Assembly (NCBI GenBank): GCA_028279765.1 | Contig: JANQND010000022.1 | Location: 26,149-90,148 of the forward strand | Direction of reading: 5' to 3' | Origin: Candidatus Nanoarchaeia archaeon | GTDB taxonomy: Archaea; Nanobdellota; Nanobdellia; Woesearchaeales; WJIZ01 | Length of the DNA stretch: 64,000 nucleotides | In this document: positions 1 through 64,000 of the stretch, piece by piece | Numbering within the stretch: position 1 is the first letter of the stretch | How the letters are laid out: every line of letters starts with the position of its first letter | The notes under the pieces: generated by a model | The model's input: the letters and a program-made list of their open reading frames with translations, nothing else | Told to the model about the DNA's origin: nothing | The model's database searches: none | Translations under genes and position numbers: made by a program

Positions 1-401
1 CCGCGCAAAATCATAATGTCTCCTTTGCTAAAGCCATTACGCATGCTAAAGGAGAGAAAATCATCCTTTGTAATTCCATTCTGCTCATACCAGTACCCTG
101 CGTTTGCCCAATATTCATCAAAACCCTGGCCATGATGCATACTCCCGGAAACTACCGCAACAATAGGATGGCTGGTAGCAAAAGCAAAACCCAGGCCGGG
201 ATAGACTAAATACTTGATAAGAAAAAATGCAAGGATAATGTTGACGATCCAGCTCTCTACACTATCTTCATGCCAGATGAAGTACCAAATCTTACCCCAT
301 CTACCTCTACCCTTATACTTTCCTTTATTGAATCGTTCAAAATAAGCCATCAATTCCCGACCTTGCTAAACCTTTAAAAAGATTCCTATTAACTCCATTT
401 T

Positions 402-833
402 ATGGATAAAAATCCCCAATACTTCCAGGGAGTACTGCAATTAAGAAACCCCACCCAGCAGATCGTAGACTTTGTAGCTGAGCAGATAGAGAAAAAGAAT
501 AATGTCTGGATTGCAAAGACAGCAAAGCAAAAGAACGGTGTGGATCTTTATATCTCGTCAAATAGATTTCTCAAGGAAATCGGGAAAAAGCTCAAGCAAA
601 ATTTTGTAGGGGAGCTCATAGAGAGCAATTCCTTATTCAGTGTGAACCGGTTAACCAGCAAGGAAGTGTACCGCGGCTGCGTGCTCTTTCGATATTTCAA
701 CATAAAAAAAGGCGAGACCATCACTATCAAAGGAGATGAAATTAAAATCATCTCGATAGGAAAGAAAATCCTGGGGAAAAACCTTCAAACGAACAAAAAA
801 GTCCACCTAGATTTCAGTGATCTACCCAGATAA
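402..833 (+). CDS. hypothetical protein (basic, soluble)
   Basis: 143-aa ORF, Lys-rich, no TM. Its tail overlaps the convergent DUF460 gene by 12 nt. No catalytic motif recognised; any resemblance to ribosome-biogenesis OB-fold proteins is speculative. Confidence 0.45.
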   Translation: MDKNPQYFQGVLQLRNPTQQIVDFVAEQIEKKNNVWIAKTAKQKNGVDLYISSNRFLKEIGKKLKQNFVGELIESNSLFSVNRLTSKEVYRGCVLFRYFNIKKGETITIKGDEIKIISIGKKILGKNLQTNKKVHLDFSDLPR

Positions 834-2024
834 TGATCGCTCTTTCTGATAATCCATAACAATTTTCTGCAGTGCATCTCGCCGGCCTATAGATCTATCA
901 ACCAAGGTTTTTTTGATAAGAGAGAAGTCTCCCACTTGCATAAGATCACTAGGTTTGGCAAAGACAATCACAAAAGGAAAAGAAGCAATAAGGTCAGATC
1001 TGGGCTTTCTGCAAGTAACAATAATAGTGACCTTATCCTCAAGCTCTTCAAGTACCCTCTTACTATAAATTCCCACATCATCTACAAAAAGCATATCGTT
1101 TGGAACAATCCCGAGGGCTGATTTTTTCTTTTCATATTCTGAATTGCTCAAATTACGCAATCTTTTCAACAAGTAGCTATTACTTAATTTAATAAGCAAT
1201 CGCTGGTGCTGCAGTACGCCGTCCTTTAGACCAGACACTTGCTCATGGGTTGCTTTTAGTGATTTACGCAATTCAGTGTAGCGCTTCTCCTTATGACTAA
1301 ATAAGGTATCGATTCTCTTCGAATCATAGGATTGCTTTTTCGCGTTTTTCTTCTCGAGCTTGGCAATGGTGAGCCGTTGTTTCTCATTTTCTTTTTTCAA
1401 TTGATGGTTCTGCTTCTTCAAGTGTAATGAAGCTTTTTTGGTTATCTTAAGCTGATTGTACAAATGCAGAAAGTCCTTTTTTGTAAAGCTCCTCTCTTTT
1501 ATTGCTGATTTGACTATGAGAGTCTCTGTATCTTTTTCTTCCAGCAATTGAGCAGCAATTCGAATAGGAATGTCCTCTTTTATGACAAGCTGTGTTAATA
1601 GAAGAAGAATCTCTCGCTTATGCTGGCTAACCGCAAAGCGTGTTATCCGGGAAAGCACTGATGAGTATGACCGATAGGCCTCTAGAGCTCCTGCCAGGGC
1701 ATCGCGCTCGTGATCATTTTGAAAGGCATACGAAGAAGTAATATCCCGCTTGAAGTCGACTTTCATATCTTTCGAAGGAGAGCATATCTTGCTTCCTGTT
1801 TTCCTAGAAAATTGGCTCAGGAACTCAGGAATTTTGTGCTTATCTGTTCCTGCTATTATCGGAACCCCTAAAGAAGAAATTTTCCTAACCAAATCATTAA
1901 GTCCAAACTCTTTGAATGAGTTAAGCTCAAGGGGATTTCCGGAAACATCAAGTACTGCATATCCCGTTGTAGTTCCCGGATCTATCCCCACGATAACCGG
2001 AATTCGAGGCATAGTAATAAGCAC
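822..2024 (-). CDS. DUF460-family archaeal protein (RNase H-like fold N-domain + long coiled coil)
   Basis: N-terminus VIVGIDPGTTTGYAVLD resembles the YqgF/RuvC-like RNase H fold typical of archaeal DUF460. Central Lys/Glu-rich coiled coil. 400 aa. Confidence 0.65.
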   Translation of the reverse strand: MLITMPRIPVIVGIDPGTTTGYAVLDVSGNPLELNSFKEFGLNDLVRKISSLGVPIIAGTDKHKIPEFLSQFSRKTGSKICSPSKDMKVDFKRDITSSYAFQNDHERDALAGALEAYRSYSSVLSRITRFAVSQHKREILLLLTQLVIKEDIPIRIAAQLLEEKDTETLIVKSAIKERSFTKKDFLHLYNQLKITKKASLHLKKQNHQLKKENEKQRLTIAKLEKKNAKKQSYDSKRIDTLFSHKEKRYTELRKSLKATHEQVSGLKDGVLQHQRLLIKLSNSYLLKRLRNLSNSEYEKKKSALGIVPNDMLFVDDVGIYSKRVLEELEDKVTIIVTCRKPRSDLIASFPFVIVFAKPSDLMQVGDFSLIKKTLVDRSIGRRDALQKIVMDYQKERSLSG

Positions 2025-2111
2025 GGTACAGGATATATAAATGTTTAGAGATAAAAGCTACTCATTTTTGGTAAGCAAAAGATTTTTAAGTAAATTCGGC
2101 TTACTCCCGTT

Positions 2112-2765
2112 ATGCCAGACAATAACACCCTTCTCCTCTATCTTGCAAAGAAAGGAATTATCTCTAAACAGCTCGAGCTCTCAACCACTAAAATAGCCCA
2201 GGATATACAAAGTACGCAGCAAACGATCAGCAGAAAATTGGTTGAACTCGAAGAGCAGGGGTTTGTGGAGCGGGTTGCCAGTACAAGAGGTATCAAGCTT
2301 ACGATAACGCAGAAGGGAATGGAGTACCTCAAAGAATGGTACGCTCAATTAAAGTCGGTATTTAATGAGAAAAAAGACTCGCTAACAGGAACTATTGAGT
2401 CAGGACTAGGGGAGGGGGCATACTACATCTCTCTCAAAGAATATCAGGACCAGTTCAAAAAAAAGGTCGGCATCGAACCCTATCCGGGAACACTAAACCT
2501 AAGGGTAGACTACACGGAGTTTTTGCAGTTTGTTTCTGCAAAAGAAAAAATAGCAATAGAGGGATTCACCCTAAAGAACAGAACCTTCGGCGGGCTTGCA
2601 GCTTACAAAGTAAAAATAAATCAGGTTAATGCTGCAATTATATTGCCGGAGAGAACCTCTCATACAAAGGATACTATTGAAATAATTGCTCATGAGTTTT
2701 TGCGCGAGCAATTCAGGCTCAAAGACGGAGATGAGCTGGAAATTCATTCAGAACATGGGACATAA
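2112..2765 (+). CDS. ribK: CTP-dependent riboflavin kinase, archaeal type, with N-terminal wHTH
   Basis: 217 aa; N-terminal HTH (ISRKLVELEEQGFVER). C-terminal GEGAYY…EPYPGTLNL motif is characteristic of the MJ0056-type archaeal riboflavin kinase. Confidence 0.8.
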   Translation: MPDNNTLLLYLAKKGIISKQLELSTTKIAQDIQSTQQTISRKLVELEEQGFVERVASTRGIKLTITQKGMEYLKEWYAQLKSVFNEKKDSLTGTIESGLGEGAYYISLKEYQDQFKKKVGIEPYPGTLNLRVDYTEFLQFVSAKEKIAIEGFTLKNRTFGGLAAYKVKINQVNAAIILPERTSHTKDTIEIIAHEFLREQFRLKDGDELEIHSEHGT

Positions 2766-3222
2766 AATTGGAGTAGCAGATACCACGTTTGCACGGGTAG
2801 ACATGGCTCAGGTTGTAAAAAAAGCAATTGATGATAGCTTGGAGCTCGTTGAAGTAGAGCGATATGCAGTACCTGGAATCAAGGACCTTCCGGTTGCTGC
2901 AAAAAAATTACTTCAGGAGTATCAATGCGATATCGTCCTTGCGCTCGGCATGCCTGGCGATAAGCCCATCGATAAAACCTGCGCACATGAGGCATCACAA
3001 GGACTGATTCAGGCACAGCTCATGACCAATAAGCACATCATTGAAGTATTCATCTATCTTGATGAGGCACGAACGGATTCAGAATTGAAAGAAATCGTTC
3101 AAAATCGCGTCTATTATCATACCACGAATGCGCTTGCTCTGTTAAAAGGAAAAGAAGAGTTGTCTGACAGGGTAGGGAAAGGAATTAGGCAGGGGAAAGG
3201 AGATGTCGGAGGTGTTGAATAA
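2755..3222 (+). CDS. ribC: archaeal-type riboflavin synthase
   Basis: Starts MGHKIGVADTTFARVDMA, the hallmark N-terminus of the archaeal lumazine-synthase-like riboflavin synthase. Start overlaps the ribK stop by 11 nt. The track ORF 2686.. has an upstream out-of-context extension. Confidence 0.75.
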   Translation: MGHKIGVADTTFARVDMAQVVKKAIDDSLELVEVERYAVPGIKDLPVAAKKLLQEYQCDIVLALGMPGDKPIDKTCAHEASQGLIQAQLMTNKHIIEVFIYLDEARTDSELKEIVQNRVYYHTTNALALLKGKEELSDRVGKGIRQGKGDVGGVE

Positions 3223-3545
3223 TGCCAAGAAACTATCTTGGGTCAATGCAGCCAGAAGTCTATTCTACTGAAAGAGTAAATGAACTATCTCAAAGAGGAT
3301 TCACAGAGCTAGTGCAATTGGACTTAGACAGAAGAACAAAAATGAGTGTTGAAAGCTACCTCTTAGTATCAGGAAACATCGGTCCTTTCAATAAAGAAGG
3401 TGAGAAAGTTGCTGGCCAGTGGTTGCAGGATAACTGGAGCAATCTTGCAAAAGAAAACGTACAGCTTGAAGTGCTAGTAGAAGTAGGAGTGAGTGAGATC
3501 ATAGATAGGTATCATATTTTTGCACATAGTGGAGGAAATAAATAA
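3222..3545 (+). CDS. hypothetical protein embedded in rib operon
   Basis: 107 aa. Its ATG overlaps the ribC stop (TAATG) and its stop lies 1 nt before the ribH ATG, so it is translationally coupled on both sides. No recognisable motif. Confidence 0.55.
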   Translation: MPRNYLGSMQPEVYSTERVNELSQRGFTELVQLDLDRRTKMSVESYLLVSGNIGPFNKEGEKVAGQWLQDNWSNLAKENVQLEVLVEVGVSEIIDRYHIFAHSGGNK

Positions 3546-3546
3546 A

Positions 3547-3960
3547 ATGACAAACGAAAACTTAGGAATTGTAGTTTCAGAATTTAATGCAGAGATCACC
3601 TCAGTGATGCAGCAGGTTGCAAAAGAGCATGCAAAGTTTCTTGGTGCGCAAGTGGTAAAGACAATAACAGTGCCCGGATCATTTGATGTTGCGCTTGGCG
3701 TAAAGAAACTAATAGAAAGCAAAGAAATCAATGCAGTGGTTACGCTCGGCGCCATCATTGAAGGTGATACTGACCATGACAGCGTTGTTGCGCAGCATGC
3801 CGCAAGAAAGATCATGGACTTGTCAATAGAGCATAACAAGCCAGTGTCACTGGGCATCATGGGTCCAAAGATTTCCCGGGCAGAGGCACTCAAAAGAATT
3901 GAAGCCTATTCCAAGCGTGCAGTGGAGACTGCCGTGAAAATGAAACGGGCTATTGCATAA
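3547..3960 (+). CDS. ribH: 6,7-dimethyl-8-ribityllumazine synthase
   Basis: GIVVSEFN…ITS motif, typical of the lumazine synthase family, about 137 aa. I moved the start to the internal Met (MTNENLGIVVSEFN) rather than the track start at 3520. Confidence 0.8.
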   Translation: MTNENLGIVVSEFNAEITSVMQQVAKEHAKFLGAQVVKTITVPGSFDVALGVKKLIESKEINAVVTLGAIIEGDTDHDSVVAQHAARKIMDLSIEHNKPVSLGIMGPKISRAEALKRIEAYSKRAVETAVKMKRAIA

Positions 3961-4002
3961 TTTTTCCAAATATTTTTATATTCTTTTCTTCAAGTAAACT
4001 CT

Positions 4003-4365
4003 ATGAGTACCACCAAGACCCAAAATTTCATTCTCTACAGCCTGGGTAAATGGTTTGAAGAAGCAAACAAGAAAATTAAAGGGAAGCCATTAGAAGTATC
4101 CATATCGAAAGTGGTGTTCATTGAATTGGTTCAAAAGTCCGGAATTGCGCAAAAGCAAAAAAGGGCATTGTACAAAAATCTGGAAACACTCGAAAAAAAG
4201 AAACTGGTTTCTTACCAGTACAAAGAACTTGCGCTCACCAAGAAAGGAAAAGCACTGTATCAAAAAATCAACAAAGAAATAGAGCCGTTCATCAATGTGA
4301 ATAAACAATTAGCAGGAAAGAAAACAACGACCTACACGAAAAAAGTACAGACCATATTCAAATAA
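4003..4365 (+). CDS. hypothetical small basic protein, possible winged-helix
   Basis: 120 aa, Lys-rich, predicted helix-rich central segment (GIAQKQKRALYKNLETLEKKKLV). No confident family assignment. Confidence 0.45.
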   Translation: MSTTKTQNFILYSLGKWFEEANKKIKGKPLEVSISKVVFIELVQKSGIAQKQKRALYKNLETLEKKKLVSYQYKELALTKKGKALYQKINKEIEPFINVNKQLAGKKTTTYTKKVQTIFK

Positions 4366-4490
4366 CAAAAATTTGCTCAATATTTTCTAGGCAAGCACTA
4401 TAGATGAGCATATTTTTGGAATTGAAAGTTTCGCAATGAAGTATGGGGCATTAAGCCCACTAAAATCTCTAGCGAGATTTTCAATAGAAA

Positions 4491-5282
4491 TCATTTCAAA
4501 ATAATAATATTGCCGCGCCCTTTCTTAATCTTCTGAAGCTTGCCCTTCGCTTCCAGCTCCGAAATCATGAGGCTTATTTTTGCCTCGGAGAGAGGAATTT
4601 TCTTTCGAATATCCTTCTGGGTTGTTCTCCCTCCTTCCTCTTTAATGGCTGAGAGTACTCCTTCCAGATCTCCGGAATAGTCATCCGTCACAGGGTCTGG
4701 TTTCTTCTCTTCAGGAGCCTTCTGCGCCTCTTCCTCTGTCTTACTCACCACAACCTCAGTGCTCTCAGGCATAGCCAAAGAAAAAGATTGGCCTGAGGAA
4801 GATTTCTTTCGTTTCTTTCTTAGGAAGCGATAGCCAAAATAAGAAAGAATGCCCAGCACAACAATAGATCCGATAATAAACGCAGGAATATATCTCCCGT
4901 AACGCGCGAAAAACAAGGTTGGAAGTGAAGGTCCCAGGTCTTCATCATCATCCGGGATAGTTGTGTTCGACACTCTATCCAGTACAATATCAATATTGAA
5001 TTCACCATCGCTGGTTATTTCAACGATCTCAAGGGAAGAGTAGATGAGTTCTTTCTGAAAGTATTTCTCTGCTATAATTTCATAGGTTCCTGGAGGAACA
5101 AAAAAGAAATACAGGCCATTTCGTGATACATGGCTCTGCTTAGGAGTTGTGTTAATTTCAAACTGAACATTAGTAATTGTCTGAAAGGAAGAATCATATG
5201 CTGAACCATGAATGGTTGCACCTTCTACAAAAGAAGCGAAAAGTAACGAAAAGAGCAGAACATAGAATAATCTCCTATACAT
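4491..5282 (-). CDS. membrane-tethered protein: signal peptide + extracellular beta-sandwich + TM + cytoplasmic winged-helix domain
   Basis: N-terminal hydrophobic signal (LFYVLLFSLLFASFVEG). Single TM (AFIIGSIVVLGILSYFGY) followed by basic RKKRKK. C-terminus GRTTQKDIRKKIPLSEAKISLMISELEAKGKL resembles a MarR/TrmB-like wHTH. Confidence 0.6.
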   Translation of the reverse strand: MYRRLFYVLLFSLLFASFVEGATIHGSAYDSSFQTITNVQFEINTTPKQSHVSRNGLYFFFVPPGTYEIIAEKYFQKELIYSSLEIVEITSDGEFNIDIVLDRVSNTTIPDDDEDLGPSLPTLFFARYGRYIPAFIIGSIVVLGILSYFGYRFLRKKRKKSSSGQSFSLAMPESTEVVVSKTEEEAQKAPEEKKPDPVTDDYSGDLEGVLSAIKEEGGRTTQKDIRKKIPLSEAKISLMISELEAKGKLQKIKKGRGNIIILK

Positions 5283-5558
5283 GTTCCTCTTAAACCGATC
5301 ATAGTTTAAAAATCTTTCCCTAAAAAGAAGGCGTTATAAAGCTTTATAAAGTTTTAAAGGCACTATAATTCATTAAATAGGTTTTTTTCAAAACAAAGAA
5401 AAAGAATGTTTATAAACCAAAGACTGATCCACAAGAGTTGGGTTAATCAAACTGGTTAGCTCTAAGATTGGCTATCTTATAAAGTATTTTTTTATTTTTT
5501 TTATTTCTAGTTCTTGGCTTTACCAAAATATAAAAAGGGATCGCTATTTGAAAGAGTA

Positions 5559-6623
5559 ATGATAGAAATAGATGGGTCAAAGTATGAAGGCGGGGGGCAG
5601 ATTATCAGGACTGCACTTGCACTTTCCACAGTTACAGGGAAAGCCTTCAGGGCAATGCACATCAGAAAAGGGAGAACAAAACCTGGATTGAAAGCCCAGC
5701 ATTTGCATGGGATCAAAGCCTTAGAGTCATTGTTCAATTCCAAATCTGAATATGCAAGGCTAGGTTCTGAAGAATTAGTGTTTTACCCAGGTGTTCAGCA
5801 TCAAAAATCAGTAGAAATAGATATTGGAACTGCAGGGTCCATATCACTGATACTCCAATCCTTGGTTATCCCTTGCCTCTTTCAGAAAAATCAAACAAAG
5901 TTGGCCATTAAAGGCGGGACAGATGTGCAATGGTCGCCCCAAATGGACTATTGTAAATCAGTATTTCTTCCGCATCTGAATAAATATACAGAAAAGCTAG
6001 AGCTGACCATAAAAAAGAGGGGGTATTATCCTAAAGGAAATGGCGAAGTAGAGTTGCTCATAAAGCCAAAGGGTACCTTTGAAGAGCGGCAGCAAGCAAA
6101 TAAAATACAGCTCATCAATCAGGGGTCTCTAATGCAGATCAGGGGAGTCTCACACGCATCAGAAGATCTAAGCAGGGCTCAGGTAGCAGAGCGGCAAGCT
6201 GATGCTGCAAAACACGCACTCAATCCACTGCATTGCCCGGTTTCCATTCAGACAAGCTATCAAAACACTGACTCGACAGGATCAGGAATTGCGCTTTGGG
6301 CAGTATTTTCGAAAGATGGTACACAGACGGATGAACAGGATCCCATTATCATTGGGAATGACATTCTAGGGAAAAAAGGAAAAAGTGCCCTCGATGTAGG
6401 CAAAGAAGCTGCAGTCGGGCTAAAAGAAGGAATCGAGAGCAAAAAACCAGCAGACCCTATGCTTGCAGATCAGCTCATTCCTTTTATTGCACTGTTTGGA
6501 GGAGAAATTCACACTTCGTCAATAACCGATCATTGCAGAGCAAATGCCTATGTCTGCAAAAAATTCCTAGGGAATGTGATTGAGATTGATGAAGAAAAAG
6601 CAGTAATTCGATCGATACTTTAG
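5559..6623 (+). CDS. rtcA: RNA 3'-terminal phosphate cyclase
   Basis: IEIDGSKYEGGGQIIRTALALSTVTGKAFRAMHIRKGRTKPGLKAQHL matches conserved RtcA N-terminal motifs. Start placed at the internal Met at 5559; the track start 5514 adds 15 aa. Confidence 0.8.
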   Translation: MIEIDGSKYEGGGQIIRTALALSTVTGKAFRAMHIRKGRTKPGLKAQHLHGIKALESLFNSKSEYARLGSEELVFYPGVQHQKSVEIDIGTAGSISLILQSLVIPCLFQKNQTKLAIKGGTDVQWSPQMDYCKSVFLPHLNKYTEKLELTIKKRGYYPKGNGEVELLIKPKGTFEERQQANKIQLINQGSLMQIRGVSHASEDLSRAQVAERQADAAKHALNPLHCPVSIQTSYQNTDSTGSGIALWAVFSKDGTQTDEQDPIIIGNDILGKKGKSALDVGKEAAVGLKEGIESKKPADPMLADQLIPFIALFGGEIHTSSITDHCRANAYVCKKFLGNVIEIDEEKAVIRSIL

Positions 6624-6849
6624 ATAGCAAATACTAATACTCATATTTCCCGCTAAAATTGCAACAATAGCGCAAATCGCAAAGTGATAGAAAACAAGGT
6701 TTTCTAGCATGCTCAGAAAGCAAACCAAATTAATCTGTTGCTTTCTGACATATCTTTGCGAAGGTTTCTGAGCAGGCGAAGAAACCGTTTTGCCTGCTCT
6801 TGTTGTTGCTATTTTCATATATTCAACGAAGGGGGATCAAACGATAGGT

Positions 6850-6857
6850 TTTTAAAT
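6850..6857 (+). promoter_or_regulatory. TATA-like box for Zn-ribbon/aEF-1beta operon
   Basis: TTTTAAAT centred about 27 nt upstream of the ATG at 6881, which is typical archaeal TATA-to-start spacing for leaderless mRNAs. Confidence 0.3.
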
Positions 6858-6880
6858 GCCCTTCAAATTCTAACTAGAAA

Positions 6881-7057
6881 ATGTCAGAAGAAAAACCAGT
6901 ATGTATATCCTGCAAAAAAAGGATAACCAACGATCCGGGAAGATCATCATTTGCTTGCCCAAAATGCAGCACAGAGACTATCATTAGATGTTCTGCCTGC
7001 AGAAAACTCGCAGTAAAATATACCTGCAAGAAGTGCGGGTTCACAGGTCCTAATTAA
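6881..7057 (+). CDS. small Zn-ribbon protein (not in ORF track, 58 aa)
   Basis: I translated it as MSEEKPVCISCKKRITNDPGRSSFACPKCSTETIIRCSACRKLAVKYTCKKCGFTGPN, with four CxxC pairs. Its stop is 1 nt before the aEF-1beta ATG. A Zn-ribbon gene upstream of aEF-1beta is the conserved archaeal arrangement. Confidence 0.65.
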   Translation: MSEEKPVCISCKKRITNDPGRSSFACPKCSTETIIRCSACRKLAVKYTCKKCGFTGPN

Positions 7058-7058
7058 A

Positions 7059-7337
7059 ATGGCATCCGTAATAGCAACCGTTAAGATCATGCCTACGTCA
7101 CCTGATGTAGACATTGAAGCACTAGAAAAAAAAGCAGTAAGTGAAATCACCACTTTTTCAGGAAGTGATGAGACAAAAACGGCAATTGAGCCTATTGCAT
7201 TCGGTCTCAAAGCACTAAACATTACCTTTGTAGTGGATGAGGCAAAAGGATCACCTGATCCCGTTGCAGAAACTATTGCAAAGTATGAAGAAGTAAATTC
7301 TGCCGAAATTGTTGATGTGCGAAGAGCGCTTGGATAA
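7059..7337 (+). CDS. elongation factor 1-beta (aEF-1beta)
   Basis: 92 aa; MASVIATVKIMPTSPDVDIEALEKK…IAFGLKAL…EVNSAEIVDVRRA is the archaeal EF-1beta guanine-nucleotide-exchange-domain signature. Confidence 0.85.
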   Translation: MASVIATVKIMPTSPDVDIEALEKKAVSEITTFSGSDETKTAIEPIAFGLKALNITFVVDEAKGSPDPVAETIAKYEEVNSAEIVDVRRALG

Positions 7338-7413
7338 AAGTATATTTTTTTAATCTATTTCTTTATGTTTTAGAATTGTTAGAAAAAAGAAGGAATAAAA
7401 AAGAAAAAACAGT

Positions 7414-10400
7414 TTAAGAAGTCAGCCTCTTTACAAAGCTAGACGAATCTGCTGAAAGACCTGTCGATCCTTCTGCTGCAACAGTGGTTCCTGAATAACC
7501 GCTTCCTCCTCCACTTGATGAAGATGAGCTGCTACTTGAGCTTATTCCGTGCTTCTCCCTGTAGGCATCGTAGAGGTCTGATGGGGAACCAGAGGGATAG
7601 TAGGTAAAGACGAAGAGATTATTACTAATCCACATATCCAAGTCATATTGCCCATCGTTAATATCACAGGAGGTATAGTGTCTTAGCTGGTTGCTAGTCT
7701 CTTCTTCGGAGTCAGGATCAATTTGTTCACAACCTACTCCTTCTGCTTCTTCAGTTAAGTCAGAGAGAAATTCAGTGGCCTTATCAGAATTTGAAAAGGA
7801 GAACACTACACCGAAAGCCTCAGAACCATTATAGAGGTACTCAGCTTGGAAAGCTACATCGTCGTCTCCTTCATCCACATCATATTCCTCATACTTGAAG
7901 TCTCCAATATCTTCTCTGATAATGTAGTCATCAACATCACCTTCATATTCAGGCTCATCTGAGCTTCCGGGACCACCATTAGAGATGATGGAAACCTTGA
8001 ATGCAAGCTCATGTGGATGTGTAAAAATAGTCCAGACATCCTGATCAGCACTGGTATCTCTGCGCAGGAGGTTCCCAAACTTAGTGTATCCTCTTGAGAT
8101 AGCAGGGTTGCTATCAAAAGTAAGCATTGACAACTCAAAGTCAGGTAGTTCTTTAACGGATCCATCAAAGTCAATATTCTGATTTGATTCTTCAAGAGTG
8201 AAAGCAAAACAGAATGTGTCTTGACTTCCATCGTCCTCTTGCTCAGGCTCAGTAAAGAAAATACTACATTGGTCAGGACTTTCCGTCGAATTTGTCAACT
8301 CTATTTCTATGCCGGTCACTGTCCAGAGTCGTGCAATTCCATCTCCATCATCAGTTAGCTCAGTGCCTGTGACACACCTTGGCTCAGAAAGATTCTCAAC
8401 TCTTACTTTGTAGGTGTAGCCATCGATATTCATATCAGCAACTCGTGTGCTCGGGTCAAAATCGAACTCCATAACATCACCGCTCCCAATATCCTTTATC
8501 TTAACGTGCTTGCTATCATCGGCGTTTTTGATATTAGTCAGTTGAAGCACTCTGGAGTTCTCATTACTTTCCACAACAAAGTAGTTCTCATCACAAATAT
8601 AAGACCCTTCTTTCACATGAAGCTCCTTTCCGCTCTTCTCTCCAAGATGAATAAACGAAGTAGATGGGGGGTAGGCGAATACGAGTGGAGCGTTATAATC
8701 TATTCCGTTTTTGCTAGTGAAGGAAAGCCTCATATTTTCGTCAGAAAGACGATCTATTTTGATTTCACCTGGGTATTTATAAATTGGAAATCCTCTGTAG
8801 TGATAGTCTAGCCCAAAAGTCTCCAGGAATAGAACATAATCAGACTCCCCTTTATTCTTCGCGCTCTCTATTAGTGAATCTCCAAGATTTAGATCGGAGG
8901 TAGGAATAAGGGCAACAACGATTTCTTTTAGGTGGACATCCCCGCTATTAAGCTCATGCTCTACTTGGACATAAATATCATCCAATCCGATCCTGTCATA
9001 TATATCAAGCTCATTATTTACGCCATCAAAAACGATTTTCTCAGCTCCGAGATAGAACTCGACAATATTCTGTACGACATCTCCGTTCTTTACAGGAACT
9101 ACCTCTTTAATTCCTAGTACTGTACCATCCTTCAGAGTGAACATTTCATCAGCAGACAAAGAGGGAGTTACCTCATCATTAATGACAAACTTTGTTGTAG
9201 CAGTCTTTGAGGAATTTCCAGAAACAATCATTACAATAGTATCGTACTCCTTCCCTTCAATAGTATAAGTCTTATTTTGCCCTACTTCAACTGTATCCTG
9301 TACATCTCCTCTCATAAGGATAAGCTCTACACCGCCGGTTTTTAGTTCAGCATTAGTAACTGCATACTCCTTTCCAAGCATACTAATCGTACTACTCTCA
9401 AAATCCTCAAGATGGCTATCGCTGTCTACATCTGAGACGGCATCTTCGACAAAGCGAAGCTCATAGCTTATCAAATTCTTATTACTGGGAAAGTTCAGCA
9501 TCAATACTGGATCATCGCTGACTTCATCATCTTGATCCCAGATAACTCGAGCACCATCTGGTGCGCTGATTCTTTGGGTGTAAGAGACGGTTTCCTTTCC
9601 ACGGAATGTTCCGTCACCGAGGGTACTTAGCTCCTCAGAAGTGAGGATAGCCTTAATAGTTCTCAACTCCTGGTACAGGTTCAGCTTATCAGTTGTCGAA
9701 GCAAAACCATACTCATCGCCTTCTGGACCACCAGCCTCGCACTTCCCATTGCTGCAGCCATGCTCACAAATTTGACAGCTTCCGCCGCCACCATAAGAGA
9801 CACATTGGTTGTTCTCACACTGATAGTGAGTGTATGAAGTACATGCACTGGAGCCGTTACAATAGTTTGAACCTTCGCTTGGGCAATCTTCATTGCTATT
9901 ACATTGGATTGGTTCATCAGCAGGGTATCTTTGCAGGTATGCCCTGACAATCGGTTCAAGATCAGGCAGGCTTCCATCGCTACTCACACTAATTGAAACT
10001 ACCCGATCATTACTTGGCCACCTTACTTCGTTACTATAGGTTGAATAAACCTTGCCATCTCCATCACTATATTGATATACAGTCTCTAACCAATACACGG
10101 TATGGCTAATACCATCAACAATAATAGTCCTTTGCTCAATATCTTCACCATAACGAAGCCAAGAATCAAAGTGCTGGGATACTGCTGAGTCTCCTCTCGA
10201 TACCCGAACAGAAACCCAATCGTATTCCTCAGGGTCCTGATAGTATCTAGCATAGAATGATTCGACCGAGTCTGAGTACCATCCATAAGTTCCCACTTTT
10301 ACCTTATAATTTTCAATATTTTCTCTAATCAAAATCTCATCAAGCTGTTCGGAGCTATACACTCTAAGGCTTCCCTCATTGATCCGAATATACTCTGGAA

Positions 10401-11283
10401 GGTTCTCTGTGTTTCCGGTTATACTTAATGTATAATCACCTATTTGCGTAGGGGTATATGAAGTCGAAAAAACAATGCCACAACTAAATCTTACATCTTC
10501 AACGTCAGTATCGCAGTGTACTTCTCCAAATCTTTCCAACTGTAGTACTTCAGTACTCTGATCTGGTTTAGTCAAAGCAAGCGGAAACGTATCGAAGTTA
10601 AGAGTTTGAGAAATATCCCAAGAGGTAGAAAAATAGAGAAAGAAAGGTGTCTCCTTATTTTGCTCCTCAATTTCCTGACTAGGAATTATATCTATATGCA
10701 TCGTTGTAGGGCTTCCTGGCTCTTCTGGCTCAGGAGGAAGCGTCGAAGGAGTATATAAGAAGGTATGAAGCATCCAGTAACCGCAGTCATGCTGGTTTCG
10801 GCAACCGCACTTCCACTGTCCGTCATGCTGTTTACAGGAATAAGATACAATGTAGTTCTCACCAGGAATTATTTCATTGCCGGAAAGCTCTAGATTAGCT
10901 TTCGCATCATCACGAATCCAGTTGCTGTCTCCAACAGTTTCCTGCGGGAACTCATACTTATGCCACTGGTTGTATCGCCAGATATAGCCATACTTATACA
11001 CATAAGCATTATCATGAGAAACCTTAGAGACAAGCTCAATACCTTCCTGCTCTGGATTGATACTAAAAAAGTAGTCATTCAAAAAGAAGATCTGTTTGTC
11101 ATCGTCAAACACATCTTCGGGGGGTGCATATCCTTGCGGAACATAGCGCGCAGCTCCGGTTTTCAAATCAGAAACAATATTGCCCTCACCTGGCGAGCCA
11201 GGTTCTGGCGGCAAATCAGATTGCTCGCAGGCAGCGAGCATTAGTGCTAGCGTCAATAGTAAAACAGAAATCAGTTTTTTCAT
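7414..11283 (-). CDS. large secreted lipoprotein-like surface protein with Cys-rich knot and poly-Ser tail
   Basis: 1289 aa. Signal plus lipobox-like MKKLISVLLLTLALMLAAC. Internal duplicated LPPEPxxPGSP segments. Cys-rich block (CNSNEDCPSEGSNYC…CQICEHGCSNGKC). C-terminal S10–GGGSG tract. The frame stays uninterrupted although the DNA is AT-rich. Confidence 0.75.
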   Translation of the reverse strand: MKKLISVLLLTLALMLAACEQSDLPPEPGSPGEGNIVSDLKTGAARYVPQGYAPPEDVFDDDKQIFFLNDYFFSINPEQEGIELVSKVSHDNAYVYKYGYIWRYNQWHKYEFPQETVGDSNWIRDDAKANLELSGNEIIPGENYIVSYSCKQHDGQWKCGCRNQHDCGYWMLHTFLYTPSTLPPEPEEPGSPTTMHIDIIPSQEIEEQNKETPFFLYFSTSWDISQTLNFDTFPLALTKPDQSTEVLQLERFGEVHCDTDVEDVRFSCGIVFSTSYTPTQIGDYTLSITGNTENLPEYIRINEGSLRVYSSEQLDEILIRENIENYKVKVGTYGWYSDSVESFYARYYQDPEEYDWVSVRVSRGDSAVSQHFDSWLRYGEDIEQRTIIVDGISHTVYWLETVYQYSDGDGKVYSTYSNEVRWPSNDRVVSISVSSDGSLPDLEPIVRAYLQRYPADEPIQCNSNEDCPSEGSNYCNGSSACTSYTHYQCENNQCVSYGGGGSCQICEHGCSNGKCEAGGPEGDEYGFASTTDKLNLYQELRTIKAILTSEELSTLGDGTFRGKETVSYTQRISAPDGARVIWDQDDEVSDDPVLMLNFPSNKNLISYELRFVEDAVSDVDSDSHLEDFESSTISMLGKEYAVTNAELKTGGVELILMRGDVQDTVEVGQNKTYTIEGKEYDTIVMIVSGNSSKTATTKFVINDEVTPSLSADEMFTLKDGTVLGIKEVVPVKNGDVVQNIVEFYLGAEKIVFDGVNNELDIYDRIGLDDIYVQVEHELNSGDVHLKEIVVALIPTSDLNLGDSLIESAKNKGESDYVLFLETFGLDYHYRGFPIYKYPGEIKIDRLSDENMRLSFTSKNGIDYNAPLVFAYPPSTSFIHLGEKSGKELHVKEGSYICDENYFVVESNENSRVLQLTNIKNADDSKHVKIKDIGSGDVMEFDFDPSTRVADMNIDGYTYKVRVENLSEPRCVTGTELTDDGDGIARLWTVTGIEIELTNSTESPDQCSIFFTEPEQEDDGSQDTFCFAFTLEESNQNIDFDGSVKELPDFELSMLTFDSNPAISRGYTKFGNLLRRDTSADQDVWTIFTHPHELAFKVSIISNGGPGSSDEPEYEGDVDDYIIREDIGDFKYEEYDVDEGDDDVAFQAEYLYNGSEAFGVVFSFSNSDKATEFLSDLTEEAEGVGCEQIDPDSEEETSNQLRHYTSCDINDGQYDLDMWISNNLFVFTYYPSGSPSDLYDAYREKHGISSSSSSSSSSGGGSGYSGTTVAAEGSTGLSADSSSFVKRLTS

Positions 11284-11373
11284 TATCTCACCTTTTAGTT
11301 TTTTGTTGGAAATTTGAATATTTAAAGTATACTTTTAACCATACTAGTATATAAATATTTCCCTACTCTGAAA

Positions 11374-12036
11374 TTAAGAATTACCAATAACGGCATCTAT
11401 CTCCTTAGGATCATGTCCATTCTTGAGAAGCTCCTGCTTAATTTGAGCTGGATGCACTCCTCCCTGCCGGTGATAAGAAACATATTGTTTGAGGCCTTGC
11501 ATTCTTTGTGCAGTTGCAGAATCCATTTTAGTAGAAGGGTGTGGGTGAGAGGAAGTTCCGAAGAGGTGTTGCCTCATATAATAAAACAGCGAAAAAATTG
11601 CTGTAAGCAGAACAACACCTAAGGCAATGACACTATAGAGAATAATATGATTATCTGAAGGCTCACTCAAGCTCGTCTCAAGAGTATTAATCTCTGCCTT
11701 CAGGCTATCAACACTCTCAGATACGGTTTGAACACTTGACTCCAGCCGGGCAATATCTTCTTTAATTTCTTTTACTGCAAGAGAAGAGGAATTATCATTG
11801 CTATCACTCTGAGAAGAAGAGGATCGGGAAGATGAACCATAGCTCAGGTCTATGATAGGAATACTATCGCTCTCATTGGTCGGTTCATTATCATCTGAAT
11901 CGCCTGAAGAGGTGCCGCTGGGAGCGTCGCTTGAGCCAATGGTTGGCGGAGCAGAAGGGGGTGGAGGAAACGCACCAAAAACAGACATACTAAAACATAA
12001 TAATACGATAACCACAAGAAACCCTCTTTTTCGCAT
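11374..12036 (-). CDS. bitopic membrane protein with Ser/Pro-rich ectodomain and coiled coil
   Basis: 220 aa. Signal/TM at N-terminus. PPPPSAPP and Ser/Asp-rich low-complexity region, a heptad-like segment, a second TM (IILYSVIALGVVLLTAIFSLFYY), and a short cytoplasmic tail. Confidence 0.55.
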   Translation of the reverse strand: MRKRGFLVVIVLLCFSMSVFGAFPPPPSAPPTIGSSDAPSGTSSGDSDDNEPTNESDSIPIIDLSYGSSSRSSSSQSDSNDNSSSLAVKEIKEDIARLESSVQTVSESVDSLKAEINTLETSLSEPSDNHIILYSVIALGVVLLTAIFSLFYYMRQHLFGTSSHPHPSTKMDSATAQRMQGLKQYVSYHRQGGVHPAQIKQELLKNGHDPKEIDAVIGNS

Positions 12037-12136
12037 AAGAGTCCTTACAAGAGTGGATATTTAAAATTTCCTATCTTAAATCACTAGCAGTAAGAGAACA
12101 TAACAAACAACAACAATAAATCTAAGAAAGTGTTAC

Positions 12137-13207
12137 CTATTTTTTCATCAAAGAAACCAATTCTCTCTCAGAAATATCACTACGCAAACTATTAAGCACA
12201 AAATGCGTCTCGCTTACCTTATAGCCTCTCTTCATAATCTCAGAGGTGAGGTATTCTTGTTTAGGAATGCTCTTAAGATTATATTTTTTTGCAAGAGCAG
12301 GAATTTCGTAAAAACCAAAAGAGTCAATGAGGGATTCCTTCTTAATCGATTCTAAAAAACGATAGAGCTCCTTCTCCATTCCTTCTAATCCTTTTCCTTT
12401 AGATTTCTTCAGAAAACAATCAGCCATATCTGAAGCAAGAGAAGAGTCCCATAATGCTCCAAGCCAGAGGGGGCCGGCATCCCCATAGGTTCCATGCTGT
12501 TTCAGAACCGCATCAACTTTTGACTTTCCTTTATGGCAGGAAAAAAACACCCGCATATAGTGGTCTTTCGAATATGAGTAGAGAGGTATCAACGCTTTAT
12601 CAAATTGAGATCCAATCAGTTGGCATTTTCGAATAAGGATACGAAGACCAATCTCATGCATGATCTCATTACGCAGAGGAGTTGCCCAGTACTTTCGCTT
12701 GCAAGCCTTCGCATAGGTTCCGCAGAGTGCAGAAGTGTCTGTTGCCGTAATAGCGAGAATTCCGTCCCGGGATATTCTCTTAATAGAGGAGTCCAAAAAA
12801 GCATTCGGGCTTCCAAACGGGTCAATATCGATATAATCAAACCCGGAAGAATTCAGTAGGAATAAGTTTGCATCATCATTGCGTAAAAGTACTTTTTTAC
12901 TTTTAATCTCATTCAACGCAAGGTTTTTCTTAATAGAGTTAAGAGCAGCTTTATCATAATCATTAAAAGAGACATTCTTAATCATGCTTTTTTTCAGTTC
13001 TAGCAGAAATCGAATGCCCCGAACACCAGACCCCGCCAGCGGTAAGCCAAACTGCATATTTTTCCTTCCGAGGCAGGATAGCAAAAGAACAGAAACGGAC
13101 CGGTTTAATTCCATCACCGGATTATAAAACACCTCCATGTCCTTAGAAACAATTTTCTGTGGGGTAACCTGTATCTTTGCTTTTCCTTCTATAATGGTTT
13201 GGGACAT
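12137..13207 (-). CDS. trm1: tRNA (guanine26-N2)-dimethyltransferase
   Basis: FYNPVMELNRSVSVLLL…LAGSGVRGIRFLLE matches the Trm1 N-terminal SAM-binding region; 356 aa. Confidence 0.85.
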   Translation of the reverse strand: MSQTIIEGKAKIQVTPQKIVSKDMEVFYNPVMELNRSVSVLLLSCLGRKNMQFGLPLAGSGVRGIRFLLELKKSMIKNVSFNDYDKAALNSIKKNLALNEIKSKKVLLRNDDANLFLLNSSGFDYIDIDPFGSPNAFLDSSIKRISRDGILAITATDTSALCGTYAKACKRKYWATPLRNEIMHEIGLRILIRKCQLIGSQFDKALIPLYSYSKDHYMRVFFSCHKGKSKVDAVLKQHGTYGDAGPLWLGALWDSSLASDMADCFLKKSKGKGLEGMEKELYRFLESIKKESLIDSFGFYEIPALAKKYNLKSIPKQEYLTSEIMKRGYKVSETHFVLNSLRSDISERELVSLMKK

Positions 13208-13269
13208 GAGAAAGCGAAAAGAAAAAAGGAATTAAAAAGGTTTGTAAATTTCTGTAAGTCGGCCAAGCC

Positions 13270-13632
13270 TTACCTTACCGTAAAATACACATGCTTGCTA
13301 TCATATATATCTTCGCTGCTGGCAATAATTTTTACCGTATAATCGCCTTTAGGCGTACTTGCAGGGATTGGCATGTGCATGAGAAAACCATTGTTCTCAA
13401 AATTATCCAGGGTAAAAGGCCTGGAAATCATGATATCTCCCATATCCAGAAAGTATGCCTGCACAGTAACTCCCTCAAATTTCTTATCAAGACCATTATT
13501 TACGTTAACATGCATTTCCAGCTCTTCGCCTGCATTCACCGGCTCAAGCAAGTGAATGCTTCCTAGAAAATCAAGCCCAAAAAAGCTTAGCACTAGAAAA
13601 GCAGTTAGGATAACAGATAGATTTTTCTTCAT
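13270..13632 (-). CDS. small secreted beta-sandwich protein
   Basis: Signal peptide MKKNLSVILTAFLVLSFFGL (the track start at 13653 adds 7 aa). About 100-aa mature domain. No family assignment. Confidence 0.5.
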   Translation of the reverse strand: MKKNLSVILTAFLVLSFFGLDFLGSIHLLEPVNAGEELEMHVNVNNGLDKKFEGVTVQAYFLDMGDIMISRPFTLDNFENNGFLMHMPIPASTPKGDYTVKIIASSEDIYDSKHVYFTVR

Positions 13633-13920
13633 GATGGAACACCCCTCGATCATTAGTTACTATTCAATAATGCTAACTGATATATAAAGATTATGGTAGA
13701 GAAAAGATAGGAAAAGGCAAAAAATAACAAGGATGAAAAGTGACTGGAGAAGAAATTTCCATACAAAGTATGGTAATTTCTTTTCGGAATAGGATTTTCA
13801 GAGAGAAAATCCGTGTTTGAGCCCCTTGTTGTTATTTTTTGCATTCTAGTCTATCAAGGATTAGTGAGAGAGTATTTTTTATCAGCAAGCTTTAAAAACC
13901 ATCATCCAATCTTTATTTTC

Positions 13921-15675
13921 ATGCCATTAAGAAGCCCAATTTGCACGGTAGTTGGCCATGTTGATCATGGAAAGTCATCAGTATTAGACAAAATTAGAGG
14001 ATCTGCTATCGTAAAAGCCGAGGCAGGCGCAATCACACAAGCAATAGGCGCATCAGTAATCCCTTTAGACACCATCAAAAAAATCTGCGGCGATCTACTC
14101 GAGCAAACAAAACTCGACCTTACCGTACCCGGGCTTTTGTTCATCGACACTCCGGGCCACGCTGCGTTCACCAACCTCAGGAAAAGAGGAGGGAATCTTG
14201 CAGACATCGCAATTCTCGTCATTAACATAAAAGAGGGCATCATGCCGCAGACCATCGAGTCCATTGAAATTCTCAAGCAGTACAAGACACCCTTCATTGT
14301 TGTCGCAAACAAGTTAGACCTGATAGGTGGCTGGAAACAAAATCAGGAATCACTATTAGCGAATATCAATAATCAAAATCCACAGGCAACACAAGAATTT
14401 GAAACAAAGCTCTACGAAATCGTGGGGAAACTCGCAGAATACGGGCTTAATGCGGATCGCTTCGACAGGGTCTCAGACTATACGCAGCAAATTGCTATTG
14501 TACCGGCATCTGCGCATACAGGGGAAGGCATTCCGGAGCTCTTAATGGTATTAATAGGCCTTGCGCAGAAATACCTGGAAAAATGCCTGAGTTGTGACGT
14601 AGAAGGCGATGCCAAAGGAATCATTCTTGAGGTCAAAGAAGAAAAAGGTATTGGCAAGACAATGGACACTATTCTGCATGATGGGACACTAAATGTCAAC
14701 GATACTATAGTTATAGGAGGATTACATGAGCCAATCGTCACCAAGGTCAAAGCACTGTTAGAGCCCGCACCACTCTCTGAAATCAGAGATAAAAAATCGA
14801 ACTTCACTTCAGTAAAACGGGTAACCGCCGCAATCGGGGTAAAAATTTCAGCACCTAATATTGATGAAGTAGTCGCAGGAATGCCGCTTATTCAGACAGA
14901 AAACGTAGAAGAAGCAAAAGAAGAAGTGCAAAGCCAGGTTGAAGAAGTGATTATTGAGACCGACAAGTTAGGCATTATCATCAAAGCAGACTCTCTGGGC
15001 TCTCTTGAAGCATTGATCAAGCTGCTCAGAGAAGAAGACATTCCTATCAAAAAAGCGTCTATCGGTGACATCTCAAAAAAAGATATTGCAGATGCGGGTG
15101 CAAACTTTGAGACCGACCCATTCCACTGTGCTATCCTGGGGTTCAATGTCAAGGACACCTCAGCTATCGATGACAAAAAAGTAAAAATCATCACATCAGA
15201 AGTCATTTACGAAATTATTGATCTTTATAAGAAATGGGCTGAAGAAGAGCGCAAGAAAAAAGAAGCAGAGCATATTGATGATCTCACCTCACCCTGCAAG
15301 ATTGAAATACTCAAGGGTTATATCTTTAGGCAAAGCAACCCTGCGGTAGTAGGTGTAGAAGTTCTTAATGGCACTCTAAAAGCAAACAGCCCTATGATGA
15401 ACAAAAAAGGCCAGCAAGTCTCCAGCGTCAAAAACATACAGGAAAATAAGGAAAGTGTTGACAAAGCAGAAAAAGGAAAGCAAGTTGCAATATCCCTTCC
15501 GAATATAACCGTCGGAAGGCAGATTAACGAGTCCGATACACTCTACTCTGATATTCCGGAAGAGGAGTTCAAGAAATTCAAAGAACTCAAGGAGCATCTC
15601 AAAGAAGAGCAGAAGATGGTGCTCAAAGAGGTCGCTGAAATCAAAAGGCAGGAAAATCCTGTCTGGGGAATCTAG
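13921..15675 (+). CDS. infB: translation initiation factor aIF5B (IF2 homolog)
   Basis: MPLRSPICTVVGHVDHGKSSVLDKIRG G1 motif. DTPGH, NKLD, full G-domain, domain II and C-terminal beta-barrel. I used the internal Met; the track start 13813 prepends a hydrophobic, non-conserved 36 aa. Confidence 0.85.
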   Translation: MPLRSPICTVVGHVDHGKSSVLDKIRGSAIVKAEAGAITQAIGASVIPLDTIKKICGDLLEQTKLDLTVPGLLFIDTPGHAAFTNLRKRGGNLADIAILVINIKEGIMPQTIESIEILKQYKTPFIVVANKLDLIGGWKQNQESLLANINNQNPQATQEFETKLYEIVGKLAEYGLNADRFDRVSDYTQQIAIVPASAHTGEGIPELLMVLIGLAQKYLEKCLSCDVEGDAKGIILEVKEEKGIGKTMDTILHDGTLNVNDTIVIGGLHEPIVTKVKALLEPAPLSEIRDKKSNFTSVKRVTAAIGVKISAPNIDEVVAGMPLIQTENVEEAKEEVQSQVEEVIIETDKLGIIIKADSLGSLEALIKLLREEDIPIKKASIGDISKKDIADAGANFETDPFHCAILGFNVKDTSAIDDKKVKIITSEVIYEIIDLYKKWAEEERKKKEAEHIDDLTSPCKIEILKGYIFRQSNPAVVGVEVLNGTLKANSPMMNKKGQQVSSVKNIQENKESVDKAEKGKQVAISLPNITVGRQINESDTLYSDIPEEEFKKFKELKEHLKEEQKMVLKEVAEIKRQENPVWGI

Positions 15676-15677
15676 GG

Positions 15678-16133
15678 ATGCAAAACCTAAAAATTCTCAA
15701 TTCAAAAGAGGTTAAAAGGATATTGGGCTTTCTCGAAAAGCAGTTTGGGTATACCAAAAAGCTTGATTATGCGTTTTTGATAAATAACAAAAACAAAATT
15801 TATCTTATCAATAAAGGAATTGCAGACATCTCCTTAGAAAACTTGAGAATAAACTCACTAGGCCTCTACTTTGGCGAAATGAATGATTCAGAAATACGGC
15901 TAAGCATTGAGGGATCCCAGCTAATAGGCAATCAGTGCACAAAAAACATTTTGGAATTAAATGAAGCAGAAGCAAAAGACTGGCTGAAGGGAATAGATTT
16001 AGAAAAGGAAAGTGATAATAGAGCATACCTTCTTCTCAAATATAATAATGATTTTCTTGGTTGCGGTAAAAGCATCAATAACAGACTATTAAATTTTGTT
16101 CCAAAGAACCGAAGGTTAAAGGTCTCTAGCTAA
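15678..16133 (+). CDS. hypothetical protein, Nip7 N-terminal-domain-like (tentative)
   Basis: 151 aa. Segments KIYLINKGIADISLENLRINSLGLYFGEM and AYLLLKYNNDFLGCGKS loosely parallel the Nip7 N-domain and its junction. Overlaps the convergent PUA gene by 18 nt. Low confidence. Confidence 0.45.
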   Translation: MQNLKILNSKEVKRILGFLEKQFGYTKKLDYAFLINNKNKIYLINKGIADISLENLRINSLGLYFGEMNDSEIRLSIEGSQLIGNQCTKNILELNEAEAKDWLKGIDLEKESDNRAYLLLKYNNDFLGCGKSINNRLLNFVPKNRRLKVSS

Positions 16134-16589
16134 ATTCCAGATCTCATCTCCAACAAAATGAATATTTCTCACTACTTTTCCAGAACTTTGGGACTCTATT
16201 TCTTCTGATGAAAACAAAGCAACGCCCACCGCAAGCGGCTTTTTATTCACCGCATCAACAATAACAACAAACTCATCCTGAGCAATTCCGGAATCTATAG
16301 CTACAATTCCCGGCCTCATAATATCTGCGCCATTTACCACAAACTTAACTGCACCCATATCCACAGTAATCGCCTTCAGTGTTGCTTTTTCCTTCAGCAA
16401 AAGACGAAGAGAAGGGCTAACTCTATCTTCAAGATAGAAAAATACCGCCTCTCCATCTTGTTCAATAACACAGTATTTCTCATCCTCAAGTTTTTCAACA
16501 ACATCCTTTTTATCAAATGAAAAACCAAAAGGGCTAATATCATCATTGAGATGTCTCTTCTCTTTGTTGCTGAGTGTTTTTTTCTTCAT
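16116..16589 (-). CDS. PUA domain RNA-binding protein (Tma20/MCT-1-like)
   Basis: 157 aa. C-terminal VKFVVNGADIMRPGIVAID…PLAVGVALFSSEEI is a typical PUA motif, preceded by a DUF1947-like N-domain. Confidence 0.7.
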   Translation of the reverse strand: MKKKTLSNKEKRHLNDDISPFGFSFDKKDVVEKLEDEKYCVIEQDGEAVFFYLEDRVSPSLRLLLKEKATLKAITVDMGAVKFVVNGADIMRPGIVAIDSGIAQDEFVVIVDAVNKKPLAVGVALFSSEEIESQSSGKVVRNIHFVGDEIWNLARDL

Positions 16590-16598
16590 TGCAACCAG

Positions 16599-17006
16599 TC
16601 AATCAGAACCAATAGTAAATAAGATTTCCGCTTTAGCAGTACTCTTCTGCAACTTTTGCACAAGAACGCGATCAAAGTCCTTAGATGCTTTGCTTGCAAG
16701 TATTCCCAGTGTGCGCGAATCAAGAAAACCAGTCTTTCGAATGACCATTTCATGCTCATCAGAAAAAGAAGCGTTCAGAAAGAAGGAAAATTGTTCAGTG
16801 ACACCATCTACTTGCACCTGAGCATAAGTTTTCTTCTCCCCTACTATCTGTATAAATTGCTTCAATTTTTCAAAATCATAATCAGCGCGAACACCTACAA
16901 TGCAGTCTCCTCTCAGGGTAAGTTGAGCATCCTTCGTAAACTCCAAAGTGTTTCGGTGCTGGCAAAGAACATTGCGGTGTCCAAAGCAGGTAAAAGAATA
17001 CTGCAT
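16599..17006 (-). CDS. DUF371 family protein
   Basis: FTCFGHRNVLCQHRNTLEFTKDAQLTLRGDCIVGVRAD matches the conserved DUF371 (archaeal) N-terminal signature. Confidence 0.65.
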   Translation of the reverse strand: MQYSFTCFGHRNVLCQHRNTLEFTKDAQLTLRGDCIVGVRADYDFEKLKQFIQIVGEKKTYAQVQVDGVTEQFSFFLNASFSDEHEMVIRKTGFLDSRTLGILASKASKDFDRVLVQKLQKSTAKAEILFTIGSD

Positions 17007-17012
17007 ATACTA

Positions 17013-17264
17013 TTAGCGAAGCAGGTCCTCAATAGGCTTTGCTTTTTTCTTTTTCTTTGCTCCTTTGGAGGCTGCAGGGCTATCCTGAGTTGCTGCTTCT
17101 AGATCGACACCAAGATCCTTAAGAGAATTAACATGAAGCTTCATGAGTTGTTCAACGACATTGAGAATCTTCAGCATTTCTTCGCGCTCTTTTGCAAGCG
17201 TGCTTAATGCCCCTTTATGAAAGCCAATTTGTTCGTCCTTGTTTGCTGCTTGTTTTTTTGCCAT
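17013..17264 (-). CDS. small coiled-coil protein with Lys-rich tail
   Basis: 83 aa, helical heptads, C-terminal KGAKKKKKAKP. Tightly spaced downstream of the MoxR operon on the same strand. Confidence 0.45.
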   Translation of the reverse strand: MAKKQAANKDEQIGFHKGALSTLAKEREEMLKILNVVEQLMKLHVNSLKDLGVDLEAATQDSPAASKGAKKKKKAKPIEDLLR

Positions 17265-17307
17265 GGTTTATCACCCTCTTTCTAGGAAAAACATTTCATA
17301 TAAAAAA

Positions 17308-18243
17308 TTATGGTACGCTCCTAAACTTCGTGTTCACGATGACCCACTCAACAGAGAGTGTGATAAAGGTAAGAATGATCAGCCAAAGAGTCAGTTTAAC
17401 GGGCAGTTTTTTTGTTGAAGTGCGTGCAATTTCAGCATATGCAGATTGCAGCTGATCATTATTTTCCGCTTTGTAGAAGCTCCCTCCGGTATTCCTTGCA
17501 ATACTAACCAAAGAATCCTCATCAAGAGTAGAAACTGCTTCAATATCCGGTAGTTGACCTCCCTCGGAAGTTGCCATTCCGATGGTATTAACAGTGACAA
17601 ATTTTTCGTTTGCATAGTTAATAGCTTTCTCAACATACGTTCCCACGTTGCTCTGCCCGTCAGTGAGCAGGATTACTGACCTTCCTTCTTCCTCTGATAT
17701 CAAAAGATTAACTGCGCTGATGATAGCATCGCCAACAGCAGTTCCTGATGCAAATTCAATCTCTACGCTGTTCATTGATTCCCTGACAGCATCCGTATCA
17801 TCGCTAAGCTCATGCTTAACAAATGTAGTGCCTGAGAAGCTCATCAGGCCCACCTTTGAATCAGCAGGAACCCTGTCAATAAAAGCAAGTGCAGCATTTT
17901 TTGCCGCCTCTAACCGGTTAGGGTCAAAATCATTTGCAAGCATGCTTCCGGATGCATCAAGAGCGATCACATAATTAAATGTTCCTCCCTCACCATCATA
18001 CCAAAAAATAGGTCCGGAGAGAGCAAAAATAAGAAACAGCAGCGTAAAAAAACGAAGAAAAAGCAGTGGCAGGTTCATCGAAAGCTTGTTTGCCCCGCTT
18101 ACCCGTGCCAGGGCCTCAAAGTTAGCGAATCGCATAGCTTTCCTTCTGCTGAATTTTAAGCCATAGAAATGAGTGAGAATCAAGAATGGAATAATGAACA
18201 ATATCCAAAGATATCCTGGATTGATGAAGGTAAGCTCGACCAT
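17308..18243 (-). CDS. von Willebrand factor A domain membrane protein (BatA-like)
   Basis: N-terminal TM; MIDAS motif YVIALDASGSM…LTDGQSN; C-terminal TM. 311 aa. Immediately downstream of DUF58/MoxR. Confidence 0.75.
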   Translation of the reverse strand: MVELTFINPGYLWILFIIPFLILTHFYGLKFSRRKAMRFANFEALARVSGANKLSMNLPLLFLRFFTLLFLIFALSGPIFWYDGEGGTFNYVIALDASGSMLANDFDPNRLEAAKNAALAFIDRVPADSKVGLMSFSGTTFVKHELSDDTDAVRESMNSVEIEFASGTAVGDAIISAVNLLISEEEGRSVILLTDGQSNVGTYVEKAINYANEKFVTVNTIGMATSEGGQLPDIEAVSTLDEDSLVSIARNTGGSFYKAENNDQLQSAYAEIARTSTKKLPVKLTLWLIILTFITLSVEWVIVNTKFRSVP

Positions 18244-18255
18244 GGTGTATACTTC

Positions 18256-19152
18256 TCAACTCTTATATTTTTGCCTTCTTCTAAAAAATTCGAAAACGGC
18301 GCCGGTGAAATCCTTATCGGTCTCAAAAGTAAGCAGGCTTGAGTTTGTTTTCTTTAGTTCTGTCTGCAGCCTTGAGATCTGGCTCTTAGAGGCCTGCTCA
18401 TAATCCTGGCGTGCCTGAGCGGGGTCTATTAGTACGTTCTGTGGTGAAAAAGGATCCTTGAGGTACACCTCGCCCCCCATATCCGGAAGTCTCATGTCGA
18501 CCGGATCCCTTATGACAAACAAAGAAAGGTCATACTTCAATCCTGCAACTTTCAGCAGGTTTTCCCATCCTGGCTTGAGGCCAATAAAATCCGAGATAAT
18601 GAATACAATTGCCTCCTTGGGGACAAAACCCAGATTCAGAATATAATTGAGAGAGTAATTCAGGTCAAAGCTTCCTCCATAGTAAGAAGGGTCCTTTAGT
18701 GTCCTGATAATACGATAGAATTGATTTCTTCCGATAGCCGGAGGGATAACAGGATTTATGCGATCGCTAAACATTGCCATTCCTACATTGTCGCCTACCT
18801 GATGCATCGCATAGCTTAATGTTCCTATAAGCTCTGCAGCAAATTCACACTTCAGTTTATTATGAGAAGAAAAAAGCATACTGTCTGAAACATCAAACAA
18901 AAAAAACACCGTAAGGTCCCGCTCTTCTTCCATTACTTTGACCATCGAGCGATGTGCACGAAGGGTCGCTCTCCAGTCGATAAGCAGTGCATCATCTTCG
19001 GATGAATATTCTCTAAAACCGACAAATTCAAGTCCTTTACCCTTGAAAACCGATTGATAGGTTCCTGCCAGCAACTCCCTGGAGAATCCTTTCTTAAGAA
19101 CAGCTTCAAGCTTGTTAATCAGTGGAAGAATATCAACTTTTATTTCTTTCAT
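18256..19152 (-). CDS. DUF58 protein (MoxR-associated, vWA-like)
   Basis: FKGKGLEFVGFREYSSEDDALLIDWRATLR is the DUF58 signature. Degenerate vWA (FLFDVSDSM). Confidence 0.8.
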   Translation of the reverse strand: MKEIKVDILPLINKLEAVLKKGFSRELLAGTYQSVFKGKGLEFVGFREYSSEDDALLIDWRATLRAHRSMVKVMEEERDLTVFFLFDVSDSMLFSSHNKLKCEFAAELIGTLSYAMHQVGDNVGMAMFSDRINPVIPPAIGRNQFYRIIRTLKDPSYYGGSFDLNYSLNYILNLGFVPKEAIVFIISDFIGLKPGWENLLKVAGLKYDLSLFVIRDPVDMRLPDMGGEVYLKDPFSPQNVLIDPAQARQDYEQASKSQISRLQTELKKTNSSLLTFETDKDFTGAVFEFFRRRQKYKS

Positions 19153-19190
19153 GTTTCATCCTGCTCTTTGCAAGAGACCTATATACATAG

Positions 19191-20492
19191 CTAAGGAACA
19201 GGAACCTTTCGCAAAATTTCTTCGATAACGCGCTCTGCTTTAATTCCTTCTGCCTGTCCTTCATAGCTAAGTATTAATCGATGGCGCAGCACATCATAAG
19301 CAATGGTTTTGACATGATGCGGAGTAACATAATTTTGGCCGTTGAGTACTGCCTCAGCTCTTGCGGCACTGATTAGCCCTATCGAGCCCCTGGGAGATGC
19401 ACCAAATTCAACATAGCGGCCAAGCCCCACACCATACTTTTTAGGGAACCGGGTTGCATCAATAAGCTTCACGATATAATGCTCCACTTTTTGGTCGACA
19501 TACACTTTTTTTACATCATCTTGAATCTTAAGGATTAAGTCAGGGCTAAGAACTGCCTTGACTTTAAAATTTTCAAAGGAATGAGTGGAAATATTTGAAC
19601 GCAGTATACGCTGTTCCTCATCAATATTCGGGTATCCCATATAAATTTTGAAAAGGAAACGGTCAACCTGAGCTTCAGGCAGGGAATAGGTTCCAACGTT
19701 TTCCAATGGGTTTTGGGTTGCCATAGTAAAAAAAGGAAGAGGGATAGGAAACGACTCTTTTGCGATGGTTGCTTGCTTCTCCGCCATAGACTCCAGCAGG
19801 GCAGACTGAACCTTAGGCGGAGCCCGGTTGATTTCATCTGCTAGGATGAAATTATTAAAGATAGGGCCTTTCAGGGTATAGAATCCTCTCCCTTCCTGAT
19901 AAGTACTGATTCCGATAATATCAGTAGGGAGCAAATCAGGAGTAAACTGAATTCTTGCAAATGAACACCCTGTCGTTTGTGCGAGAGTTCGAATAAGGGT
20001 AGTTTTTGCAATTCCCGGGACTCCTTCCAGTAAAACATGTCCGTCCGAGATAAGCGCACGGATGAGCCCTGTAATTGCCTCATCCTGGCCCACAAGAATT
20101 CTCTGCACTTCTTTTCTTACAGTAAGAAACAACTTTTGATAACTCTGGATTCGTTTTGAGAAGCTTTTATTATCAAGTATTTCTGCATGCTGCTCCTCAA
20201 CGATGTGCTCCTGCTGTGTATCCTTGATTAAGTCAGCTACTTTGCTAATCTCTTCTTTTTCAAGAGAGGGGTCCGGTTCCTGATGCTCTTCCTGCGGCTG
20301 CTCAGGCTGTGCTTCCTGTTCATCAACCTGTTCAATTTGCTCATCAATCTCTTCAATTTTCTCCGAAGATGAGGGATTATCTCCTTTGTTAAGCATATCC
20401 TGTTCTAATTCCAGTTTTTTTCGCAGAAGATCAAGCTTAGAAGATGACGAAGCCTTTGAAACCCTCTTTTTTTCACTCTTCACTTTCCCCAT
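19191..20492 (-). CDS. MoxR-family AAA+ ATPase
   Basis: Walker A GHVLLEGVPGIAKT; LLPTDIIG; Walker B ILADEINRAPPKVQSALLE. Unusual roughly 110-aa acidic coiled N-terminal extension. Confidence 0.85.
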   Translation of the reverse strand: MGKVKSEKKRVSKASSSSKLDLLRKKLELEQDMLNKGDNPSSSEKIEEIDEQIEQVDEQEAQPEQPQEEHQEPDPSLEKEEISKVADLIKDTQQEHIVEEQHAEILDNKSFSKRIQSYQKLFLTVRKEVQRILVGQDEAITGLIRALISDGHVLLEGVPGIAKTTLIRTLAQTTGCSFARIQFTPDLLPTDIIGISTYQEGRGFYTLKGPIFNNFILADEINRAPPKVQSALLESMAEKQATIAKESFPIPLPFFTMATQNPLENVGTYSLPEAQVDRFLFKIYMGYPNIDEEQRILRSNISTHSFENFKVKAVLSPDLILKIQDDVKKVYVDQKVEHYIVKLIDATRFPKKYGVGLGRYVEFGASPRGSIGLISAARAEAVLNGQNYVTPHHVKTIAYDVLRHRLILSYEGQAEGIKAERVIEEILRKVPVP

Positions 20493-20539
20493 AGCACAAT
20501 ATCTGACATTCCCCTATATATATATTTTGTTCTAAAGAA

Positions 20540-21238
20540 GTGAACTCCCAGTATAGGAGTAATACTGCGAGTCACGCAATAACATTTAAATATCTGCCAG
20601 TACTCAAAAAGCTCATGCAGGAAAAAAAAGAGGGCCATACGGTAAATTATACAAAAAAACTTCCCAAAAAACGGTCTATTGAAGAATATGTAAAATTTTT
20701 TCGCCGCATTCTAAGTGATGTATTTCTGGTTTCCGGCAGCCACACCTTTCTCGAAGCACAGCAGAGCATCAAAGGAAAAAAAGTCTCTCCGCAAGCAAAG
20801 TCCATGGCCATCAAACTATGCGATCAGTTTGAGCAGCTTGAATATCGCAGGGCAAAACCATCAGATAGCGAATTTACTCAGTTAAGAAAGCTGCTCACTG
20901 AATTAGCAAAAGAGTTTTCCACTCAGAAAACCAAAGAAGAAGCATCGTTCATGGGCAATATCTTGAAGAATGTCGGGACAGCAAAAAAGAAAAAACGATC
21001 GGGCTCCCGAAAAGCCGTATCCACATCCATATCCTTAAAGCCAAAGCAGGCAGGCAGAAAAAAAGAGAAAACAGTAAAAGGAAATCCTGCTAAAATGAGC
21101 GATTCAGAGCGCAAAAAAATTATGCGATATGCGAAAACCTCTAAGGAGTTAGGTGTGGCTACCAGAGTGATCAAAAAAGAGCTCCGCGAGATGGGCTTCA
21201 ACGATAATAATATTGATTTCGTTCTCAAGAATTTATAG
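20540..21238 (+). CDS. hypothetical Lys-rich protein
   Basis: 232 aa, highly basic low-complexity middle (KKKKRSGSRK…KPKQAGRKKEK), short helical C-terminal domain. No family assignment; true start may be the internal Met (MQEKKEG). Confidence 0.45.
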   Translation: MNSQYRSNTASHAITFKYLPVLKKLMQEKKEGHTVNYTKKLPKKRSIEEYVKFFRRILSDVFLVSGSHTFLEAQQSIKGKKVSPQAKSMAIKLCDQFEQLEYRRAKPSDSEFTQLRKLLTELAKEFSTQKTKEEASFMGNILKNVGTAKKKKRSGSRKAVSTSISLKPKQAGRKKEKTVKGNPAKMSDSERKKIMRYAKTSKELGVATRVIKKELREMGFNDNNIDFVLKNL

Positions 21239-21241
21239 GCC

Positions 21242-21865
21242 CTAGGCATCCAATCCATCAAGAATGCAAAAATACCCCAAGGGCGTGTGCATTACTTCAC
21301 TATTCCAAGAATCGACTTCTTGTTTGGTATACCGTTTTACCCTTGTGAAATCCTTTATCTGAAACAAATTACCTTTAATTTGTTCAAGAATGAGTCCTAT
21401 TGACTTGAAATATGTATTAGCATGATGATCATCAAATTTCTCACCGTAAACTGAAAGAATGACTTTCCTTCCCAGCCGTTTCATTTGTTCAAGAGCTTGT
21501 TTCTCATTGGAAATATAGCCTAAAGTATTGTTTAAACAAATCACGTAGTCGAACCGCGGTAAATCCGCAGGATTTGAAATATCGCCAAGAATAAAGTCAG
21601 CTCGATAGCCTAACTGAGAAGCACTCTTCCTTGCTATTTCAATGAGAGAGGATTCAATTTCGATTCCTGTGAGCACAAGGTCAGGCCTTTTATCAAGAAG
21701 AGCAAATATCCTGCTGCCATCCATGCTTCCTACCTGAAGAACTGTAGAGGAGCGGGGAAGCTCTTTGCAGAGCAAATCAATTTCGTAGAGCCAGTTTTCT
21801 CTGTTCAGCCTTGGTAGCTTTTCAAGCACATCGCAGTTCACATACACCTCTTTTGCATCAGGCAT
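21242..21865 (-). CDS. class I SAM-dependent methyltransferase
   Basis: VLQVGSMDGSRIFAL (motif I-like) and DYVICLNNTL (motif II-like), 207 aa. First gene after the surface island on the same strand. Confidence 0.55.
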   Translation of the reverse strand: MPDAKEVYVNCDVLEKLPRLNRENWLYEIDLLCKELPRSSTVLQVGSMDGSRIFALLDKRPDLVLTGIEIESSLIEIARKSASQLGYRADFILGDISNPADLPRFDYVICLNNTLGYISNEKQALEQMKRLGRKVILSVYGEKFDDHHANTYFKSIGLILEQIKGNLFQIKDFTRVKRYTKQEVDSWNSEVMHTPLGYFCILDGLDA

Positions 21866-21916
21866 GTCAAGCGGAAGATTAAGTAATATATAAACTTAGC
21901 AGCTATGCCAGTGCAT

Positions 21917-24900
21917 TCATCCCCTTCTTCTCACAATTAATGAGACGATCACCACCAAAGCAATGAACAGGAGCAATAACAGCACACCGCTTACCAGCTT
22001 GAACAAGTCCCCTTCTCGCTGTTCAATAGGCACAGGCTGTTCAATCTCTCTGGGGTTGGTAACCAGGTAACGGCAGCCTTCAATAACAAAGTTGATCAGG
22101 TTGCGTGACTCTTCAAGGTTACCCTGGTCAAAAGAAGCCTCTGCCTCAGAAAGAAGCTCCGTAAGCTCAAGGCACTCAGGGTTATTATTGAGTAAGTCCC
22201 GTACAAATTCTATTTGGTTCTCTTCAATCGAACGATTATTTTCTATCCTGGCGATTCCCGTAACCGAGATTATTGAAGAGTCAGTGTAATCCGGGTCTCG
22301 GGAAGTAGCATTCACAATTACATCGAATTCTCCAATGGTCCCCTGCCACTGCATAAAGAGCATAAGCTCTTCAGACTGCCCGGGCCCTAATGATGAAATA
22401 GAATTTTCAGAGAACCAGGTTTTGACCTTATCACTATTCGTAGTAGCCTGCAGGTCTATGCCTGTCAAAATGACTTCAGCATTATTCTTCAGCACAATTG
22501 GCGCAACTACCGTATCATTATCGAAAGTGGTTAGGTGTGCCGGTGAAATTAATTCAAGGTATCGTGGTTCAGTTACTGTTCTTGTTCGTGTCTTGAATGA
22601 TGTTTTTGTGGTGGAAACAAAAATGAACTCTACCGAAGAAGTTTGATCAGCCTGTTCAACGGTAACAGACAGGTTATTGCTGGTAGTGGTATCATGCGAA
22701 TCATTAGCAATAAAGTAAATAGTCTCTGTTCCGAACCAGTCCGTTGGTGCTTCAACTCCGACTACATGGGAATCATTGTTAAGGGTTATAATCACGTTAC
22801 TGTTCCCTGCTGCGGTGAACACTACCGTATCGTCAGTATCAAGGTCAGAGAAATAATCATCCAGGTCTATCCAGTTCTGATTCGTTGTGCCTTGGCTTAG
22901 GCTGAGGTCTGGAAGGATATAGTGTATTTTAATGCTGCTCACATTTGGAGTGATACTCGTATCATTGGTCTCAAGGATGATCTTATACTGGATGTAGGTT
23001 GCATTCTCAGACACGATTTGTTCTCCGGAAGAGTTCAGATAGCTTCTATTAAGTGCAACAGTGCTCCAGTTATTCCAGTTATTTCCGTTCTGGCTTGTTC
23101 TGGTTTGCATAGATGCATTTGTTCCGTTCGGGGTTATTGCCGACCAGCTGATGGTAGTGAATCCGATGGGGCTGTAGAAGCTATTAAAGAGCGGCCCAAT
23201 ATCGATTGCAGCGGAGACAAATTCTCCGTATGTTGCATACGATCCTGTTCCGCTTGCAAGCAAAATGCCGCCTGTAGTAGTGTTAGTACTATTGTCGGTT
23301 CCGGAGCTAAACTCAGAATGCTGATCATGATGAATAGTTCCGAACACAGGTGCCCTGTTAGTATTATTTACCGTGATGTTCCACACAAAGGTGTCGTTCA
23401 GTCCTCTGCCATCTGAAACGACCAAAGTAAGGTTGTGAGCTCCTGCTTCCAGGAAGCCAAGCTCGTAGGTATAGTTCGAGGTCTTACTATTAGTAAGCAG
23501 GGTTCCGTCTTTGTACCAGCTGGTATTTATGGAGTCTCCGTTGGCATCTGTGGAGGTATGGTTGAAGAGGATTGAAGTATTTTCTGCAAGAGTTATCGAA
23601 GTGGTATTCATTGGGAAATCCGATCGGTTAGCAAAGGCAAAGACAGTGGATGTTGATACAGGGGTCCCATACGGGCGGATTTGGGTAATATTAGGAGCAG
23701 TATTAAATGCGCGGATGGTCAGGTTGAACAGCTGCGTAGTCTCTTTTCCCATAGTGTCGTTAACAGTCAGGTTGATCACGTGGACTCCTATAAAGGTGGA
23801 ATTTGGAGTAAAATTAAAGTATCCCGTTGAGTCATTGATCACGAAAATGTCTGCACTGGCATTAGTCCTGAATCTAAGAAGAGACTGTGCATCCTCCTCA
23901 TCCGTAGCATTAGCATCATAGGAAAAGAAGGATCCCTCATCAGCAATAAGGTTTGGAATCGGAGTAAGTACAGGAGCATCATTGAAAAAGTCAATAGTAA
24001 GGTTTATGGTTTCGTTATCTGATACTCCTGCACTGTCTGTTACATTAAATGTGATGGAATAGTTTCCTACATCACTGGCATTAGGCGTGAAGGTAAAGAA
24101 TCCCGAACTGGCATTGATAACAAAGAAACTCGAGTTCGTTGCAAAAGTAAGCGTATCATTATCGGGTGTCAGGGTATCATTATCTGTTGCATTTATAGTT
24201 AGGTTAAAGGGAGTATCCTCTGTTAAGAGAAGATTTCCAATGAGGCCAAGAATAGGGGCATCATTAGTGTTATTCACCGTAAAGTTCAGAATTCTGGAAG
24301 TGTTATCGTAGCCATCACTAGCGGTAATATTGATCGAATGGTTCCCTACCTGAGCATTAGTGGGGGTAAAACTAACGAATCCCGAGGAATTTACAAGGAA
24401 CCAATTCCCTCCTCCAAGAACCTCAGCAGTGATAGTTACGATGTCTCCTGCGTCCGGATCAGTTGCATTAATCTGGCAGGTATAGGGTTGATCCTCAACA
24501 GCAGTAGCATTGTCTTGGCACCAGTAATGAATAGTTGGAAGCTGGTTAACATTGAGGACAGTAAAATTGACAATGATTTCATCATAGAGACCGTCACTAT
24601 CATTCACCGTGATGTTCATATGGAATACCCCTACATCATCATTGATAGGAGTGAAGTTAATCATTCCTGACGTGGCGTTGAGTATCAGGCGTCCCGAGAA
24701 GGTATTGTTGAGAGTAAAATAAAAGGCCTCTCCCAATGGGGTAAGGCTGTCTTCATCACTAACATTCTTAGTAAGATTATGGGAGAACAGCGAAGACTCA
24801 GGTGCAGTAAGGTTTCCAATATTAAGGGTAGGGTGCTCCGGTGTATTGTTCACTGTGAAGTTAACCAGCCGGGAGCTTGATAGCCCGTATTGGTCTGTCA

Positions 24901-27900
24901 CGGTAAAGTTCAGCGTATGGTTCCCAACTTCTGTATCATTAGCAACAAAGCTCACATTTCCACTTGTAGAGTTGACAATGAACCAGCTCGTATTAACACT
25001 AAAGGTGAAACTATCCCGTTCTAAATCTGTTGCGTTTACATGGCATCTATGTGTCTGGTTTTCCTGTATTGTGGTGTTATCGTCGCACACATAATCAAAA
25101 ACAGGGGCAGTATTATTTCTGATAGTAAGCACAAACGTGACATTCGAGCGGGTTGCGGACCGGTCAGTAACATTCATCAGGATAGTATAATTCCCCTTCT
25201 CTCCCTCTGCTGCAGTAAAGGAGATCAGTGATGCAGTCTCATTCACTTTTACTGCAGAAAAGAAAGTCGAATTGGTTCCAAAAGTCAGGTTTTCGCTATT
25301 GTTATGGAAACTATTGCCCGGCTGGTTAAAGTCATCATCAAATCCGGTAACATTGTACGAGTAGAGCAGGCCAACTATTGCTATCTGATTTGAAATATTG
25401 AAAAGGCCCGGGACATCATTAGTGTTATTGACCGTGAAGTTGAAGTATGTGTTTACACTAAACGATCCGTCAGATACTGTCAGATTAATAGTATGATTGC
25501 CAACGTGCTGGTTTTCTGCAGTAAAGTTTGCAAGGACTTCCTTGCTCGAGACGGTTGTAAGGTTAAACCAACTGACATTTGTACTGAAAGTAAGAGTATT
25601 GTTCTCCTGGTCTGTAGCGTTAATAGTACAGCTAAAGGCTATATCTTCTAGAGCAGATCGCGAACTGTCACACACGTAATCAAAAACAGGGGGGTTATTA
25701 ATATCATTAACAGTAAAGTTCACAAGCTTCCATCCTACACCGCTATTGCTATCGGTAGTCGAGATGTTAAGAGTATAATTTCCCGTATCATCGTTGACAG
25801 GTGTGAAATTAATAAGGCCCGTAGTCAGGTTCATGATCAAAGTCAAGCCGGTACAGTTGCCGGGATCATAAGGGCGGGTACAGGAGAGAATACTATAATT
25901 GAATATCGAAAGGCTGCTATCTTCCTCATCTGTTGCTGTAAGCTGGTAGGTATACAGGGTTTCTGTGGTTGCATCAGTAATGGTATTACCTGATGGCTGT
26001 GTAAATACAGGAACATCATTAACAGCAGTCATGCTGATGTCAAGGGTAGCTGAATCAGGAGCATTATCACTGTCTTTAACAGTAAGCTGAGGAGACCAGG
26101 GGCCCTCTATCGCGTGGTCGCTGGTAGTAACATAAACCGTCAGGTTTCCGTTTGTGAAATCAAACGACCAGCAATTGCTGCAGTCGCTATGGGAAGTAAG
26201 GTTTGATATGGAACCTGCAGTATAATCATAGCTAAGCACATCATTAATGTTAGAGTCATTGGCATATTGGCTGATATTATAAGAGCAGGGAATGTCTTCT
26301 ATGCAGGCAACGGAAGGAAGTTTTCCCTCTGTCTTATTGAATACCGGGGCGCTATTATTAATAATAATGCTATCAGTAGCATTAAGAGTAGGCATGGTCG
26401 CATTCGTGCAGAGCACATTGAAATAAGATACACCTTTGTACGGTATTTTTCTGCTGAAATTCCAGGGAACGGATCCTCCATGATAGCTCATGTTCTCGGT
26501 ATCCTGGAAAGATCCGGTAAAGTTGAAACTAATCTCGCAGGTTCCGTTTGCAATGGCAGTACTGTTTGTATAGTTTGCATAGAAAATAATCTCATTAGTG
26601 GAATACCAGGTGCCTGAGTCAGTCGAATCCCAGATGGAAATGTTTCCTTCAGTGGTGTTATAGCTTGCATAATTATTTGCGTATGCGGTTGTATTTCCAA
26701 AAGTGAATTGCTGATTATGAATTCCGGGAGTAAGAACCTGCACGGTCCAGTAACCGGTGTCATTACATTCATATCCTTCATATGATGCACTCTTTCCTCC
26801 ATCCCACACGTAAGAGAGAGTGTCATCTCCGCACATCAGCGATAAAGGAACCAGATCGTCAGGAAGCGCATTTCCATAATTGGTATCGGCTATCGCGCTT
26901 AAAGTAAGGTTTGCCCTTCCAAGGGTAGTGAACTCAACGGTCCAGTTTCCTCCCACGGTAGGGTAGCTCTGCACATTAAGAACAGTAATATCAACCTCAT
27001 ACGTCTGATTAGAAAGGTGAGGAACTATCCATTTGATAGAATCGATGAGCCCATTTGAGTTTTCATCGATTCCTTCAAAGGAAACCTGAAGGCGAGTATC
27101 ATTAATGATATGATAAAGCGTTATTGCATCAAGCGGCTTCTCATCAATCGCAGTGTATGCCAAAATATTTGTATAATGCACATCAGAGCTAATCACTATC
27201 TTCTTTCTTGAATCACTGATATTCTCCTCCTCGGAGAGTGGGGCCTCTGTGGTGTAGTGCACCTCTATTTCCTGGGCGCTCTCGTTAATAAGGAGCCGGG
27301 TCTCGGTCTCACTGCTAATAAGCTCTTCAGATTCAAGAGCTTTAACCAGCGCAGACTCTTCTATTTCCTCTATGGATGTGCTGACACTGTCCAGTGTTGT
27401 GTCAGGGTATAGTACTGGTTGAGCAGAAGAGCGGTGCGAGGAGAGTCCCTTTGAAGCTTTGCCGGAACTCTTTTTCGTCTCTGTCTTTTCTTTTTCTTCA
27501 AGCAAAGTAATTCTCTGATCCAGTTTTGAAATCTGAGCAGTAAGGATAGTAATCTGTTTCTGAGCAGATTCTTTCTTCTTTTGCCCGGTCTCCCCAATCA
27601 ATTGATCAGCAAGTATGTCCTGCTTTTGCTCATACATTACCTTCAGTTCCGAGAGGAGGGCAACATCTTCTGGATCATTCGTTTTTTGTTTCAGCTTTCT
27701 CTTGATCTGTTGATTGAGATGCTTGCTAGTAGTCTCCTGTGCAAATTCAGTAAAATTCTTCTGCACATCGTCAGTAATCACTGCAAGGTTAGATGGGGAA
27801 ACTTCCTGCTTTTGTCCGCCATTGATGGTATAAACAGAAACATTAAATGCCTCTGCTGGAAGCCCTACCTCGACATTATCTTCTGAATCAGTAGCTACTA

Positions 27901-30900
27901 GTGATCTCTTCCATAATACTGGTTTTCCTATTTCTACTGGTGATGCCGGTGCGAAAGAATCTGCTGAAGAGTCTGTTGAAAGTTCTTCAGATACTGCGCT
28001 TAAAATAGTAGCATCATCACTTCTGTTAGTATTGGGTATGGCGGCAGAATCCGAAACATTAGCTGCAACCAGGATTTCGACAATATCAGACACTGTGCTC
28101 TGCTTTGAGTCATTTACAATGAAGAATGTGTATGCAGACCCTTCAAATCCTGGATCTGCACTAATAGTCACTAAGCTATCTTCAATAGTGAGGGATACGC
28201 CCTGTGCATCATAAGCATGGTAATAGAGATCATCATTATCTGCGTCGGTAGCATAGAGCCCTAGATCGAAAGAATAGGAAGAATTTGCGTTCATCACAAT
28301 AGTTTCAATAGTAGATAATTGTGGAGCGCTGTTAGAGATAAGAGATGACCGCTTATACGTAGCATTAGAAAGCAGGATGCTTCCGGAAGTTACGTCAATC
28401 ATCAGTGTACCTGCTGAGAATGAAGGAAGAGAGCAGCTCTCTACACAAATATCTGTGAAAGGCACCATCTCAGGCTGGAAGATAGCACTCAGTCTCTCTG
28501 CTTCAGATTCGATAATCTCGGAGTATGGATTAAGCGGGTCCAGGCTATAGTTAGCACTGATAACCTTCGCGCTAACAACATTCTGTTCTCCTGCTCCCTC
28601 TTTTTCTCTGTTCAGATAAAACGTATCATCCCATTGGTCGCGCTCAGGTCTGAGCTCTACAAGGCCACAGCAGGAAGTGCTCCCATAGCAGCTATATTCA
28701 TTTCCCGAATCATGGCTAACAGTCCAGAGTGTACAGAGATTACCAACATCCCTATCCCAGCTGAACCGTGTATCGCTAACAGAGAAGTCAACTACACCCT
28801 GAGTTGATACTATTCCGTTATTGTCAGGGTCCCAGGGTGTCCCTCCGTGGTAGCGCAAGACCATATCAATAGCTTTCTTGTTCTCAGAGAAAGTAATATC
28901 CTGGCTTTCTCTTATGAGAGTGTAGTTCCGAGGAGCAACGAGAGAACTGTCAAGTACCAGGACTCTCTCTTGCGCACTGCCGGCGTAGACCCGTATCTTT
29001 GCATCCCTTGAGAGTGCTCCACTTAAAGTAAGCGAATCCAGCGAGCCGCTAATTCCTAAATCCACCTGGCCGGAATCGTCAAAAGTAGTGTCGAGCATCA
29101 GAGAGGTGTCTCCAAAGACAACACCGCCAGAGTCTTCAAAGATAACGCTGCCGGTGATTGCGGGATTCGTGAAGAGATACATACTGCCAAAAAGGCTGAT
29201 CATTAATAAGAGGACTAAAGCCGTCCTATTTCTGTTTCCCTTTGAGGGTTTCTTCTTTTTGGAGAGCGCTGTTTTCTGGCTCGCTTGCTTGCTGGATTTT
29301 TTATTTGCCTGATAAACAGAGTCAACTGCTACAGCAGAAGTTTTCTTCCTGATAGTAAACTCTATCAAAGAAATTGCTTCCTGAGCAACCTTCTTGAGGT
29401 CAGCAGCAGAAATAGCCTTAGCACTATATTCAATGTCAATAAGGCGATCAAAGAATGGCTCAACCCTATGCCTGACAAAATCTTCCTTTCGCTTCTCGCT
29501 TGATGTGGTTCCCTCATAAGCAAGAGTAAATTGGCGGTCAAATCGTTTCTTGTACCAACCTCGCATAAGAGCACTGAGTTGCTTAGTGAGAGTGTTTCTG
29601 TTCTCTTTAGGGGCTTTGAGTATGATATCATTCAGCCGGGCGATAACATCTTCTGAAGCACGAGTGATAAGAGTTCTGGATTTCCCGGATGGTTTCAGCA
29701 ACATATTCTTAAGCGCGCCTGGTGCATTCTTCATTCTATCGAAAAGGGCATGAACAAAGGAAATTCCATTCAGAGTTCTCAACAATTCCTTCAAATGAGA
29801 GTGCCTTGGTTTTTCTCCTTCCGGTTTCCTTTTGTGTTTCCTTCTTCTCAAGAAAAGGAAAAGAGCCAAGAGAATAATTAGTATAGCAAGGACAATCCGC
29901 CAAAGAGAAAGCCCCTCTTCACTCTGCGGAGTCAACTGCTCAACTTGTACTTGCTCAATGTATTCCCCAAGATTGCAGGGCCTGCAGGGTCCACCGCAAT
30001 CTATCCCCTCTTCGCACAGCTCACTTCCGTCATCCTGAGCATGACAGTTCAGCACAGAATCAAAGCAGGTCACACACTCATTAGGACAACCTGCACCGCA
30101 GTCAACGCCTTGCTCCCCGAAATTCTGAATACCGTCTGAGCAATGCTCAATAAACTCACAAGACCGGGTAAGGTTAGGCTGGAATTTAGTAGTCCCGCAT
30201 CGGTTAATATCAGTACAGTTTCGCGCAGCAGATCCACTGCCACAGGCAGACCATCGTGAACAATGCCACTTTTCCTCACAGCGAAGCAGCTTTGCGGCGC
30301 CACCGCCACCGCCGCCACCGCCACCACCGCCTCCGGCAGTAGAGGGAATAGTTACCGTTTCAGGAACATTGGTAACCGTGTAATTAGCACAGACGATTTT
30401 TGAAGAGTCAATGGTATCATTGGCCTGATAACAAACAGTCTCTACTCCGAACCAGTTTGCAGCAGAGCTCAGGGTAACAAAGTGGCTTGCCGGGCAATTA
30501 ATTCCAAGAGGATTGATATTATTATCAACCGTAACAGTTATTTGCGGAGATGCTGTTAAATGAGATACAGTGTACTGCAGGCAGTCGCCATCTGAATCAT
30601 TGAAGTAGCCATCAAGATTATAGGCGATGATTGTGGTATCTTCATTCCAGGAAGCATCCAGGCTATCAGGATTGCCAGTATACTCAGGAGCGGTATTATT
30701 TGCAACTACTGTTATATTGACCAATACCGACGTATGATCAGCTGTGCAATTGCTGGTGTCATTAACCGTGATATTCAGAATGTGGTCTCCGATATGCACA
30801 ATTGATGGGGTGATATTAAGTGCTCCGGTGGACGAATCAAACTGCATGAATGATTCAAAGGAGGAGAATGAGGTATAGTTTTCTTCAACTACAGAGAAAA

Positions 30901-31618
30901 CAAGGCTGTCTTCTACATCAGCATCGGTTGCGTTAATCGTGATATTCCAAAGGATATTTCGGGGAAGGGTGTAATTGGAGCCAATAGTAATAACAGGAGC
31001 AGATTTGGCATTGCAGCCCTTAGTAATCTTTAAGCTAAGAATATCTGTTGAAACATTATTATTGCATCCGCTTCCATCATCAACACTGATGTTAAAATGG
31101 CTTGTTCCTAATGCAGTGATATTCGGAGTGAAGTTAATAACTCCTTCTGATACCGTAATGTTGAACAGTGTTGCATTATCACTAAAGGTAAATATCGTCC
31201 CAAGGTTGTTATCACTTACCGTCACATTGCAATAGTATTCATCAGTCACGTTTACAGTAGTAAGGCAGGATGATAGATTTACCTGAGGAGGATCATTTAC
31301 GCAAAGCGAAGTAACTCCGGTAACGACAAAATTTCCTGTCACAAGATCAGGTCCGCCTGCTGAATTCGCAGAGGTAAGTAAGTAGAGGTTGACGCCAACT
31401 GAAAAGAGTACAAAAAGGAGTACCAAAGCAGCAAGAGAGTTATTAGAAACTGTCTTTCTCTTCTCAGAGAAAGAAAGATAGTCACGAATAATAGACTGGA
31501 CCCGAAGAGGAGTATATCCTTCGCGCAGAAGAGACTCTTCGATAGCCTGAAGAGAATACCCTTTAGCACGACAATGAGCCACGTATTTTCTCAGTCCGAA
31601 TCTACCTTTCTCTTCCAT
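21917..31618 (-). CDS. giant polytopic surface protein (3233 aa) with four TM segments and two ectodomains
   Basis: 9.7 kb uninterrupted ORF. N-terminal about 60-aa cytoplasmic domain. TM1 (about 31370–31430). Ectodomain 1 of about 490 aa with Ig-like repeats, a (Gly)12 tract and an EGF-like Cys-rich block. TM2 (about 29840–29900). Roughly 210-aa basic cytoplasmic loop. TM3 (about 29160–29220). Ectodomain 2 of about 2380 aa with coiled coil, the shared SDVHYTNIL module and Ig/cadherin-like repeats. C-terminal TM plus RRRG (21917–22000). Dense N-x-S/T sequons. Confidence 0.8.
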   Translation of the reverse strand: MEEKGRFGLRKYVAHCRAKGYSLQAIEESLLREGYTPLRVQSIIRDYLSFSEKRKTVSNNSLAALVLLFVLFSVGVNLYLLTSANSAGGPDLVTGNFVVTGVTSLCVNDPPQVNLSSCLTTVNVTDEYYCNVTVSDNNLGTIFTFSDNATLFNITVSEGVINFTPNITALGTSHFNISVDDGSGCNNNVSTDILSLKITKGCNAKSAPVITIGSNYTLPRNILWNITINATDADVEDSLVFSVVEENYTSFSSFESFMQFDSSTGALNITPSIVHIGDHILNITVNDTSNCTADHTSVLVNITVVANNTAPEYTGNPDSLDASWNEDTTIIAYNLDGYFNDSDGDCLQYTVSHLTASPQITVTVDNNINPLGINCPASHFVTLSSAANWFGVETVCYQANDTIDSSKIVCANYTVTNVPETVTIPSTAGGGGGGGGGGGGAAKLLRCEEKWHCSRWSACGSGSAARNCTDINRCGTTKFQPNLTRSCEFIEHCSDGIQNFGEQGVDCGAGCPNECVTCFDSVLNCHAQDDGSELCEEGIDCGGPCRPCNLGEYIEQVQVEQLTPQSEEGLSLWRIVLAILIILLALFLFLRRRKHKRKPEGEKPRHSHLKELLRTLNGISFVHALFDRMKNAPGALKNMLLKPSGKSRTLITRASEDVIARLNDIILKAPKENRNTLTKQLSALMRGWYKKRFDRQFTLAYEGTTSSEKRKEDFVRHRVEPFFDRLIDIEYSAKAISAADLKKVAQEAISLIEFTIRKKTSAVAVDSVYQANKKSSKQASQKTALSKKKKPSKGNRNRTALVLLLMISLFGSMYLFTNPAITGSVIFEDSGGVVFGDTSLMLDTTFDDSGQVDLGISGSLDSLTLSGALSRDAKIRVYAGSAQERVLVLDSSLVAPRNYTLIRESQDITFSENKKAIDMVLRYHGGTPWDPDNNGIVSTQGVVDFSVSDTRFSWDRDVGNLCTLWTVSHDSGNEYSCYGSTSCCGLVELRPERDQWDDTFYLNREKEGAGEQNVVSAKVISANYSLDPLNPYSEIIESEAERLSAIFQPEMVPFTDICVESCSLPSFSAGTLMIDVTSGSILLSNATYKRSSLISNSAPQLSTIETIVMNANSSYSFDLGLYATDADNDDLYYHAYDAQGVSLTIEDSLVTISADPGFEGSAYTFFIVNDSKQSTVSDIVEILVAANVSDSAAIPNTNRSDDATILSAVSEELSTDSSADSFAPASPVEIGKPVLWKRSLVATDSEDNVEVGLPAEAFNVSVYTINGGQKQEVSPSNLAVITDDVQKNFTEFAQETTSKHLNQQIKRKLKQKTNDPEDVALLSELKVMYEQKQDILADQLIGETGQKKKESAQKQITILTAQISKLDQRITLLEEKEKTETKKSSGKASKGLSSHRSSAQPVLYPDTTLDSVSTSIEEIEESALVKALESEELISSETETRLLINESAQEIEVHYTTEAPLSEEENISDSRKKIVISSDVHYTNILAYTAIDEKPLDAITLYHIINDTRLQVSFEGIDENSNGLIDSIKWIVPHLSNQTYEVDITVLNVQSYPTVGGNWTVEFTTLGRANLTLSAIADTNYGNALPDDLVPLSLMCGDDTLSYVWDGGKSASYEGYECNDTGYWTVQVLTPGIHNQQFTFGNTTAYANNYASYNTTEGNISIWDSTDSGTWYSTNEIIFYANYTNSTAIANGTCEISFNFTGSFQDTENMSYHGGSVPWNFSRKIPYKGVSYFNVLCTNATMPTLNATDSIIINNSAPVFNKTEGKLPSVACIEDIPCSYNISQYANDSNINDVLSYDYTAGSISNLTSHSDCSNCWSFDFTNGNLTVYVTTSDHAIEGPWSPQLTVKDSDNAPDSATLDISMTAVNDVPVFTQPSGNTITDATTETLYTYQLTATDEEDSSLSIFNYSILSCTRPYDPGNCTGLTLIMNLTTGLINFTPVNDDTGNYTLNISTTDSNSGVGWKLVNFTVNDINNPPVFDYVCDSSRSALEDIAFSCTINATDQENNTLTFSTNVSWFNLTTVSSKEVLANFTAENQHVGNHTINLTVSDGSFSVNTYFNFTVNNTNDVPGLFNISNQIAIVGLLYSYNVTGFDDDFNQPGNSFHNNSENLTFGTNSTFFSAVKVNETASLISFTAAEGEKGNYTILMNVTDRSATRSNVTFVLTIRNNTAPVFDYVCDDNTTIQENQTHRCHVNATDLERDSFTFSVNTSWFIVNSTSGNVSFVANDTEVGNHTLNFTVTDQYGLSSSRLVNFTVNNTPEHPTLNIGNLTAPESSLFSHNLTKNVSDEDSLTPLGEAFYFTLNNTFSGRLILNATSGMINFTPINDDVGVFHMNITVNDSDGLYDEIIVNFTVLNVNQLPTIHYWCQDNATAVEDQPYTCQINATDPDAGDIVTITAEVLGGGNWFLVNSSGFVSFTPTNAQVGNHSINITASDGYDNTSRILNFTVNNTNDAPILGLIGNLLLTEDTPFNLTINATDNDTLTPDNDTLTFATNSSFFVINASSGFFTFTPNASDVGNYSITFNVTDSAGVSDNETINLTIDFFNDAPVLTPIPNLIADEGSFFSYDANATDEEDAQSLLRFRTNASADIFVINDSTGYFNFTPNSTFIGVHVINLTVNDTMGKETTQLFNLTIRAFNTAPNITQIRPYGTPVSTSTVFAFANRSDFPMNTTSITLAENTSILFNHTSTDANGDSINTSWYKDGTLLTNSKTSNYTYELGFLEAGAHNLTLVVSDGRGLNDTFVWNITVNNTNRAPVFGTIHHDQHSEFSSGTDNSTNTTTGGILLASGTGSYATYGEFVSAAIDIGPLFNSFYSPIGFTTISWSAITPNGTNASMQTRTSQNGNNWNNWSTVALNRSYLNSSGEQIVSENATYIQYKIILETNDTSITPNVSSIKIHYILPDLSLSQGTTNQNWIDLDDYFSDLDTDDTVVFTAAGNSNVIITLNNDSHVVGVEAPTDWFGTETIYFIANDSHDTTTSNNLSVTVEQADQTSSVEFIFVSTTKTSFKTRTRTVTEPRYLELISPAHLTTFDNDTVVAPIVLKNNAEVILTGIDLQATTNSDKVKTWFSENSISSLGPGQSEELMLFMQWQGTIGEFDVIVNATSRDPDYTDSSIISVTGIARIENNRSIEENQIEFVRDLLNNNPECLELTELLSEAEASFDQGNLEESRNLINFVIEGCRYLVTNPREIEQPVPIEQREGDLFKLVSGVLLLLLFIALVVIVSLIVRRRG
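30299..30334 (-). repeat. in-frame (GGY)12 trinucleotide tract encoding Gly12 in giant protein
   Basis: Plus strand reads gccaccgccaccgccgccaccgccaccaccgcctcc; it translates on the minus strand to GGGGGGGGGGGG immediately before the Cys-rich block. Confidence 0.85.
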
Positions 31619-31781
31619 GCGCCTCCTTCTCTTTGCTAATATTTTCTATAACGACGTTCTTTTGCCCGGGAATTTTAGAAATCAGAATGGTATCGCCGTT
31701 CTCCCAGCCCAGAGCCTCAACCAGTTCCTTAGGGATATTAATAGAACACTGAGAATTAGATTTAATACAGACTTTGGGCAT
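31602..31781 (-). CDS. AbrB/SpoVT (swapped-hairpin) family small DNA-binding protein, 59 aa, not in ORF track
   Basis: I translated it as MPKVCIKSNSQCSINIPKELVEALGWENGDTILISKIPGQKNVVIENISKEKEAHGRER. S..GQ.sI.IPKEl.e.LGw..GD.i core of the SpoVT_AbrB domain. Its 3' end overlaps the ATG of the 3233-aa giant gene by 17 nt. Confidence 0.6.
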   Translation of the reverse strand: MPKVCIKSNSQCSINIPKELVEALGWENGDTILISKIPGQKNVVIENISKEKEAHGRER

Positions 31782-31783
31782 TT

Positions 31784-31834
31784 TAACGTTATTCTAACGT
31801 TAGCTTATATAAATGTTTTTAAAAAATAACGTTA
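31784..31834 (-). promoter_or_regulatory. promoter/operator region: TATA-like box (31805–31814) flanked by three TAACGTTA palindromes (31784–31791, 31795–31802, 31827–31834)
   Basis: The 8-bp perfect palindrome TAACGTTA occurs three times within 51 bp, with spacings of 11 and 32 bp (1 and 3 helical turns), bracketing TTATATAAAT. This sits about 25 nt upstream of the AbrB-like ATG, consistent with an archaeal leaderless promoter with operator sites. Confidence 0.45.
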
Positions 31835-31960
31835 TTCATAGCTATTTAAAGGAAATTTCTATCAGAGCCCCGCTCTGTGCACAAATAAAGAGATAAAAAG
31901 AGAAAAAAGATGTACAGAATAATTACCATATAGAAAAATAATAAGAAATAAAATAAATCC

Positions 31961-31999
<39 letters not shown>

Positions 32000-32000
32000 T

Positions 32001-32825
32001 TCAGTAAATTTCAGAATGATCCAGCCTTCCTCCCTGCCGATCATAGGCAATAAGGCGAGTATGCTCAGAGACTTTGGGGACAATAAACAGAAGCGATGCA
32101 CCGGTTGTGCGGCCCTTTTCGATAATCGTATAGTCGAGCCAGTCACGGAGAAGGTCTGAATCGTACTCGACATTGTAGAGACGGCCGGTTTCATCCTCAA
32201 GGCGCATCTTGAAAGGATCGTAATAGAAGCCTTGCTCTTGTTTGTAGTCCAGTATTTCAGGTTTATCAATGCCTAGGTTCTTGATCTTAAACCGAACAAT
32301 CAAGTATGTATGGTCAGTATCAGACAAATCAATGTCGACATTAGGTATGCGGTTCCTTTTTTCATACTCAGTTACCTTGATCTCTAATTGTTGTTCACAA
32401 TCTAAGGCACAGGAAAAGAAATTTTCTCCGCCGCTACAGAGATTATCACCACAGCACGGAAGAATAGGATCAGAAAGGCATCGCCCCAGCTGAAAATTGT
32501 AATAATCTTCAGTACAGGCATCACCATCGTTGCACTCCTGCGGACAGTCCTCTGACCAGGGAAATTCTCCTTCTTCGCACACTCCATTCCCATCACAGGG
32601 AGAAATCTCTTTATGAAGACAGGCATAGCCCGTCGTTCTGCTGCAGGTATCCAAAGTGCAGGCATCTCCATCATCACAGCTCTCAGGACAGGAAGGTGTT
32701 TGAATAGGGCAGTTTTCAAGATCAATCACTTTAGTAACGCCGTCAGGGCAAAGAAGAAATTCTTCCTGAACGCATCCGTACAGTATCAGGAGACCTAAAA
32801 TAAAGATGAGATTCCTCTTTTTCAT
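32001..32825 (-). CDS. secreted Cys-rich lipoprotein-like protein with C-terminal beta-sandwich domain
   Basis: Signal plus lipobox-like MKKRNLIFILGLLILYGC. About 115-aa region with 24 Cys in EGF/defensin-like spacing (CPESCDDGDACTLDTC…CNDGDACTEDYY…). C-terminal about 130-aa domain (DUF4352-like). Confidence 0.65.
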   Translation of the reverse strand: MKKRNLIFILGLLILYGCVQEEFLLCPDGVTKVIDLENCPIQTPSCPESCDDGDACTLDTCSRTTGYACLHKEISPCDGNGVCEEGEFPWSEDCPQECNDGDACTEDYYNFQLGRCLSDPILPCCGDNLCSGGENFFSCALDCEQQLEIKVTEYEKRNRIPNVDIDLSDTDHTYLIVRFKIKNLGIDKPEILDYKQEQGFYYDPFKMRLEDETGRLYNVEYDSDLLRDWLDYTIIEKGRTTGASLLFIVPKVSEHTRLIAYDRQGGRLDHSEIY

Positions 32826-32895
32826 AAAGAATTATACGAAATACAGAATTATTTAAAACTAATGTTTTGAGTATGCAACGAAACACGATGCAGAA

Positions 32896-34197
32896 TTATT
32901 TTCCTGATAATCGTTTATGCACTGTTTTCCTTAGGGAAGTAGAAGAAAGTTCATAAGGCTTCTTGCGATGAACAGCGATATACCATAAAAAATTAACAAC
33001 AAAAAGAACTGCAAGCGCTATTAGCCCGATAAGCATAGCATTATCACGAGCAGAAGAAGGATGTTCGGCGTCTCCGGTAAGCTGAACTTGTACATGCTTT
33101 TGTTCAAGCTTGTCAAAATAGTGTACAACAATATCAATATCATAATTTCCCGCCAAAAGGCCATTTTTCTCCCAGAATGCAGTAAGCCTTCCTTTCCCCC
33201 ACGGTTCAAGGTCAAGAGCGCTTGTCTTAAGAGTATCAACTATCACTCCATTTTTTCTGATTACCAGCTCCGCATAGACCTGATCAAGAATATCGTTCCA
33301 GCTACTCTGAACATCAATGAAAATCTTAGCTACCGGTCCGCTCAAATCTGCTTCCACGTTCAATATTTCAATATCAATATCTCCCAGGCGCAGTTGAGAA
33401 CTGGTGTAGGCAGGCTCCGTACCTCCGTAATCTGTAGAAGCACTAACATGATATACTCCTGGCCTTAGATTATGTGTTTTCCATTGAGCAGAAAGTTCTT
33501 TGCGTTCAGCCGGGCGGAGCAAAGACAGTCGCTCGGATTGTAGCTCAGCAACCGGATTTCCGTCTGGATCCTTAATAGAAATATCCGCCTGCAAGCCGAG
33601 TAAGTCCTCTGTTCCGAAATTATGAGTATCAACAAGAATATCAATTTCCTCTCCTATCGTCGCAGTTTTGGGATCCAGTGACAATGCTGTTTCAAGGAAT
33701 TTTCCGGTATTAGGAACACGTACCTTAACAACAAATCCGATTGCTGCAAAGGCAGTAGCAATACTGGGATAATTTCGCTTCTCTTCCGCTGTGAGGTACT
33801 GTTCAATCACAATCATTGCGCGATGATCTCCCGGAGGAAGGTCTGAGGGAATGTCAACACGAAAAGGAACCGCGGTAGGATCTTTCATGTAAGTGCGGTA
33901 TTCCTTCATACCATTGATGAGAATAGAGTCCTTTAACTTCCCCGTGGAATACATCCTGACGTTTTTTGATTCGCGCGGTAAAACAGTAAATTCTCCTTCC
34001 TCAAAATCCTGTCCGATATACACAACAGGAAAGCTCGGAGGGGTTACTCCCATGCCGGTTGAATAAACAACAGCAGGGCACACAAATAACAGCATAGCAA
34101 GGAGTAGGAATGTCCTATAACATCTACATCTCCTATCACGACTCCCCTGCATTCGCTGTACATACCCAGCCAGGTTTTTCAATATCGTTCGTATCAT
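32896..34197 (-). CDS. membrane-anchored multi-beta-sandwich surface protein (COG1470-like), paralog A
   Basis: N-terminal signal/TM (FLLLAMLLFVCPAVVYS). Several beta-rich domains. C-terminal TM plus basic tail (LIGLIALAVLFVVNFLWYIAVHRKK). Segments NYDIDIVVHYF and WNDILDQVYAELVI match paralog B at 35545–36786. The probable true start is the internal Met at about 34152. Confidence 0.65.
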   Translation of the reverse strand: MIRTILKNLAGYVQRMQGSRDRRCRCYRTFLLLAMLLFVCPAVVYSTGMGVTPPSFPVVYIGQDFEEGEFTVLPRESKNVRMYSTGKLKDSILINGMKEYRTYMKDPTAVPFRVDIPSDLPPGDHRAMIVIEQYLTAEEKRNYPSIATAFAAIGFVVKVRVPNTGKFLETALSLDPKTATIGEEIDILVDTHNFGTEDLLGLQADISIKDPDGNPVAELQSERLSLLRPAERKELSAQWKTHNLRPGVYHVSASTDYGGTEPAYTSSQLRLGDIDIEILNVEADLSGPVAKIFIDVQSSWNDILDQVYAELVIRKNGVIVDTLKTSALDLEPWGKGRLTAFWEKNGLLAGNYDIDIVVHYFDKLEQKHVQVQLTGDAEHPSSARDNAMLIGLIALAVLFVVNFLWYIAVHRKKPYELSSTSLRKTVHKRLSGK

Positions 34198-34212
34198 AAA
34201 TAGGTAACCTCG

Positions 34213-34890
34213 CTAACAGCTCGCATCGCTACATGCTGCAAAAAAAGTTACTGCCTGCTGCTTTGTTCCGGGGCCCTCTGAGAGGGGAACAGTAACGTTC
34301 ACGCCAAATGACGCGTTATCCTGTCCATCCGTATGTAATAAGTCTATAGCAAGCTGTCCTCCTCCCTGTCCAGTCCATAAGGGATAATAAGTACTATTAC
34401 AGTCAAACCCTGTCTGTGTTGAATTGCACTTCACCATAAAACAAGTATGCTCATTAGTTGCCCAGGCATCAAGACATCCACCGCTCGAATCATTAGTACT
34501 AAAAGGGCCTATACCCCGTTCATTTGCCGTCTGGTTTCCTCCAGGCTGAGTGCCATAAATTTCTAAACTAATATTTACTCCACCATTATTATTCACGCGC
34601 CACCAATCATCAACACCCTCATCATCACTATAATTAGTCTGGCCCGTAGTTAGCGTACCAAGTTCAATAGCACTTGAGTTCAAATCCCCTGTTACTTCAG
34701 AGAGAGTAATGGATGCTGCATTAGTCACGGTTAGGTTCGCTCTGCCTACCTGCGAAGTCGCAAATCCGGTAATGCTGGCAATCCCGTCAGGAAAACTAAA
34801 TCCGTTAACGCTTGCAAAAGCCCCTATTGAAGTAAGAGCCATCGAAATAGCAACAATAACAATCAGGGTAGTATCAGATATTTCGGCCAT
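34213..34890 (-). CDS. secreted/anchored Gly-Asn-Thr-rich protein with 6 Cys
   Basis: 225 aa. N-terminal hydrophobic anchor (TTLIVIVAISMALTSIGAFA). Low-complexity G/N/T-rich body. C-terminal Cys pairs. 15-nt gap to the next gene, so an operon context. Confidence 0.5.
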   Translation of the reverse strand: MAEISDTTLIVIVAISMALTSIGAFASVNGFSFPDGIASITGFATSQVGRANLTVTNAASITLSEVTGDLNSSAIELGTLTTGQTNYSDDEGVDDWWRVNNNGGVNISLEIYGTQPGGNQTANERGIGPFSTNDSSGGCLDAWATNEHTCFMVKCNSTQTGFDCNSTYYPLWTGQGGGQLAIDLLHTDGQDNASFGVNVTVPLSEGPGTKQQAVTFFAACSDASC

Positions 34891-34943
34891 ATTACTTCAT
34901 TTCCTTATCGTCGACATATTTTATAAACATTTCGAAGCTCATT

Positions 34944-35597
34944 TTATTTCTGCTTCCTCTTCTTCTTTGCTCTGCTCACCACTGTCCAGATTGTTCGGTC
35001 ATCCTTGCCTATCAGCCGGGCAATCTCCCGATTACTCATTTCGTGCTCCTCTCTGAGATAAATACACAAGTGCTCTAAAATACTCAAGGACCGATCAGCA
35101 AAAACGCTAAGGGGGACAAGTAATTGATTCTCTGCAAGCCTGCCAAACTGAGCTTTGAATTGTGCAGGGCTAATTTTTTGCTGCGCGTTGTGCAGTGTAG
35201 TCCAGATAGTAGTGGGATCCCTATCCAGAAGAGCAGATATTTGTTGCTGGCTCAAAAGGAATTTTGTGTAGATATAGAGAACAAGTGCTTCAAGAGGGCT
35301 CAGGGAAGTATTAAATAGCCCAACAGGGACACTCACATATTTCTCCCGTTGATGCAGGAAGGTAAAAAGCTCCCTAATGCCAAGATCAGAAGCAGAAGAT
35401 AAAGAAGAGAAGAGGTTCTCTAATCTATTCAGCCGTTCCTGTTCCTCTACATATACCTTTCCCAGGCGCTTTCTCTTTTCCTCTTCAACAATGTGCATCA
35501 TGAAAACAGCGTATTCCTCCTTATTCCAAGATAAACTACTAGAGTCACTTTGTACTGCCTCCTCTCTTCGAGCGGACAAAATAAATGAACCATCCAA
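34944..35597 (-). CDS. transcriptional regulator with two tandem sigma-70 region-4/LuxR-like HTH segments
   Basis: Two repeated units: LEALVLYIYTKFLLSQQQISALLDRDPTTIWTTLHNAQQK and LSILEHLCIYLREEHEMSNREIARLIGKDDRTIWTVVSRAKKK, followed by a basic KKRKQK tail. The true start is probably the internal Met (MMHIVEEE, about 35501), which avoids overlap with the upstream gene. Confidence 0.55.
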   Translation of the reverse strand: MDGSFILSARREEAVQSDSSSLSWNKEEYAVFMMHIVEEEKRKRLGKVYVEEQERLNRLENLFSSLSSASDLGIRELFTFLHQREKYVSVPVGLFNTSLSPLEALVLYIYTKFLLSQQQISALLDRDPTTIWTTLHNAQQKISPAQFKAQFGRLAENQLLVPLSVFADRSLSILEHLCIYLREEHEMSNREIARLIGKDDRTIWTVVSRAKKKRKQK

Positions 35598-36786
35598 GGT
35601 TGATGAGAATCAATACCGCAACTAAGACCGTAAGAACAGACTCTCTCCCGGTTGTCGGGCTGGCAACTACCTGTGCTGTTATACCCAGGTCTGTTCTGAT
35701 AGAGCCAATGTTAACTTCTGCCTGCACTATTTTCTCGGTCACGCGCTGTGCATAATGAATAAGCAGGCGAATATCATAATTGCCGACAAGGATACCTTCC
35801 GTGTCCCAGTACGCCTTCAGTACTCCAAGACCCATAGCAGGAATTGATGTTGTTGCAGTCTTAAACCGGGTATACTCAGTACCCTGCGCATCAGTGATAA
35901 TCATCTCACCATACACATCATCAATTTGCTCGTTCCACTTGCTCTCTAAAAAGATATCAAAAGCAGCAACATCCCCTAAGGTAAAGTCTTTCACATCAAT
36001 GCGCTTGATATCAATATAGAGGTCTCCGACAGTAACATCATCTTCAACGACAAGGCGCTTATCATCATAGATAATCTCTGCTACGACATGATATTTTCCC
36101 GGATTTACCTGCGCAGGCCAGCTTGCCGTAAGCTTTTTCTGCTGTTTGCTCGGGATGCTCACCTCATTAGTCTCAATTACGGCAATCTCCTCATAAGTAG
36201 CTCCAAGAATTTTGATTCTGGCATGGGCTTTAGCAATATCCTGTGAGCCAAAATTCATAACGGAAATAGCAAACTGGACAGGCTCTCCGGGATTCTTTGC
36301 GTCAGAATAAAGCTGTGCTTCTGCATACTTTCCGGGATACAGTACCCTCACCCACAGTTCCGTAACAACCGATGCTGTCGCACTAACAATAGTCCCGTCA
36401 TCAGTACCGAAGCTTGAAGGATATTCGGTTACTACCAGCTCACTCTTATGCACACCGGGCCTCTCAAAGCTCTCCGGAAGCGTCAGCTTATACCGGGCAA
36501 TCTTGCTTTCTTCTCCCTGAGAAATCGAGACCAGAGAGTCCTGAATGCCAATATATTCCGAGAGTTCTCCGCGTGCATAAACCAAAGCACGGATATCAGA
36601 TTCTGCACTGCTTCTGATTTTAAGTTCAAGATCATACTCTCCGTTGGGTTCAAAATCAACAACCTTACGGATAGGAGAAACACCGATCGCACTAACCGTA
36701 GCGCTAAGTAAAAAAAGCACCGCAATCCAGAGCAGTGCGCTCTTAGCTACATCATAGTTACGATGCATTGTAATACCTCGCTTCAA
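35545..36786 (-). CDS. membrane-anchored multi-beta-sandwich surface protein (COG1470-like), paralog B
   Basis: Signal (LLWIAVLFLLSATVSA). Beta-rich body. C-terminal TM plus basic tail (VLVAVLILINLGWFIYFVRSKRGG). Its start overlaps the stop of the giant ORF by 11–29 nt. Collinear similarity to paralog A (NYDIRLLIHYA vs NYDIDIVVHYF). Confidence 0.65.
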   Translation of the reverse strand: MKRGITMHRNYDVAKSALLWIAVLFLLSATVSAIGVSPIRKVVDFEPNGEYDLELKIRSSAESDIRALVYARGELSEYIGIQDSLVSISQGEESKIARYKLTLPESFERPGVHKSELVVTEYPSSFGTDDGTIVSATASVVTELWVRVLYPGKYAEAQLYSDAKNPGEPVQFAISVMNFGSQDIAKAHARIKILGATYEEIAVIETNEVSIPSKQQKKLTASWPAQVNPGKYHVVAEIIYDDKRLVVEDDVTVGDLYIDIKRIDVKDFTLGDVAAFDIFLESKWNEQIDDVYGEMIITDAQGTEYTRFKTATTSIPAMGLGVLKAYWDTEGILVGNYDIRLLIHYAQRVTEKIVQAEVNIGSIRTDLGITAQVVASPTTGRESVLTVLVAVLILINLGWFIYFVRSKRGGSTK

Positions 36787-39700
36787 TAGTGATTAAAGTA
36801 TTCTTATCTCCCGCACTCTCTCCCGAGGGAACAATGACACTCAATTCAGCCTCTGCAAGATCACTGGCATTAGAAAAATTCAGGCTTCGTGCTACATATT
36901 TCTGAGCAGAAGAGAGAGGAGTGAACAACTGAGTAGAGTTAGACCAGTTAAAAGAAGAGGATTCTGAAGAATTTCCCGCAGCAAACTGGAAGTAGACGGT
37001 GTTCAGTGCGACAGTGTCCCAAAGAGGGGTTGCATTGATCAGAGTATCAACGAATACATTGCCGTCATTTTCAAAGGTAAGTGGCTGAGGGGAGTTTGAA
37101 GTCGTATTGTATTCAGTATTGTGGAATACTGTTCCAAATTCTGCCGTGCTTGAACAGCCCCCTACACAATTAAGATCAATACTAATAACTCCTTCAAGAG
37201 TGAAATTAAAGCCTCCCGACCACGTCGAGTAATTATAGCCGTCAAACGCGCGGACCGACCAGTTGTACCAGGTATCAATACCCAGAAGCCGTGTTGAAGT
37301 GTAGCTTGGAGAAGTAGGGTTAGCAACAGTATTCACTCCCACGCATTCCAAGCCGTTGCCTGTACAGTCAGGACTCTCTTCAATAACAATCGTATAGTTT
37401 ACCGTATCCCCATCAGCATCGTAGCCGGTTGTCCAGTTGAAGAAAGTATAGCGATCAGTAATAGTGGAGAGATTAAGCGGAGCGCTTAAATTAACTGGTT
37501 CGGGAGGAGTGTTTTCAACCTCAAAGGTGAAAATATCAGTAACGTTGGTAACTCCTGCAGAGTCACTGACATAGATTCTCCATCCGATCGTATTTCCCCG
37601 CGAAAGGTTTATCGTCTTGGTGACATTGCTTTGATTAATTAGTCCGGTAAGTGCGACAGCAGTATCGTTCTGCCAGGTTCCGTTTGTTCCATTCCAGGAG
37701 AAAATATAATTACCGAGGCCGGAGTCATCGCTCCAGTTAACAAAGAACCATTTTTGCTCACTTATTTTTCCTGGAGCATTCGTTTGGTTCGCATTCCAGG
37801 AAGGTGCTCTGATATCAACCTTATAAGAGGTGAAATGAGAGACATTGAACACTAAAGTACTTGCAGTAAAACTCAGGTTATGGCAGAGTGGAGCACTGCA
37901 GGTAGTATAAATTCCGTCATCGTCAGAATCTACCTGAATAGTCGGGCTGGCAACGGTAATTCCATACAGAGTAACATTTGCCGAAGTATTCAGGCCCCTG
38001 TCCCTGCTGGAATTCACAAAGATATGGTTTGAAGAAAGTGAAATCATGTTACTAAGGTTTTCTCCGCTTGCTACAATGGACTGGTTAAGGAAGAGGAGGA
38101 TCCCGTTAGAGTCATCTGAAATACGCAGGCTGTTGTTCACAAAGCTATAGCTGGCAATAGAGCCGTCAGAAACAGCATAATCTCTGAGAACATCTGAGAA
38201 TGTATTGTTAATGAGAGCATGTTGAGTTCCTGAAGAAACGTTAATTCCCTCCTTAACTGTTTGAGTTATGCTCAGATTTTCAAGTCTTGTAGCATTGGAT
38301 CCATTACCAATAAGTATACCGTGAATAGAAGCGTTGCTTGCAATTACGTCTGTTATGTTGTTATCATTGCCAATTACGGAGAGGAGATGATAGCTTGAGA
38401 TATTAACAACTCCTCCTTCAATGGAATTAGAACTTCCAATAAGAGAAATGCAGCTCGAGGATGTTGAAGTGCAATTAATAAAGGTATTTTTAGTGAAGAC
38501 GTTAAAGTGCTCTGATTGATCTGAGTTAAATCCGAGTACATTTGATTGCAAAGTATTTCGCTCATAGGTATTATGAGAACTAAAAGAAGAATTAATACCT
38601 GCAGAGCTAGATAGGATGGTATTGTTGGAAAGTGAGGTGTAATTAGTATTTGAAAGAGTGATAGCAGCAGAGCCCATGGTGGTGAATACATTATCATGTA
38701 CACTAGCATTTGGACTGGAGGAGAGAAGAATACCAACCCCATTTGATTCAAAAGAGTTGTTGACCAGGGAAAGAGCGCTGCTTGAATCTATGTAGACGCC
38801 ATAAAGCGTATCAGAGTGAAGAGAAGAAGACCTGACCGTAACATTATCAGAGTTTTCTGTAAGGTATATTCCATAAAGGTTATCGCTGGAATTGCTATTA
38901 TTAATAAAGGTATCAGTACTCAACTGCAGATATATTCCTGAGTTGCTATTTCTCGTAGAGGTCATGTTCTGAATAGTACTCTGTGAATTATTGAGGAAGT
39001 AGATTCCATGTGAAAAATTGTGTATTCTCCCATCTTTTAGAGTGGATAAATTCAAGCCGTCTGAGAGGACCCCATATTCTAACGCGTCTCCATCTCCTGT
39101 AATGGCATGGCCGTTAAAATCAATCGTGACGTTATTCGCCTCAATAGTAAAGCAGGTATCTGTAGTAGTAATATTTGTCTGCAACGTGTAGGTTGTGTTT
39201 TCTTCGTTTAGGATTGTGCAGGCAAAGAGATCAGTAGCCTCGCTTGCCTTATAGGTAGTAAAGCTGGATACGTTGAACCGCAGGGTTCCACCTGAGTAAA
39301 CCAGCCCGCCGCACTGGACAGAGCTACAGTCTGCGAAAATACCATCGTCGTTGAAATCAACGCTGGCCTTAGGTGATGCAATCTCTAAGTTATAAATCGT
39401 GAGATTGGCACTGGTATTAAAGTTGGGATCCATGCTAGTATTGACAAAAATGCTGTTTGGGGTGAGTTGAACAAGCCGAGTGAAGTTAGTTCCGAAAAGA
39501 TAAAGAGAAGTGTTTATCCATCGAACAACAGCATCGTCAGTGCCATAGGATAAGGAGGAACCATTAAGTTGGAATTCAGAAATTTCAGATTTAAGGAATA
39601 TAAAATCCAAAGGTGTGCCTGTAACGGAATTATTAATGATAGAAGTATAATTAGAATTAGTAACATTGAAGCCGTTGTTCCCGGCATTAGTAATGGTCAG

Positions 39701-42700
39701 TTCTGTGAATCTGTTTGAAGTAGAGGCATTTGTTAAGAGCACTCCACTCCTTGAAGGAGCTAAAATCGCTTCCCGGATGAAATTATTATTCGAACTGGAA
39801 CTAAGATACAAGCCGTAGTCACTATGAGTAAAAGTATTCTGGCTTAACGTATTAGAATTTGATCCACTAACTAAATATACCCCGGCAGATAAGCTGTTTG
39901 GCGCGGTAAGATTAATAGTGTTCAGCGAAATATTGGTACCAGTGGTGCTATTTTGGGCTATTCCAAATACACTGAGATCTGATGAAGAAGCTGAAGAAGT
40001 GATATTAAGAGTGTTATTATAAACAGTATTATCCTGGATCAAGGAGCCAAAGTTTTGCACGAGATAGATTCCATAAGCTGAACCAGTTGAGGAAGCCTCA
40101 ACAGTATTGTCGACAATAGAGTTTAAGCTGATAGTAGTTCCAAGTGGTTCAGTACCATTTCCAAGGAAATAAACTCCATATGCTGATCCAGAAGAAGTTG
40201 AATTGAGCACAATGCTATTAGATTGTATAATATTATTCTGAGCAGGATCTCTAGAGGAGAATAGATGTATTCCATAAGCTGAGGAGCTGGCTAATACATC
40301 AACAGTGTTATCAGTGATGGAATTGCCACTGGTTTCCAAGTCATCATTCCTCACATAAATTCCATATCCTGATTGGGAAGCAGAGTAAATCGATAGGGTG
40401 TTATTGTTCACAATATTATTGCTACTCGCATTATTAACTGAGGAGAGATAGATTCCGTAAGAATTGCTGCTAGATTCAGTTGAGTTCCATCTAATCGTAT
40501 TGTTAGCTATCAAGAGACCCGTTGAGTCTTGAGTATAAATTCCGTATGCAGGATTCAGTACGGATGAATCAAGAGTGTTGTTAACGATGAAAGAATCCCG
40601 AACGTTTACAAGATTGATGCCTCGCTCGAAACCAGAAATTAAAGGAATATCTCTAATCGTTAGATTATGTCTCGTACCAGTCGTATTAATTGCGGTACCT
40701 GACCCATTTCCGGTAATAGTAAATCCGTTTCCGCTTAAGGAAATATTATCAGCAGCGATCAATAAGCAGTTGCCCGCACCAGAAATGTTCCGGAGCAAAG
40801 TATAATTCTTTCCAGGGATATCTAAGGTATCGCCGCAGGCAACAGTCGACTCCATAGTAATAGTTACGAAGTTTGGATCAACACGATTCGAAGTAATATT
40901 AGCAATAACTGAAGTTGTTTCTAAAGGGGATTTAATAGAAGTAAATGTATGGTTGTTGTACCAGGAATAGGCACTATCATCAGTCTGGTAGTATTCTGTA
41001 ACATTGAAGGACACCAGGCCAAGGAGTGACGTGTTTGTATTAAGATATACTATGCTGCTAACATTCGATACAGATACGTTTGCAGAGGGGACAACACTAG
41101 TATTAGTTTGGTTCACAAGGACATCAACGTACCATTTACGGATGATTTCTTCAGTTCCGGTAGAGCTAAAGTCAATGTCAGCATAGCTTACATTAAGGAA
41201 GGTGTTGTTTGTTGCCTCAGAGGATCCGTCTTGGGTATGCACATACACATCCTGCGCACCGGTGTTATTCATGATGATATCCTTGAACAGGTTATGAGAG
41301 CTAACGGATACACCGCTATGGCCATAAATATAGAGCCCATAGTTCTGGCTATTGTTGATAGTAATGCCTTCAAAGAAGCTATTCTCAGATCGCGACAAAT
41401 ACAGGCAGCCTTCGCTTGTGGAGGTGCAGTTCCACAAATCAATATTACGTGCAGTAGTGTAATCAGCAAGGTTAACGTACAGGCCAGATTTGTTATTAGA
41501 GTACAAAGTAGCGCCGTCTACGTGGCTGTTCTCAACAGAGTTAAGATAGATTCCATAATCAGTATTCAGGTTTGCAGTAATCGAAGAAAAGTTAGTGTAG
41601 TGCGAATTTGAACCCACAGAGAATCCTGAGCCACCGTTTTGGTTTGAGGTTAAATTATAGAAGGTGTTGCGTGTCGAAGTGAGGAGGGAGACACCGTGAG
41701 AGCTCGCACGGGTAACGCTCAGGTTTCCAATAGTATTCTCCGAACTACTACCTACCAGGATGCCTATTGATCCCCCTTCAAAGGTGCTTGCAGAAATATT
41801 ATTGTACTGTGAATTTGAGAGGTGTATTCCTGTTGAGGAACCAATCGAAGTGAGGTTTTTGACGGAAGTGTTGTACACTGTATAAAGGGATACACCCACT
41901 TCATTTTCATTAACAGACACATTGCTGATTACTGAAGCGTTGCTGCGGTAGAGATAAATTCCTGGAGAGTTGCTATGACTTAAGTTCAGATCAACTATAG
42001 TAATATTATTGCATTCTGTGCAGGAGATAAAGCCAGCATTGGGTGTTGTCTGGGGGCTATAGGTATAGTCAGAGAGAGATTCATTAATATATACAGCGTA
42101 AGAATGATCGACAGTGATTAGGCGGTGAGTGTTCCCACTTCCGCCAAAATAGTTCAGGCCGATCTCAAGGTTGTACGTGTTATTACTCAAATTTGCATTG
42201 ACAATAGAATTGTTCGATCCAAAGTCTAGGACAAGCCCTACTGAATTATTCAGCGCTACAATACCATCAAAGGTGTTATTGAGCGCTGAAGTAAATGCGC
42301 CTACATAGACTCCGGGGCCGGTATTATGCCTGACAGTAATATTGTAAAATTTATTGTAATTAGCGCCAATAAACAAAGAGATTGCTCCGGAGGAATAAGT
42401 GTTGTAGTCTGCAGTAAAGTTTGTTAGTGTGTTATGTGTCGAATCAGCGATAAAAAAAGCATATGTATTCGAGCTTGAAATGATATCAGTATAATTATTG
42501 TGGCGAGAGCTAGAGGTGGGATAGAATCCGGTTGACTGGCCAGAGGATTCTACATTTTCAAAAAGGTTTGACGAAGACGCAGTAAGGTATGCTCCATAAG
42601 TATTTGCACTGATATTCGTGTTAAGAACCTGAGAAGCACTTACATTATTGAGATAGACTCCGTATCCACTGCCCTCCGTATTTTCTGTGATTTTGCTATT

Positions 42701-45700
42701 ATTGATAAGGGTTCGATATCCCTGTACATGAATGCCATAATCAATATTCTTTCGAATAGTGGCATTTTCGACCAAAGTATCATTTCCAAGGATTTGCATT
42801 CCTCCATAAGCCTCTTCCAAAGTGGAGTCTCTAAACTCAAAATTAGAAGTATTAACCTGGAAAATAAATTCATAAGTCTCGTTAGTGGCATTTATGAGCG
42901 ATTGGTTCACAGACATGCTTGCGGAATCCTGTACATAAATTCCTACATTTTGGTCACCGGTGGCATTCATGCGAACCTCACAATCCAGAACATTAAAGGT
43001 TCCGGTAACGGAGATATTGAGGTGTGCAACAATGCAGTCAGTATACGAACTGGAGCAGGAGGAGACAACATCATCATTGTTGACGGTACTATACAGTGAA
43101 CTGCAGGTCTCGGTTCCGGTAATATTAATCCAGTCGTTGGAGAAGGAAACACTACTGGACTTATACGTAGTAAAGTGAGTAACGTTAAAGAGCAGAATTG
43201 AAGATGCGAAACTCAGGTTCTGGCATATGCCTGAAGGGCAAAGGTCAAAACTTCCGTCATCCTCGAAATCAACCAATATGCTCTGGACAATTGACCCGAG
43301 GTTATTCAAAGTGATGTTTGCACTGGTATTCAGTCCTGGGTCTTTAGTCGAATTTACGAAAGCGCTATTTGACGAAATACTAATGACATTACTGAGATTA
43401 TCTCCAAAAGCATAGAGTGAATCGTTTATCCATCTGATTTTTCCGTGGGTGTTCACGATCTCAAGAGAGGAGCCGTTGAATTGGTACTCAGTAATTTCGG
43501 AGTCCTCAACATAATAATCCAAAGGAGTAGAGGAAAAGGTATTATTGATAATGATTGTATTAGTTGAGTTAGTAATATTAAATCCACTCAGGTCAGAATC
43601 CTGTATATCAAGACCCTTAAAGAAATTTTGTTGGGACGAGCTTCCTAAATAAACTGCATTCTTTTCCATGTGCTTGAATGTACCACCAGTGAAATTGTGG
43701 CTGCTTGCATTGGTCAGGTATATACCATAGGTAGAGTTGTACATTTCATTTTCAACAAAAACGTTTCCTGCATTAGAATTCTGGCTATAGATGCTTGCTG
43801 TCAGTGTCGATGGTGCAGTAATATTAATCGTGTTGAGAGAAACATTTCCACTTTGCTTTGTTTCAAGCATATAAATTCCGAAGGTATTAAGTGTCCCGAC
43901 TGAATTGGAAGAGGAAATGTTGATCGAGTTATTGTAAACAGTGGAGTAGGCTTGAGATGCACCTATATTATTGAAAAGAATTCCTTGGGCATTACTTCCA
44001 GCAGACTCGAGGTAATTATGTTGCATAGTTGTTGAGTCTATCGATGCAGAACCGGTGGTAGCCAATACAATTGAGTAGGCGGATGCATCTTCAGCATAAA
44101 TAGAGTTGGAATCAATGAGGGTATTATTCATTGATGTTCCCGAAGGATTGAAGAGATAGACCCCAAAAGCACTGGAAGTTCCGTCAACAGCAATATGATT
44201 TTTGATTATTTCATTGGAGTCAATAGAAGATCCTGCAAGGCCATCTAAATAAACTCCGTAGGAAACAGACGAAGAGAGCTGAATGGTATTGTTCGCAACG
44301 GTATTATTACTGGAAAGGGCAGAGCCAGTCTCGAAAGTAACACCAAAAGCAAAGGTACCAGTTGAAGAGTTCAACAGATTATCCAGTATCCTGTTATATC
44401 GATTAACTCCCCCCGCGGTTCTAAAATACACCGGATAACCAGACCCAACGCCTTTGCCATCAAGAATAATAGTATTATTAGTGAGATTATTATATGATGA
44501 AAGGACAGTAGTGTTGATATAGATTCCGTGCGTAGTAGTGGAGAGAGAGGAATTCCTAGTAATAGTATTATTTTCGACAAGGTTATAGTTCGAATCTTTT
44601 AGATAAAGGCCAGAGAGGTCGCTGCCCGTGGATATAAGAATGGAGTTATTTAAGATCAATGAATTATTGACTCGCTCAAAATAAACTCCTCTACTAAGGT
44701 TAATTATTCGATTAAAATTCTTCACCGTAAGGTTCATTCTACTACCGGTATTATTGATTCCATAATCCAGACCGGAACCATCTCCTGTTATGGAATAGCC
44801 ATTGCCATTAACAGTGACATTGTCAGCATAGATAGTAAGGCAGGTTCCGCTGGTAGTCAGGTCATTCTGAAGAGTGTATTCTGTGTTTGGATCCTTGAGT
44901 GGCCTGCAAATAGTAACATTAGTCCCGGTCTCAAGGCTTACTTCCCGTAGTTCAGTAGAGTTTACGAAGCCAGAGCGGTCCTGCGTGTGAGCCCTGAAAG
45001 AATATGCGCCGTTTGTAAGGTCGGTGAAGTTTCTCGCAAAGTAGTGAGTGGACTGATTAGCGTACAGCATTTCGATTTCTACAGGAGTAAGTGTCCTGTT
45101 GAAGATCATCAGGTCATCAAGAGTCGCATTAAGGTAAGCATCGGTAGCGCCTCCTCTTCGACCAATAAGCAGAGGTTGAGTGTTAGGGACAAGCCAGGTT
45201 ACATCACCACATTCCCCAATTTCTTTCCCGTTCACATAATGGGTGACATTCCCTGAGATAAAGGTCATGGCCCCATGCATCCACTCATCCATATCAAATT
45301 GAGTTGTAGTTATCGTACAGGCTGTTGCACCGTTATTTGAGCCATATATCATCGCCCTATCACCAGAGTAGGATTGATGGTGTGTATAAATTCCAAGCTG
45401 ATAGGCACCAGTAGTATCTGCCGTAGTAGGTGTCTTGCTGAAGACATATGAAGTTGCTGTACCATCACTTTTCTGATAAGGATACGCCCACCAGGAAACC
45501 GTCCAGTTATCGTAGAGATCTAAGGAATCATGATCTTCAACTTGCAGATAGTCAGTAGACGGGCCGTCACTGAAGCGTACACCTTTTCCAAAGTATCCAT
45601 CATCTACCTGCACTGCAGAGCCGTACTTTGTAACAGTGTGATTATAGCTGCTATAATCCTGGAAATCTCCGGAGCCGTTAACATCCATTCGAAGCCATAG

Positions 45701-48700
45701 GGACAAATCATTATTGAAATCAATAAATGCCATAAGGGTGTTCGTGTCATTTGCAGTAATGTTGATTGGGATAAAGTTCTGAGAAAGACCTGAACCATTG
45801 GGAGGGGTTGCACCAACAAACTCCAAAGTTGGACGAGTAGTATCAACGGTAAAATTGAGCTGAGCTGAATCTCTGTTTCCGGTTGCATCAACCGCGTGTA
45901 CTGTATAATTATAGTCCTTTTCGACAAGCCCTAATAGTTCTCTTTCTAGGTGGTATTTTGAAGCATTATAGAGGGCCTGGATTTCAGTCTCGTTCAGTTT
46001 TCTGTCAAAGGCAAGGATTTCATCAATTCTTCCGTCAAAGAAGTCATCATAGGGTGCAGCCCCATGTTGAGCGCCAATGGTGGTGAAAGCAACAGACTGC
46101 TGCGATCCACTTTCAGTTATGTTTTGGGTCAGTGTACCGTCAATATACATTTGGGTCCAGTCAGCAGTAGGATCTGAAACAATCGCCACGTGAGTCCATT
46201 GTCCTGTAGGAATCGAGTTAGAGCTATTGACATAGAGGCTACTCCCTGCATCATCACTTTGATTGGACTTCAAAATACCTCCACTAACAAATTGCAGGTT
46301 ATAAGAATCGCCTAATTTATCATCCGTAGAGAGAATAGTTCCGGTTGTAGCATCTGGATAAATCCATAGCGAAAGGGCTCTAATCTGGCTTTGATCTGTA
46401 TCATTGATATAGTCGCCGGTCCCGTCAAAAGTAAACGCTCTTCCAAATATTCCATCTGCAGTCTGGCTCGCATCTCCCTGTTTCGATCCATTATCTCCAA
46501 ATCCAGAAATGTCCAAAGGCTCGCCGCTTTCGTTAATATCATCCATAGTCATCCAAAAGGTAAGATTATCATCAAAGAATGCGTAAGTTGGAGGGATATC
46601 ATCTATAATGGTAGCATTTAGTATAGCCGAGGTATTGATAATAAACTGATCGTTTGCTGGCGAAGGGTCAACAAAAGTGATCTCAGGGGCATAAAAATCG
46701 CCAAGGGTAAAGATTCTCTCTTCTGTAGAGTTGATATATCCATATACATCCTTTGCATATGCTTTGACAGAATAGTTTCCTGCTCGAAGCCCGGTAATAT
46801 TGGCAGAATAGTTCAGAGGGCCTGTGTTGAGATAGATCGCTTGCACTTCCTCTTCGCTTAGGCCCCTATCAAAAATAAGAACTTCATCCAGTGTTCCATC
46901 GACAAGGTTAGTCGGAGTAGGATGGGATCCAATGGATAAATAGCCAGAGCCGGGCTGGTAGATAGTAAACGTCGTGTTAAGGCCACAAATCTCGACACCG
47001 TCTCTAAAAGTTCGCATGTGAGAGCCATTAAAAGTGACGAAATAATGGTGCCATACTCCCGCCTCTGCTTGACCGGTAGCTGTGCAGGAGTTAGCCCCGG
47101 TTGATGGACCACGTATTTGAGTTACAATATCACCATCCGTCTCAGAACGTAAGAAGTACGTTCCTCCCTGTGTTGATCCAAAGTTGATAAAATCCATATT
47201 ATTTGCCAGATCATCTAGTTTTACCCACATACCGAAGCTTATTTCATTCAATGGGCTAAGCGAACTATCATAAGGAACTTCGATATAATCCCCCGATCCC
47301 GCACCATCAAAAACGAATCCCTTACTAAAATACCCAAGATCAGTCTGTTGCGCATCATCCTCTGGTGTTCCGTTATTTCCATAAGTACTTCTATCTATGA
47401 CAAGGGAAGGATTGCTTTGGGATCCAACAATTTGGTCCATATCCATCCAAAGGACAAGAGAGCGATTGAAATCAATAAACGAGTAATAATTCCGTGGAGA
47501 GGTAACACTCACATTGATTATTGGAGAAGCATTTTGCAGGGAATGATGAACAGGAGTAGGGTCAATAAAGAAAATAGGAGGATACTGTGAAAAAACATGA
47601 ACCAATCTGCTTGAGAGTGCCTGAACGTTTCCGAAAGTGTCCTGGCTGTATGCACTGAACGAGTAGTTGCCATCTGATAGCTGCGTAAAGTTTCTCTCTA
47701 GGTATGTTGTCGAAGTATTTGCGTAAAGAGCCAAGATTTCTTCTGCTGAGAGTGAGCGGTTAAAGATCATAATATCATCGAGTGTTCCGTTGAACGCCCT
47801 TGTCGCAGAACTGCCAAACATGCTGCTGATAATCAGGTCATTCCCATAATCAATAAACCCGTACGTGTTTGTGTTACAGTCTGCAAATACTCCATTCAAA
47901 TAAATACAAATATCTGACGAGTTCCAGGTTGCTGTTACTAATTCCCAGGCATTTGTAGTAGTATCTGAAACAGATACAGAAGCGTAGTTAGTTCCGTTTC
48001 CTATGAAGAGCCTATAAGAATTACTAGTGTAATGGCCAAAGTCAAGTTGTATAGTGGTAGCAATGCCGCCTAAAGATTTAGTAAGTATTCCTCCATAAGT
48101 GTCTAATTCGTGATTATTGACCCATGCAGAAACAGTGCCTTCAGGCTCAAAGCTTGAGAAGTTTACGTTTCCTAACGTAATTTGATCATTATCACCATCA
48201 AAATTAAATCCCTTGCCCAAATAGCCAGAGGTATTCACTGTTGCATTTCCAACAACAGTCCCGTTATTCCTCCCCGTGTAATCAAACACATGAGTACCGT
48301 TCTCATCGTCCATACGCCACCAGGAAACAAGCGAATCATCAAAATTAATGAACGTTGAAATATTATGGAAATCAGTACTAGTGATATTGACATAGATGGA
48401 GTTATTAGTCAGTATTTGGCCATCTGAAGGTGTGGGACTAACATACGACATGGTCGGAGCAGTTTTATCTGTGGTAGCGAATCTTGTTTCCGTAACATTG
48501 ATGTTTCCCGCCTTATCCTGGCTATAGGCCTTATAGTAGTGATGTCCCTCAGAGAGGCTACTATAGTTAATATCGAGAACTCTTGAAGATTGATTCGCAT
48601 AAAGCGCTTCAACTTCTTCTGCACTTAGTGATCTATTGAAAATCATCAGATCATCAAGGGTTGCGTCTAAGTATGCTGTATCATCCCCTACTCCGATATC

Positions 48701-51700
48701 AACAGCCAGGTTGTTTGTTGCAATACACGATTCTGATCCGCTAACCTCAAACACACCATCAATATAGATTCGGGTATTCGTTCCATCCCACGTCCCTACT
48801 ACATGATGCCATTGCGAATCATTGATAATAGAATTACTATTTATCTCAGTAAAGCCACAACCTTCATCTCCACCGTAAACCCCAAATTCTGCAAGGCCAT
48901 TTAATTCAATATTCAATCGGTAGCCAGATGATGAACTGCTTTGTTTGTCCATAATCGCTCCTTGACCATCTGCAGTTTTCACCCATGCGGTAAGCGTGAG
49001 TTCTGTACCGTCAATATCAAGAGAGGCAGAATCAGGAACTTCAATGAAATGCTCATTTGATTCGTTAAGGAGTGCTCCATCTCCAAGAAACCCATATTCA
49101 GTAAATTCAGTGTTGTTTACTATTGTTCCGTTATTTCGTCCTAAATAGTCATAGATGTGAGAAGAATTCCTGTCGTCCATACGCCACCAGGAAACCAAAG
49201 AGTCATCTAGATCAATAAATGTTGAAATGTTATTGCTATCACTGCTCGAGGCATTTACAATAAAGCTATTGTCAGATAGAGAGGAGGCATTGGCAGGAGT
49301 AGGATTAACAAAAGAGATCGAAGGAGCAGATTGGTCAGTAGTAATACTTCTGGTTTCTGTGAAATTAATATTTCCAGCGGTATCCTGAGCGTACGCAGTA
49401 AAAGAGTGTTTTCCTTGAACAAGAGAAGTATAGTTTCTACTAACATATTTTGTGGAAGAATTCGCATGCAGTTCCTTAATTTCAGAAGCAGACAATGTAC
49501 GGTTAAAGAAGAGCACATTGTCGATAGTTCCGTTAAAGAATTGGTTCGTCGCTGAAGTCCTAAATGCTCCGATCAGGCCATTAACTAAAGAGGATGGATT
49601 TGAAGCAGACTCAAAAGTCTTATCTAGTGTCGCGTTAAGGTAAATTTTGCCTGTCCAGGCACCAGAAGAGCCATTTCGAGTGACTGCAACGAAATTCCAG
49701 GCATTTCTTGCCAGAGTCGCGTCTGAAAAGTTTATTGCCCAGTCACCAGTAGTGCCCCAGATAATCCCGGCAGTATTCGCTGTTCTTCCAATATCCAAAC
49801 CAAACTGAATCAAACCACTGTTGTCTCCAGTCATTGCAACCCATCGTACATTGTTTGTTGTGTTAGGTTTGATCCAAGCAGCAATCGTTGCATCTCCGCT
49901 TAAGTTAAGGGATCGGTCAGTACCTAGATCAACGTAGTCACCGTTGCCGTCAAAATTGTATCCTTCTCCGAAATAGCCTGAGACAGTTTGGGTGGAATTG
50001 CCGGCAAGCGTTCCATTATTCTTTCCAAGATAATCAAACACATGTGTCCCATTATTATCATCCATTCTCCACCAACCAACAAGAGAGCCATCAAAATCAA
50101 TAAATGCAGAAACATTCGAAGAATCATTGATGGAAGTATTAACGAATATCCAGTCATCTGCAATTATCGTTTTATCAGAAAATGTAGGGGGTTCAAAAGA
50201 GATAGAAGGAGAAACATTCTCCTCTCCTACACCGCTTCCGGTCAGGTTGTCTACCCGATAATGAGGCCCATCAAGGGTCACCCGAATACCGCTCTTCCAG
50301 GAGCCAAGTTCTGCGACACTGAAGTCAATCTTATTAACACAGGAAGTATTGACATCACTGAGTCTTGTTGCATTGGGACATACATATACCCCGGATCCAT
50401 GATGATTAGGCATGAAGAGGGTGTGGTTGGAATAAATCCCTGAAGAACCTCCAATGTTAACCACTGTTTTTTCATCACTAGAATTTATAACAAGACCACT
50501 CAGGTTAACCTGGCCCTGGCTAAACAATCCAAACAACTGAAGGCGCAAGCCATAGGTAGAATGACTAAAATTGAGGTACTGGTCAGAGTTGTACCTTCCG
50601 CCATTAGTAAGTACACCATTGACAGATCCTGTAATCGTATAGTTACTGGTATTGAGTTCAGAAGGGACAATGAACGCTTCACGAACAGCTATCTCTCGAA
50701 GCTCAGTAGAGTTCACATTTCCAAACGTATCCTGAGCATAGGCTCTAACGTGATGAGATCCGAAGGATAGGTTAGTGAAATTGTAGTGTGCATATTTTAT
50801 CGAAGTGTTAGCATAAAGAGCGATGATTTCGTTAGGGGAAAGCGACCTGTTAAAGATCATAACATCATCTAGAGTCCCGTTGAAGTCGCCGGTTGCGACA
50901 ATACCGGCAAAGTAGCCTACATAGAGATCTAGGGGCTCAGTCAAGCTGTTTGTAGGGTCAGCGCCGGATGCTGCCAGCTTTCCGTCCACGTACAAAGTAA
51001 GATTGGTTGCGTTTCGTGTTGCGACAAAAAGGTGCCAGTTGTCGTCTGAATAATCTCCCGAAGTGGTTACTACGGACTCGTTTGCATCATTTGCATCAGC
51101 TAACCTGCAGTTAAAATTTCCGTCTGCTTCTATTTCGCAGTATACTCCATCTCCATTATATGCATTAAAGAGTACCTGCCTTCTGGGGTCATTCTTTGCT
51201 TTCGCCCAGATGGAAAGGGTAAATTCTTCGCCAGACGCAAATGGGTAATTATTCATCCCGCTCAGGTTAATGATATCATCATTTCCATCTAAAAGAGCTC
51301 CTTTTCCAAAATAACCGGAACTATTAATGGTTATATCTGATGAAAGCGTCCCATTGTTTCTCCCCATATAGTCAAAGACATGTGTACCGTTATTATCATC
51401 AATGCGCCACCAGGAGACCAATGAATCATCAAAATCAATAAACAGGGAAACATTTACAGAATCCGTAGCGGTCACATTCACAAAAATACTCTCTGCAGGA
51501 GCAACCGAATTATTTGCAGGAGTAGGGAAAGTAAAATTGATCGTGGGGAAAGCAGAGTCAATGAAAAAAGAGTATATGCCCGTTTCCTGTTTGTTATTTC
51601 CCGTGTCGTTGCAAAAGAATTGGACAGTATGGCTTCCTTGCGCCATGGAGCTATTAGTAAAGTTGAAATAATAACTGCCTTCTTGCTGCATCGTGGTATT

Positions 51701-54700
51701 CGGCGCACTATCCAGACTAAAGCTGCACCAGCTCGCTTCTCTCGATGTTGAAACATTGAAGAGAATGGCACTGGTGTTGTAATCCGAATTATTCAAAGGA
51801 GAGTGGACAGCAATAGAATAAGTGCAGCTAGTAATATAGGTAGGGTCAGGACTAAAAGTTGCCCCTGAGAAATCAGAAGAGCAGTCAGTATAATCAAGCG
51901 CCAGAGTGGTGTCAGTATTTGTTCCTGTTGCATTATGGAGTCCTGACAGGTTAAGGAAAGTGTCCTTGAAAGTAATATTTCCACCATCATAACCCGTGCT
52001 CGTCGTATTCATTGAAGTAACGATAGAAGAGGTAGCATTGAGATAGATTGTCCCACCTGAGCCTGATCTCGAAGGTGTTGCGCTGGTAGAGGTCCCACCG
52101 CTTGCATCTAAAACGCCGCTGAAATTGATAGCTCCCGATGAAGTCAGCGAAATACGGCCGCCACCGCCTGCATCACCATTATTGGTCGAGATTCCTCCTG
52201 AAGCAGTGAGGGAACCATCTCCTAAAATAGTGCGTGCCTCAAGCCATATTGAACCCCCTGATCCATGGTCGTTATTCCCGTCATAACTTCTCATATCTAC
52301 CGTTCCATTAACGATAATAACTCCGGCATCAGTTTGCAGTTTAAGCCCGGAGCCACCATTGCTGGTATCTCCACCGCTTCCCAAAGACAGGGGCCTAGAC
52401 ATATTTCCATAAAGTACGCCCGCGCCACTCCCTCCGTTTCCTCCATAGCTTCCGCCTGATCCGCCTGAACCGGGACCTACATCGGTAGGAAAGCCAAGCC
52501 CTCTTCCATCAAACTTGCTACTTGCTTTCACAGTTATGTTTCCAGAAGCATTTAACCACAGTCCCCTGCCATCTGCTGTCGTATTATAACAAATAAAGCC
52601 AAGATAAATGCCCGAATTACCAAAACAGTCCCCATAAATAGTTATATTATGTTCGCTGCCGAGTACAAAATCTCCTTTAACATTTAGCACCTCTCCCTCT
52701 CCAAAATTTCCTCCCAGAAGCCCTATGGAGCCATTAACTTCCCAGTTGCCCGGCCAGGTATTATTGGTAAAAGTCAGTGTTCCAACGCCTCCCTGCCTGC
52801 TTCCAGAAGTGGATCCGGTAGTGCCGGAGGCTGTACTAATAGTTCCCGTTAAATCCATGTCCTGCGTATAGCCAAGCCGTATTCTTCCACCGCCGCCCGC
52901 AGCACCGTTATTTGATGAGCTCCCCCCCGAAGCATCTAGCACTCCTTTTCCTGTAATAGTTTGAGCAGCAAGCCAAATACTTCCTCCTGATCCTCTATCA
53001 TTAGACCCACTGCTGGAGTACATAGTAATAGATCCATTGACTACAATATCCCCCGATAGAGCCTTAAGAGCAATACCAGAAGAGCCGGCAGCATTATCCC
53101 CTCCACTGCCAAGGGAAGTGGGTGCTGTAGCATTTCCATAAAGAATATTCGTTGAGCCCGGGAAAACGGTACCACCATATCTTCCTGACTCTTCACCCGA
53201 GGAACTAGGCCCTACATCAGTAGGGAATCCTAACCCAATTCCATCAAGTGTTGCACTTGATCCAATGGTAACGTTACCATTAAGGCTTCGCCACTCCTGC
53301 CCATGGCCATCACCGGTAATATTTCCCTCGATACCAGAGAAATCAATCAGGCGGTAATCACCGTAAACATACAATGTTCCATTATTGATAGTAATACTAC
53401 CCGTGCTATTCCATAATTGTGTCCCGTCATTTCTGCCGGTCCAGTTCCCTTGTGCAAAGAGAGGAAGGAAATACAAAGATCCACCCCCGTAACTGCTATC
53501 TACAGTAAAACTGGCAAGATTTTGTGGAAGAGTATTATTCGTGATGTTAACATCGCCCGTCCCTGAGCCATTAAAGAGAATATCCTGTCCTGCTGTGGGG
53601 ACAGAACCCAAGCTCCAGCACGATGCATTAGTAAAGTAGTTTTTCGTATTACAGATCCAGTAATTAGTACCTGAGAGGATAACACTTCTTGTCAGCGTTG
53701 AATTCACATTCCCTGCTTTATCCTGAACATAAGACGTGAAAGTATGCGTCCCCGTACTTAAAGAAGTGAAATTACGCTGGATAAATGCTGATGATTCATT
53801 GGCATAAAGCCCCTTAATTTCATCTTCCGATAAGGATCGATTGAAAAGAAGAATATCGTCAATGGTCCCATTGATAAGATTGCCAAAATCCACCTGCGAG
53901 GAATCCCCATCAACTAAGTCCCCAGCGTTTACAGAGCTCTTAATCTCAGAATCTACATAGAGAGAGACATTATTATCCTTAAAAGTGACTGCAACATGAT
54001 GCCACTCTCCCACGGAATAAAGAGAAGTGGCAGAATCAAAATTCTGTGCCCCTGTTGTGTTCTTATAGTCAATTCTGAATCTTCCAGCGGTTCTGGTGCG
54101 TACAGTATAAGAAGAATCGCTATTCTGATAAAACTGGTCAAAATTATCAGTATTGTCATCAAGATTGAACCAGAAGCTCACCGTCATCTCAGACTCATTG
54201 TGGTTAGGCGTAGTTCTCAAAAAATCATTTACTCCGTCAAATTGATAAGCCTTTCCGAAGTATCCTGCATCTGTTGAGGCGACACCCCCTGTCGCAGTGC
54301 CATTGTTTCTTCCCAGATAATCTACAGTACCATTACCGTCATCGAATCTCCACCAGGAAACCAATGAATTGTCAAAATCAATAAAGCCAGAGACATTACT
54401 TCGATTATCTGCTACACTCACGTTAATGTGAATACTGGAGCCGGACAAAACCTCGTTATTACTGGGAGTAGGGTTAACATAAGAAATATTAGGAATGGAA
54501 GTGTCAATTACAACAGATCTGCTCGTTGATTGAACAACGTTTCCTGCAGTATCCTGTCCATAGACAGTAAAGGAGTATCCCCGCTCAGAAAGTCCTGTCT
54601 GATTAACACCAAGGTACGCAGTGGACGTGTTTGTATAGAGAGCCAAAACCTCGTTTGAAGTAAGTGTCCTGTTAAAGATTAAGACATCGTCAATAGTTCC

Positions 54701-57700
54701 ATTCCAGTTCTCTCCCGAAGTAATCCACCCCCCTATAATTGCATTGACATTTTCAGCTAAGTCAACATTATAATGTGTTCCAATATCAAGAGCAGATCCG
54801 CACGTTTGGCCGTCAAGGTAAATCTGAGCATTTCCACTTCGGTTTGCAACAACAAGGGCATGGTGCCATTGATCGAGTGTTAAGAATGCATTACTGCAGG
54901 TTGTGCCAGTTCTCTCTGATCCATTGCCCATCTGAAAATGAAGGTCATCAGTATTAGTCATCCTAAAATTCCACCCTTTCTGTCCTGCTGATGCTGCGCC
55001 TTTCGCCACTAAAGCAGGATAAGTTACTGTTGAATTTCCGGATCGCTTAGCCCACAAGGAAACAGTAAAGTCGACGTTTTGGGCGAATTCAAAGTCAGTA
55101 TCATCCCCCAGGTCAAGATAGTCTCCATTGCCATCAAAAGTAAATCCTTTGCCTAAATACCCTGCGGTAGTTTGAGAAGCGTCTGCTACAATAGTTCCGT
55201 TATTTCTGCTCGTGTAATCAATTACCGCTGTACCGTTATAGTCATCCATACGCCACCAGGAAACCAGTGAATTGTCGAAATCAACGAACAATGAACTATT
55301 CATTTTTCCATCTATAGCGGTAGCATTAACAAAAAGATGATTCTCCGGCTTCCAGGCACCGTTTTCAGGTGTTGGAGCTGAAAGGGTGAGATTTGGGGCA
55401 GTAGTATCAATAGTGACAAACCTGCTTGCCACACTATTCACATTTCCTGCAGTGTCCTGTGCATACGCTTTGAAATTATAAAGTCCATCAGTAAGCGAAG
55501 TAAAATTACCAAATACCGATCTCGAGGAAGTATTCGCATAGAGTGCAGCAACTTCATTTGTAGTCAGAGAGCGGTTGAAGAGCATAACATCATCAATGCT
55601 TCCTGTTAAGAATCCAGCTCCTGTGTTATATGAGCCAAAATACATGTCATACGGGCCGGAGACGTTGAAATCTGCACCACTAGTGGTACTTCTGTCAAGT
55701 GCCCCATCGGTATACAAATACATACCACTAGCATTTCTTACTCCAACGACGTGGTGCCAGGAATTGTCCATAATCACTTTATTAGAATTTCCTGTGCCTA
55801 CTTGGTTGCTTCCATTTGCAACACGGAAAACAACAGTGTCCGTTCCTGAATTAACATAAATATTGAATCCTGCATTGTAAGTTCCAGCTATTTTATTGTC
55901 GACAATTGAGGTATATGCTCCGGGCACTCCGCCCTTTACCCATACAGAAACCGTAAAAGGATCTCTCTCAAAGTCAAACCGCCCATCTTCTATGATACGT
56001 ACATAGTCTCCAGCACCATCAAAAGAGAATGCCTTACCCAGATAGCCATCTTCCACTTGGGCTGCATCTCCATTGCTGGTTCCATTGTTGAACGCCAGAT
56101 AATCGATTACATTTCCGCTTGAGTCCGTATCATCCATACGCCACCATCCAACGAGCGAGTCATTGAAATCAATAAACACGGAGACATTATAAATGTCTGA
56201 AGCAGTTGCGTTCACAGCAATAAAACTCTCTGACTGAACTGAATCATTTGAGAGAGTAGGAGCAACATAGGATATGGAGGGAAGCACAGTATCAACATAA
56301 AAAGATACAGAACTGCTGTTTCTGTTCCCTGCTGTATCAACAGCATGAGCAGTAAGATTATGCTGCCCATCTGAAAAGCCGGTCAGGTTTGCTTCATAAT
56401 TAGAGGAGCTTGAATTGTACAGTGCTGCAATTTCTGATGCAGATAAAGACCGATTGAAGACCAAAATTTCGTCAATAGTTCCGTTGAACTCGTTTACTGT
56501 AGTAGTGTATTGTGTTCCGATGAGCTCGCGCAGCGTACCAACTTCTCCTTTTTTCGGGTACACACCGGTTAGAGATGGAATCTCGCTGCTATCAAAAGCA
56601 CCATTGAGATAAGCGCTGTGTACTGTTCCATTCCATGTGCAAACAAAGTGATACCATTCATTTGCGTTAATAGCATGGAATGCTATCTCATCGGTTGCGC
56701 TTCCATTGCCGATTAAGCAGCGTACCCAACCTGAAGCGAGGTGAAGATCATATGCATGATAGATACTTTGGGAGCTAGAATAATAACCATAAATGCCGTC
56801 AAATGAAGAAGAATCATTAGCGTATACCCATGCAGAGATAGTATAATTGCATCCCTCGCAAATCAAAGGCTCTGAATTATCAGAGCGAATCTGAACAGCA
56901 TCATCAGCTCCGTCGAAAGCAAACCCTTTTCCAAATTTACCATCTTCAGTGACATTCGTATGACCTAATCGGGTTCCATTATTGGCATAAGAACTTAAAT
57001 CAAGAGGATGTTGGGTACCATTCACATCATCAAAGCGCATCCACAACAGCAAGTCATTATCTACATCGACAAAGCTGTAGTGGTTACTGCTGTCATTAGT
57101 AGATAAATTGGCATAAATTATGTTCGAATTGTGGTAAGTATTGTTAAGGGGCCTATCAAAACCAATAAGCGGAGTTGCATTATCCTCCCCTACTCCACTT
57201 CCTGTAAGGTTCTCAATCTTATAGTATCCGTTTTCGAGACTTACCTTAATACCATTTTTCCAGGTAGACAAATCAGAATGTGCAAAAATAATTTTGTTTG
57301 GACAAGAATTATTGATTTCTGTCAGTTTTGTTGCGTCGGGGCAGACAATGATTGCCGAATCACGATGCTTGCGTAAAAAGAGTGTATGATTTGAAGCAAT
57401 ACCGGTAACAGACTGGGTGTCAACTACCGTTTTATCAGTCGAGGCATTAATGATAAGTCTGCTCAGGTTTACTGCCTGCGAAGAAAAGAAGCCAAATAAC
57501 TGCAATCGAAGGCCGTCGTTTTCTGATGAAAAATTCATGAACTGGTCAGTAGAATACGTGCCGCCGGAAGCCAGCGTTCCATCTACCGAACCTACAATGG
57601 TATAATTACCTGTAGAAGCATCAGTAGGTACAAAGAAAGAGACACCAGTAGATACCACTCTTACGTCAGTGGAGTTCACGTTTCCTGCGGTGTCCTGAGA

Positions 57701-60700
57701 ATAGGCATTGAATGAATGCGAGGTAGAACTTAAGGAAGTGAGGTTCGCCGAAAGGTATTTGAGGGAAGTATTTGCATACAGCGCATCAATTTCTGAGGGA
57801 GATAATGTCCGATTGAAAAACATCACATCATCCATAGAGCCATTATAATCGTAGGTCGACGGATATCCCCCAAGATAATACGCGCCTCCTGTATCGCCAA
57901 TTGCTCCATTAACTGACCAGATTGCACTGAATGATGGATTTGAACCATTCGTATAAACTACCAGCTGTGTGCCGTTAAAAGTTGCTGCAACATGTGTCCA
58001 CTTTCCTATAGGGATGCCGCTAGTGGATTTAACTGCCAGTCCGTTATTAAAGGTGCCATTATATATTCTGAACTCAAATTGGTTCAGGCTATTAAAGTCC
58101 AGATACGCAAGAATAGAACTCAAGCCTTGTCCAAAGAGCCTGCGGTCGATATCATTGTCCACAGAGGGTCTAATCCAGGCACTCCAGGTAAAGTTTGTCG
58201 CAGAAAAATTGAGGCTTTGGCTGTGCGCAATGTCTACCCGATCAGCGTTGCCGTCAAAAGCAATTGACTTTCCAAAGCGCCCTGAGTTATTAACTGCAAC
58301 ATTATTGACTAAGGTTCCGTTATTCCTTCCCATATAGTCAAAGATATGCGTGCCATTATTATCATCCATGCGAAGCCAGGTTACCAAAGAGTCTTCAAAA
58401 TCAAGGAAAGCCGATACATTTCCTAAGGCATCAGAAGCACTGGCATTTACCGTGATGTACGTTTGAGCGATGGATGAACCGTTCGCTGGGGTAGGGCCTA
58501 CAAATGAGATCGAAGGAAGAGTAGTATCAACCGTCACACTCTTAAGAGCAGTGGAGTTTACATTTCCTGCCTGATCCTGTGTATACGCTCTAAAGGTGTG
58601 TGTGCCGTCGGTCAGTCCTGTGAAATTATTAGCGAGGTGTCTTGATGAAGTATTTGCATACAGTCCTTGTACTTCTGAAGCTGAGAATGATCGATTAAAG
58701 ATCATTACATCATCAAGGCTTCCATTGAACCTATTAGAGTTGCCATGATACTGTCCCAGAAAACCATCTGATGAAGGAGAAAAAGCTGCTCTTCCTATAT
58801 AGCTCTGCTCTACTCCATTAATATAAGTTACAGTGTTTGAAGTATTCCAGGTAACCAGATAATGCGTCCAGACATTATTTGAAATCGAGTTAGCAGGGCT
58901 TGAGTCACCTGGTCCTACTATCCTAATCGTATTTGCTGAAGTAAGGTAAATCGAAGGGTCATGTGAGGTTCCCTGTGAAAAAGGATACTCGTTATCATCT
59001 CGCGGATTTGCATAGAACCAGAAAGAAATCGTTGCGGAAAGGTTACTAACATTATTTCCGAATTCGTTTATCTCCATATAGTCGTCAACACCATCAAAAT
59101 CAAATGCCTTTCCAAGTTTTCCATAGCCCTTCTGAACTGGATTTCCAAACAAAGTTGCATTGTGGTTTCCAAAATAATCTAAAACATCAGAGCCGTTAAA
59201 GTCATCCATCCTCCACCAGGAGACTAATGAGCCGTCAAAATCAATGAATGTGGAGACATTTCCAGTGTCGTCTGCCGAAGAAACATTAACAACTAAGGTG
59301 CTATCAGAAACAGCAAAGGTCCCGTCGGGAGTATGAGAAGTAAAATTAATTTCAGGTTTAGTCTGATCTATTCGGACAGATCGAGTTGCTCCTTCAAAGA
59401 TATTTCCAGCAGAATCCTGCGAGTAAGCAGTGAAGGAATGGACTCCTTCAGCAAGATTGCTGAAATTGGTCTCGAAGTAACTTGATGAAGTATTCGCATA
59501 GAGCGCAAGAATTTCTGCTTCAGTTAAGGTTCGGTTAAATATAAGCAGATCATCAATCGAGCCATTCCAGCTATCAGCATCAGTACTTCTACGCCCAATA
59601 AAGCCAGATTCATCATTCTCAAATGTTCCGCTCTGAGATGAAATATCTACTGTTCCCAAATAAACTCCATCAATATACAAGCTAATATTATCCCCATAAA
59701 AATACCGAACAGTCCACATTCTCCAGTTATTTCCAAGGCTAGAACTTATTGCAGTAACAAGATTAGTAGTTCCGTCATCAAATACTGCTTCAGGATTTCC
59801 AGAACTGTCCTGATATATAGCCCACCAGCTAGCACTTGCGCCCCCTCTACCGCTACTATAGATGTAGTTCCAGTCATTGTCAACAAGAGATTTAGCCCAC
59901 ACGTTGACTGTAAAATTCTGCGTAGTAAAATTCAAGCTCTTGTCACTACCCACATCAACATAATCAGCATTTCCATCAAAGCTGAAGGCCTTACCAAAGT
60001 ACCCATTCTCAACCTCATAAGCATTTCCGGTGATAGTTCCATTGTTCTTCCCTGTGTAATCAAGAATATGTGTCCCGTTGTTATCATCCATTCTCCACCA
60101 GGAAACAAGTGAATCATCAAAATCAACAAAAGTAGAGACATTGCCTGAAGTATCTGCTGCCGAGACATTCACCAAAACAGAGTCATCAGAATAGAAAGAG
60201 TCAGCGGTCGCGCTAGGGTAGTCGTAGCTCAAAGTAGGATTCGTGTTATCAACGAGAACAGTTCTCAGAGCTGTCGCATTAACGTTTCCTGCCAGATCCT
60301 GTGCATACGCTCTAAAGGTGTGTACACCATCGGAAAGCCCGCTAAAGTTCGCACCGACAATTCCTGAAGAAGTATTCGCATAGAGTGCCTTGACTTCTTC
60401 ATCACTAAGTGAGCGATTGAAAATCATCAGATCGTCAATCGTTCCATTGAAACGATTAGCAGTAATGCTTCCTTCCCTTCCGATAAATGAGCCACTAATA
60501 GTTAAATCATTAATGGAGGAAATAGTAGAGACATCTGAATCAAAGTTAACTCCGTCAAGATAATACAGGTAGTCAGAGCCATTGAAGATAAATCCGACAT
60601 GATGCCATTCATTCTCATTGAGAGTAATAGTTGCAGAAGTAGGGGTAAATCCTGTCGAGCCATCCCCAGAGTGCACACTATAATATACGGAGCTGGAAGG

Positions 60701-63700
60701 TTTTCTGATAGAGAGTGCAAGGCCTTTATTAGTATCATAAGCTCCCCAGAGCACATTATAACTTTGATGGGCAGCAATGTTCACCCACCCAAAGAGAGAA
60801 AGTGAGTTTGCATTACCATAGATAGAAGTCCCCATATCTGCATAATCAGTATTTCCATCCATAGTAAGGCCATTTCCGAAATAGCCGGAGTTGGCAGTAG
60901 TCGCACTATCAAGGAGCGTACCGTTCTGCCTGCTATAGTATTCTATGATATGCGAGCCGTTCGCATCATCCATGCGCCACCACGCAACTAAGGAATCATC
61001 AAAGTCAATGACGGTTGAAATATTCCCCACATTATCAGCTGCAGAAACATTGACGATCAGAGTATTATCAGAGACTACTGATCCATCAGCAGGTGTTGCG
61101 GAAGTATAGTTCGCCTCAGGTGTAGTTAGGTCAATGCGCAGCGTCCTATTAGAGCTGGAGTTAACATTGTTCTGGATATCTTGAGCATAGACGGTATAAC
61201 TGTGAACTCCTTCTGAGAGGCTGGTAAAATTGACTTCTAGGTATTGTGTCGAAGTGTTTGCATACAGTGCCCTTACTTCTTCTTGGGTAAGTGAACGATT
61301 GAACACCAGAACATTATCAATAGTTCCGTTAAAGTGGTATGTTCCTCCATTGCTTCCAATAAGAAGTTGCTCTGGAGCGTTAAAGTCCGTATTATAGGCT
61401 CCCCCGGTCATGTTGTAGAACTGCCCATCCCAAAAACAGTGATAGCCAACGGTAGCATTCCCTAAAGGAGTGCATGCGAGGAAGTGCCACTTACCTACAT
61501 CTGCAGTAATTCCTGAAATATAAGTGGACAAAGAGCCCCAGTATAAGTAATTGTTAGCAGAATGGAAATAATAGGCCTGAGACTTTGTCCATCCGACATC
61601 ATTATCATAGATATATCCAATATATTGGTTCCTTCCAGCAGTAGAGGATAACTCGTTAAGCTTGTACCAGGCAACAAAAGTAGTAGTATCAGCTGCATCA
61701 TCTGATATTCCGCTAAATGAAGTATCCCTGATAATATCACCGGCTCCATCAAATTCGAATGCCGCACCTATTTTTCCATCACTCGTTTGGCTTGCGCCGT
61801 CAACTATGGTTAAATCGTTTCTTCCCATATAATCGGTTGGATTATTTGATCCATCAAGATCATCCATTCGATACCAGGAGACCAAAGAATCATCAAGATC
61901 CACGAATACGGAGAGATTTGATGTGTCGCTTGCAGTTACATTTAGTATAAACGAATTTTTGCTGCGATGTGAACCATCAGCAGGAGTAGGGTTAGCAACA
62001 GAAAATTGCTCAATAACACCGTCAGTCAAATTTGCAGTGAGTGTATTAACAATAGAAGACAAAGTAGGAGAGTAGAAGCTGTTTGATACATTCCCTGCAA
62101 AGAAAGTAAAGTTCAGGGTAATATTTGTCGATGCGGGGTCAATGGAGAATGTGTTCTGTCCTGTAAATACCTGATCAGTCGTATAGTACCAGCTCCCGGC
62201 ATAGTATCCAACTGTCAAATTGATAGAGCTGCCATACAATGCCTGATGGTCAGCTTTTACCACAACCTGGCTATTGCCAGAAGTAAAATTAAGGTTGGAG
62301 ATAATTTGCTCCCCACGCGGCTTGAAACGATCAGAGGCATTCAGATAGAGGCCCATCATTTGAGTTGCAGTGAGGCTGGTGTTAAACATCATAAGCTCAT
62401 CAAGGCTGCCATTGATAGTTCTTGCAGCCTGGGTAGTATCACTATTAGGATGGCCACCGATAGTCAGCACCCTATCCCTACTATTGGCAATTCCTCCTCC
62501 AAGATCATCCGAGCAAAGGAACGTTCCATTCATGTAGAGTGCATAGTCAGTAGAATTAATAGTGCCAGCCACATGAGTCCACTTATTAAGAGGAACGGCA
62601 ACACTACAGTCAATCAGGGTGTCAGTATAGCCATTTGCACTCAGCCATAAGTGATTAGAGCCTGCTTCAAGCCCCAGGTACCAATATACGGAGCCTTGTT
62701 GGAAAATATATTCTGTACCATCGGTATCATTTCGCAGATATATCCACGCGGAGAGCGTAATATTTTTGCCGGTGATATTAAAATCATCAGCATAGGCAAC
62801 TTCCAGGCGATCGCCGTTTACCAGATCCATTGCTCCTCCATACAATCCCGATGAAGTGTAGGAAGCGTTTTTTATCAGAGTCGCATCATGATTATTCTGT
62901 GAATAATCATAGGTAGTAACTGCGCTCGCATTCTCATCAAAAGGAAGATACAGAACTAAACGGTCGTAAGGAGCACTGTCAGAAATTTCCAGATGGGTAA
63001 AATTATTCTCGGCTGTAACGTTTATCAGGGTCGTATTCACAGAAACATCGCTAACAATCAGGGTTGGGTCAATAATATGGTCAAACTCCAGGTACGTTGA
63101 AGCATTGTCCAGATTAATAACCTGCAGATCAAATACATCCTGGCTGCCGTTCATTTCAGTCAGGTAAATAGTGTAGTAACTTTCATTTACTATAACAGGG
63201 AATTGTGCAATGAGCCGGGTATCGTTCTGTTCAAAGACCCTTACTGCTGTATTAAGTGATTCATTGTTACGCACATAAATCGTGATGTCCTTAGAGGGAG
63301 TAAGGTTTTCTTCAAACGTTACTCTGACATACTCCCCGTGGTAAACAGGTGTGCTCCAGTTGCCATCTTTTTGACGTACCTCAGGATAAATATCAGCAAT
63401 AAGACTTCTATTCTCTGCAAGGTGCTCTGCCTTAGTAATCAGAATAATTTCATAGGTCTGATTTGAAAGATGCGGGACAGTCCAGTAAATACGATCGATC
63501 AATGAATTATTGTTACGATCAATATAACTTACATTTTCAACGAGCTGCCGGGTATCATTCACAAGCCAGTATAATTTCACCGATTCTTTTCGTGAGTCGC
63601 GGATATCAGTAAACGACAAAATGTTAGTGTAGTGCACATCAGACTCGATAACAACCCTCTTTACTCCCTCTGTAACATTCTCCTCCTCCACACTGGGGCC

Positions 63701-64000
63701 TTCTGTGACGTAGGTAACTTCCAGTGAGGGTGCCGGCTCTTCAATGACTAAGGAAGCTCCTGCATTAACATCAGCAGATACAGCAGTGTCAGTGATAGCA
63801 CCTACCGCCGCATCCAACTCAGCTGAGAGCCTGTTTTCTTCAATGATCCCGGATGCAGTTCCCTGAATGGAGAGTGTTCGAACGGAAGTCGAGCCTATTC
63901 TTTGAGCAGAGGATTTTGCAATCGTGTTTTCAGTCCTTGAAATTTGTGTAGAGAGAGATCCGATAGCCTTTGCGATTTTTTCTTGCTCTTCACGACCATT
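36758..64000 (-). CDS. giant surface protein, 5'-partial (>=9080 aa in window; N-terminus lies beyond the window end)
   Basis: 27 kb uninterrupted minus-strand frame. The track start (TTG at 63817) is artificial: I translated the same frame from 63818 to 64000 and found no stop. Contents: SDVHYTNIL…VPHLSNQTYE module (about 63400–63650); Ig-like repeats; 16 LamG_3-like modules; 2 Gly-rich GGSGG…GGGGRI repeats; four parallel beta-helix blocks; FN3-like C-terminal domains. No C-terminal anchor. Very dense N-x-S/T sequons. Confidence 0.85.
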   Translation of the reverse strand, partial: NGREEQEKIAKAIGSLSTQISRTENTIAKSSAQRIGSTSVRTLSIQGTASGIIEENRLSAELDAAVGAITDTAVSADVNAGASLVIEEPAPSLEVTYVTEGPSVEEENVTEGVKRVVIESDVHYTNILSFTDIRDSRKESVKLYWLVNDTRQLVENVSYIDRNNNSLIDRIYWTVPHLSNQTYEIILITKAEHLAENRSLIADIYPEVRQKDGNWSTPVYHGEYVRVTFEENLTPSKDITIYVRNNESLNTAVRVFEQNDTRLIAQFPVIVNESYYTIYLTEMNGSQDVFDLQVINLDNASTYLEFDHIIDPTLIVSDVSVNTTLINVTAENNFTHLEISDSAPYDRLVLYLPFDENASAVTTYDYSQNNHDATLIKNASYTSSGLYGGAMDLVNGDRLEVAYADDFNITGKNITLSAWIYLRNDTDGTEYIFQQGSVYWYLGLEAGSNHLWLSANGYTDTLIDCSVAVPLNKWTHVAGTINSTDYALYMNGTFLCSDDLGGGIANSRDRVLTIGGHPNSDTTQAARTINGSLDELMMFNTSLTATQMMGLYLNASDRFKPRGEQIISNLNFTSGNSQVVVKADHQALYGSSINLTVGYYAGSWYYTTDQVFTGQNTFSIDPASTNITLNFTFFAGNVSNSFYSPTLSSIVNTLTANLTDGVIEQFSVANPTPADGSHRSKNSFILNVTASDTSNLSVFVDLDDSLVSWYRMDDLDGSNNPTDYMGRNDLTIVDGASQTSDGKIGAAFEFDGAGDIIRDTSFSGISDDAADTTTFVAWYKLNELSSTAGRNQYIGYIYDNDVGWTKSQAYYFHSANNYLYWGSLSTYISGITADVGKWHFLACTPLGNATVGYHCFWDGQFYNMTGGAYNTDFNAPEQLLIGSNGGTYHFNGTIDNVLVFNRSLTQEEVRALYANTSTQYLEVNFTSLSEGVHSYTVYAQDIQNNVNSSSNRTLRIDLTTPEANYTSATPADGSVVSDNTLIVNVSAADNVGNISTVIDFDDSLVAWWRMDDANGSHIIEYYSRQNGTLLDSATTANSGYFGNGLTMDGNTDYADMGTSIYGNANSLSLFGWVNIAAHQSYNVLWGAYDTNKGLALSIRKPSSSVYYSVHSGDGSTGFTPTSATITLNENEWHHVGFIFNGSDYLYYLDGVNFDSDVSTISSINDLTISGSFIGREGSITANRFNGTIDDLMIFNRSLSDEEVKALYANTSSGIVGANFSGLSDGVHTFRAYAQDLAGNVNATALRTVLVDNTNPTLSYDYPSATADSFYSDDSVLVNVSAADTSGNVSTFVDFDDSLVSWWRMDDNNGTHILDYTGKNNGTITGNAYEVENGYFGKAFSFDGNADYVDVGSDKSLNFTTQNFTVNVWAKSLVDNDWNYIYSSGRGGASASWWAIYQDSSGNPEAVFDDGTTNLVTAISSSLGNNWRMWTVRYFYGDNISLYIDGVYLGTVDISSQSGTFENDESGFIGRRSTDADSWNGSIDDLLIFNRTLTEAEILALYANTSSSYFETNFSNLAEGVHSFTAYSQDSAGNIFEGATRSVRIDQTKPEINFTSHTPDGTFAVSDSTLVVNVSSADDTGNVSTFIDFDGSLVSWWRMDDFNGSDVLDYFGNHNATLFGNPVQKGYGKLGKAFDFDGVDDYMEINEFGNNVSNLSATISFWFYANPRDDNEYPFSQGTSHDPSIYLTSANTIRIVGPGDSSPANSISNNVWTHYLVTWNTSNTVTYINGVEQSYIGRAAFSPSSDGFLGQYHGNSNRFNGSLDDVMIFNRSFSASEVQGLYANTSSRHLANNFTGLTDGTHTFRAYTQDQAGNVNSTALKSVTVDTTLPSISFVGPTPANGSSIAQTYITVNASASDALGNVSAFLDFEDSLVTWLRMDDNNGTHIFDYMGRNNGTLVNNVAVNNSGRFGKSIAFDGNADRVDIAHSQSLNFSATNFTWSAWIRPSVDNDIDRRLFGQGLSSILAYLDFNSLNQFEFRIYNGTFNNGLAVKSTSGIPIGKWTHVAATFNGTQLVVYTNGSNPSFSAIWSVNGAIGDTGGAYYLGGYPSTYDYNGSMDDVMFFNRTLSPSEIDALYANTSLKYLSANLTSLSSTSHSFNAYSQDTAGNVNSTDVRVVSTGVSFFVPTDASTGNYTIVGSVDGTLASGGTYSTDQFMNFSSENDGLRLQLFGFFSSQAVNLSRLIINASTDKTVVDTQSVTGIASNHTLFLRKHRDSAIIVCPDATKLTEINNSCPNKIIFAHSDLSTWKNGIKVSLENGYYKIENLTGSGVGEDNATPLIGFDRPLNNTYHNSNIIYANLSTNDSSNHYSFVDVDNDLLLWMRFDDVNGTQHPLDLSSYANNGTRLGHTNVTEDGKFGKGFAFDGADDAVQIRSDNSEPLICEGCNYTISAWVYANDSSSFDGIYGYYSSSQSIYHAYDLHLASGWVRCLIGNGSATDEIAFHAINANEWYHFVCTWNGTVHSAYLNGAFDSSEIPSLTGVYPKKGEVGTLRELIGTQYTTTVNEFNGTIDEILVFNRSLSASEIAALYNSSSSNYEANLTGFSDGQHNLTAHAVDTAGNRNSSSVSFYVDTVLPSISYVAPTLSNDSVQSESFIAVNATASDIYNVSVFIDFNDSLVGWWRMDDTDSSGNVIDYLAFNNGTSNGDAAQVEDGYLGKAFSFDGAGDYVRIIEDGRFDFERDPFTVSVWVKGGVPGAYTSIVDNKIAGTYNAGFNIYVNSGTDTVVFRVANGSNQVGTGNSNKVIMDNSWHHVVGVRNASGMYLYTDGALDRSTTSGADFNVSGPYDMYFGSYNTGAGFLTGSIDDVMLFNRSLTTNEVAALYANTSSRSVFGNFTSLTDGLYNFKAYAQDTAGNVNSVASRFVTIDTTAPNLTLSAPTPENGAWKPENHLFVNATAIDGKMNSSLFVDFDNSLVSWWRMDDYNGTAVIDYTSRNNGTIVADASQTTAGYLGKGFTFDGNGDYLDLGDDTDFEFAQNVDFTVSLWAKRSGNSTVTYPALVAKGAASAGQKGWNFRMTNTDDLHFQMGNGSERTGTTCSNAFLTLDQWHHALVVANRSGNAQIYLDGQTCGSALDIGTHYNVDLAENVNAIIGGWITSGENWNGTIDDVLIFNRTLTSNEVLALYTNTSTAYLGVNQTGLSERGYSFTVYGQDTAGNVVQSTSRSVVIDTSIPNISYVNPTPSNNEVLSGSSIHINVSVADNRSNVSGFIDFDNSLVSWWRFDDGNGTVDYLGRNNGTATGGVASTDAGYFGKAYQFDGVNDFLRTTPNHNESEMTVSFWFNLDDNTDNFDQFYQNSDSSYTVRTRTAGRFRIDYKNTTGAQNFDSATSLYSVGEWHHVAVTFKDNNVSLYVDSEIKSSVNAGDLVDGDSSQVDFGNLINGTIDDILLFNRSLSEDEIKGLYANESSAFIQRNFTSLSTGTHTFTSYVQDKAGNVNSTLTRSVILSGTNYWICNTKNYFTNASCWSLGSVPTAGQDILFNGSGTGDVNITNNTLPQNLASFTVDSSYGGGSLYFLPLFAQGNWTGRNDGTQLWNSTGSITINNGTLYVYGDYRLIDFSGIEGNITGDGHGQEWRSLNGNVTIGSSATLDGIGLGFPTDVGPSSSGEESGRYGGTVFPGSTNILYGNATAPTSLGSGGDNAAGSSGIALKALSGDIVVNGSITMYSSSGSNDRGSGGSIWLAAQTITGKGVLDASGGSSSNNGAAGGGGRIRLGYTQDMDLTGTISTASGTTGSTSGSRQGGVGTLTFTNNTWPGNWEVNGSIGLLGGNFGEGEVLNVKGDFVLGSEHNITIYGDCFGNSGIYLGFICYNTTADGRGLWLNASGNITVKASSKFDGRGLGFPTDVGPGSGGSGGSYGGNGGSGAGVLYGNMSRPLSLGSGGDTSNGGSGLKLQTDAGVIIVNGTVDMRSYDGNNDHGSGGSIWLEARTILGDGSLTASGGISTNNGDAGGGGRISLTSSGAINFSGVLDASGGTSTSATPSRSGSGGTIYLNATSSIVTSMNTTSTGYDGGNITFKDTFLNLSGLHNATGTNTDTTLALDYTDCSSDFSGATFSPDPTYITSCTYSIAVHSPLNNSDYNTSAILFNVSTSREASWCSFSLDSAPNTTMQQEGSYYFNFTNSSMAQGSHTVQFFCNDTGNNKQETGIYSFFIDSAFPTINFTFPTPANNSVAPAESIFVNVTATDSVNVSLFIDFDDSLVSWWRIDDNNGTHVFDYMGRNNGTLSSDITINSSGYFGKGALLDGNDDIINLSGMNNYPFASGEEFTLSIWAKAKNDPRRQVLFNAYNGDGVYCEIEADGNFNCRLADANDANESVVTTSGDYSDDNWHLFVATRNATNLTLYVDGKLAASGADPTNSLTEPLDLYVGYFAGIVATGDFNGTLDDVMIFNRSLSPNEIIALYANTSIKYAHYNFTNLSFGSHHVRAYAQDTFGNVNSTELREIAVREAFIVPSELNTSNYTITGSVNGVLTNGGRYNSDQYLNFSHSTYGLRLQLFGLFSQGQVNLSGLVINSSDEKTVVNIGGSSGIYSNHTLFMPNHHGSGVYVCPNATRLSDVNTSCVNKIDFSVAELGSWKSGIRVTLDGPHYRVDNLTGSGVGEENVSPSISFEPPTFSDKTIIADDWIFVNTSINDSSNVSAFIDFDGSLVGWWRMDDNNGTHVFDYLGKNNGTLAGNSTQTVSGYFGEGYNFDGNGDYVDLGTDRSLNLSGDATIAAWIKPNTTNNVRWVAMTGDNSGLIQFGLDIGRTANTAGIIWGTTGDWAINFSDATLARNAWNFVAVTRNGSSGAWTGKIYLNATLDKTFESASNPSSLVNGLIGAFRTSATNQFFNGTIDNVLFFNRTLSASEIKELHANSSTKYVSRNYTSLVQGKHSFTAYAQDTAGNINFTETRSITTDQSAPSISFVNPTPANASSLSDNSFIVNASSSDSNNISTFIDLDDSLVSWWRMDDRNSSHIYDYLGRNNGTIVNNTEFTEYGFLGDGALLNESNEHFIEVPDSASLDIDGTELTLTAWVKTADGQGAIMDKQSSSSSGYRLNIELNGLAEFGVYGGDEGCGFTEINSNSIINDSQWHHVVGTWDGTNTRIYIDGVFEVSGSESCIATNNLAVDIGVGDDTAYLDATLDDLMIFNRSLSAEEVEALYANQSSRVLDINYSSLSEGHHYYKAYSQDKAGNINVTETRFATTDKTAPTMSYVSPTPSDGQILTNNSIYVNITSTDFHNISTFINFDDSLVSWWRMDDENGTHVFDYTGRNNGTVVGNATVNTSGYLGKGFNFDGDNDQITLGNVNFSSFEPEGTVSAWVNNHELDTYGGILTKSLGGIATTIQLDFGHYTSNSYRLFIGNGTNYASVSVSDTTTNAWELVTATWNSSDICIYLNGVFADCNTNTYGFIDYGNDLIISSMFGSSATRAFNGTLDDIMIFNRSLSAEEILALYANTSTTYLERNFTQLSDGNYSFSAYSQDTFGNVQALSSRLVHVFSQYPPIFFIDPTPVHHSLQNASPIINVSVTSPRNYYSFIDFNRSLVLWMDMDQIVGSQSNPSLVIDRSTYGNNGTPEDDAQQTDLGYFSKGFVFDGAGSGDYIEVPYDSSLSPLNEISFGMWVKLDDLANNMDFINFGSTQGGTYFLRSETDGDIVTQIRGPSTGANSCTATGQAEAGVWHHYFVTFNGSHMRTFRDGVEICGLNTTFTIYQPGSGYLSIGSHPTPTNLVDGTLDEVLIFDRGLSEEEVQAIYLNTGPLNYSANITGLRAGNYSVKAYAKDVYGYINSTEERIFTLGDFYAPEITFVDPSPANDQFIINTSAILNATIIDDIPPTYAFFDDNLTFWMTMDDINESGEPLDISGFGDNGSKQGDASQTADGIFGRAFTFDGTGDYINDTDQSQIRALSLWIYPDATTGTILSTDDKLGDSYNLQFVSGGILKSNQSDDAGSSLYVNSSNSIPTGQWTHVAIVSDPTADWTQMYIDGTLTQNITESGSQQSVAFTTIGAQHGAAPYDDFFDGRIDEILAFDRKLNETEIQALYNASKYHLERELLGLVEKDYNYTVHAVDATGNRDSAQLNFTVDTTRPTLEFVGATPPNGSGLSQNFIPINITANDTNTLMAFIDFNNDLSLWLRMDVNGSGDFQDYSSYNHTVTKYGSAVQVDDGYFGKGVRFSDGPSTDYLQVEDHDSLDLYDNWTVSWWAYPYQKSDGTATSYVFSKTPTTADTTGAYQLGIYTHHQSYSGDRAMIYGSNNGATACTITTTQFDMDEWMHGAMTFISGNVTHYVNGKEIGECGDVTWLVPNTQPLLIGRRGGATDAYLNATLDDLMIFNRTLTPVEIEMLYANQSTHYFARNFTDLTNGAYSFRAHTQDRSGFVNSTELREVSLETGTNVTICRPLKDPNTEYTLQNDLTTSGTCLTIYADNVTVNGNGYSITGDGSGLDYGINNTGSRMNLTVKNFNRIINLSRGVYFERVNNSLILNNSILISTGSDLSGLYLKDSNYNLVENNTITRNSSLSTTTHGIYINTTVLSSYNNLTNNTIILDGKGVGSGYPVYFRTAGGVNRYNRILDNLLNSSTGTFAFGVTFETGSALSSNNTVANNTIQLSSSVSYGVYLDGLAGSSIDSNEIIKNHIAVDGTSSAFGVYLFNPSGTSMNNTLIDSNSIYAEDASAYSIVLATTGSASIDSTTMQHNYLESAGSNAQGILFNNIGASQAYSTVYNNSINISSSNSVGTLNTFGIYMLETKQSGNVSLNTINITAPSTLTASIYSQNSNAGNVFVENEMYNSTYGIYLTNASSHNFTGGTFKHMEKNAVYLGSSSQQNFFKGLDIQDSDLSGFNITNSTNTIIINNTFSSTPLDYYVEDSEITEYQFNGSSLEIVNTHGKIRWINDSLYAFGDNLSNVISISSNSAFVNSTKDPGLNTSANITLNNLGSIVQSILVDFEDDGSFDLCPSGICQNLSFASSILLFNVTHFTTYKSSSVSFSNDWINITGTETCSSLYSTVNNDDVVSSCSSSYTDCIVAHLNISVTGTFNVLDCEVRMNATGDQNVGIYVQDSASMSVNQSLINATNETYEFIFQVNTSNFEFRDSTLEEAYGGMQILGNDTLVENATIRKNIDYGIHVQGYRTLINNSKITENTEGSGYGVYLNNVSASQVLNTNISANTYGAYLTASSSNLFENVESSGQSTGFYPTSSSRHNNYTDIISSSNTYAFFIADSTHNTLTNFTADYNTYSSGAISLFIGANYNKFYNITVRHNTGPGVYVGAFTSALNNTFDGIVALNNSVGLVLDFGSNNSIVNANLSNNTYNLEIGLNYFGGSGNTHRLITVDHSYAVYINESLSDYTYSPQTTPNAGFISCTECNNITIVDLNLSHSNSPGIYLYRSNASVISNVSVNENEVGVSLYTVYNTSVKNLTSIGSSTGIHLSNSQYNNISASTFEGGSIGILVGSSSENTIGNLSVTRASSHGVSLLTSTRNTFYNLTSNQNGGSGFSVGSNSHYTNFSSITANLNTDYGIYLNSVENSHVDGATLYSNNKSGLYVNLADYTTARNIDLWNCTSTSEGCLYLSRSENSFFEGITINNSQNYGLYIYGHSGVSVSSHNLFKDIIMNNTGAQDVYVHTQDGSSEATNNTFLNVSYADIDFSSTGTEEIIRKWYVDVLVNQTNTSVVPSANVSVSNVSSIVYLNTNTSLLGLVSFNVTEYYQTDDSAYSWYNNHTFTSIKSPLETTSVIANITSNRVDPNFVTITMESTVACGDTLDIPGKNYTLLRNISGAGNCLLIAADNISLSGNGFTITGNGSGTAINTTGTRHNLTIRDIPLISGFERGINLVNVRDSFIVNNTLDSSVLNPAYGIYTQDSTGLLIANNTIRWNSTESSSNSYGIYLSSVNNASSNNIVNNNTLSIYSASQSGYGIYVRNDDLETSGNSITDNTVDVLASSSAYGIHLFSSRDPAQNNIIQSNSIVLNSTSSGSAYGVYFLGNGTEPLGTTISLNSIVDNTVEASSTGSAYGIYLVQNFGSLIQDNTVYNNTLNITSSASSSDLSVFGIAQNSTTGTNISLNTINLTAPNSLSAGVYLVSGSNSNTLSQNTFTHSDYGLYLSSSSNNNFIREAILAPSRSGVLLTNASTSNRFTELTITNAGNNGFNVTNSNYTSIINNSVTGTPLDFIFLKSEISEFQLNGSSLSYGTDDAVVRWINTSLYLFGTNFTRLVQLTPNSIFVNTSMDPNFNTSANLTIYNLEIASPKASVDFNDDGIFADCSSVQCGGLVYSGGTLRFNVSSFTTYKASEATDLFACTILNEENTTYTLQTNITTTDTCFTIEANNVTIDFNGHAITGDGDALEYGVLSDGLNLSTLKDGRIHNFSHGIYFLNNSQSTIQNMTSTRNSNSGIYLQLSTDTFINNSNSSDNLYGIYLTENSDNVTVRSSSLHSDTLYGVYIDSSSALSLVNNSFESNGVGILLSSSPNASVHDNVFTTMGSAAITLSNTNYTSLSNNTILSSSAGINSSFSSHNTYERNTLQSNVLGFNSDQSEHFNVFTKNTFINCTSTSSSCISLIGSSNSIEGGVVNISSYHLLSVIGNDNNITDVIASNASIHGILIGNGSNATRLENLSITQTVKEGINVSSGTQHALINNTFSDVLRDYAVSDGSIASYSFVNNSLRISDDSNGILLFLNQSIVASGENLSNMISLSSNHIFVNSSRDRGLNTSANVTLYGITVASPTIQVDSDDDGIYTTCSAPLCHNLSFTASTLVFNVSHFTSYKVDIRAPSWNANQTNAPGKISEQKWFFVNWSDDSGLGNYIFSWNGTNGTWQNDTAVALTGLINQSNVTKTINLSRGNTIGWRIYVSDSAGVTNVTDIFTFEVENTPPEPVNLSAPLNLSTITDRYTFFNWTTGYDADGDTVNYTIVIEESPDCTGNGLECVGVNTVANPTSPSYTSTRLLGIDTWYNWSVRAFDGYNYSTWSGGFNFTLEGVISIDLNCVGGCSSTAEFGTVFHNTEYNTTSNSPQPLTFENDGNVFVDTLINATPLWDTVALNTVYFQFAAGNSSESSSFNWSNSTQLFTPLSSAQKYVARSLNFSNASDLAEAELSVIVPSGESAGDKNTLITIEARYYNAS
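45300..62300 (-). repeat. array of 16 divergent LamG/concanavalin-A-like lectin modules (period about 890 nt) inside the giant ORF
   Basis: The SLVSWWRMDD-type motif recurs on the minus strand at about 61870, 60970, 60100, 59210, 58370, 57040, 56150, 55250, 54350, 51400, 50060, 49190, 48310, 47450, 46550 and 45710. Each is followed by FDG…DY, a conserved Trp, and DDxMIFNRSLSxxE…LYAN. A conserved nucleotide patch catacgccaccagga recurs. The array is interrupted at 51400–54350 by the Gly-rich insert. Confidence 0.75.

What the first reader, a model, noticed from the sequence alone, without database searches (positions are those of the whole stretch)
21917..31618. Giant ORF 2 is a 4-TM polytopic protein with two large ectodomains and a 210-aa basic cytoplasmic loop
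Hydrophobic segments lie at about residue 62–82, about 573–593, about 800–822 and at the C-terminal 25 aa (followed by RRRG). Positive-inside logic fits a topology with N and C termini inside and the two largest segments outside; the segments are listed below. The loop between TM2 and TM3 is strongly basic (RRRKHKRK…KKKKPSKGNRNR).

- Ectodomain 1: about 490 aa, Ig-like plus EGF-like Cys-rich.
- Ectodomain 2: about 2380 aa.

A surface adhesin with a sizeable intracellular domain is unusual. It suggests transmembrane signalling or cytoskeletal/nucleic-acid tethering rather than a passive S-layer-type protein.
Basis: partly seen in the sequence, partly recalled or inferred. Interest (0 to 1): 0.65.

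Follow-up and report, generated by a model that had tools for sequence, protein, structure and literature searches.

The report
Fused four-span giant archaeal surface protein
This 3,233-residue gene of a tiny DPANN-type archaeon is a real four-span surface protein made by fusing two normally separate neighbouring adhesin genes. The basic loop between the spans is a conserved cytoplasmic domain, and a free-standing copy of it is encoded beside a MoxR ATPase/VWA gene cluster.

Summary
Window 21917-31618 (-) is one uninterrupted 3,233-aa ORF with exactly four strong hydrophobic segments: aa 62-80, 572-590, 799-817 and 3211-3229. The 208-aa loop between TM2 and TM3 has net charge +30.

An N-in/C-in topology is supported by:
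- flanking charges;
- N-glycosylation sequons (0 in the loop, about 5 per 100 aa in both ectodomains);
- cysteines (0 in the loop, 26 and 24 in the ectodomains).

Three 35-38%-identical orthologues from independent assemblies show the same pattern.

The new finding is the gene's origin. In most Woesearchaeota-type genomes there are two adjacent genes. Gene A is TM, Ig/Cys-rich ectodomain, TM, cytoplasmic helical tail. Gene B is TM, Ig-repeat ectodomain, C-terminal TM. ORF2 fuses them, so the loop is A's tail and TM3 is B's signal anchor.

The tail is an un-annotated domain family. It has a TM-less paralogue (window 20615-21238 +) transcribed divergently from MoxR-DUF58-BatA/VWA. The whole cluster recurs in many relatives.

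Any signalling or docking role is inferred, not shown. The Pfam DUF4381/DUF4129 matches are sub-threshold. A weak similarity to the Bacteroidales Bat-operon membrane protein also falls short of proving homology. Verdict: a new variant of a known kind, of moderate interest.

The parts
21917..31618 (-). ORF2: 3233-aa four-span, N-glycosylated giant surface protein (fusion of modules A and B)
   Evidence: Single ORF. Orthologues P0001, P0002 and P0003 (3174, 3033 and 2955 aa) have the same four TMs.
31445..31618 (-). N-domain, aa 1-58: small cytoplasmic three-helix domain with motif RKYI..L.KGYS...I...L...GY
   Evidence: The same domain heads other giant proteins (P0012, P0017, P0046 twice, P0055, P0078). 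AF2 gives a three-helix bundle, pLDDT 83. hhalign to the C-terminus of the soluble paralogue: probability 89%, E 2.2e-6. No Pfam family matches.
31379..31435 (-). TM1, aa 62-80: signal anchor, N-terminus inside
   Evidence: KD peak 2.45. The flanks carry K+R 3 before and 0 after.
29906..31378 (-). Ectodomain 1, aa 81-571: Ig-like (Big_9) domains, a Gly12 linker (aa 429-440) and a Cys-rich ExGxDCGGxC block (aa about 445-549)
   Evidence: Big_9 27.2 bits against a cutoff of 23.6. 24 sequons and 26 Cys. Homologous to stand-alone family-A proteins from their residue about 3-8.
29849..29905 (-). TM2, aa 572-590: stop-transfer span followed by RRRKHKRK
   Evidence: KD peak 2.97. K+R is 0 before and 9 after.
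29225..29848 (-). Cytoplasmic loop, aa 591-798: conserved helical 'A-tail' domain (core aa about 650-760), net charge +30
   Evidence: 0 sequons and 0 Cys. phmmer from the loop alone: P0003 4e-15, P0001 4e-12, P0032 1e-11, P0130 4e-8. Alignment A1. AF2 gives a helical bundle, pLDDT 78, core above 90. No Pfam, NCBIfam or PDB sequence match.
29168..29224 (-). TM3, aa 799-817: second signal anchor, equivalent to the N-terminal TM of separate B-type and giant proteins; followed by NPAITG
   Evidence: KD peak 2.00. K+R is 7 before and 0 after. Proteins matching only aa about 800-1188 start 10-60 residues before this TM.
21989..29167 (-). Ectodomain 2, aa 818-3210: head domain (about 823-1190), basic coiled-coil region (about 1290-1400), VHYTNIL domain (about 1409-1545), Ig-like repeat array (about 1900-2780), and a C-terminal region shared with B proteins
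   Evidence: Pfam Big_9 148 bits, plus He_PIG, Cadherin_5 and PKD. 133 sequons. aa 1409-1542 is 46% identical to ORF1. aa about 1850-3225 is homologous to the separate gene B in split loci, for example L006 at E 8.7e-114.
21920..21988 (-). TM4 (aa 3211-3229) plus the cytoplasmic tail RRRG
   Evidence: KD peak 3.39. Conserved in the orthologues and in B proteins.
31602..31781 (-). 59-aa AbrB/MazE-like ORF that overlaps the ORF2 start by 17 nt
   Evidence: Pfam MazE_antitoxin 24.9 bits against a cutoff of 24.7. Relatives carry an RHH-like 48-70-aa gene in the same position.
20615..21238 (+). TM-less 207-aa paralogue made of the loop-domain core plus an N-domain-like C-terminus; transcribed divergently from MoxR
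   Evidence: The loop HMM hits it at E 1.5e-7 and hits its orthologues at 1e-10, 9e-12 and 3e-9. No hydrophobic segment. hhalign of its C-terminus against the N-domain: probability 89%. Weak DUF4129 match, E 0.2-0.3.
19191..20492 (-). MoxR-type AAA+ ATPase
   Evidence: Pfam AAA_3 190 bits and AAA_lid_2. Lies downstream of family-A genes in 9 of 12 loci with at least 9 kb of flank.
18256..19152 (-). DUF58 (VWA-like) protein
   Evidence: Pfam DUF58 142.5 bits.
17308..18243 (-). BatA-type membrane VWA protein with three hydrophobic segments; the VWA domain lies between the second and third
   Evidence: Pfam BatA 33.1 bits (cutoff 25.9) and VWA 61 bits. TM positions.
32896..36786 (-). Upstream conserved genes: p433 (32896-34197) and p413 (35545-36786), which are paralogues with an N-terminal TM, a weak CARDB-like match and a C-terminal TM; a 225-aa protein (34213-34890); and an HTH protein (34944-35597)
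   Evidence: Pfam and TM scan. Homologues lie upstream of family-A genes in L002, L004, L005, L007, L010, L012, L013, L019, L027, L031 and L033.

Best explanation
ORF2 is an intact gene of a DPANN archaeon, most likely Woesearchaeota-type. It encodes a giant, heavily N-glycosylated, disulfide-rich cell-surface protein that crosses the membrane four times, with both termini in the cytoplasm.

It is a natural Rosetta-stone fusion of two genes that are separate, adjacent and co-oriented in most relatives:
- Gene A: N-terminal anchor, Ig-like and Cys-rich ectodomain, TM, and a cytoplasmic helical tail of about 200 aa.
- Gene B: N-terminal anchor, Ig-repeat ectodomain and a C-terminal TM.

The 208-aa basic loop is therefore A's conserved cytoplasmic domain, without its TPR-like C-terminal hairpin. 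TM3 is B's signal anchor. ORF2 is also a mosaic. Its 58-aa N-domain and the first 1,000 aa or so of ectodomain 2 are shared with N-domain-led giants such as the neighbouring ORF1, and are absent from the split-locus B proteins.

Shown here: ORF integrity, four hydrophobic spans, compartment signatures, conservation, the fusion, the domain family, its soluble paralogue, and the conserved cluster HTH - p413/p433 - small DNA-binding protein - A - B - soluble paralogue, then divergently MoxR - DUF58 - BatA/VWA.

Inferred mechanism:
- TM1 starts translocation of ectodomain 1.
- TM2 stops it.
- TM3 re-starts translocation of the 2,393-aa ectodomain 2.
- TM4 stops it.
- A and B normally work as a complex on the surface, probably in attachment to a host or substrate.
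- The cytoplasmic four-helix domain and the N-domain act as protein-protein docking sites. They would tie this adhesin to the soluble paralogue and, through it, to the MoxR AAA+/DUF58 machinery inside the cell. The BatA VWA domain would act outside. The result would be assembly, quality control or inside-out control of the adhesin.
For: **ORF and spans**
- One ORF with four hydrophobic segments.
- A 100%-identical independent Logan contig calls the same 3233-aa gene.

**Topology**
- All four orthologues have positive-inside flanks and loop net charges of +15 to +30.
- They carry 0-1 sequons and 0 Cys in the loop, against 4.4-5.9 sequons per 100 aa and 20-27 Cys in each ectodomain.
- Across 25 family members the ectodomains (13,332 aa) hold 531 sequons and 645 Cys. 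The tails (5,491 aa) hold 10 and 8.

**Family**
- phmmer of aa 1-1200 against 1.84 billion representatives gives 3,031 hits.
- Three of them have the full architecture.
- Many proteins of about 620-800 aa match only aa about 57-590, or up to 755.
- Many long proteins match only aa about 800-1190.
- About 45 of the top 150 carry the tail domain, and about 10 of these have a third TM after it.

**Fusion**
- In L006, L010, L012, L017, L019, L020, L025, L027, L031, L033 and L051, gene A is followed immediately on the same strand by a gene of 1,200-1,670 aa.
- Ten of those eleven genes have one N-terminal and one C-terminal TM. In L020 only the C-terminal one was detected.
- They are homologous to ORF2 aa about 1850-3225, with E as low as 8.7e-114.

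**Context**
- MoxR-DUF58-VWA lies downstream on the same strand in 9 of 12 loci with at least 9 kb of flank, and also in L003, L004 and L006.

**Paralogue**
- The loop HMM hits TM-less proteins of 190-240 aa next to MoxR, with E from 9e-34 to 5.5e-5.
- In the ORF2 clade these also end in an N-domain-like module (hhalign probability 89%).

**Taxonomy**
- The neighbouring genes are archaeal.
- The related loci are labelled Woesearchaeota, Nanoarchaeota or Pacearchaeota.
Against: - No dedicated topology or signal-peptide predictor was available. TM calls rest on hydropathy and compartment signatures.
- Nothing shows that the loop binds MoxR, DUF58 or the paralogue. Gene adjacency could be lineage synteny rather than functional coupling. 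In L020, L025 and L027 no MoxR is seen in the available flank.
- The loop has no significant match to any Pfam, NCBIfam or PDB entry.
- Its predicted fold is a generic four-helix bundle.
- ORF2 and its three orthologues lack the TPR-like hairpin that most tails carry, so the fused loop could be a degenerate remnant.
- There are no expression or proteomic data.
Confidence: 0.68

Rival explanations
1. Precursor that is cut. TM3, and perhaps TM1, would act as a cleavable signal sequence. The mature products would then be two polypeptides equivalent to the separate A and B proteins, and the four-span form would exist only transiently.
For: In split loci, B starts with the same hydrophobic segment. 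A conserved P-x-x-T-G-[FYL] motif follows TM3 and the N-terminal TM of B-type and giant proteins: NPAITG, NPEITG, RPEITG, KPATTG, EPILTG and QPALTG. That motif could mark a processing site.
Against: Many proteins with this TM carry a conserved, folded 50-aa N-domain in front of it. That argues for a retained signal anchor. No cleavage predictor or proteomic data are available, and the motif is not a known archaeal signal-peptidase site as far as I know.
Confidence: 0.2
2. Inert relic. The loop is only the leftover tail of gene A kept as a spacer after the fusion. The protein would then be a passive surface adhesin, and the MoxR neighbourhood would be coincidental synteny.
For: The fused lineage has lost the C-terminal TPR-like hairpin and the LY.EI motif of the tail. 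P0002's loop is only 138 aa. No function is known for the domain.
Against: The core motif is still recognisable at 35-38% overall identity (phmmer 4e-15 to 4e-7). The AF2 core has pLDDT above 90. A soluble paralogue is kept next to MoxR in the same genomes. The A - B - paralogue - MoxR order recurs in diverse MAGs.
Confidence: 0.1
3. Assembly or annotation artefact: two genes merged by a sequencing or assembly error at the junction.
For: Relatives have two genes here, often with overlapping stop and start codons, so a single-base error could fuse them.
Against: Two assemblies of this genome agree. Three orthologues from other samples (Logan SRR29660418, GCA_014729995.1, GCA_030647105.1) keep the same single frame through TM2, loop and TM3. 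The junction has ordinary GC content and no repeats.
Confidence: 0.02

Closest known systems
Bat (Bacteroides aerotolerance)-type MoxR-DUF58-BatA/VWA operons, including the membrane protein encoded between DUF58 and BatA (weak DUF4381/BatD-like Pfam hits)
   Same: - The same three core genes lie next to ORF2.
- The Parabacteroides protein has the layout of family A: signal, beta-sandwich ectodomain, TM, cytoplasmic helical region.
- The loop-domain profiles align to that region in register: hmmsearch E 1e-6 to 4e-5 against that single sequence, and hhalign P 2.9e-4 over 81 columns.
- BatA-type VWA domains face outward in Borrelia BB0173 (PMC5700661).
   Different: - Homology is not established. 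hhalign probability is only 40%, and Pfam DUF4381 and DUF4129 scores are below threshold.
- No BatB, BatC or BatD genes were found here.
- The ectodomains here are 10-100 times larger.
- The organism is an archaeon, and the function of Bat operons is itself unknown.
Bifidobacterium PFNA cluster (pkb2-fn3-MoxR-duf58-tgm)
   Same: A membrane-anchored Ig-fold (FN3) adhesion protein is encoded directly beside MoxR and DUF58. MoxR is proposed to chaperone the adhesin (PMC8430577).
   Different: The PFNA cluster has a Ser/Thr kinase and a transglutaminase, and the window has neither. The FN3 protein is small, with one TM and no cytoplasmic domain of this family. It is bacterial.
SPEARE proteins of Nanohaloarchaeota
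   Same: They are giant (3,300-8,500 aa) DPANN surface proteins with adhesion domains outside, a TM and a conserved intracellular part. They are thought to mediate host attachment (PMC6642349).
   Different: SPEARE proteins are described with one TM. Their intracellular part is a type III restriction-enzyme-like domain, and they have serine protease and laminin-G domains. None of these appears in ORF2.
Tandem-95 / Big_9 Ig-like repeat adhesins of bacteria
   Same: The repeat array of ectodomain 2 scores well above the curated cutoffs (Pfam Big_9 148 bits; NCBIfam NF012211 152 bits).
   Different: From general knowledge, those are secreted or wall- or outer-membrane-anchored proteins without cytoplasmic domains or multiple spans.
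Metazoan adhesion receptors (integrins, cadherins) with adaptor-binding cytoplasmic tails
   Same: This is a functional analogy only: a large glycosylated ectodomain, a TM and a cytoplasmic module. VWA/MIDAS proteins are in the same system. The loop's predicted fold resembles four-helix adaptor domains such as FAT, though not significantly (E above 0.1).
   Different: There is no sequence or specific structural relationship, and no evidence for signalling.

Membership tests
Big_9 / tandem-95 Ig-like repeat surface proteins | Several Ig-like repeats of about 90-95 aa that score above the curated family cutoffs | tested here: met
   Pfam Big_9 148 bits (cutoff 23.6, 7 stretches). NCBIfam NF012211 152.4 bits (cutoff 90, 9 stretches).
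Woesearchaeal 'A-tail' cytoplasmic domain family (undescribed; defined here by alignment A1) | Helical domain placed directly after the TM that follows the Cys-rich ExGxDCGGxC block, with core motif R..F...F...YEFTYEEL ... EY.G....EL..LI.EA | tested here: met
   The position is identical. The ORF2 loop alone finds P0003 (4e-15), P0001 (4e-12), P0032 (1e-11), P0130 (4e-8) and others. The motif in ORF2 is degenerate (FDRQFTLAYEG ... IEYSAKAIS).
Woesearchaeal 'A-tail' cytoplasmic domain family | C-terminal TPR-like hairpin ending in K..Y..I..LY.EI | tested here: not met
   Absent from ORF2 and from P0001-P0003. In these proteins TM3 follows the core directly.
Pfam DUF4381 / DUF4129 | Score at or above the Pfam gathering threshold | tested here: not met
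   The best DUF4381 score is 20.9 bits (cutoff 27.2) and lies mostly over TM2. The consensus sequence gives E 2. Stand-alone paralogues match DUF4381 in 3 of 12 cases (best E 0.004) and DUF4129 in 2 of 12 (best E 0.1).
Bat-operon membrane protein (between DUF58 and BatA) | Homology of the cytoplasmic region in a profile-profile comparison | tested here: inconclusive
   hhalign of the 54-sequence loop alignment against 5 Bacteroidales sequences gives probability 40%, P 2.9e-4 and 81 columns in register. hmmsearch gives E 1e-6 to 4e-5 against one sequence.
Bat / MoxR-VWA operon (the neighbourhood, not ORF2 itself) | MoxR AAA_3 ATPase, DUF58 and a BatA-type VWA membrane protein in a row | tested here: met
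   AAA_3 190 bits, DUF58 142.5 bits, BatA 33.1 bits plus VWA 61 bits, at 17308-20492 (-).
Bat / MoxR-VWA operon | BatB, BatC (TPR), BatD and BatE genes present | tested here: not met
   No BatD or TPR hits in the window's neighbouring genes or in the B proteins of split loci.
SPEARE proteins | Intracellular type III restriction-enzyme-like domain, with serine protease and laminin-G domains outside | tested here: not met
   No such Pfam or NCBIfam hits anywhere in ORF2. The features are taken from PMC6642349.
PGF-CTERM / archaeosortase substrates | PGF motif, TM and basic tail at the C-terminus | tested here: not met
   The C-terminus is DLFKLVSGVLLLLLFIALVVIVSLIVRRRG, with no PGF motif. No NCBIfam sorting-domain hit at E up to 1.
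Polytopic membrane protein with N-in/C-in topology | Prediction by a dedicated topology program, or experimental mapping | not testable with these tools
   Only hydropathy, positive-inside counts, sequon and Cys distribution, and homology of the loop to TM-less proteins were available.

The most novel reading that the evidence does not exclude
The Woesearchaeal cluster (A, B, soluble A-tail paralogue, MoxR, DUF58, BatA-VWA) may be an archaeal, hypertrophied relative of the bacterial Bat/MoxR-VWA envelope operons. In it, the AAA+ ATPase would act through the conserved cytoplasmic four-helix domain to assemble or switch giant host-attachment proteins. This would be inside-out control, analogous to integrins. 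ORF2, as a fusion, would then name the long-sought client of a MoxR-DUF58-BatA system.
Probability: 0.2. Interest if true: 0.8.

Novelty: new variant of a known kind. Interest (0 to 1): 0.55.

Why it matters
Giant surface proteins are the main candidates for how genome-reduced DPANN archaea hold on to their hosts, yet almost nothing is known about how they are anchored or controlled.

Three points follow from this gene:
- One family of such proteins carries a conserved, un-annotated cytoplasmic domain.
- Two partner proteins (A and B) are revealed by a natural fusion.
- The set is encoded next to a MoxR AAA+/DUF58/VWA module whose clients are unknown in any organism.

That gives a concrete, testable hypothesis for both problems. 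It also supplies defined domains (the loop core and the N-domain) for interaction tests.

Tried and rejected
- **The search for homologous proteins.** Three queries (aa 561-830, alignment A1 and core alignment A6) returned nothing or one hit. This is a limit of the word index, not evidence of absence, because the exhaustive representative search found thousands of hits.
- **'Gene B = BatD'.** Rejected, because B proteins show only Big_9, He_PIG and PKD domains.
- **'EGF-like'.** Not supported by any profile.
- **SPEARE and PGF-CTERM membership.** Both rejected.
- **Source contig.** The exact ORF2 product is not on record. An exact-match scan of metagenome contigs for the window's end found nothing, so the N-terminus of ORF1 could not be read.
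- **tRNA and Rfam scans of the window.** Empty.
- **Genome-contig scan.** It keyed on the widespread Cys-rich motif and also pulled in unrelated Bacteroidota loci.
Full report
**Observation**

The window has one uninterrupted ORF at 21917..31618 on the minus strand, with an ATG start and 3,233 codons. A 19-residue Kyte-Doolittle scan finds exactly four segments above 1.6. They are aa 62-80, 572-590, 799-817 and 3211-3229, and the last is followed by RRRG. The loop between TM2 and TM3 is 208 aa with 48 K+R, 21 D+E and no Cys. The two long segments are acidic (net -42 and -193) and Cys-rich (26 and 24).

Ectodomain 1 contains Big_9 Ig-like domains and a Cys-rich block built on ExG[IV]DCGGxC. No profile supports 'EGF-like'. 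Ectodomain 2 carries at least seven Big_9/tandem-95 repeats plus He_PIG, Cadherin_5 and PKD signals. A Logan assembly of run SRR20820735 is 100% identical over window 9191-30492 and calls the same 3,233-aa gene. GC content across the loop is ordinary. The only DNA tandem repeat in the gene encodes the Gly12 run.

**Organism**

The neighbouring genes are archaeal. They include Trm1, aIF5B, DUF460, RtcA, CTP-dependent riboflavin kinase and PUA proteins. Related loci come from MAGs labelled Candidatus Woesearchaeota, Nanoarchaeota or Pacearchaeota. Two orthologues sit in GCA_014729995.1 and GCA_030647105.1. I infer a DPANN, Woesearchaeota-type source.

**Topology**

ORF2 and its three orthologues (P0001 3,174 aa, P0002 3,033 aa, P0003 2,955 aa; 35-38% identity) share the following features:
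- They keep four hydrophobic segments at equivalent positions.
- Basic residues sit on the N-side of TM1 and TM3 and on the C-side of TM2 and TM4.
- Loop net charge is +15 to +30.
- The loop has 0-1 N-X-S/T sequons and no Cys.
- Both long segments have 4.4-5.9 sequons per 100 aa and 20-27 Cys.

Over 25 family members the ectodomains (13,332 aa) hold 531 sequons and 645 Cys, while the tails (5,491 aa) hold 10 and 8. Archaeal N-glycosylation and disulfide-rich modules are extracytoplasmic (established knowledge), so the loop is inside and both long segments are outside. Independent support comes from homology. The loop domain also occurs in proteins with no hydrophobic segment at all. No dedicated topology predictor was available.

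**What the protein is made of**

An exhaustive phmmer search with aa 1-1200 gave 3,031 hits. Beyond the three full-length orthologues, the hits fall into two groups:
- Many proteins of about 620-800 aa match only aa about 57-590, starting from their own residue 3-8. Some of these matches continue through the loop, for example P0010 to aa 755.
- Many long proteins (2,000-5,600 aa) match only aa about 800-1190, starting 10-60 residues before their single N-terminal TM.

The first group, family A, has this order: TM, Ig and Cys-rich ectodomain, TM, then a basic, Cys-free tail of 200-260 aa. That tail aligns with the ORF2 loop (alignment A1). It has a core of ...R..F...F...YEFTYEEL...EY.G....EL..LI.EA..., followed by a TPR-like hairpin ending K..Y..I..LY.EI. 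ORF2 and its three orthologues have the core but not the hairpin. About ten of the top 150 relatives carry a third TM, and sometimes a fourth, after the tail. A cytoplasmic domain sandwiched between spans is therefore a recurring design.

The 58-aa N-domain of ORF2 is a separate small module. It also heads several of the long second-group proteins (P0012, P0017, P0046 twice, P0055, P0078). AF2 predicts a three-helix bundle with pLDDT 83. It has no significant PDB or Pfam relative.

**Fusion**

Eleven Woesearchaeota-type loci (L006, L010, L012, L017, L019, L020, L025, L027, L031, L033, L051) carry a separate family-A gene. In each it is followed immediately, on the same strand and often with overlapping stop and start codons, by a separate gene of 1,200-1,670 aa. 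Ten of those genes have one N-terminal and one C-terminal TM; in L020 only the C-terminal TM was detected. They are homologous to ORF2 aa about 1850-3225 (L006 E 8.7e-114; L010 9e-68).

ORF2 and P0001-P0003 are therefore fusions of A and B. The loop is A's tail and TM3 is B's anchor. It does not apply in this lineage, where four independent assemblies keep one frame.

The protein is also a mosaic. Its aa 823-1900 comprise the head domain, a coiled coil and the VHYTNIL domain. That stretch is missing from split-locus B proteins. It is present in the N-domain-led giants and in the neighbouring ORF1.

**Neighbourhood**

In the window the order is as follows:
- HTH protein;
- p413, a 225-aa protein and p433 (p413 and p433 are paralogues);
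- a Cys-rich lipoprotein-like gene;
- a 59-aa AbrB/MazE-like ORF that overlaps the ORF2 start;
- ORF2;
- a methyltransferase;
- a 207-aa gene on the opposite strand (20615-21238);
- then, divergently from that gene, MoxR, DUF58 and BatA/VWA.

The three orthologous loci have the same order without the methyltransferase. Among loci retrieved through the Cys-rich motif, which is independent of MoxR, 9 of 12 with at least 9 kb of downstream sequence have MoxR-DUF58-VWA on the same strand within 7 kb.

An HMM of the loop domain hits the opposite-strand gene next to MoxR:
- window, E 1.5e-7;
- L002, 1e-10;
- L003, 9e-12;
- L004, 3e-9;
- L017, 9e-34;
- L010, L019, L031 and L033, 1e-18 to 1e-24.

These proteins have no TM. 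In the ORF2 clade they end in a module that hhalign relates to the N-domain (probability 89%, E 2.2e-6). Both cytoplasmic parts of ORF2 thus recur together in one soluble protein encoded beside MoxR.

**Relation to known families**

- **Pfam.** Pfam does not recognise the loop. Among the stand-alone or TM-anchored paralogues, the most frequent weak matches are DUF4381 (3 of 12, best E 0.004) and DUF4129 (2 of 12, best E 0.1). All are below threshold.
- **Bat operon.** I tested a canonical Bat operon from Parabacteroides, ordered AAA, DUF58, a 369-aa protein, VWA, VWA, TPR, BatD, TPR. The 369-aa protein has a signal, a BatD-like beta domain, a TM and a cytoplasmic helical region, which is the layout of family A. 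The loop HMMs hit that region at E 1e-6 to 4e-5 in a one-sequence test. hhalign of a 54-sequence loop alignment against five Bacteroidales homologues gives probability 40%, P 2.9e-4 and 81 columns in register. This is suggestive but inconclusive.
- **B proteins.** They show no BatD signal.
- **Published parallels.** These are the Bifidobacterium PFNA cluster of FN3 adhesin, MoxR, DUF58 and transglutaminase (PMC8430577); the Borrelia and Bacteroides Bat genes, where the BatA-type VWA domain is periplasmic (PMC5700661); and nanohaloarchaeal SPEARE proteins, giant adhesins with a conserved intracellular domain (PMC6642349).
- **Literature gap.** A full-text search for Woesearchaeota together with MoxR found no paper.

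**Mechanism**

Shown: the architecture, the compartment signatures, the fusion, the domain family, the paralogue and the conserved cluster.

Inferred:
- The four spans insert sequentially, alternating start-transfer and stop-transfer.
- A and B act together at the surface (Rosetta-stone logic).
- The loop core and N-domain are docking modules. They connect the adhesin to the soluble paralogue and to the MoxR/DUF58 machinery inside.
- The BatA VWA domain acts outside.

Rivals:
- Proteolytic processing at the conserved P-x-x-TG motif after TM3. I could not test this.
- An inert relic loop.
- An assembly artefact, which is largely excluded.

**Verdict**

The functional interpretation remains open, but it now has a specific, testable form. 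The gene is a new variant (fused, four-span, MoxR-linked) of the known kind 'giant DPANN surface adhesin', and it carries an undescribed cytoplasmic domain family.

Noticed in passing
window 36758-64000 (-): ORF1 is at least 9,019 aa. The frame is still open at the window edge. It has 455 N-X-S/T sequons and no hydrophobic segment anywhere in the part seen, so it has no C-terminal anchor. Its first 124 in-window residues are 46% identical to ORF2 aa 1409-1542. It is probably an N-domain-led giant of the P0017/P0075 type, but its N-terminus could not be retrieved.
   Followed up: partly
window 31602-31781 (-); L002 4034-4246, L003 2248-2448, L004 9811-10020, L005 2844-3026, L006 1008-1154: A tiny gene overlaps the 5' end of every family-A or fused gene examined. 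In five relatives it is a conserved ribbon-helix-helix-like protein (LIHIRVGKE..MQ.LID.G.FS..AEIAREGIR). In the window the same slot holds an unrelated AbrB/MazE-like 59-aa ORF. This looks like displacement of one small DNA-binding protein by another.
   Followed up: partly
ORF2 aa 818-823 (window about 29150-29167) and aa about 95-100; homologues P0001-P0003, P0012, P0014, P0017, P0029: A conserved P-x-x-T-G-[FYL] motif follows the N-terminal or third TM directly: NPAITG, NPEITG, RPEITG, KPATTG, EPILTG, NPGMTG, QPALTG. It resembles LPXTG but lies after the TM rather than before it. It could be a processing or recognition site.
   Followed up: no
window 11374-12036 (-): This 220-aa protein has an N-terminal signal-like segment and a TM at about aa 131-150. 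It ends in a copy of the ORF2 N-domain (HMM E 7.6e-6, aa 180-217). That small three-helix module therefore looks like a general cytoplasmic appendage of membrane proteins in this genome.
   Followed up: partly
window 32896-34197 (-) and 35545-36786 (-): Two paralogous proteins (433 and 413 aa) each have an N-terminal and a C-terminal TM and weak CARDB-like matches. An HTH (Sigma70_r4-like) gene lies at 34944-35597. Homologues lie upstream of family-A genes in many Woesearchaeota loci, so the conserved cluster extends upstream of ORF2.
   Followed up: partly
window 21242-21865 (-): A class I SAM methyltransferase sits between ORF2 and the soluble paralogue. It is absent from the same position in the three orthologous loci.
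   Followed up: no
window 30298-30335; ORF2 aa 429-440: A run of 12 glycines is encoded by an imperfect 9/15-nt tandem repeat. It separates the Ig-like part of ectodomain 1 from the Cys-rich block. Gly runs occur at the same place in many family-A proteins.
   Followed up: no
L034-L086 (genome-contig hits): The Cys-rich motif ExG[IV]DCGGxC of ectodomain 1 also occurs in proteins of Saprospiraceae, Flavobacteriia, Polyangiaceae and Patescibacteria. It appears to be a widely shared extracellular Cys-rich repeat. The neighbouring gene 32001-32825 has related Dicty_CTDC repeats.
   Followed up: no
window 7414-11283 (-): This 1,289-aa ORF has a lipoprotein-like N-terminus (MKKLISVLLLTLALMLAAC), no Pfam match at E up to 0.01 and only 6 sequons. 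That contrasts with the heavily sequon-rich giant proteins.
   Followed up: no

Follow-up and report, generated by a model that had tools for sequence, protein, structure and literature searches.

The window analyzed here is a stretch of 64,000 nucleotides from a Candidatus Nanoarchaeia archaeon contig. It encodes two giant proteins, Giant 2 and Giant 1, both on the minus strand:

21917..31618, minus strand: Giant 2 gene, a complete open reading frame of 3233 aa
36758..64000, minus strand: Giant 1 gene, at least 9080 aa, with its 5' end beyond the window edge

Giant 2 possesses four hydrophobic segments (aa 57-75, 572-590, 799-817 and 3211-3229), which imply two ectodomains. Its only Pfam matches are Big_9, He_PIG and Cadherin_5, located at aa 2350-2750. 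Giant 1 contains 17 Laminin_G_3 stretches, Big_13 and NosD/beta-helix repeats. Because its frame is stop-free between 63817 and 64000, the gene runs past the window edge; no hydrophobic segment was found in the part of the protein inside the window. An ATPase family is not among the Pfam matches of Giant 2 or of this part of Giant 1. N-x-S/T sequons and acidic residues abound in both giants. The open reading frames between them include CARDB-like, DUF4352-like and helix-turn-helix proteins. Across the window, a search for tRNAs and Rfam families returned no match.

The module shared by Giant 1 and Giant 2

Giant 1 and Giant 2 each contain a single copy of an unnamed extracellular beta-sandwich domain (~105 residues), referred to here as the module. 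It is flanked by a linker on its N-terminal side and by a different domain in each giant on its C-terminal side:

27293..27586, minus strand: Giant 2 linker, acidic and coiled-coil-like, aa 1345-1442, alignable with the Giant 1 linker
26981..27292, minus strand: Giant 2 module, aa 1443-1546, LINESAQEIEVHYTTEAP...WIVPHLSNQTYEVDITV, HMM E 5e-41 over profile positions 2-106
26639..26980, minus strand: type A domain of Giant 2, directly past the module, LNVQSYPTVGGNWTVEFTTLGRANLTL..., missing in Giant 1
63749..64000 (window edge), minus strand: Giant 1 linker, which aligns with the Giant 2 linker
63434..63748, minus strand: Giant 1 module, VIEEPAPSLEVTYVTEGP...WTVPHLSNQTYEIILIT, HMM E 8e-39 over profile positions 2-104
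63062..63433, minus strand: type B domain of Giant 1, a beta-sandwich past the module, KAEHLAENRSLIADIY...YVRVTFEENL...EFDHIIDPT

A whole-protein BLASTP comparison of Giant 1 with Giant 2, run with composition-based statistics, yields a single HSP with 46% identity over 135 columns (E 6.5e-27), and no further similarity is seen at E<1e-3. With the 61 codons ahead of the listed TTG start added, the alignment lengthens to 203 columns (38% identity, E 2e-36), now starting from residue 2 of Giant 1 as truncated by the window. The linkers of the two giants align with each other, and homology therefore probably continues off the window. At the other side, similarity ends sharply at the C-terminal end of the module. 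The type A and type B domains have no profile-profile similarity, and homology downstream of the module was rejected on their hhalign alignments (E 0.2).

An earlier note, made from the letters of this DNA, had described a shared module of ~80 aa in both giants. Its existence is borne out by the BLASTP result (E 6.5e-27), and the alignment of the two regions, with 46% identity over 135 columns, goes well beyond a few chance residues. The peptides that it quoted are present, to which the minus strand has to be added for both. The positions were also right. The Giant 2 peptide K1471-V1546 maps to 26981-27208, in keeping with 26990-27200, and the Giant 1 peptide maps to ~63434-63661, in keeping with about 63400-63650. 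The unit is real, and its size needs revision to ~105 aa, since it starts ~25 residues before the first Lys of the quoted peptide, at a conserved E-V-x-Y-x-T-E-x-P.

The module HMM finds exactly one copy per giant, and no extra or degenerate copy was detected in either giant or in the other reading frames of the window. In Giant 1, the module occupies aa 85-189 of the frame inside the window and is not N-terminal, because the gene runs on past the window edge. In Giant 2, 626 aa separate the module from the third of the four hydrophobic segments, which places the module in the second ectodomain rather than at the membrane. The same four-segment layout is found in a cluster representative from Woesearchaeota (P0086, 3033 aa). 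The module holds an equivalent place in both giants, as the earlier note proposed: past an acidic or coiled-coil linker and ahead of variable arrays.

The two modules are 52% identical to each other, with 58% identity at the DNA level; in each other's lists of 223 nearest relatives they stand 15th and 37th. A recent duplication or gene conversion was rejected on the DNA identity of 58% and on the finding that the modules are not nearest neighbors. The two genes are paralogs, as had been suggested, only insofar as both belong, as old members, to a very large multigene family. Likewise, the description of the giants as otherwise different is correct downstream, where types A and B are unrelated, but not upstream, where similarity reaches the window edge.

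Distribution and layout of the module family

The module is the hallmark of many surface proteins in DPANN archaea (Woesearchaeota, Nanoarchaeota and Pacearchaeota), which together form a large family. As defined by profile A1, which has 106 positions, the family comprises 1,965 cluster representatives at E<=1e-3 and 1,638 at E<=1e-10, with proteins of up to 6,700 aa. In GTDB species genomes, 396 module loci were found. Several loci often share a genome, with up to 5 among the 79 loci listed; the titles of these 79 are mostly Woesearchaeota, Nanoarchaeota, Nanoarchaeia, Pacearchaeota and Aenigmatarchaeota, and none bears a Nanohaloarchaeota label. Going by the labels of representatives and loci, the family is almost entirely confined to surface proteins of Woesearchaeota and Nanoarchaeota. 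Among 2.9 M viral contigs in IMG/VR the module is all but missing, with one weak match, and a viral origin was rejected on this result.

Both giants match profile A1 over its full length and possess the D...D loop, the W-x-x-P-x-L-S-x-Q motif and all invariant residues. Pfam has nothing over Giant 2 aa 1443-1546 at E<=0.01. Over the Giant 1 module, the only Pfam match is DUF1829 (aa 126-174, E 0.0074), which at 17.2 bits is below the cut-off of 22.2. NCBIfam has nothing over the module at E<=1. The source names of family proteins include 'hypothetical', 'LamG-like jellyroll' and 'beta-helix repeat', and four of the eight checked were unnamed. A full-text literature search found no description of the module.

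In most family proteins, an N-terminal hydrophobic segment is present, and the module lies toward the N-terminus. Its median start is residue 499 in the 121 representatives that begin with Met, and it falls within the first third of the protein in 43 of the 52 proteins of at least 1,500 aa. There is usually one module per protein (8 of 140 have two copies). The domain that follows is of type A in 42 cases, type B in 67 and another kind in 19. Module identity within types is 0.47-0.48, versus 0.47 between types. Comparison of within-genome paralogs in four further genomes shows conservation peaking in the module; in one example, the values are 88-92% for the module, 62-79% across the preceding 250 aa and 24-48% past the module. 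Giant 2 fits the family layout, with the module past an anchor and followed by type A. In Giant 1 the module is followed by type B, and the anchor would be off the window.

A module boundary met by alternative, unrelated domains, together with a peak of conservation, would suit a role at a junction. Of the roles that the earlier note considered, a junction is the one that fits the family pattern of median start, alternative domains after the module and conservation among paralogs. A stalk is not supported, as the models described below are globular beta-sandwiches, and a processing domain, taken up below as a self-cleaving 'fuse', is unlikely.

Fold and conserved sites of the module

The module is predicted to fold as an eight-strand beta-sandwich. 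AlphaFold places eight beta strands in the Giant 2 module (pLDDT 86.5) and the same eight strands in the Giant 1 module, which was modeled with the next domain (pLDDT 90.9). Both models leave the conserved N-terminal E-V-E-Y-Y-T-E-G-P without structure (pLDDT 59-68). The nearest solved folds found by Foldseek are CBM29, CBM32, accessory domains of GH66/GH44/GH27 and C-terminal domains of Vip3, all of them weak. For the module alone, the best E is 0.018 and the query-normalised TM-score is at most 0.56, so that no close match among solved structures was found. The module has no cysteines. Two of its conserved elements are adjacent:

27032..27067, minus strand: EF-hand-like loop of the Giant 2 module, DENSNGLIDSIK, D1518-K1529
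26996..27031, minus strand: invariant hairpin of the Giant 2 module, WIVPHLSNQTYE, W1530-E1541, with an H-L-S turn and an N-Q-T sequon
63485..63520, minus strand: EF-hand-like loop of the Giant 1 module, DRNNNSLIDRIY
63449..63484, minus strand: invariant hairpin of the Giant 1 module, WTVPHLSNQTYE

The loop lies between beta strands 6 and 7 in both AlphaFold models. Across the family, position 1 is Asp in 100% of copies, position 3 is N/D in 99%, position 5 is N/D in 98%, position 9 is Asp in 97% and position 12 is E/Q in 92%. The pattern D-x-[DN]-x-[DN]-[GS]-x-[IV]-D-x-x-[EQ] is shared with the loops of EF-hands, integrin alpha and FG-GAP repeats; in the module family, positions 1, 3, 5 and 9 are nearly invariant. 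As in integrin-type loops, the motif joins two beta strands. Unlike a canonical EF-hand, the module has no helix-loop-helix; the flanking helices are absent, and the AlphaFold models have strands on both sides of the loop. The copies in the window also differ from EF-hands at position 12. Giant 2 retains positions 1, 3, 5 and 9 and has Lys at position 12, where 81% of the family has Glu, while Giant 1 has Ser at position 6 and Tyr at position 12. Without an acidic ligand at position 12, both loops fail the PROSITE EF-hand pattern PS00018, which 103 of 251 family copies pass (41%). The shorter 9-residue form D-x-D-x-D-G-x-x-D, with D/N allowed at positions 3 and 5 and G/S at position 6, is found in 233 of 251 copies and in both copies in the window. 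In a PDB profile search, all 10 sub-threshold matches were EF-hand proteins aligned on the loop. Judged by its sequence, the D-x-[DN]-x-[DN]-G-x-[IV]-D loop probably holds a calcium ion that would stabilize the module.

The hairpin follows, with its turn between strands 7 and 8 and P-H-L-S at that turn in both copies. In about 250 unique copies, its Trp, Pro and Ser are conserved at 100%, Leu at 99%, Gln at 94% and Thr at 91%. The His of H-L-S (position -2) is present in 62% of copies and replaced by Ser in 30%. In Giant 2 numbering, further near-invariant residues are E1464 (99%), D1526 (97%), K1472 (96%) and T1457 (94%), and conservation is also high at Q1538 (94%), E1541 (88%) and N1537 (84%). 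An N-x-[ST] sequon is present in 208 of 251 copies, and its Asn and Thr are lost together (odds ratio 15, p 2e-8). This suggests that the conserved N-x-T at the turn of strands 7 and 8 probably carries an N-glycan, which may also stabilize the module.

Of 222 copies, 220 retain H1481, H1534 or both. The association between the two histidines has a p value of 1e-7, which becomes 1e-5 after 80% redundancy reduction, 0.03 at 60% and 0.14 at 55%. The association weakens with redundancy reduction and may partly reflect phylogeny. Together, the strict conservation of the hairpin Trp, Pro, Leu and Ser, of E1464 and of K1472, and the either-histidine rule hint at a specific chemical or binding site. 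Such conservation is unusually strict for a passive spacer, and a pure connector leaves the site unexplained.

A putative connector and its alternatives

What the homology, the size and taxonomy of the family, the place of the module, its fold class and its patterns of conservation and co-variation suggest, with somewhat better than even confidence, is a rigid connector or "neck" between base and variable outer parts. As a domain family, it would be stabilized by calcium and glycosylated. The conserved membrane-proximal base would consist of the membrane anchor, ~500 residues made up of conserved domains, a '...KPVKW...' domain among them, and the linker, with the module at its end. There, the module would couple the base to interchangeable distal parts, namely a type A or type B domain followed by LamG, Ig-like or beta-helix arrays.

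The known systems closest to such a connector are the calcium-rigidified beta-sandwich extenders or connectors in giant adhesins of bacteria (RTX adhesins such as MpIBP, SiiE and LapA). These are also extracellular all-beta domains of ~100 residues in very large, anchored, modular proteins, with an acidic calcium-type loop and a place between the anchor and the ligand-binding arrays. Further downstream, Giant 2 has Big_9 and Cadherin_5, which are Pfam families of this extender type. The module differs in being archaeal, in usually occurring once per protein and not in a tandem array, and in belonging to proteins with an N-terminal membrane anchor rather than type I secretion. It also has no Pfam or NCBIfam match, and its W-x-x-P-x-L-S-x-Q is far more conserved than extender repeats.

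One alternative, which is unlikely, is that the module is a self-cleaving 'fuse' in which the L1535-S1536 bond is cut by an N-to-O acyl shift in the hairpin of strands 7 and 8. Ser1536 would be activated by H1534 or H1481, and the releasable, non-covalently attached distal part could reach ~9,000 residues. Membrane-anchored base and distal part would in that case stay joined solely through strand 8 in the sandwich, permitting force-dependent release. H-hydrophobic-|-S/T is a recurrent motif of self-cleavage, seen as H-L|T/S in GAIN and as H-F|S in Nup98 and ZU5. In GAIN/GPS of adhesion GPCRs and polycystin-1, the Nup98 C-terminal domain and ZU5 of PIDD/UNC5, the motif lies near the end of a sandwich in a large anchored protein. 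The module resembles them in this, and H-L-[ST] precedes the last strand in both copies. The tight beta-hairpin turn that carries H-L-S, the conservation of its Ser (100%) and Leu (99%), the near-invariant acidic E1464 (99%) and D1526 (97%), and the retention of one histidine when the other is missing (220/222) are all consistent with self-cleavage. However, no GAIN, SEA, ZU5 or Nup98 fold is among the top 50 Foldseek matches listed, and there is no sequence match. The module is a single sandwich of ~105 aa, versus a GAIN of ~320 aa with two subdomains. It has no cysteines, and hence none of the four GPS cysteines or their disulfides. Moreover, the His at -2 is not invariant (62%, with Ser in 30%), and the histidine association falls to p 0.14 at 55% redundancy. 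The sequon directly after the Ser and the invariant Pro and Trp fit a purely structural turn equally well. If true, a self-processing module would be an archaeal counterpart, of independent origin, to the GAIN/SEA 'mechanical fuse' in the ultra-small attaching cells of DPANN archaea.

In another reading, also with a low probability, the module would be CBM-like and bind an invariant glycan, such as that of the cell's own envelope, thereby fastening the base to the cell surface. Among solved folds, CBM and accessory beta-sandwiches come nearest, albeit as weak matches. Structural calcium sites and conserved aromatics (Y1455, Y1482, W1530 and Y1540) are typical of CBMs, and strong conservation beside hypervariable partners suggests a constant ligand. 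Against this, the structural matches are weak (best E 0.018, TM-score <=0.56), no Pfam CBM match was obtained, and the aromatics may simply form the core of the sandwich. In addition, the family proteins already have transmembrane anchors.

It is very improbable that the module is a cross-linked clamp, held by a Lys-Asn isopeptide bond (K1472-N1537, with E1464 or E1541 as catalyst) or an ester bond (T1457-Q1538) between the first and last strands and resisting pull. Clamps of both kinds are found in pilin and adhesin domains of Gram-positive bacteria, where the ester cross-link has the motif H-x-D-x-x-D-x-x-Q. The polar residues needed are nearly invariant (T1457, E1464, K1472, N1537, Q1538 and E1541), and a giant surface protein is likely to be mechanically loaded. 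Yet the ester motif is absent from both sequences, and Pfam gives no Cna_B-type or pilin match. Where T1457 is replaced by Leu (13 copies), Q1538 is always kept. K1472 and N1537 do not co-vary; N1537 varies together with T1539 instead, the behavior expected of a glycosylation sequon. An ester or isopeptide cross-link was rejected on the lack of a motif and the misfit of this co-variation. A similarity due to chance or composition, conceivable for two proteins so rich in sequons and acidic residues, or a DNA cassette recently copied by gene conversion has a negligible probability given an E of 6.5e-27 with composition-based statistics, 1,965 clusters recovered by the same profile, and copies that are 58% identical in DNA and not mutual nearest relatives.

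Surface proteins are thought to be the means by which DPANN archaea recognize and hold their hosts, and a considerable part of the small DPANN genomes is given over to giant genes. The giants are annotated by generic outer domains (LamG, beta-helix) or as 'hypothetical', and the module offers a lineage-restricted handle for finding them in metagenomes. As a connector, it would also mark the split between base and payload for structural work and for studies of payload exchange. The strict hairpin, the either-histidine pattern and the loop make for a small expressible target of ~100-220 residues.

The SPEARE proteins of Nanohaloarchaeota are membrane-anchored giants of up to ~9,000 aa with a proposed role in host contact, such as SVXNc_0300 with 9,409 aa (PMC10266531). 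They are described as starting with a signal peptide at the N-terminus and as having arrays of Ig-like domains and, at the cytoplasmic end, an ATPase domain similar to VirB4/TraG (PMC10266531). Giant 1, with at least 9,080 aa, is of the same size class; the giants of the window differ in having no Pfam ATPase, with the N-terminus of Giant 1 lying off the window.

Among the open reading frames between the giants there is no reverse transcriptase and no Avd, and a diversity-generating retroelement in the window was rejected for this reason. One member of the module family elsewhere does adjoin a diversity-generating retroelement.

The domain shared by the two giant surface proteins

Giant 1 and Giant 2, the two giant surface-protein genes of the window, share an unnamed beta-sandwich domain, here called the module. 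The earlier note had located matching peptides of about 80 residues in the two proteins; both peptides are encoded where it placed them, within a unit of about 105 residues.

21917-31618, minus strand: Giant 2, complete ORF of 3233 aa
26981-27208, minus strand: quoted peptide in Giant 2
36758-64000, minus strand: Giant 1, listed start TTG at 63817, frame open through base 64000
about 63434-63661, minus strand: quoted peptide in Giant 1

Because the Giant 1 frame has no stop up to base 64000, the window edge truncates the gene. The encoded protein has 9080 aa or more, comparable in size to the largest proteins reported from archaea (9,409 aa; PMC10266531).

BLASTP of whole Giant 1 against whole Giant 2 returned a single HSP (46% identity over 135 columns, E 6.5e-27) and no second one. 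The module HMM confirmed the shared domain, with one copy per giant and no further copy in any other frame of the window, and chance similarity between the giants is excluded. Adding the upstream Giant 1 codons lengthened the alignment to 203 columns (38% identity, E 2e-36). This alignment begins at residue 2 of truncated Giant 1, so the homology spans the acidic, coiled-coil-like linker, and it very probably extends past the window edge. Identity between the two modules is 52% in protein and 58% in DNA, and they rank 15th and 37th among each other's 223 relatives. The DNA identity and these ranks rule out a recent duplication or gene-conversion tract, and by these comparisons the giants are old paralogs. 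The paralogy proposed earlier is broadly right in that both belong to one very large DPANN multigene family.

Word-index searches found short metagenomic fragments only. An exhaustive profile search with the 18-sequence alignment that defines the family (A1) gave 1,965 cluster representatives at E<=1e-3, 1,638 of them at E<=1e-10, the largest matching proteins reaching 6,700 aa. Scanning GTDB species genomes yielded 396 confirmed module loci; among 79 loci listed, at least 13 assemblies are represented more than once, one Woesearchaeota genome five times. Nearly all relatives belong to genomes of Woesearchaeota, Nanoarchaeota and Pacearchaeota, and 2.9 million viral contigs held just one weak match. 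The closest relative is from a Woesearchaeota MAG of a hydrothermal vent study (62% identity), in a gene of 2998 aa that is similar to Giant 2 both before and after the module. Judged by these relatives and by the archaeal genes of the window, the DNA belongs to a DPANN archaeon, probably of Woesearchaeota type. Pfam-A and NCBIfam have no model for the module, and no description of it was found in the literature. A source name was present for four of eight large members checked: 'hypothetical', 'LamG-like jellyroll fold domain-containing' (two) and 'right-handed parallel beta-helix repeat-containing', naming that reflects outer domains only. The module is an undescribed domain family. Its probable kind, a beta-sandwich connector of calcium type within a giant modular surface protein, is a familiar one.

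Predicted fold and conserved sites

Directly C-terminal to the module usually lies one of two alternative domains, which show no profile-profile similarity to each other (E 0.2).

Type A, downstream of the module as in Giant 2: LNVQSYPTVGGNWTV.F.T.G.ANLTI
Type B, downstream of the module as in Giant 1: ITKAEHLDENR...YVRVTFE...DITIY.R...EFDHIIDP

AlphaFold2 gave an all-beta model for the Giant 1 module with type B (pLDDT 90.9, 34-row alignment) and a model of the Giant 2 module alone (pLDDT 86.5, 18 rows), with the same eight strands in both. In each, the conserved N-terminal E-V-x-Y-x-T-E-x-P is a low-confidence coil, the D-x-N-x-N-x-L-I-D loop leads from strand 6 to strand 7, and the chain turns from strand 7 into strand 8 at P-H-L-S-N.

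Site statistics were taken over 251 unique module copies (residue numbers follow Giant 2). S1536 is 100% conserved, and Y1455, T1457, P1460, E1464, K1472, Y1482, D1518, D1526, W1530, P1533, L1535, Q1538 and T1539 are conserved in at least 90%. The loop consensus, D(100%)-x-N/D(99%)-x-N/D(98%)-G/S/N-L-I/V-D(97%)-Y-I-E/Q(92%)-W, is an EF-hand-type 12-residue loop and a putative calcium site. PROSITE PS00018 matches 103 of the 251 copies and the 9-residue form D-x-D-x-D-G-x-x-D matches 233; all ten sub-threshold PDB matches of the module profile are EF-hand proteins aligned on the loop (E 0.14-2.3). Because it joins two strands, the loop is presumably closer to integrin/FG-GAP hairpin sites than to helix-loop-helix EF-hands. 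Position 12 is E in 81% of the family and Q in 11%; both window copies lack an acid there and retain positions 1, 3, 5 and 9.

27032-27067, minus strand: loop of Giant 2, Lys at position 12
63485-63520, minus strand: loop of Giant 1, Tyr at position 12

With these replacements, metal binding in this organism may be weaker or otherwise changed. An N-x-[ST] follows the invariant Ser in 208/251 copies; copies without N tend to be without T as well (odds ratio 15, p 2e-8), and N-Q-T is evidently a real sequon under selection. The H1481 position is His in 83% of copies, and that of H1534 is His in 62% and Ser in 30%. At least one of the two is His in 220/222 copies, joint loss occurring almost never. 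Their association (p 1e-7) changes with redundancy reduction to 1e-5 (80%), 1.4e-4 (70%), 0.03 (60%) and 0.14 (55%). The pattern suggests that H1481 and H1534 are spatial neighbours with one shared function near the invariant Ser.

Position of the module and its possible role

Among 121 representatives beginning with Met, the median start of the module is residue 499 (interquartile range 326-615), and the module lies within the first third of 43/52 proteins of at least 1,500 aa; two copies occur in 8/140 proteins. Most members have a hydrophobic segment in the first 100 residues, and some a C-terminal one as well. A '[KRQ]-P-[VI]-x-W' domain precedes the module in 74/111 copies (median 193 residues before the W-x-x-P motif), and an 'I-T-G-x-[AV]-[VI]'-type linker motif is present in 71/111. 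Mean module identity is 0.47-0.48 within downstream types and 0.47 between them, and only 121/170 nearest-neighbour modules share the downstream type, so the module is conserved largely regardless of the domain that follows. When the module and 250 residues on either side were aligned for three to five paralogs in each of four other genomes, conservation was highest in the module for 21 of 22 pairs.

Identity among paralogs, by genome
JBDRQV: upstream 250 aa, 62-79%; module, 88-92%; downstream 250 aa, 24-48%
JBDRFR: upstream 250 aa, 55-59%; module, 64-68%; downstream 250 aa, 28-41%
CAYUHF: upstream 250 aa, 38-56%; module, 58-74%; downstream 250 aa, 30-60%
JAGVYS: upstream 250 aa, 76-87%; module, 84-89%; downstream 250 aa, 50-76%

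We favour, by a modest balance of probability, a family-defining structural connector. It would form the end of a conserved base next to the membrane, be stabilised by calcium and an N-glycan, and have different distal arrays attached after it. This reading agrees with where the module sits in the protein, with how sharply the homology ends, with the module's independence of the downstream type, with its peak of conservation and with the fold class, but it incompletely explains the near-absolute conservation of the W-P-L-S-Q hairpin and the histidine rule. The junction suggested in the earlier note is broadly right, its stalk is unsupported, and its processing role has a low probability.

Self-cleavage between L and S, as in GAIN, ZU5 or Nup98 domains, is unlikely. 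The tripeptide, the kind of turn and the histidine pattern are right for it, but the GPS cysteines are missing, the His at -2 is variable and there is no fold match: GAIN, SEA, ZU5 and Nup98 domains are absent from the Foldseek matches listed for the module alone. That search of the PDB gave nothing at E<=1e-3, the best matches being accessory beta-sandwiches of GH66, GH44 and GH27 enzymes (query-normalised TM-score <=0.56). For the two-domain model, the matches were weak and of tandem jelly-roll or CBM-like type: allantoicase (E 1e-4), C-terminal domains of Vip3, GH101, and CBM29 (target-normalised TM-score about 0.43 for CBM29). This weak resemblance is the sole basis for CBM-like binding of a constant glycan, which is similarly doubtful. 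An internal isopeptide or ester cross-link is highly improbable, as its known motifs are absent and the co-variation pattern is a misfit. The remaining probability falls to functions other than these four. The module would be useful to workers on DPANN cell surfaces and giant proteins, with a clear upside if the H-L-S hairpin proves reactive.

Features of the giants and neighbouring genes

Four segments of Giant 2 are hydrophobic. The loop that connects the second to the third has basic stretches on either side, and the C-terminus is basic too; this arrangement implies two ectodomains. The Giant 2 module lies 626 residues past segment 3, the usual distance, and a Woesearchaeota protein (P0086) has the same four-segment layout. 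Giant 2 appears to be a fusion of two membrane proteins, in the order cytoplasmic N-terminus, TM1, Cys-rich ectodomain, TM2 then RRRKHKRK, basic loop of ~200 aa, TM3, large ectodomain, TM4 then RRRG. An I/V-T-G-x-x-V motif follows each outward-going segment (NPAITGSVIF, LVTGNFVVTG).

21917-31618, minus strand: Giant 2 hydrophobic segments at aa 57-75, 572-590, 799-817 and 3211-3229
30299-30334: run of 12 Gly in the Cys-rich ectodomain
29138-29167 and 31316-31345, minus strand: I/V-T-G-x-x-V sites

Many relatives (P0047-P0069) have a pre-module linker with two such motifs around an amphipathic, Phe/Leu-rich helix of 15-20 residues (for example ITGYAV...LLTRLSEWLFNV.ITGYTI); the two giants have a coiled-coil-like or acidic stretch in place of this region. 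Giant 1 carries 17 Laminin_G_3 stretches, Big_13 and, towards its C-terminus, NosD/beta-helix repeats. Its density of N-x-S/T sequons is about 5 per 100 residues, and no hydrophobic segment was found in its visible part, which includes the C-terminus.

Other window genes were assigned from translations and Pfam results. The giants and five co-oriented ORFs between them constitute a block of surface-protein genes about 42 kb long. No tRNA, rRNA or diversity-generating retroelement was found in the window.

2112-2765: riboflavin kinase with N-terminal HTH, typically archaeal
5514-6623: RtcA, typically archaeal
7414-11283, minus strand: 1289-aa ORF, no Pfam match; lipoprotein-like N-terminus (MKKLISVLLLTLALMLAAC), Cys-rich stretches, poly-Ser tail
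12137-13207: Trm1-like methyltransferase, typically archaeal
13813-15675: aIF5B-like GTPase, typically archaeal
within the window: DUF460 protein, typically archaeal
17308-20492, minus strand, just downstream of Giant 2: apparent trio of MoxR-type AAA ATPase (433 aa), DUF58-like (298 aa) and VWA/BatA-like (311 aa) proteins, judged from translations alone
32001-36786, minus strand: the five inter-giant ORFs, of 413 and 433 aa (weak CARDB-like matches), 225 aa (no match), 217 aa (C-terminal sigma-70 region 4-like helix-turn-helix) and 274 aa (Cys-rich Dicty_CTDC repeats and DUF4352)

Two short family members were seen elsewhere. One (L082) has no retroelement within 8 kb. The other (L001; GCA_964467035.1, CAYXNX010000002.1, 10001-14067), of 186 aa, lies in a diversity-generating retroelement cassette, where it is immediately followed by a 119-aa ORF, an FGE-sulfatase-fold protein, a bAvd and an RVT_1 reverse transcriptase. 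Most of the module is present in it, minus the conserved N-terminal strand EVEYYTEGP; a type B domain comes next, and the tail at the C-terminus is a coiled coil that contains Cys. A 3430-aa giant lies 7 kb further along.

Follow-up and report, generated by a model that had tools for sequence, protein, structure and literature searches.

Genes and features of the locus

The locus consists of a small gene encoding a 59-amino acid (aa) AbrB-type protein, three copies of an 8-bp palindrome around its promoter, and a very large downstream gene encoding a 3233-aa surface protein. It lies in the window, the whole 64-kb stretch of DNA that was analyzed. The window also holds archaeal housekeeping genes, and the closest relatives of its aIF5B are proteins from Woesearchaeota/Nanoarchaeota MAGs (74–76% identity), which places the host among the DPANN archaea (Woesearchaeota-like). 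Coordinates below are window positions, and negative numbers are counted from the ATG of the small gene.

21917–31618, minus strand: gene of the 3233-aa surface protein, presumed co-transcribed cargo (ORF list, domain matches, TM segments, sequons)
31602–31781, minus strand: gene of a single-domain AbrB-type DNA-binding protein, 59 aa (translation, PF04014, fold model, homologues, pN/pS)
31622–31626, minus strand: GGAGG, the giant gene's Shine-Dalgarno sequence, within the 3'-terminal part of the AbrB ORF and separated by 3 nt from the ATG (31618)
31784–31791: putative proximal operator O1, TAACGTTA, first base at -10, covering the predicted transcription start
31795–31802: putative proximal operator O2, TAACGTTA, at -21, between TATA box and start, 11 bp from O1
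31806–31813, minus strand: archaeal TATA box TTTATATA, first T at -32
31814–31820, minus strand: A-rich AAAAACA, putative BRE, assigned by position only
31827–31834: putative distal operator O3, TAACGTTA, at -53; lies upstream of both BRE and TATA box, three helical turns (32 bp) away from O2
31899–31938, minus strand: T5–T6 runs downstream of the upstream 274-aa gene, likely archaeal terminators

Identity of the small gene

The minus-strand ORF from 31781 to 31602 translates to MPKVCIKSNSQCSINIPKELVEALGWENGDTILISKIPGQKNVVIENISKEKEAHGRER (59 aa), which contains the swapped-hairpin core quoted in the original prediction. The protein matches PF04014 above the curated threshold (24.9 bits, cut-off 24.7, E = 1.9e-5) and remains below the cut-off of NCBIfam TIGR01439 (23.5 vs 28.3). 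Its monomer model (pLDDT 87) has the beta-beta-alpha-beta-beta half-barrel of the swapped-hairpin fold, and SpoVT, C56, AbrB and MazE are among its fold matches. Only about 12 charged residues, modeled with low confidence, follow the DNA-binding domain. Comparison of the gene with its 66%-identical homologue gave a pN of 0.21 and a pS of 0.96, so that synonymous sites are saturated and the protein is under purifying selection. Fold, homologues and selection agree and confirm that the ORF is a genuine gene with the AbrB/SpoVT/MazE swapped-hairpin fold. It had been described as unannotated; an identical protein with a PF04014 match is in fact on record in NCBI and Logan, and the ORF merely falls below the 60-aa cut-off of the ORF track. 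The contig also occurs in sequencing run SRR20820735.

An exhaustive HMMER search of 1.84 billion representative clusters (E<1e-3) matched 23 clusters. The profile search yielded 61 proteins of 51–111 aa, whose named sources are DPANN archaea, and 54 of these match PF04014 at E<=0.01 (best 1.2e-9). The 59-aa protein is a member of a rare DPANN subfamily that comprises about 60 sequence clusters. One complete DPANN genome with a family member is CP061211.1. When the family profile was compared with the PDB, no chain was found at E<=1 except a designed protein, and the link to AbrB/MazE is made by fold comparison only. Scans of viral contigs found no family member and gave no sign that the cassette or the class-B module described below is viral. 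Protein-based scans of genome and metagenome contigs added one further locus, L132. Operators and neighbors were compared in 13 independent loci, among which some class-B loci are close kin (L126 vs L140, pS 0.17).

Palindromes and promoter layout

Three perfect copies of TAACGTTA surround the TATA box, beginning at 31784, 31795 and 31827, as originally reported; the TATA box reads TTTATATA on the minus strand at 31813–31806 and TTATATAAAT on the plus strand. The 64-kb window contains five copies of the palindrome against 0.59 expected, and none of 100 shuffles reached five. The remaining two copies (43180 and 53269) are isolated and lie inside a 9019-aa ORF. Calculated from the background rate of this count, the chance of three copies within 51 bp is about 1e-7. 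A short ORF in an AT-rich intergenic region invites the suspicion of a chance reading frame beside chance or low-complexity palindromes. This explanation is already refuted by the 61 homologues of conserved length, a pN/pS of about 0.2 with saturated synonymous sites, and the conserved position of the motif. The confident fold model and the enrichment of the motif also speak against it.

The promoter is of the archaeal and not the bacterial type. Archaeal promoters follow an established rule for the spacing between TATA box and transcription start. With the TATA box at -32, transcription would begin 0–2 nt before the ATG, and the AbrB mRNA is probably leaderless. In that case, O1 and O2 would cover the TATA-to-start interval, while O3 would lie upstream of the BRE. 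The proximal palindrome had been placed over the start, which is right for the predicted transcription start and wrong for the ATG, since the palindrome ends 2 nt before it. The T5–T6 runs likely set the AbrB promoter apart as a transcription unit of its own. An Rfam search of positions 31000–32600 gave nothing credible.

Junction with the giant gene

The 3233-aa protein starts with a short cytoplasmic N-domain followed by a TM segment (about residues 60–85) and has a TM anchor at its C-terminus. It carries Ig/cadherin-like repeats with matches to Big_9, He_PIG, Cadherin_5 and tandem-95, together with 159 N-glycosylation sequons. Its start at 31618 lies 17 nt inside the small ORF, which ends at 31602, and the predicted 17-nt overlap with the ATG is thereby borne out. 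It is plausible that the two genes are co-transcribed, because they overlap, T-runs resembling terminators are confined to the region upstream of the AbrB promoter, and the AbrB genes of relatives lie similarly close to the genes that follow them (+1, +8 or -4 nt). Two weak TATA-like octamers within the small ORF (31767 and 31743) leave room for an independent promoter of the giant gene. Translational coupling had also been proposed. Strict coupling is not required, because the giant gene possesses a GGAGG of its own, and an RNA structure occluding the junction was not supported (z = +0.87).

Conservation of the palindromes among relatives

The palindrome TAACGTTA stands at matching promoter positions in 11 of the 13 independent loci, whose AbrB homologues are 37–66% identical. 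The 91,094 nt of these loci contain 25 exact copies, every one of them no more than 70 nt upstream of an AbrB ATG. The sites are thus associated exclusively with the family gene. The spacers are unalike and synonymous sites are saturated (pS 0.96), yet the sites are invariant. This comparison strongly backs the reading of the TAACGTTA sites as autoregulatory operators of the AbrB gene.

Two promoter architectures carry the palindrome. In class-A loci, a site at -52/-53 and a TATA-like octamer at -30 to -32 are present in six out of six. The promoter of L002 (66% identity) consists of AAACGTTA, 24 nt with the TATA box, TAACGTTA, 3 nt, TAACGTTA, 1 nt and the ATG, and the layout of L133 is identical. 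In L132, L134 and L125, sites lie at -63/-52/-20/-9. The O1 position (-9/-10) is also filled in L002, L133, L132 and L134, and the O2 position (-20/-21) in L002, L133, L134 and L125. Each of the five class-B promoters carries three sites (-29/-18/-7) that are fused with the TATA box and the ATG. A divergent "QY" subgroup has no TAACGTTA and keeps the spacing with the core TAATATTA. In this subgroup, L136 has AATATT cores at -75/-64/-53/-19/-8, matching the lattice, and L141 carries four sites (TAATATTA/TAACATTA) that are phased at 11 bp. The operator core thus shifts together with the hairpin subgroup of the AbrB protein.

A scan of IMG/VR found more than 120 phage contigs that carry TAACGTTA-N3-TAACGTTA as 11-bp iteron arrays. 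These matches were rejected as kin, since nearly all are GTAACGTTAC iteron arrays from the origins of phages, unrelated to the archaeal promoter. Because such arrays carry the paired motif, the motif pair alone is not diagnostic. The same arrays lend some weight to the idea that the palindromes are bound by another factor, or are iterons, transposon ends or methylation-restriction targets, with the AbrB protein acting as a non-specific chromatin-type binder like Sso7c4. A wHTH-like protein of 82–92 aa co-occurs in six loci, and the fold matches include "histone-like" proteins of the AbrB family from Sulfolobus. However, the wHTH protein is missing from the window and from several more loci, whereas site positions are fixed relative to the TATA box and ATG of the AbrB gene in every architecture. 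The operator core also changes in step with the AbrB hairpin, and the motif stays unchanged between loci with different restriction-modification (RM) cargo (MmeI-like, TaqI, MvaI/BcnI, EcoRI-methylase). Binding by another factor is therefore considered very unlikely. The AbrB gene is the sole gene common to all loci compared, and its product is the preferred candidate for the protein that would bind the palindromes, presumably as a sequence-specific homodimer.

Downstream genes

The cargo downstream of the AbrB gene comprises RM enzymes, a transposase/RM mobile module, small zinc-ribbon proteins and large surface proteins. RM or transposase cargo is found in seven of the 13 loci. In L002, an MmeI-like type IIG gene follows in the same orientation after a 1-nt gap, and in L134, the AbrB gene directly precedes an RM enzyme gene. 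The class-B operon contains a transposase and a methyltransferase, with a nuclease on the opposite strand. No co-oriented restriction enzyme gene lies immediately downstream in the window, and a large surface protein occupies this place only there and in one other locus. AbrB-like genes before giant ORFs, which had been suggested as a search target in other genomes, are not the rule in this family (2/13 loci).

The best Pfam model for the 59-aa protein is MazE_antitoxin, and some sources label its relatives as YhaV-PrlF antitoxin. In class-B loci, an ORF of 73–76 aa shares 4 nt with the end of the AbrB gene, including its stop, an arrangement like that of toxin-antitoxin (TA) pairs. The protein might on these grounds be a type II antitoxin (MazE/VapB/PrlF-like) or an orphan antitoxin, with the palindromes as the usual TA operator. 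However, the downstream gene in the window encodes the surface protein in place of a toxin, the seven adjoining ORFs match no toxin family in Pfam or NCBIfam, and the 73–76-aa partners match none in Pfam, PADLOC or PHROGs. The proteins that accompany relatives (wHTH-like 82–92 aa, 73–76 aa, Zn-ribbon 89–98 aa) have no homologue in the 64-kb window. The 59-aa protein ends about 12 residues past its DNA-binding domain, without the long toxin-binding tail of MazE/VapB, and the downstream genes vary among loci. An antitoxin is thus highly improbable. PADLOC also found no defence-system match for either the AbrB or the giant protein.

Proposed mechanism

The locus is probably a negatively autoregulated, portable promoter–regulator cassette that acts through promoter occlusion and here drives the giant surface protein. 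As a member of a small, DPANN-specific subfamily, the 59-aa protein would act as a swapped-hairpin transcription factor, and TAACGTTA would be its cognate operator, presumably bound by one dimer per site. Spaced by 11, 32 and 11 bp, the sites are in helical phase and make up a lattice along one face of the DNA around the regulator's own core promoter, with two sites in the TATA-to-start interval and the third just upstream of the BRE. As the protein accumulates, it would fill the proximal sites and block the recruitment of RNA polymerase. The regulator and the co-transcribed surface-protein gene would thereby be kept at a low, self-limited level of transcription. Among relatives, the regulator and its promoter would form a portable unit placed before varied genes that are mostly horizontally mobile or costly.

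The sign of this regulation is read from the position of the sites alone, and the distal site upstream of the BRE could activate. The locus could accordingly work as a dual switch of the kind established for C proteins, in which the distal site activates at a low protein level and the proximal sites repress at a high level, giving a delayed pulse of expression. The distal site at -53 could aid TBP/TFB, and the proximal sites lie over the start. Site quality also varies, as L134 and L125 have a perfect distal and degenerate proximal sites and L002 has the reverse. In addition, several relatives head RM genes, where such timing helps. However, all three sites in the window are perfect, with no visible hierarchy of affinity, and class-B promoters have no site upstream of the TATA box. 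The dual switch is regarded as unlikely, and negative autoregulation by promoter occlusion is preferred.

A broader reading is put forward tentatively, as a possibility that falls somewhat short of probable. The subfamily may be the AbrB-fold functional analogue of RM controller proteins, in which the cassette would let mobile elements (RM systems, a DDE-transposase module) pulse their genes after entering a new cell and then silence them. In the window, it would have been co-opted to gate a giant surface protein that is probably involved in host contact. Within the same reading, the central dinucleotide of the operator (CG vs TA) would covary with the beta-hairpin of the protein (N-x-Q-[C/A/G]-[S/T] vs Q-Y).

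Comparison with known systems

AbrB-type autoregulators as a kind are already known, and this cassette would add a new member to them. A single-domain AbrB-like factor is known from archaea in C68 of pSSVx, which binds over the BRE of its own promoter (PMC5569661). The 59-aa protein matches the C68/C56 type (pSSVx/pSSVi) in size and domain content (a single AbrB domain, about 56–68 aa). The similarity is one of fold, without detectable sequence relationship, and C68/C56 belong to crenarchaeal Sulfolobus plasmid-viruses, whereas the subfamily is found in DPANN. C68 recognizes TATG(C/GG)TTTTC in place of the palindrome TAACGTTA, and a phased series of sites on both sides of the TATA box, as seen in this subfamily, has not been described for it.

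The C proteins of RM systems (C.PvuII, C.AhdI, C.Esp1396I) are likewise small and act as autoregulators, and their genes precede and often overlap the gene that they control. Palindromic operators lie before their own genes, as predicted here, and the relatives L002 and L134 stand directly before RM enzymes. Some C genes have leaderless transcripts. In contrast, C proteins are of the Xre-type helix-turn-helix class and their cargo is a nuclease, whereas the 59-aa protein has the AbrB fold and the cargo in the window is a surface protein.

Bacterial AbrB, SpoVT, MazE and VapB share the domain family (PF04014) and the fold with the 59-aa protein, and autoregulation via operators in the own promoter is the rule among them. 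The 59-aa protein differs by the lack of a C-terminal oligomerization, GAF or toxin-binding region and by the archaeal TBP/TFB context of its promoter. Its putative operator is a crisp 8-bp palindrome, whereas the sites of bacterial AbrB are loosely defined. MDR1, LrpA and Phr have sites between the TATA box and the start and block the recruitment of RNA polymerase. The promoter occlusion proposed here is of this type, although the protein families are unrelated. Literature searches on AbrB with RM controllers or DPANN, and on the motif, found nothing pertinent.

Significance

To our knowledge, hardly anything is known about how DPANN archaea regulate transcription, as few of them have been cultivated. 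At this locus, a regulator, a putative operator and the promoter geometry can be read from the sequence, and a 59-residue protein together with an 80-bp fragment suffices for testing. This provides a first concrete handle on the control of a giant surface protein of the kind thought to mediate contact between DPANN archaea and their hosts. At the level of the family, the data suggest that the RM and transposase genes of archaeal mobile elements are under the control of an AbrB-fold regulator and not of a helix-turn-helix C protein of the bacterial type. How swapped-hairpin (AbrB-fold) proteins read DNA sequence is, as far as we know, a long-standing unsolved question. If the covariation between operator and hairpin is true, the subfamily would provide a recognition code for the AbrB fold that occurs in nature and can be tested.

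The AbrB Gene and Its Family

The AbrB gene is a 59-aa ORF on the minus strand (31781->31602), read over 31400-32100 and translated, whose product is MPKVCIKSNSQCSINIPKELVEALGWENGDTILISKIPGQKNVVIENISKEKEAHGRER. The protein matches Pfam PF04014 (MazE_antitoxin, SpoVT/AbrB domain) at 24.9 bits, just above the cut-off of 24.7. The same model is matched by 54 of 61 subfamily members (best E = 1.2e-9). An AlphaFold model built from the family alignment (mean pLDDT 87) has the order strand-strand-helix-strand-strand, which is a swapped-hairpin half-barrel. Both the HMM match and the fold place the protein in the PF04014 superfamily. A search with the family sequence profile found no relative in the PDB, and the subfamily is thus remote from every solved member. 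Comparison of the AbrB gene with its 66%-identical homologue gave a pN of 0.21 against a pS of 0.96 (synonymous sites saturated), which shows purifying selection on the gene.

Only one homologue of the protein came up in a word-indexed search. When 1.84 billion representatives were searched exhaustively with HMMER, 23 clusters matched at E<1e-3, and a profile search gave 61 family proteins of 51-111 aa. Where the organism is given, it is assigned to Nanobdellota, Pacearchaeota or Nanoarchaeota. In the species-representative genome set, no family member was found outside one Nanobdellota MAG, and none was found in IMG/VR. Some members (P0004, P0005, P0026, P0029 at L133 1234-1560, and the protein of L132) are 108-111 aa long, with the AbrB domain fused to a C-terminal coiled coil (…LEQEN..L.ETIEIL…), and P0015 and P0028 carry a long lysine-rich tail.

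The window contains aIF5B, Trm1, RtcA and DUF460 genes, and its aIF5B is 74-76% identical to Woesearchaeota/Nanoarchaeota MAG proteins. These archaeal genes and aIF5B relatives show that the host is a DPANN archaeon. The G+C content is about 42%.

Promoter and Palindromes

Three copies of the palindrome TAACGTTA were located in the sequence.

Palindromes ahead of the AbrB start
31784-31791: TAACGTTA
31795-31802: TAACGTTA
31827-31834: TAACGTTA

The window has five copies against 0.59 expected, a count reached by no shuffle. The other two, at 43180 and 53269, are isolated and look like chance occurrences. They lie in a second, still larger ORF of 9019 aa (36758-63817, minus strand). The coding-strand order of the promoter is TAACGTTA-24 nt (…AAAAACA TTTATATA AGC)-TAACGTTA-GAA-TAACGTTA-AA-ATG. 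The original prediction described a swapped-hairpin type 59-aa ORF, a 17-nt overlap, three palindromes and a TATA box, and all of these elements are present.

The first T of the TATA box TTTATATA is 32 nt ahead of the AbrB ATG. An archaeal TATA box usually lies at about -30 to -23; therefore, transcription should start 0-2 nt ahead of the ATG and the mRNA should be leaderless. There is no space for a Shine-Dalgarno sequence because the proximal operator occupies it. With the start predicted there, the two proximal sites would fill the interval from TATA box to start, and the distal site would lie just upstream of the BRE position. Past the end of the 274-aa gene upstream (32001-32825) come T5-T6 runs at 31938, 31908 and 31899, so the AbrB promoter probably opens a new transcription unit. 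A perfect (CTTT)9.5 tetranucleotide microsatellite (31961-31998, minus strand), about 180 nt upstream of the AbrB start, lies immediately past the stop of the 274-aa gene and before these runs; it may be prone to slippage or belong to a terminator.

Conservation of the Operators

The comparison covered 13 independent loci encoding family members. Class A (window, L002, L133, L132, L134, L125) has a site at -52/-53 in every locus, a TATA-like octamer at -30 to -32, and proximal sites at -20/-21 and -9/-10; L134 and L125 have an extra site at -63. The 24-3 site spacing of the window is repeated exactly in L002 and L133, where the intervening sequence is unrelated. Class B (L126, L128, L135, L139, L140) has three sites at -29, -18 and -7, the first joined to the TATA box (TTTATAACGTTA) and the last overlapping the ATG. 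Spacings of 11, 32 (3 x 10.7) and 11 place all sites on one helix face. In the class A and B loci (91,094 nt), all 25 exact copies of TAACGTTA lie within 70 nt upstream of an AbrB start, and none occurs elsewhere. A chance origin of the ORF and palindromes is excluded.

Two further loci, L136 and L141, form the 'QY' subgroup, in which the beta-hairpin has Q-Y-T/I-I-T in place of N-x-Q-[C/A/G]-[S/T]. Both lack TAACGTTA. L136 keeps the lattice, with AATATT cores at -75, -64, -53, -19 and -8, and in L141 four sites (TAATATTA/TAACATTA) are phased at 11 bp. The AbrB protein is by far the likeliest ligand of the palindromes, for three reasons: the operator core changes together with the protein; no gene other than AbrB occurs in all of these loci, the remaining recurrent partners being absent from the window; and site geometry is fixed with respect to the TATA box and ATG of AbrB. 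The same three points make a different ligand or role unlikely.

Many phage contigs from IMG/VR (L005-L124) carry 11-bp-period GTAACGTTAC repeat arrays beside AGAATAAGAA-type repeats. These arrays are presumably replication-origin iterons, which have the core of the archaeal operator in common and are otherwise unrelated to it.

Downstream Genes

The cargo genes vary among loci.

Genes accompanying the AbrB gene
Window: large surface protein, 3233 aa
L141: large surface protein, a 1063-aa LamG protein with pilin-type signal peptide, 8 nt past the AbrB stop
L002: MmeI-like type IIG enzyme, 1 nt past the AbrB stop
L134: Eco57I/N6_Mtase enzyme and specificity subunit, adjoining a divergent Mrr
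L125, L136: homologous 89-98-aa Zn-ribbon protein
L133: no cargo; solitary regulator fused to a coiled coil
L132: coiled-coil fusion as in L133; contig too short to show neighbours
L126, L128, L135, L139, L140: 73-76-aa protein (4-nt overlap with AbrB), DDE_Tnp_IS240 transposase and variable restriction-modification (RM) cargo; opposite AbrB, a conserved divergent pair of about 370 aa and an 84-92-aa wHTH-like protein

Of the 13 loci, the window and L141 have a large surface protein; the association with a giant gene is real, but only a few loci use the modular unit in this way.

The five class B loci carry a conserved DPANN mobile module (L126 3543-7544; L128 3533-8375; L135 335-5231; L139 486-5643; L140 2541-6559), which was not found in IMG/VR. 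Its RM cargo is Eco57I/N6_Mtase, N6_N4_Mtase with MvaI_BcnI, EVE with MTase and TaqI, or EcoRI_methylase with GmrSD/HNH. The wHTH-like protein (82-92 aa, MAKPIPKWVQERLSKLWKKYG…) accompanies the AbrB gene in six loci and two orientations, at L002 1248-1496 and as the divergent gene of the module, and is absent from the window. The CPxC zinc-ribbon proteins after the AbrB gene (L125 5283-5552, L136 4267-4563) come from two distant loci, which suggests another conserved partner.

An antitoxin role for the AbrB protein fails in the window, where Pfam and NCBIfam scans of seven neighbouring ORFs gave no toxin family. The 59-aa protein has no toxin-binding tail, and the 73-76-aa class B partners match no toxin family in Pfam, PADLOC or PHROGs.

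Junction with the Giant Gene

The giant gene starts at 31618 and shares 17 nt with the AbrB gene. A GGAGG at 31626-31622, within the AbrB ORF, lies 3 nt ahead of its ATG, and the giant gene would be translated from this site. No RNA structure hiding the GGAGG was found (z = +0.87), so strict translational coupling is unnecessary. Two weak TATA-like octamers within the AbrB ORF may give the giant gene an additional promoter.

The giant protein combines a short cytoplasmic N-domain, a TM segment and a C-terminal TM anchor with Ig/cadherin-like repeats and 159 N-glycosylation sequons, a predicted make-up that fits a cell-surface protein. The N-domain (residues 1-55; 31454-31618, minus strand; …RKYVAHCRAKGYSLQAIEESLLREGYTPLRVQSIIRDY…), which is about 55 aa long and precedes the first TM segment, has no family match. 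The region 21.9-63.8 kb consists almost entirely of minus-strand surface-type protein genes. Downstream of the giant gene, on the same strand, are a SAM methyltransferase (21242-21865) and then a MoxR AAA ATPase, DUF58 and VWA/BatA trio (17308-20492).

Proposed Regulation

Each palindrome would be bound by one AbrB dimer, with phased sites filled cooperatively. With the -21 and -10 sites occupied, RNA polymerase could not be recruited, which is how the archaeal repressors MDR1, LrpA and Phr are known to act. In class B, protein on the TATA-fused site would keep TBP from binding. This would amount to negative autoregulation, acting on a leaderless mRNA that spans two genes or more. The most serious alternative is a C-protein-like switch, in which activation precedes repression; both the distal site and the RM contexts of relatives are compatible with it. 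The cassette logic resembles that of R-M controller proteins, but their defining HTH fold is missing in the AbrB protein. Comparative evidence supports the autoregulated operator of the original prediction; inferred steps of the model are dimerisation and DNA binding, whether regulation is positive or negative, where transcription starts, and co-transcription.

Of the systems described so far, C68 of pSSVx comes nearest in function: this archaeal AbrB-like factor has a single domain and binds over the BRE of its own promoter (PMC5569661). The two have no detectable sequence relationship, and motif and site architecture differ. No paper was found tying AbrB-type proteins to RM control or to DPANN. 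The find, which is not categorically new, belongs to a known regulator class: it is a DPANN subfamily, as yet uncharacterised, whose operator lattice is unusually well defined. Its unit is modular, and in the window a giant surface-protein gene is coupled to it. The find lends itself to direct tests and is informative on DPANN biology and on DNA recognition by the AbrB fold.
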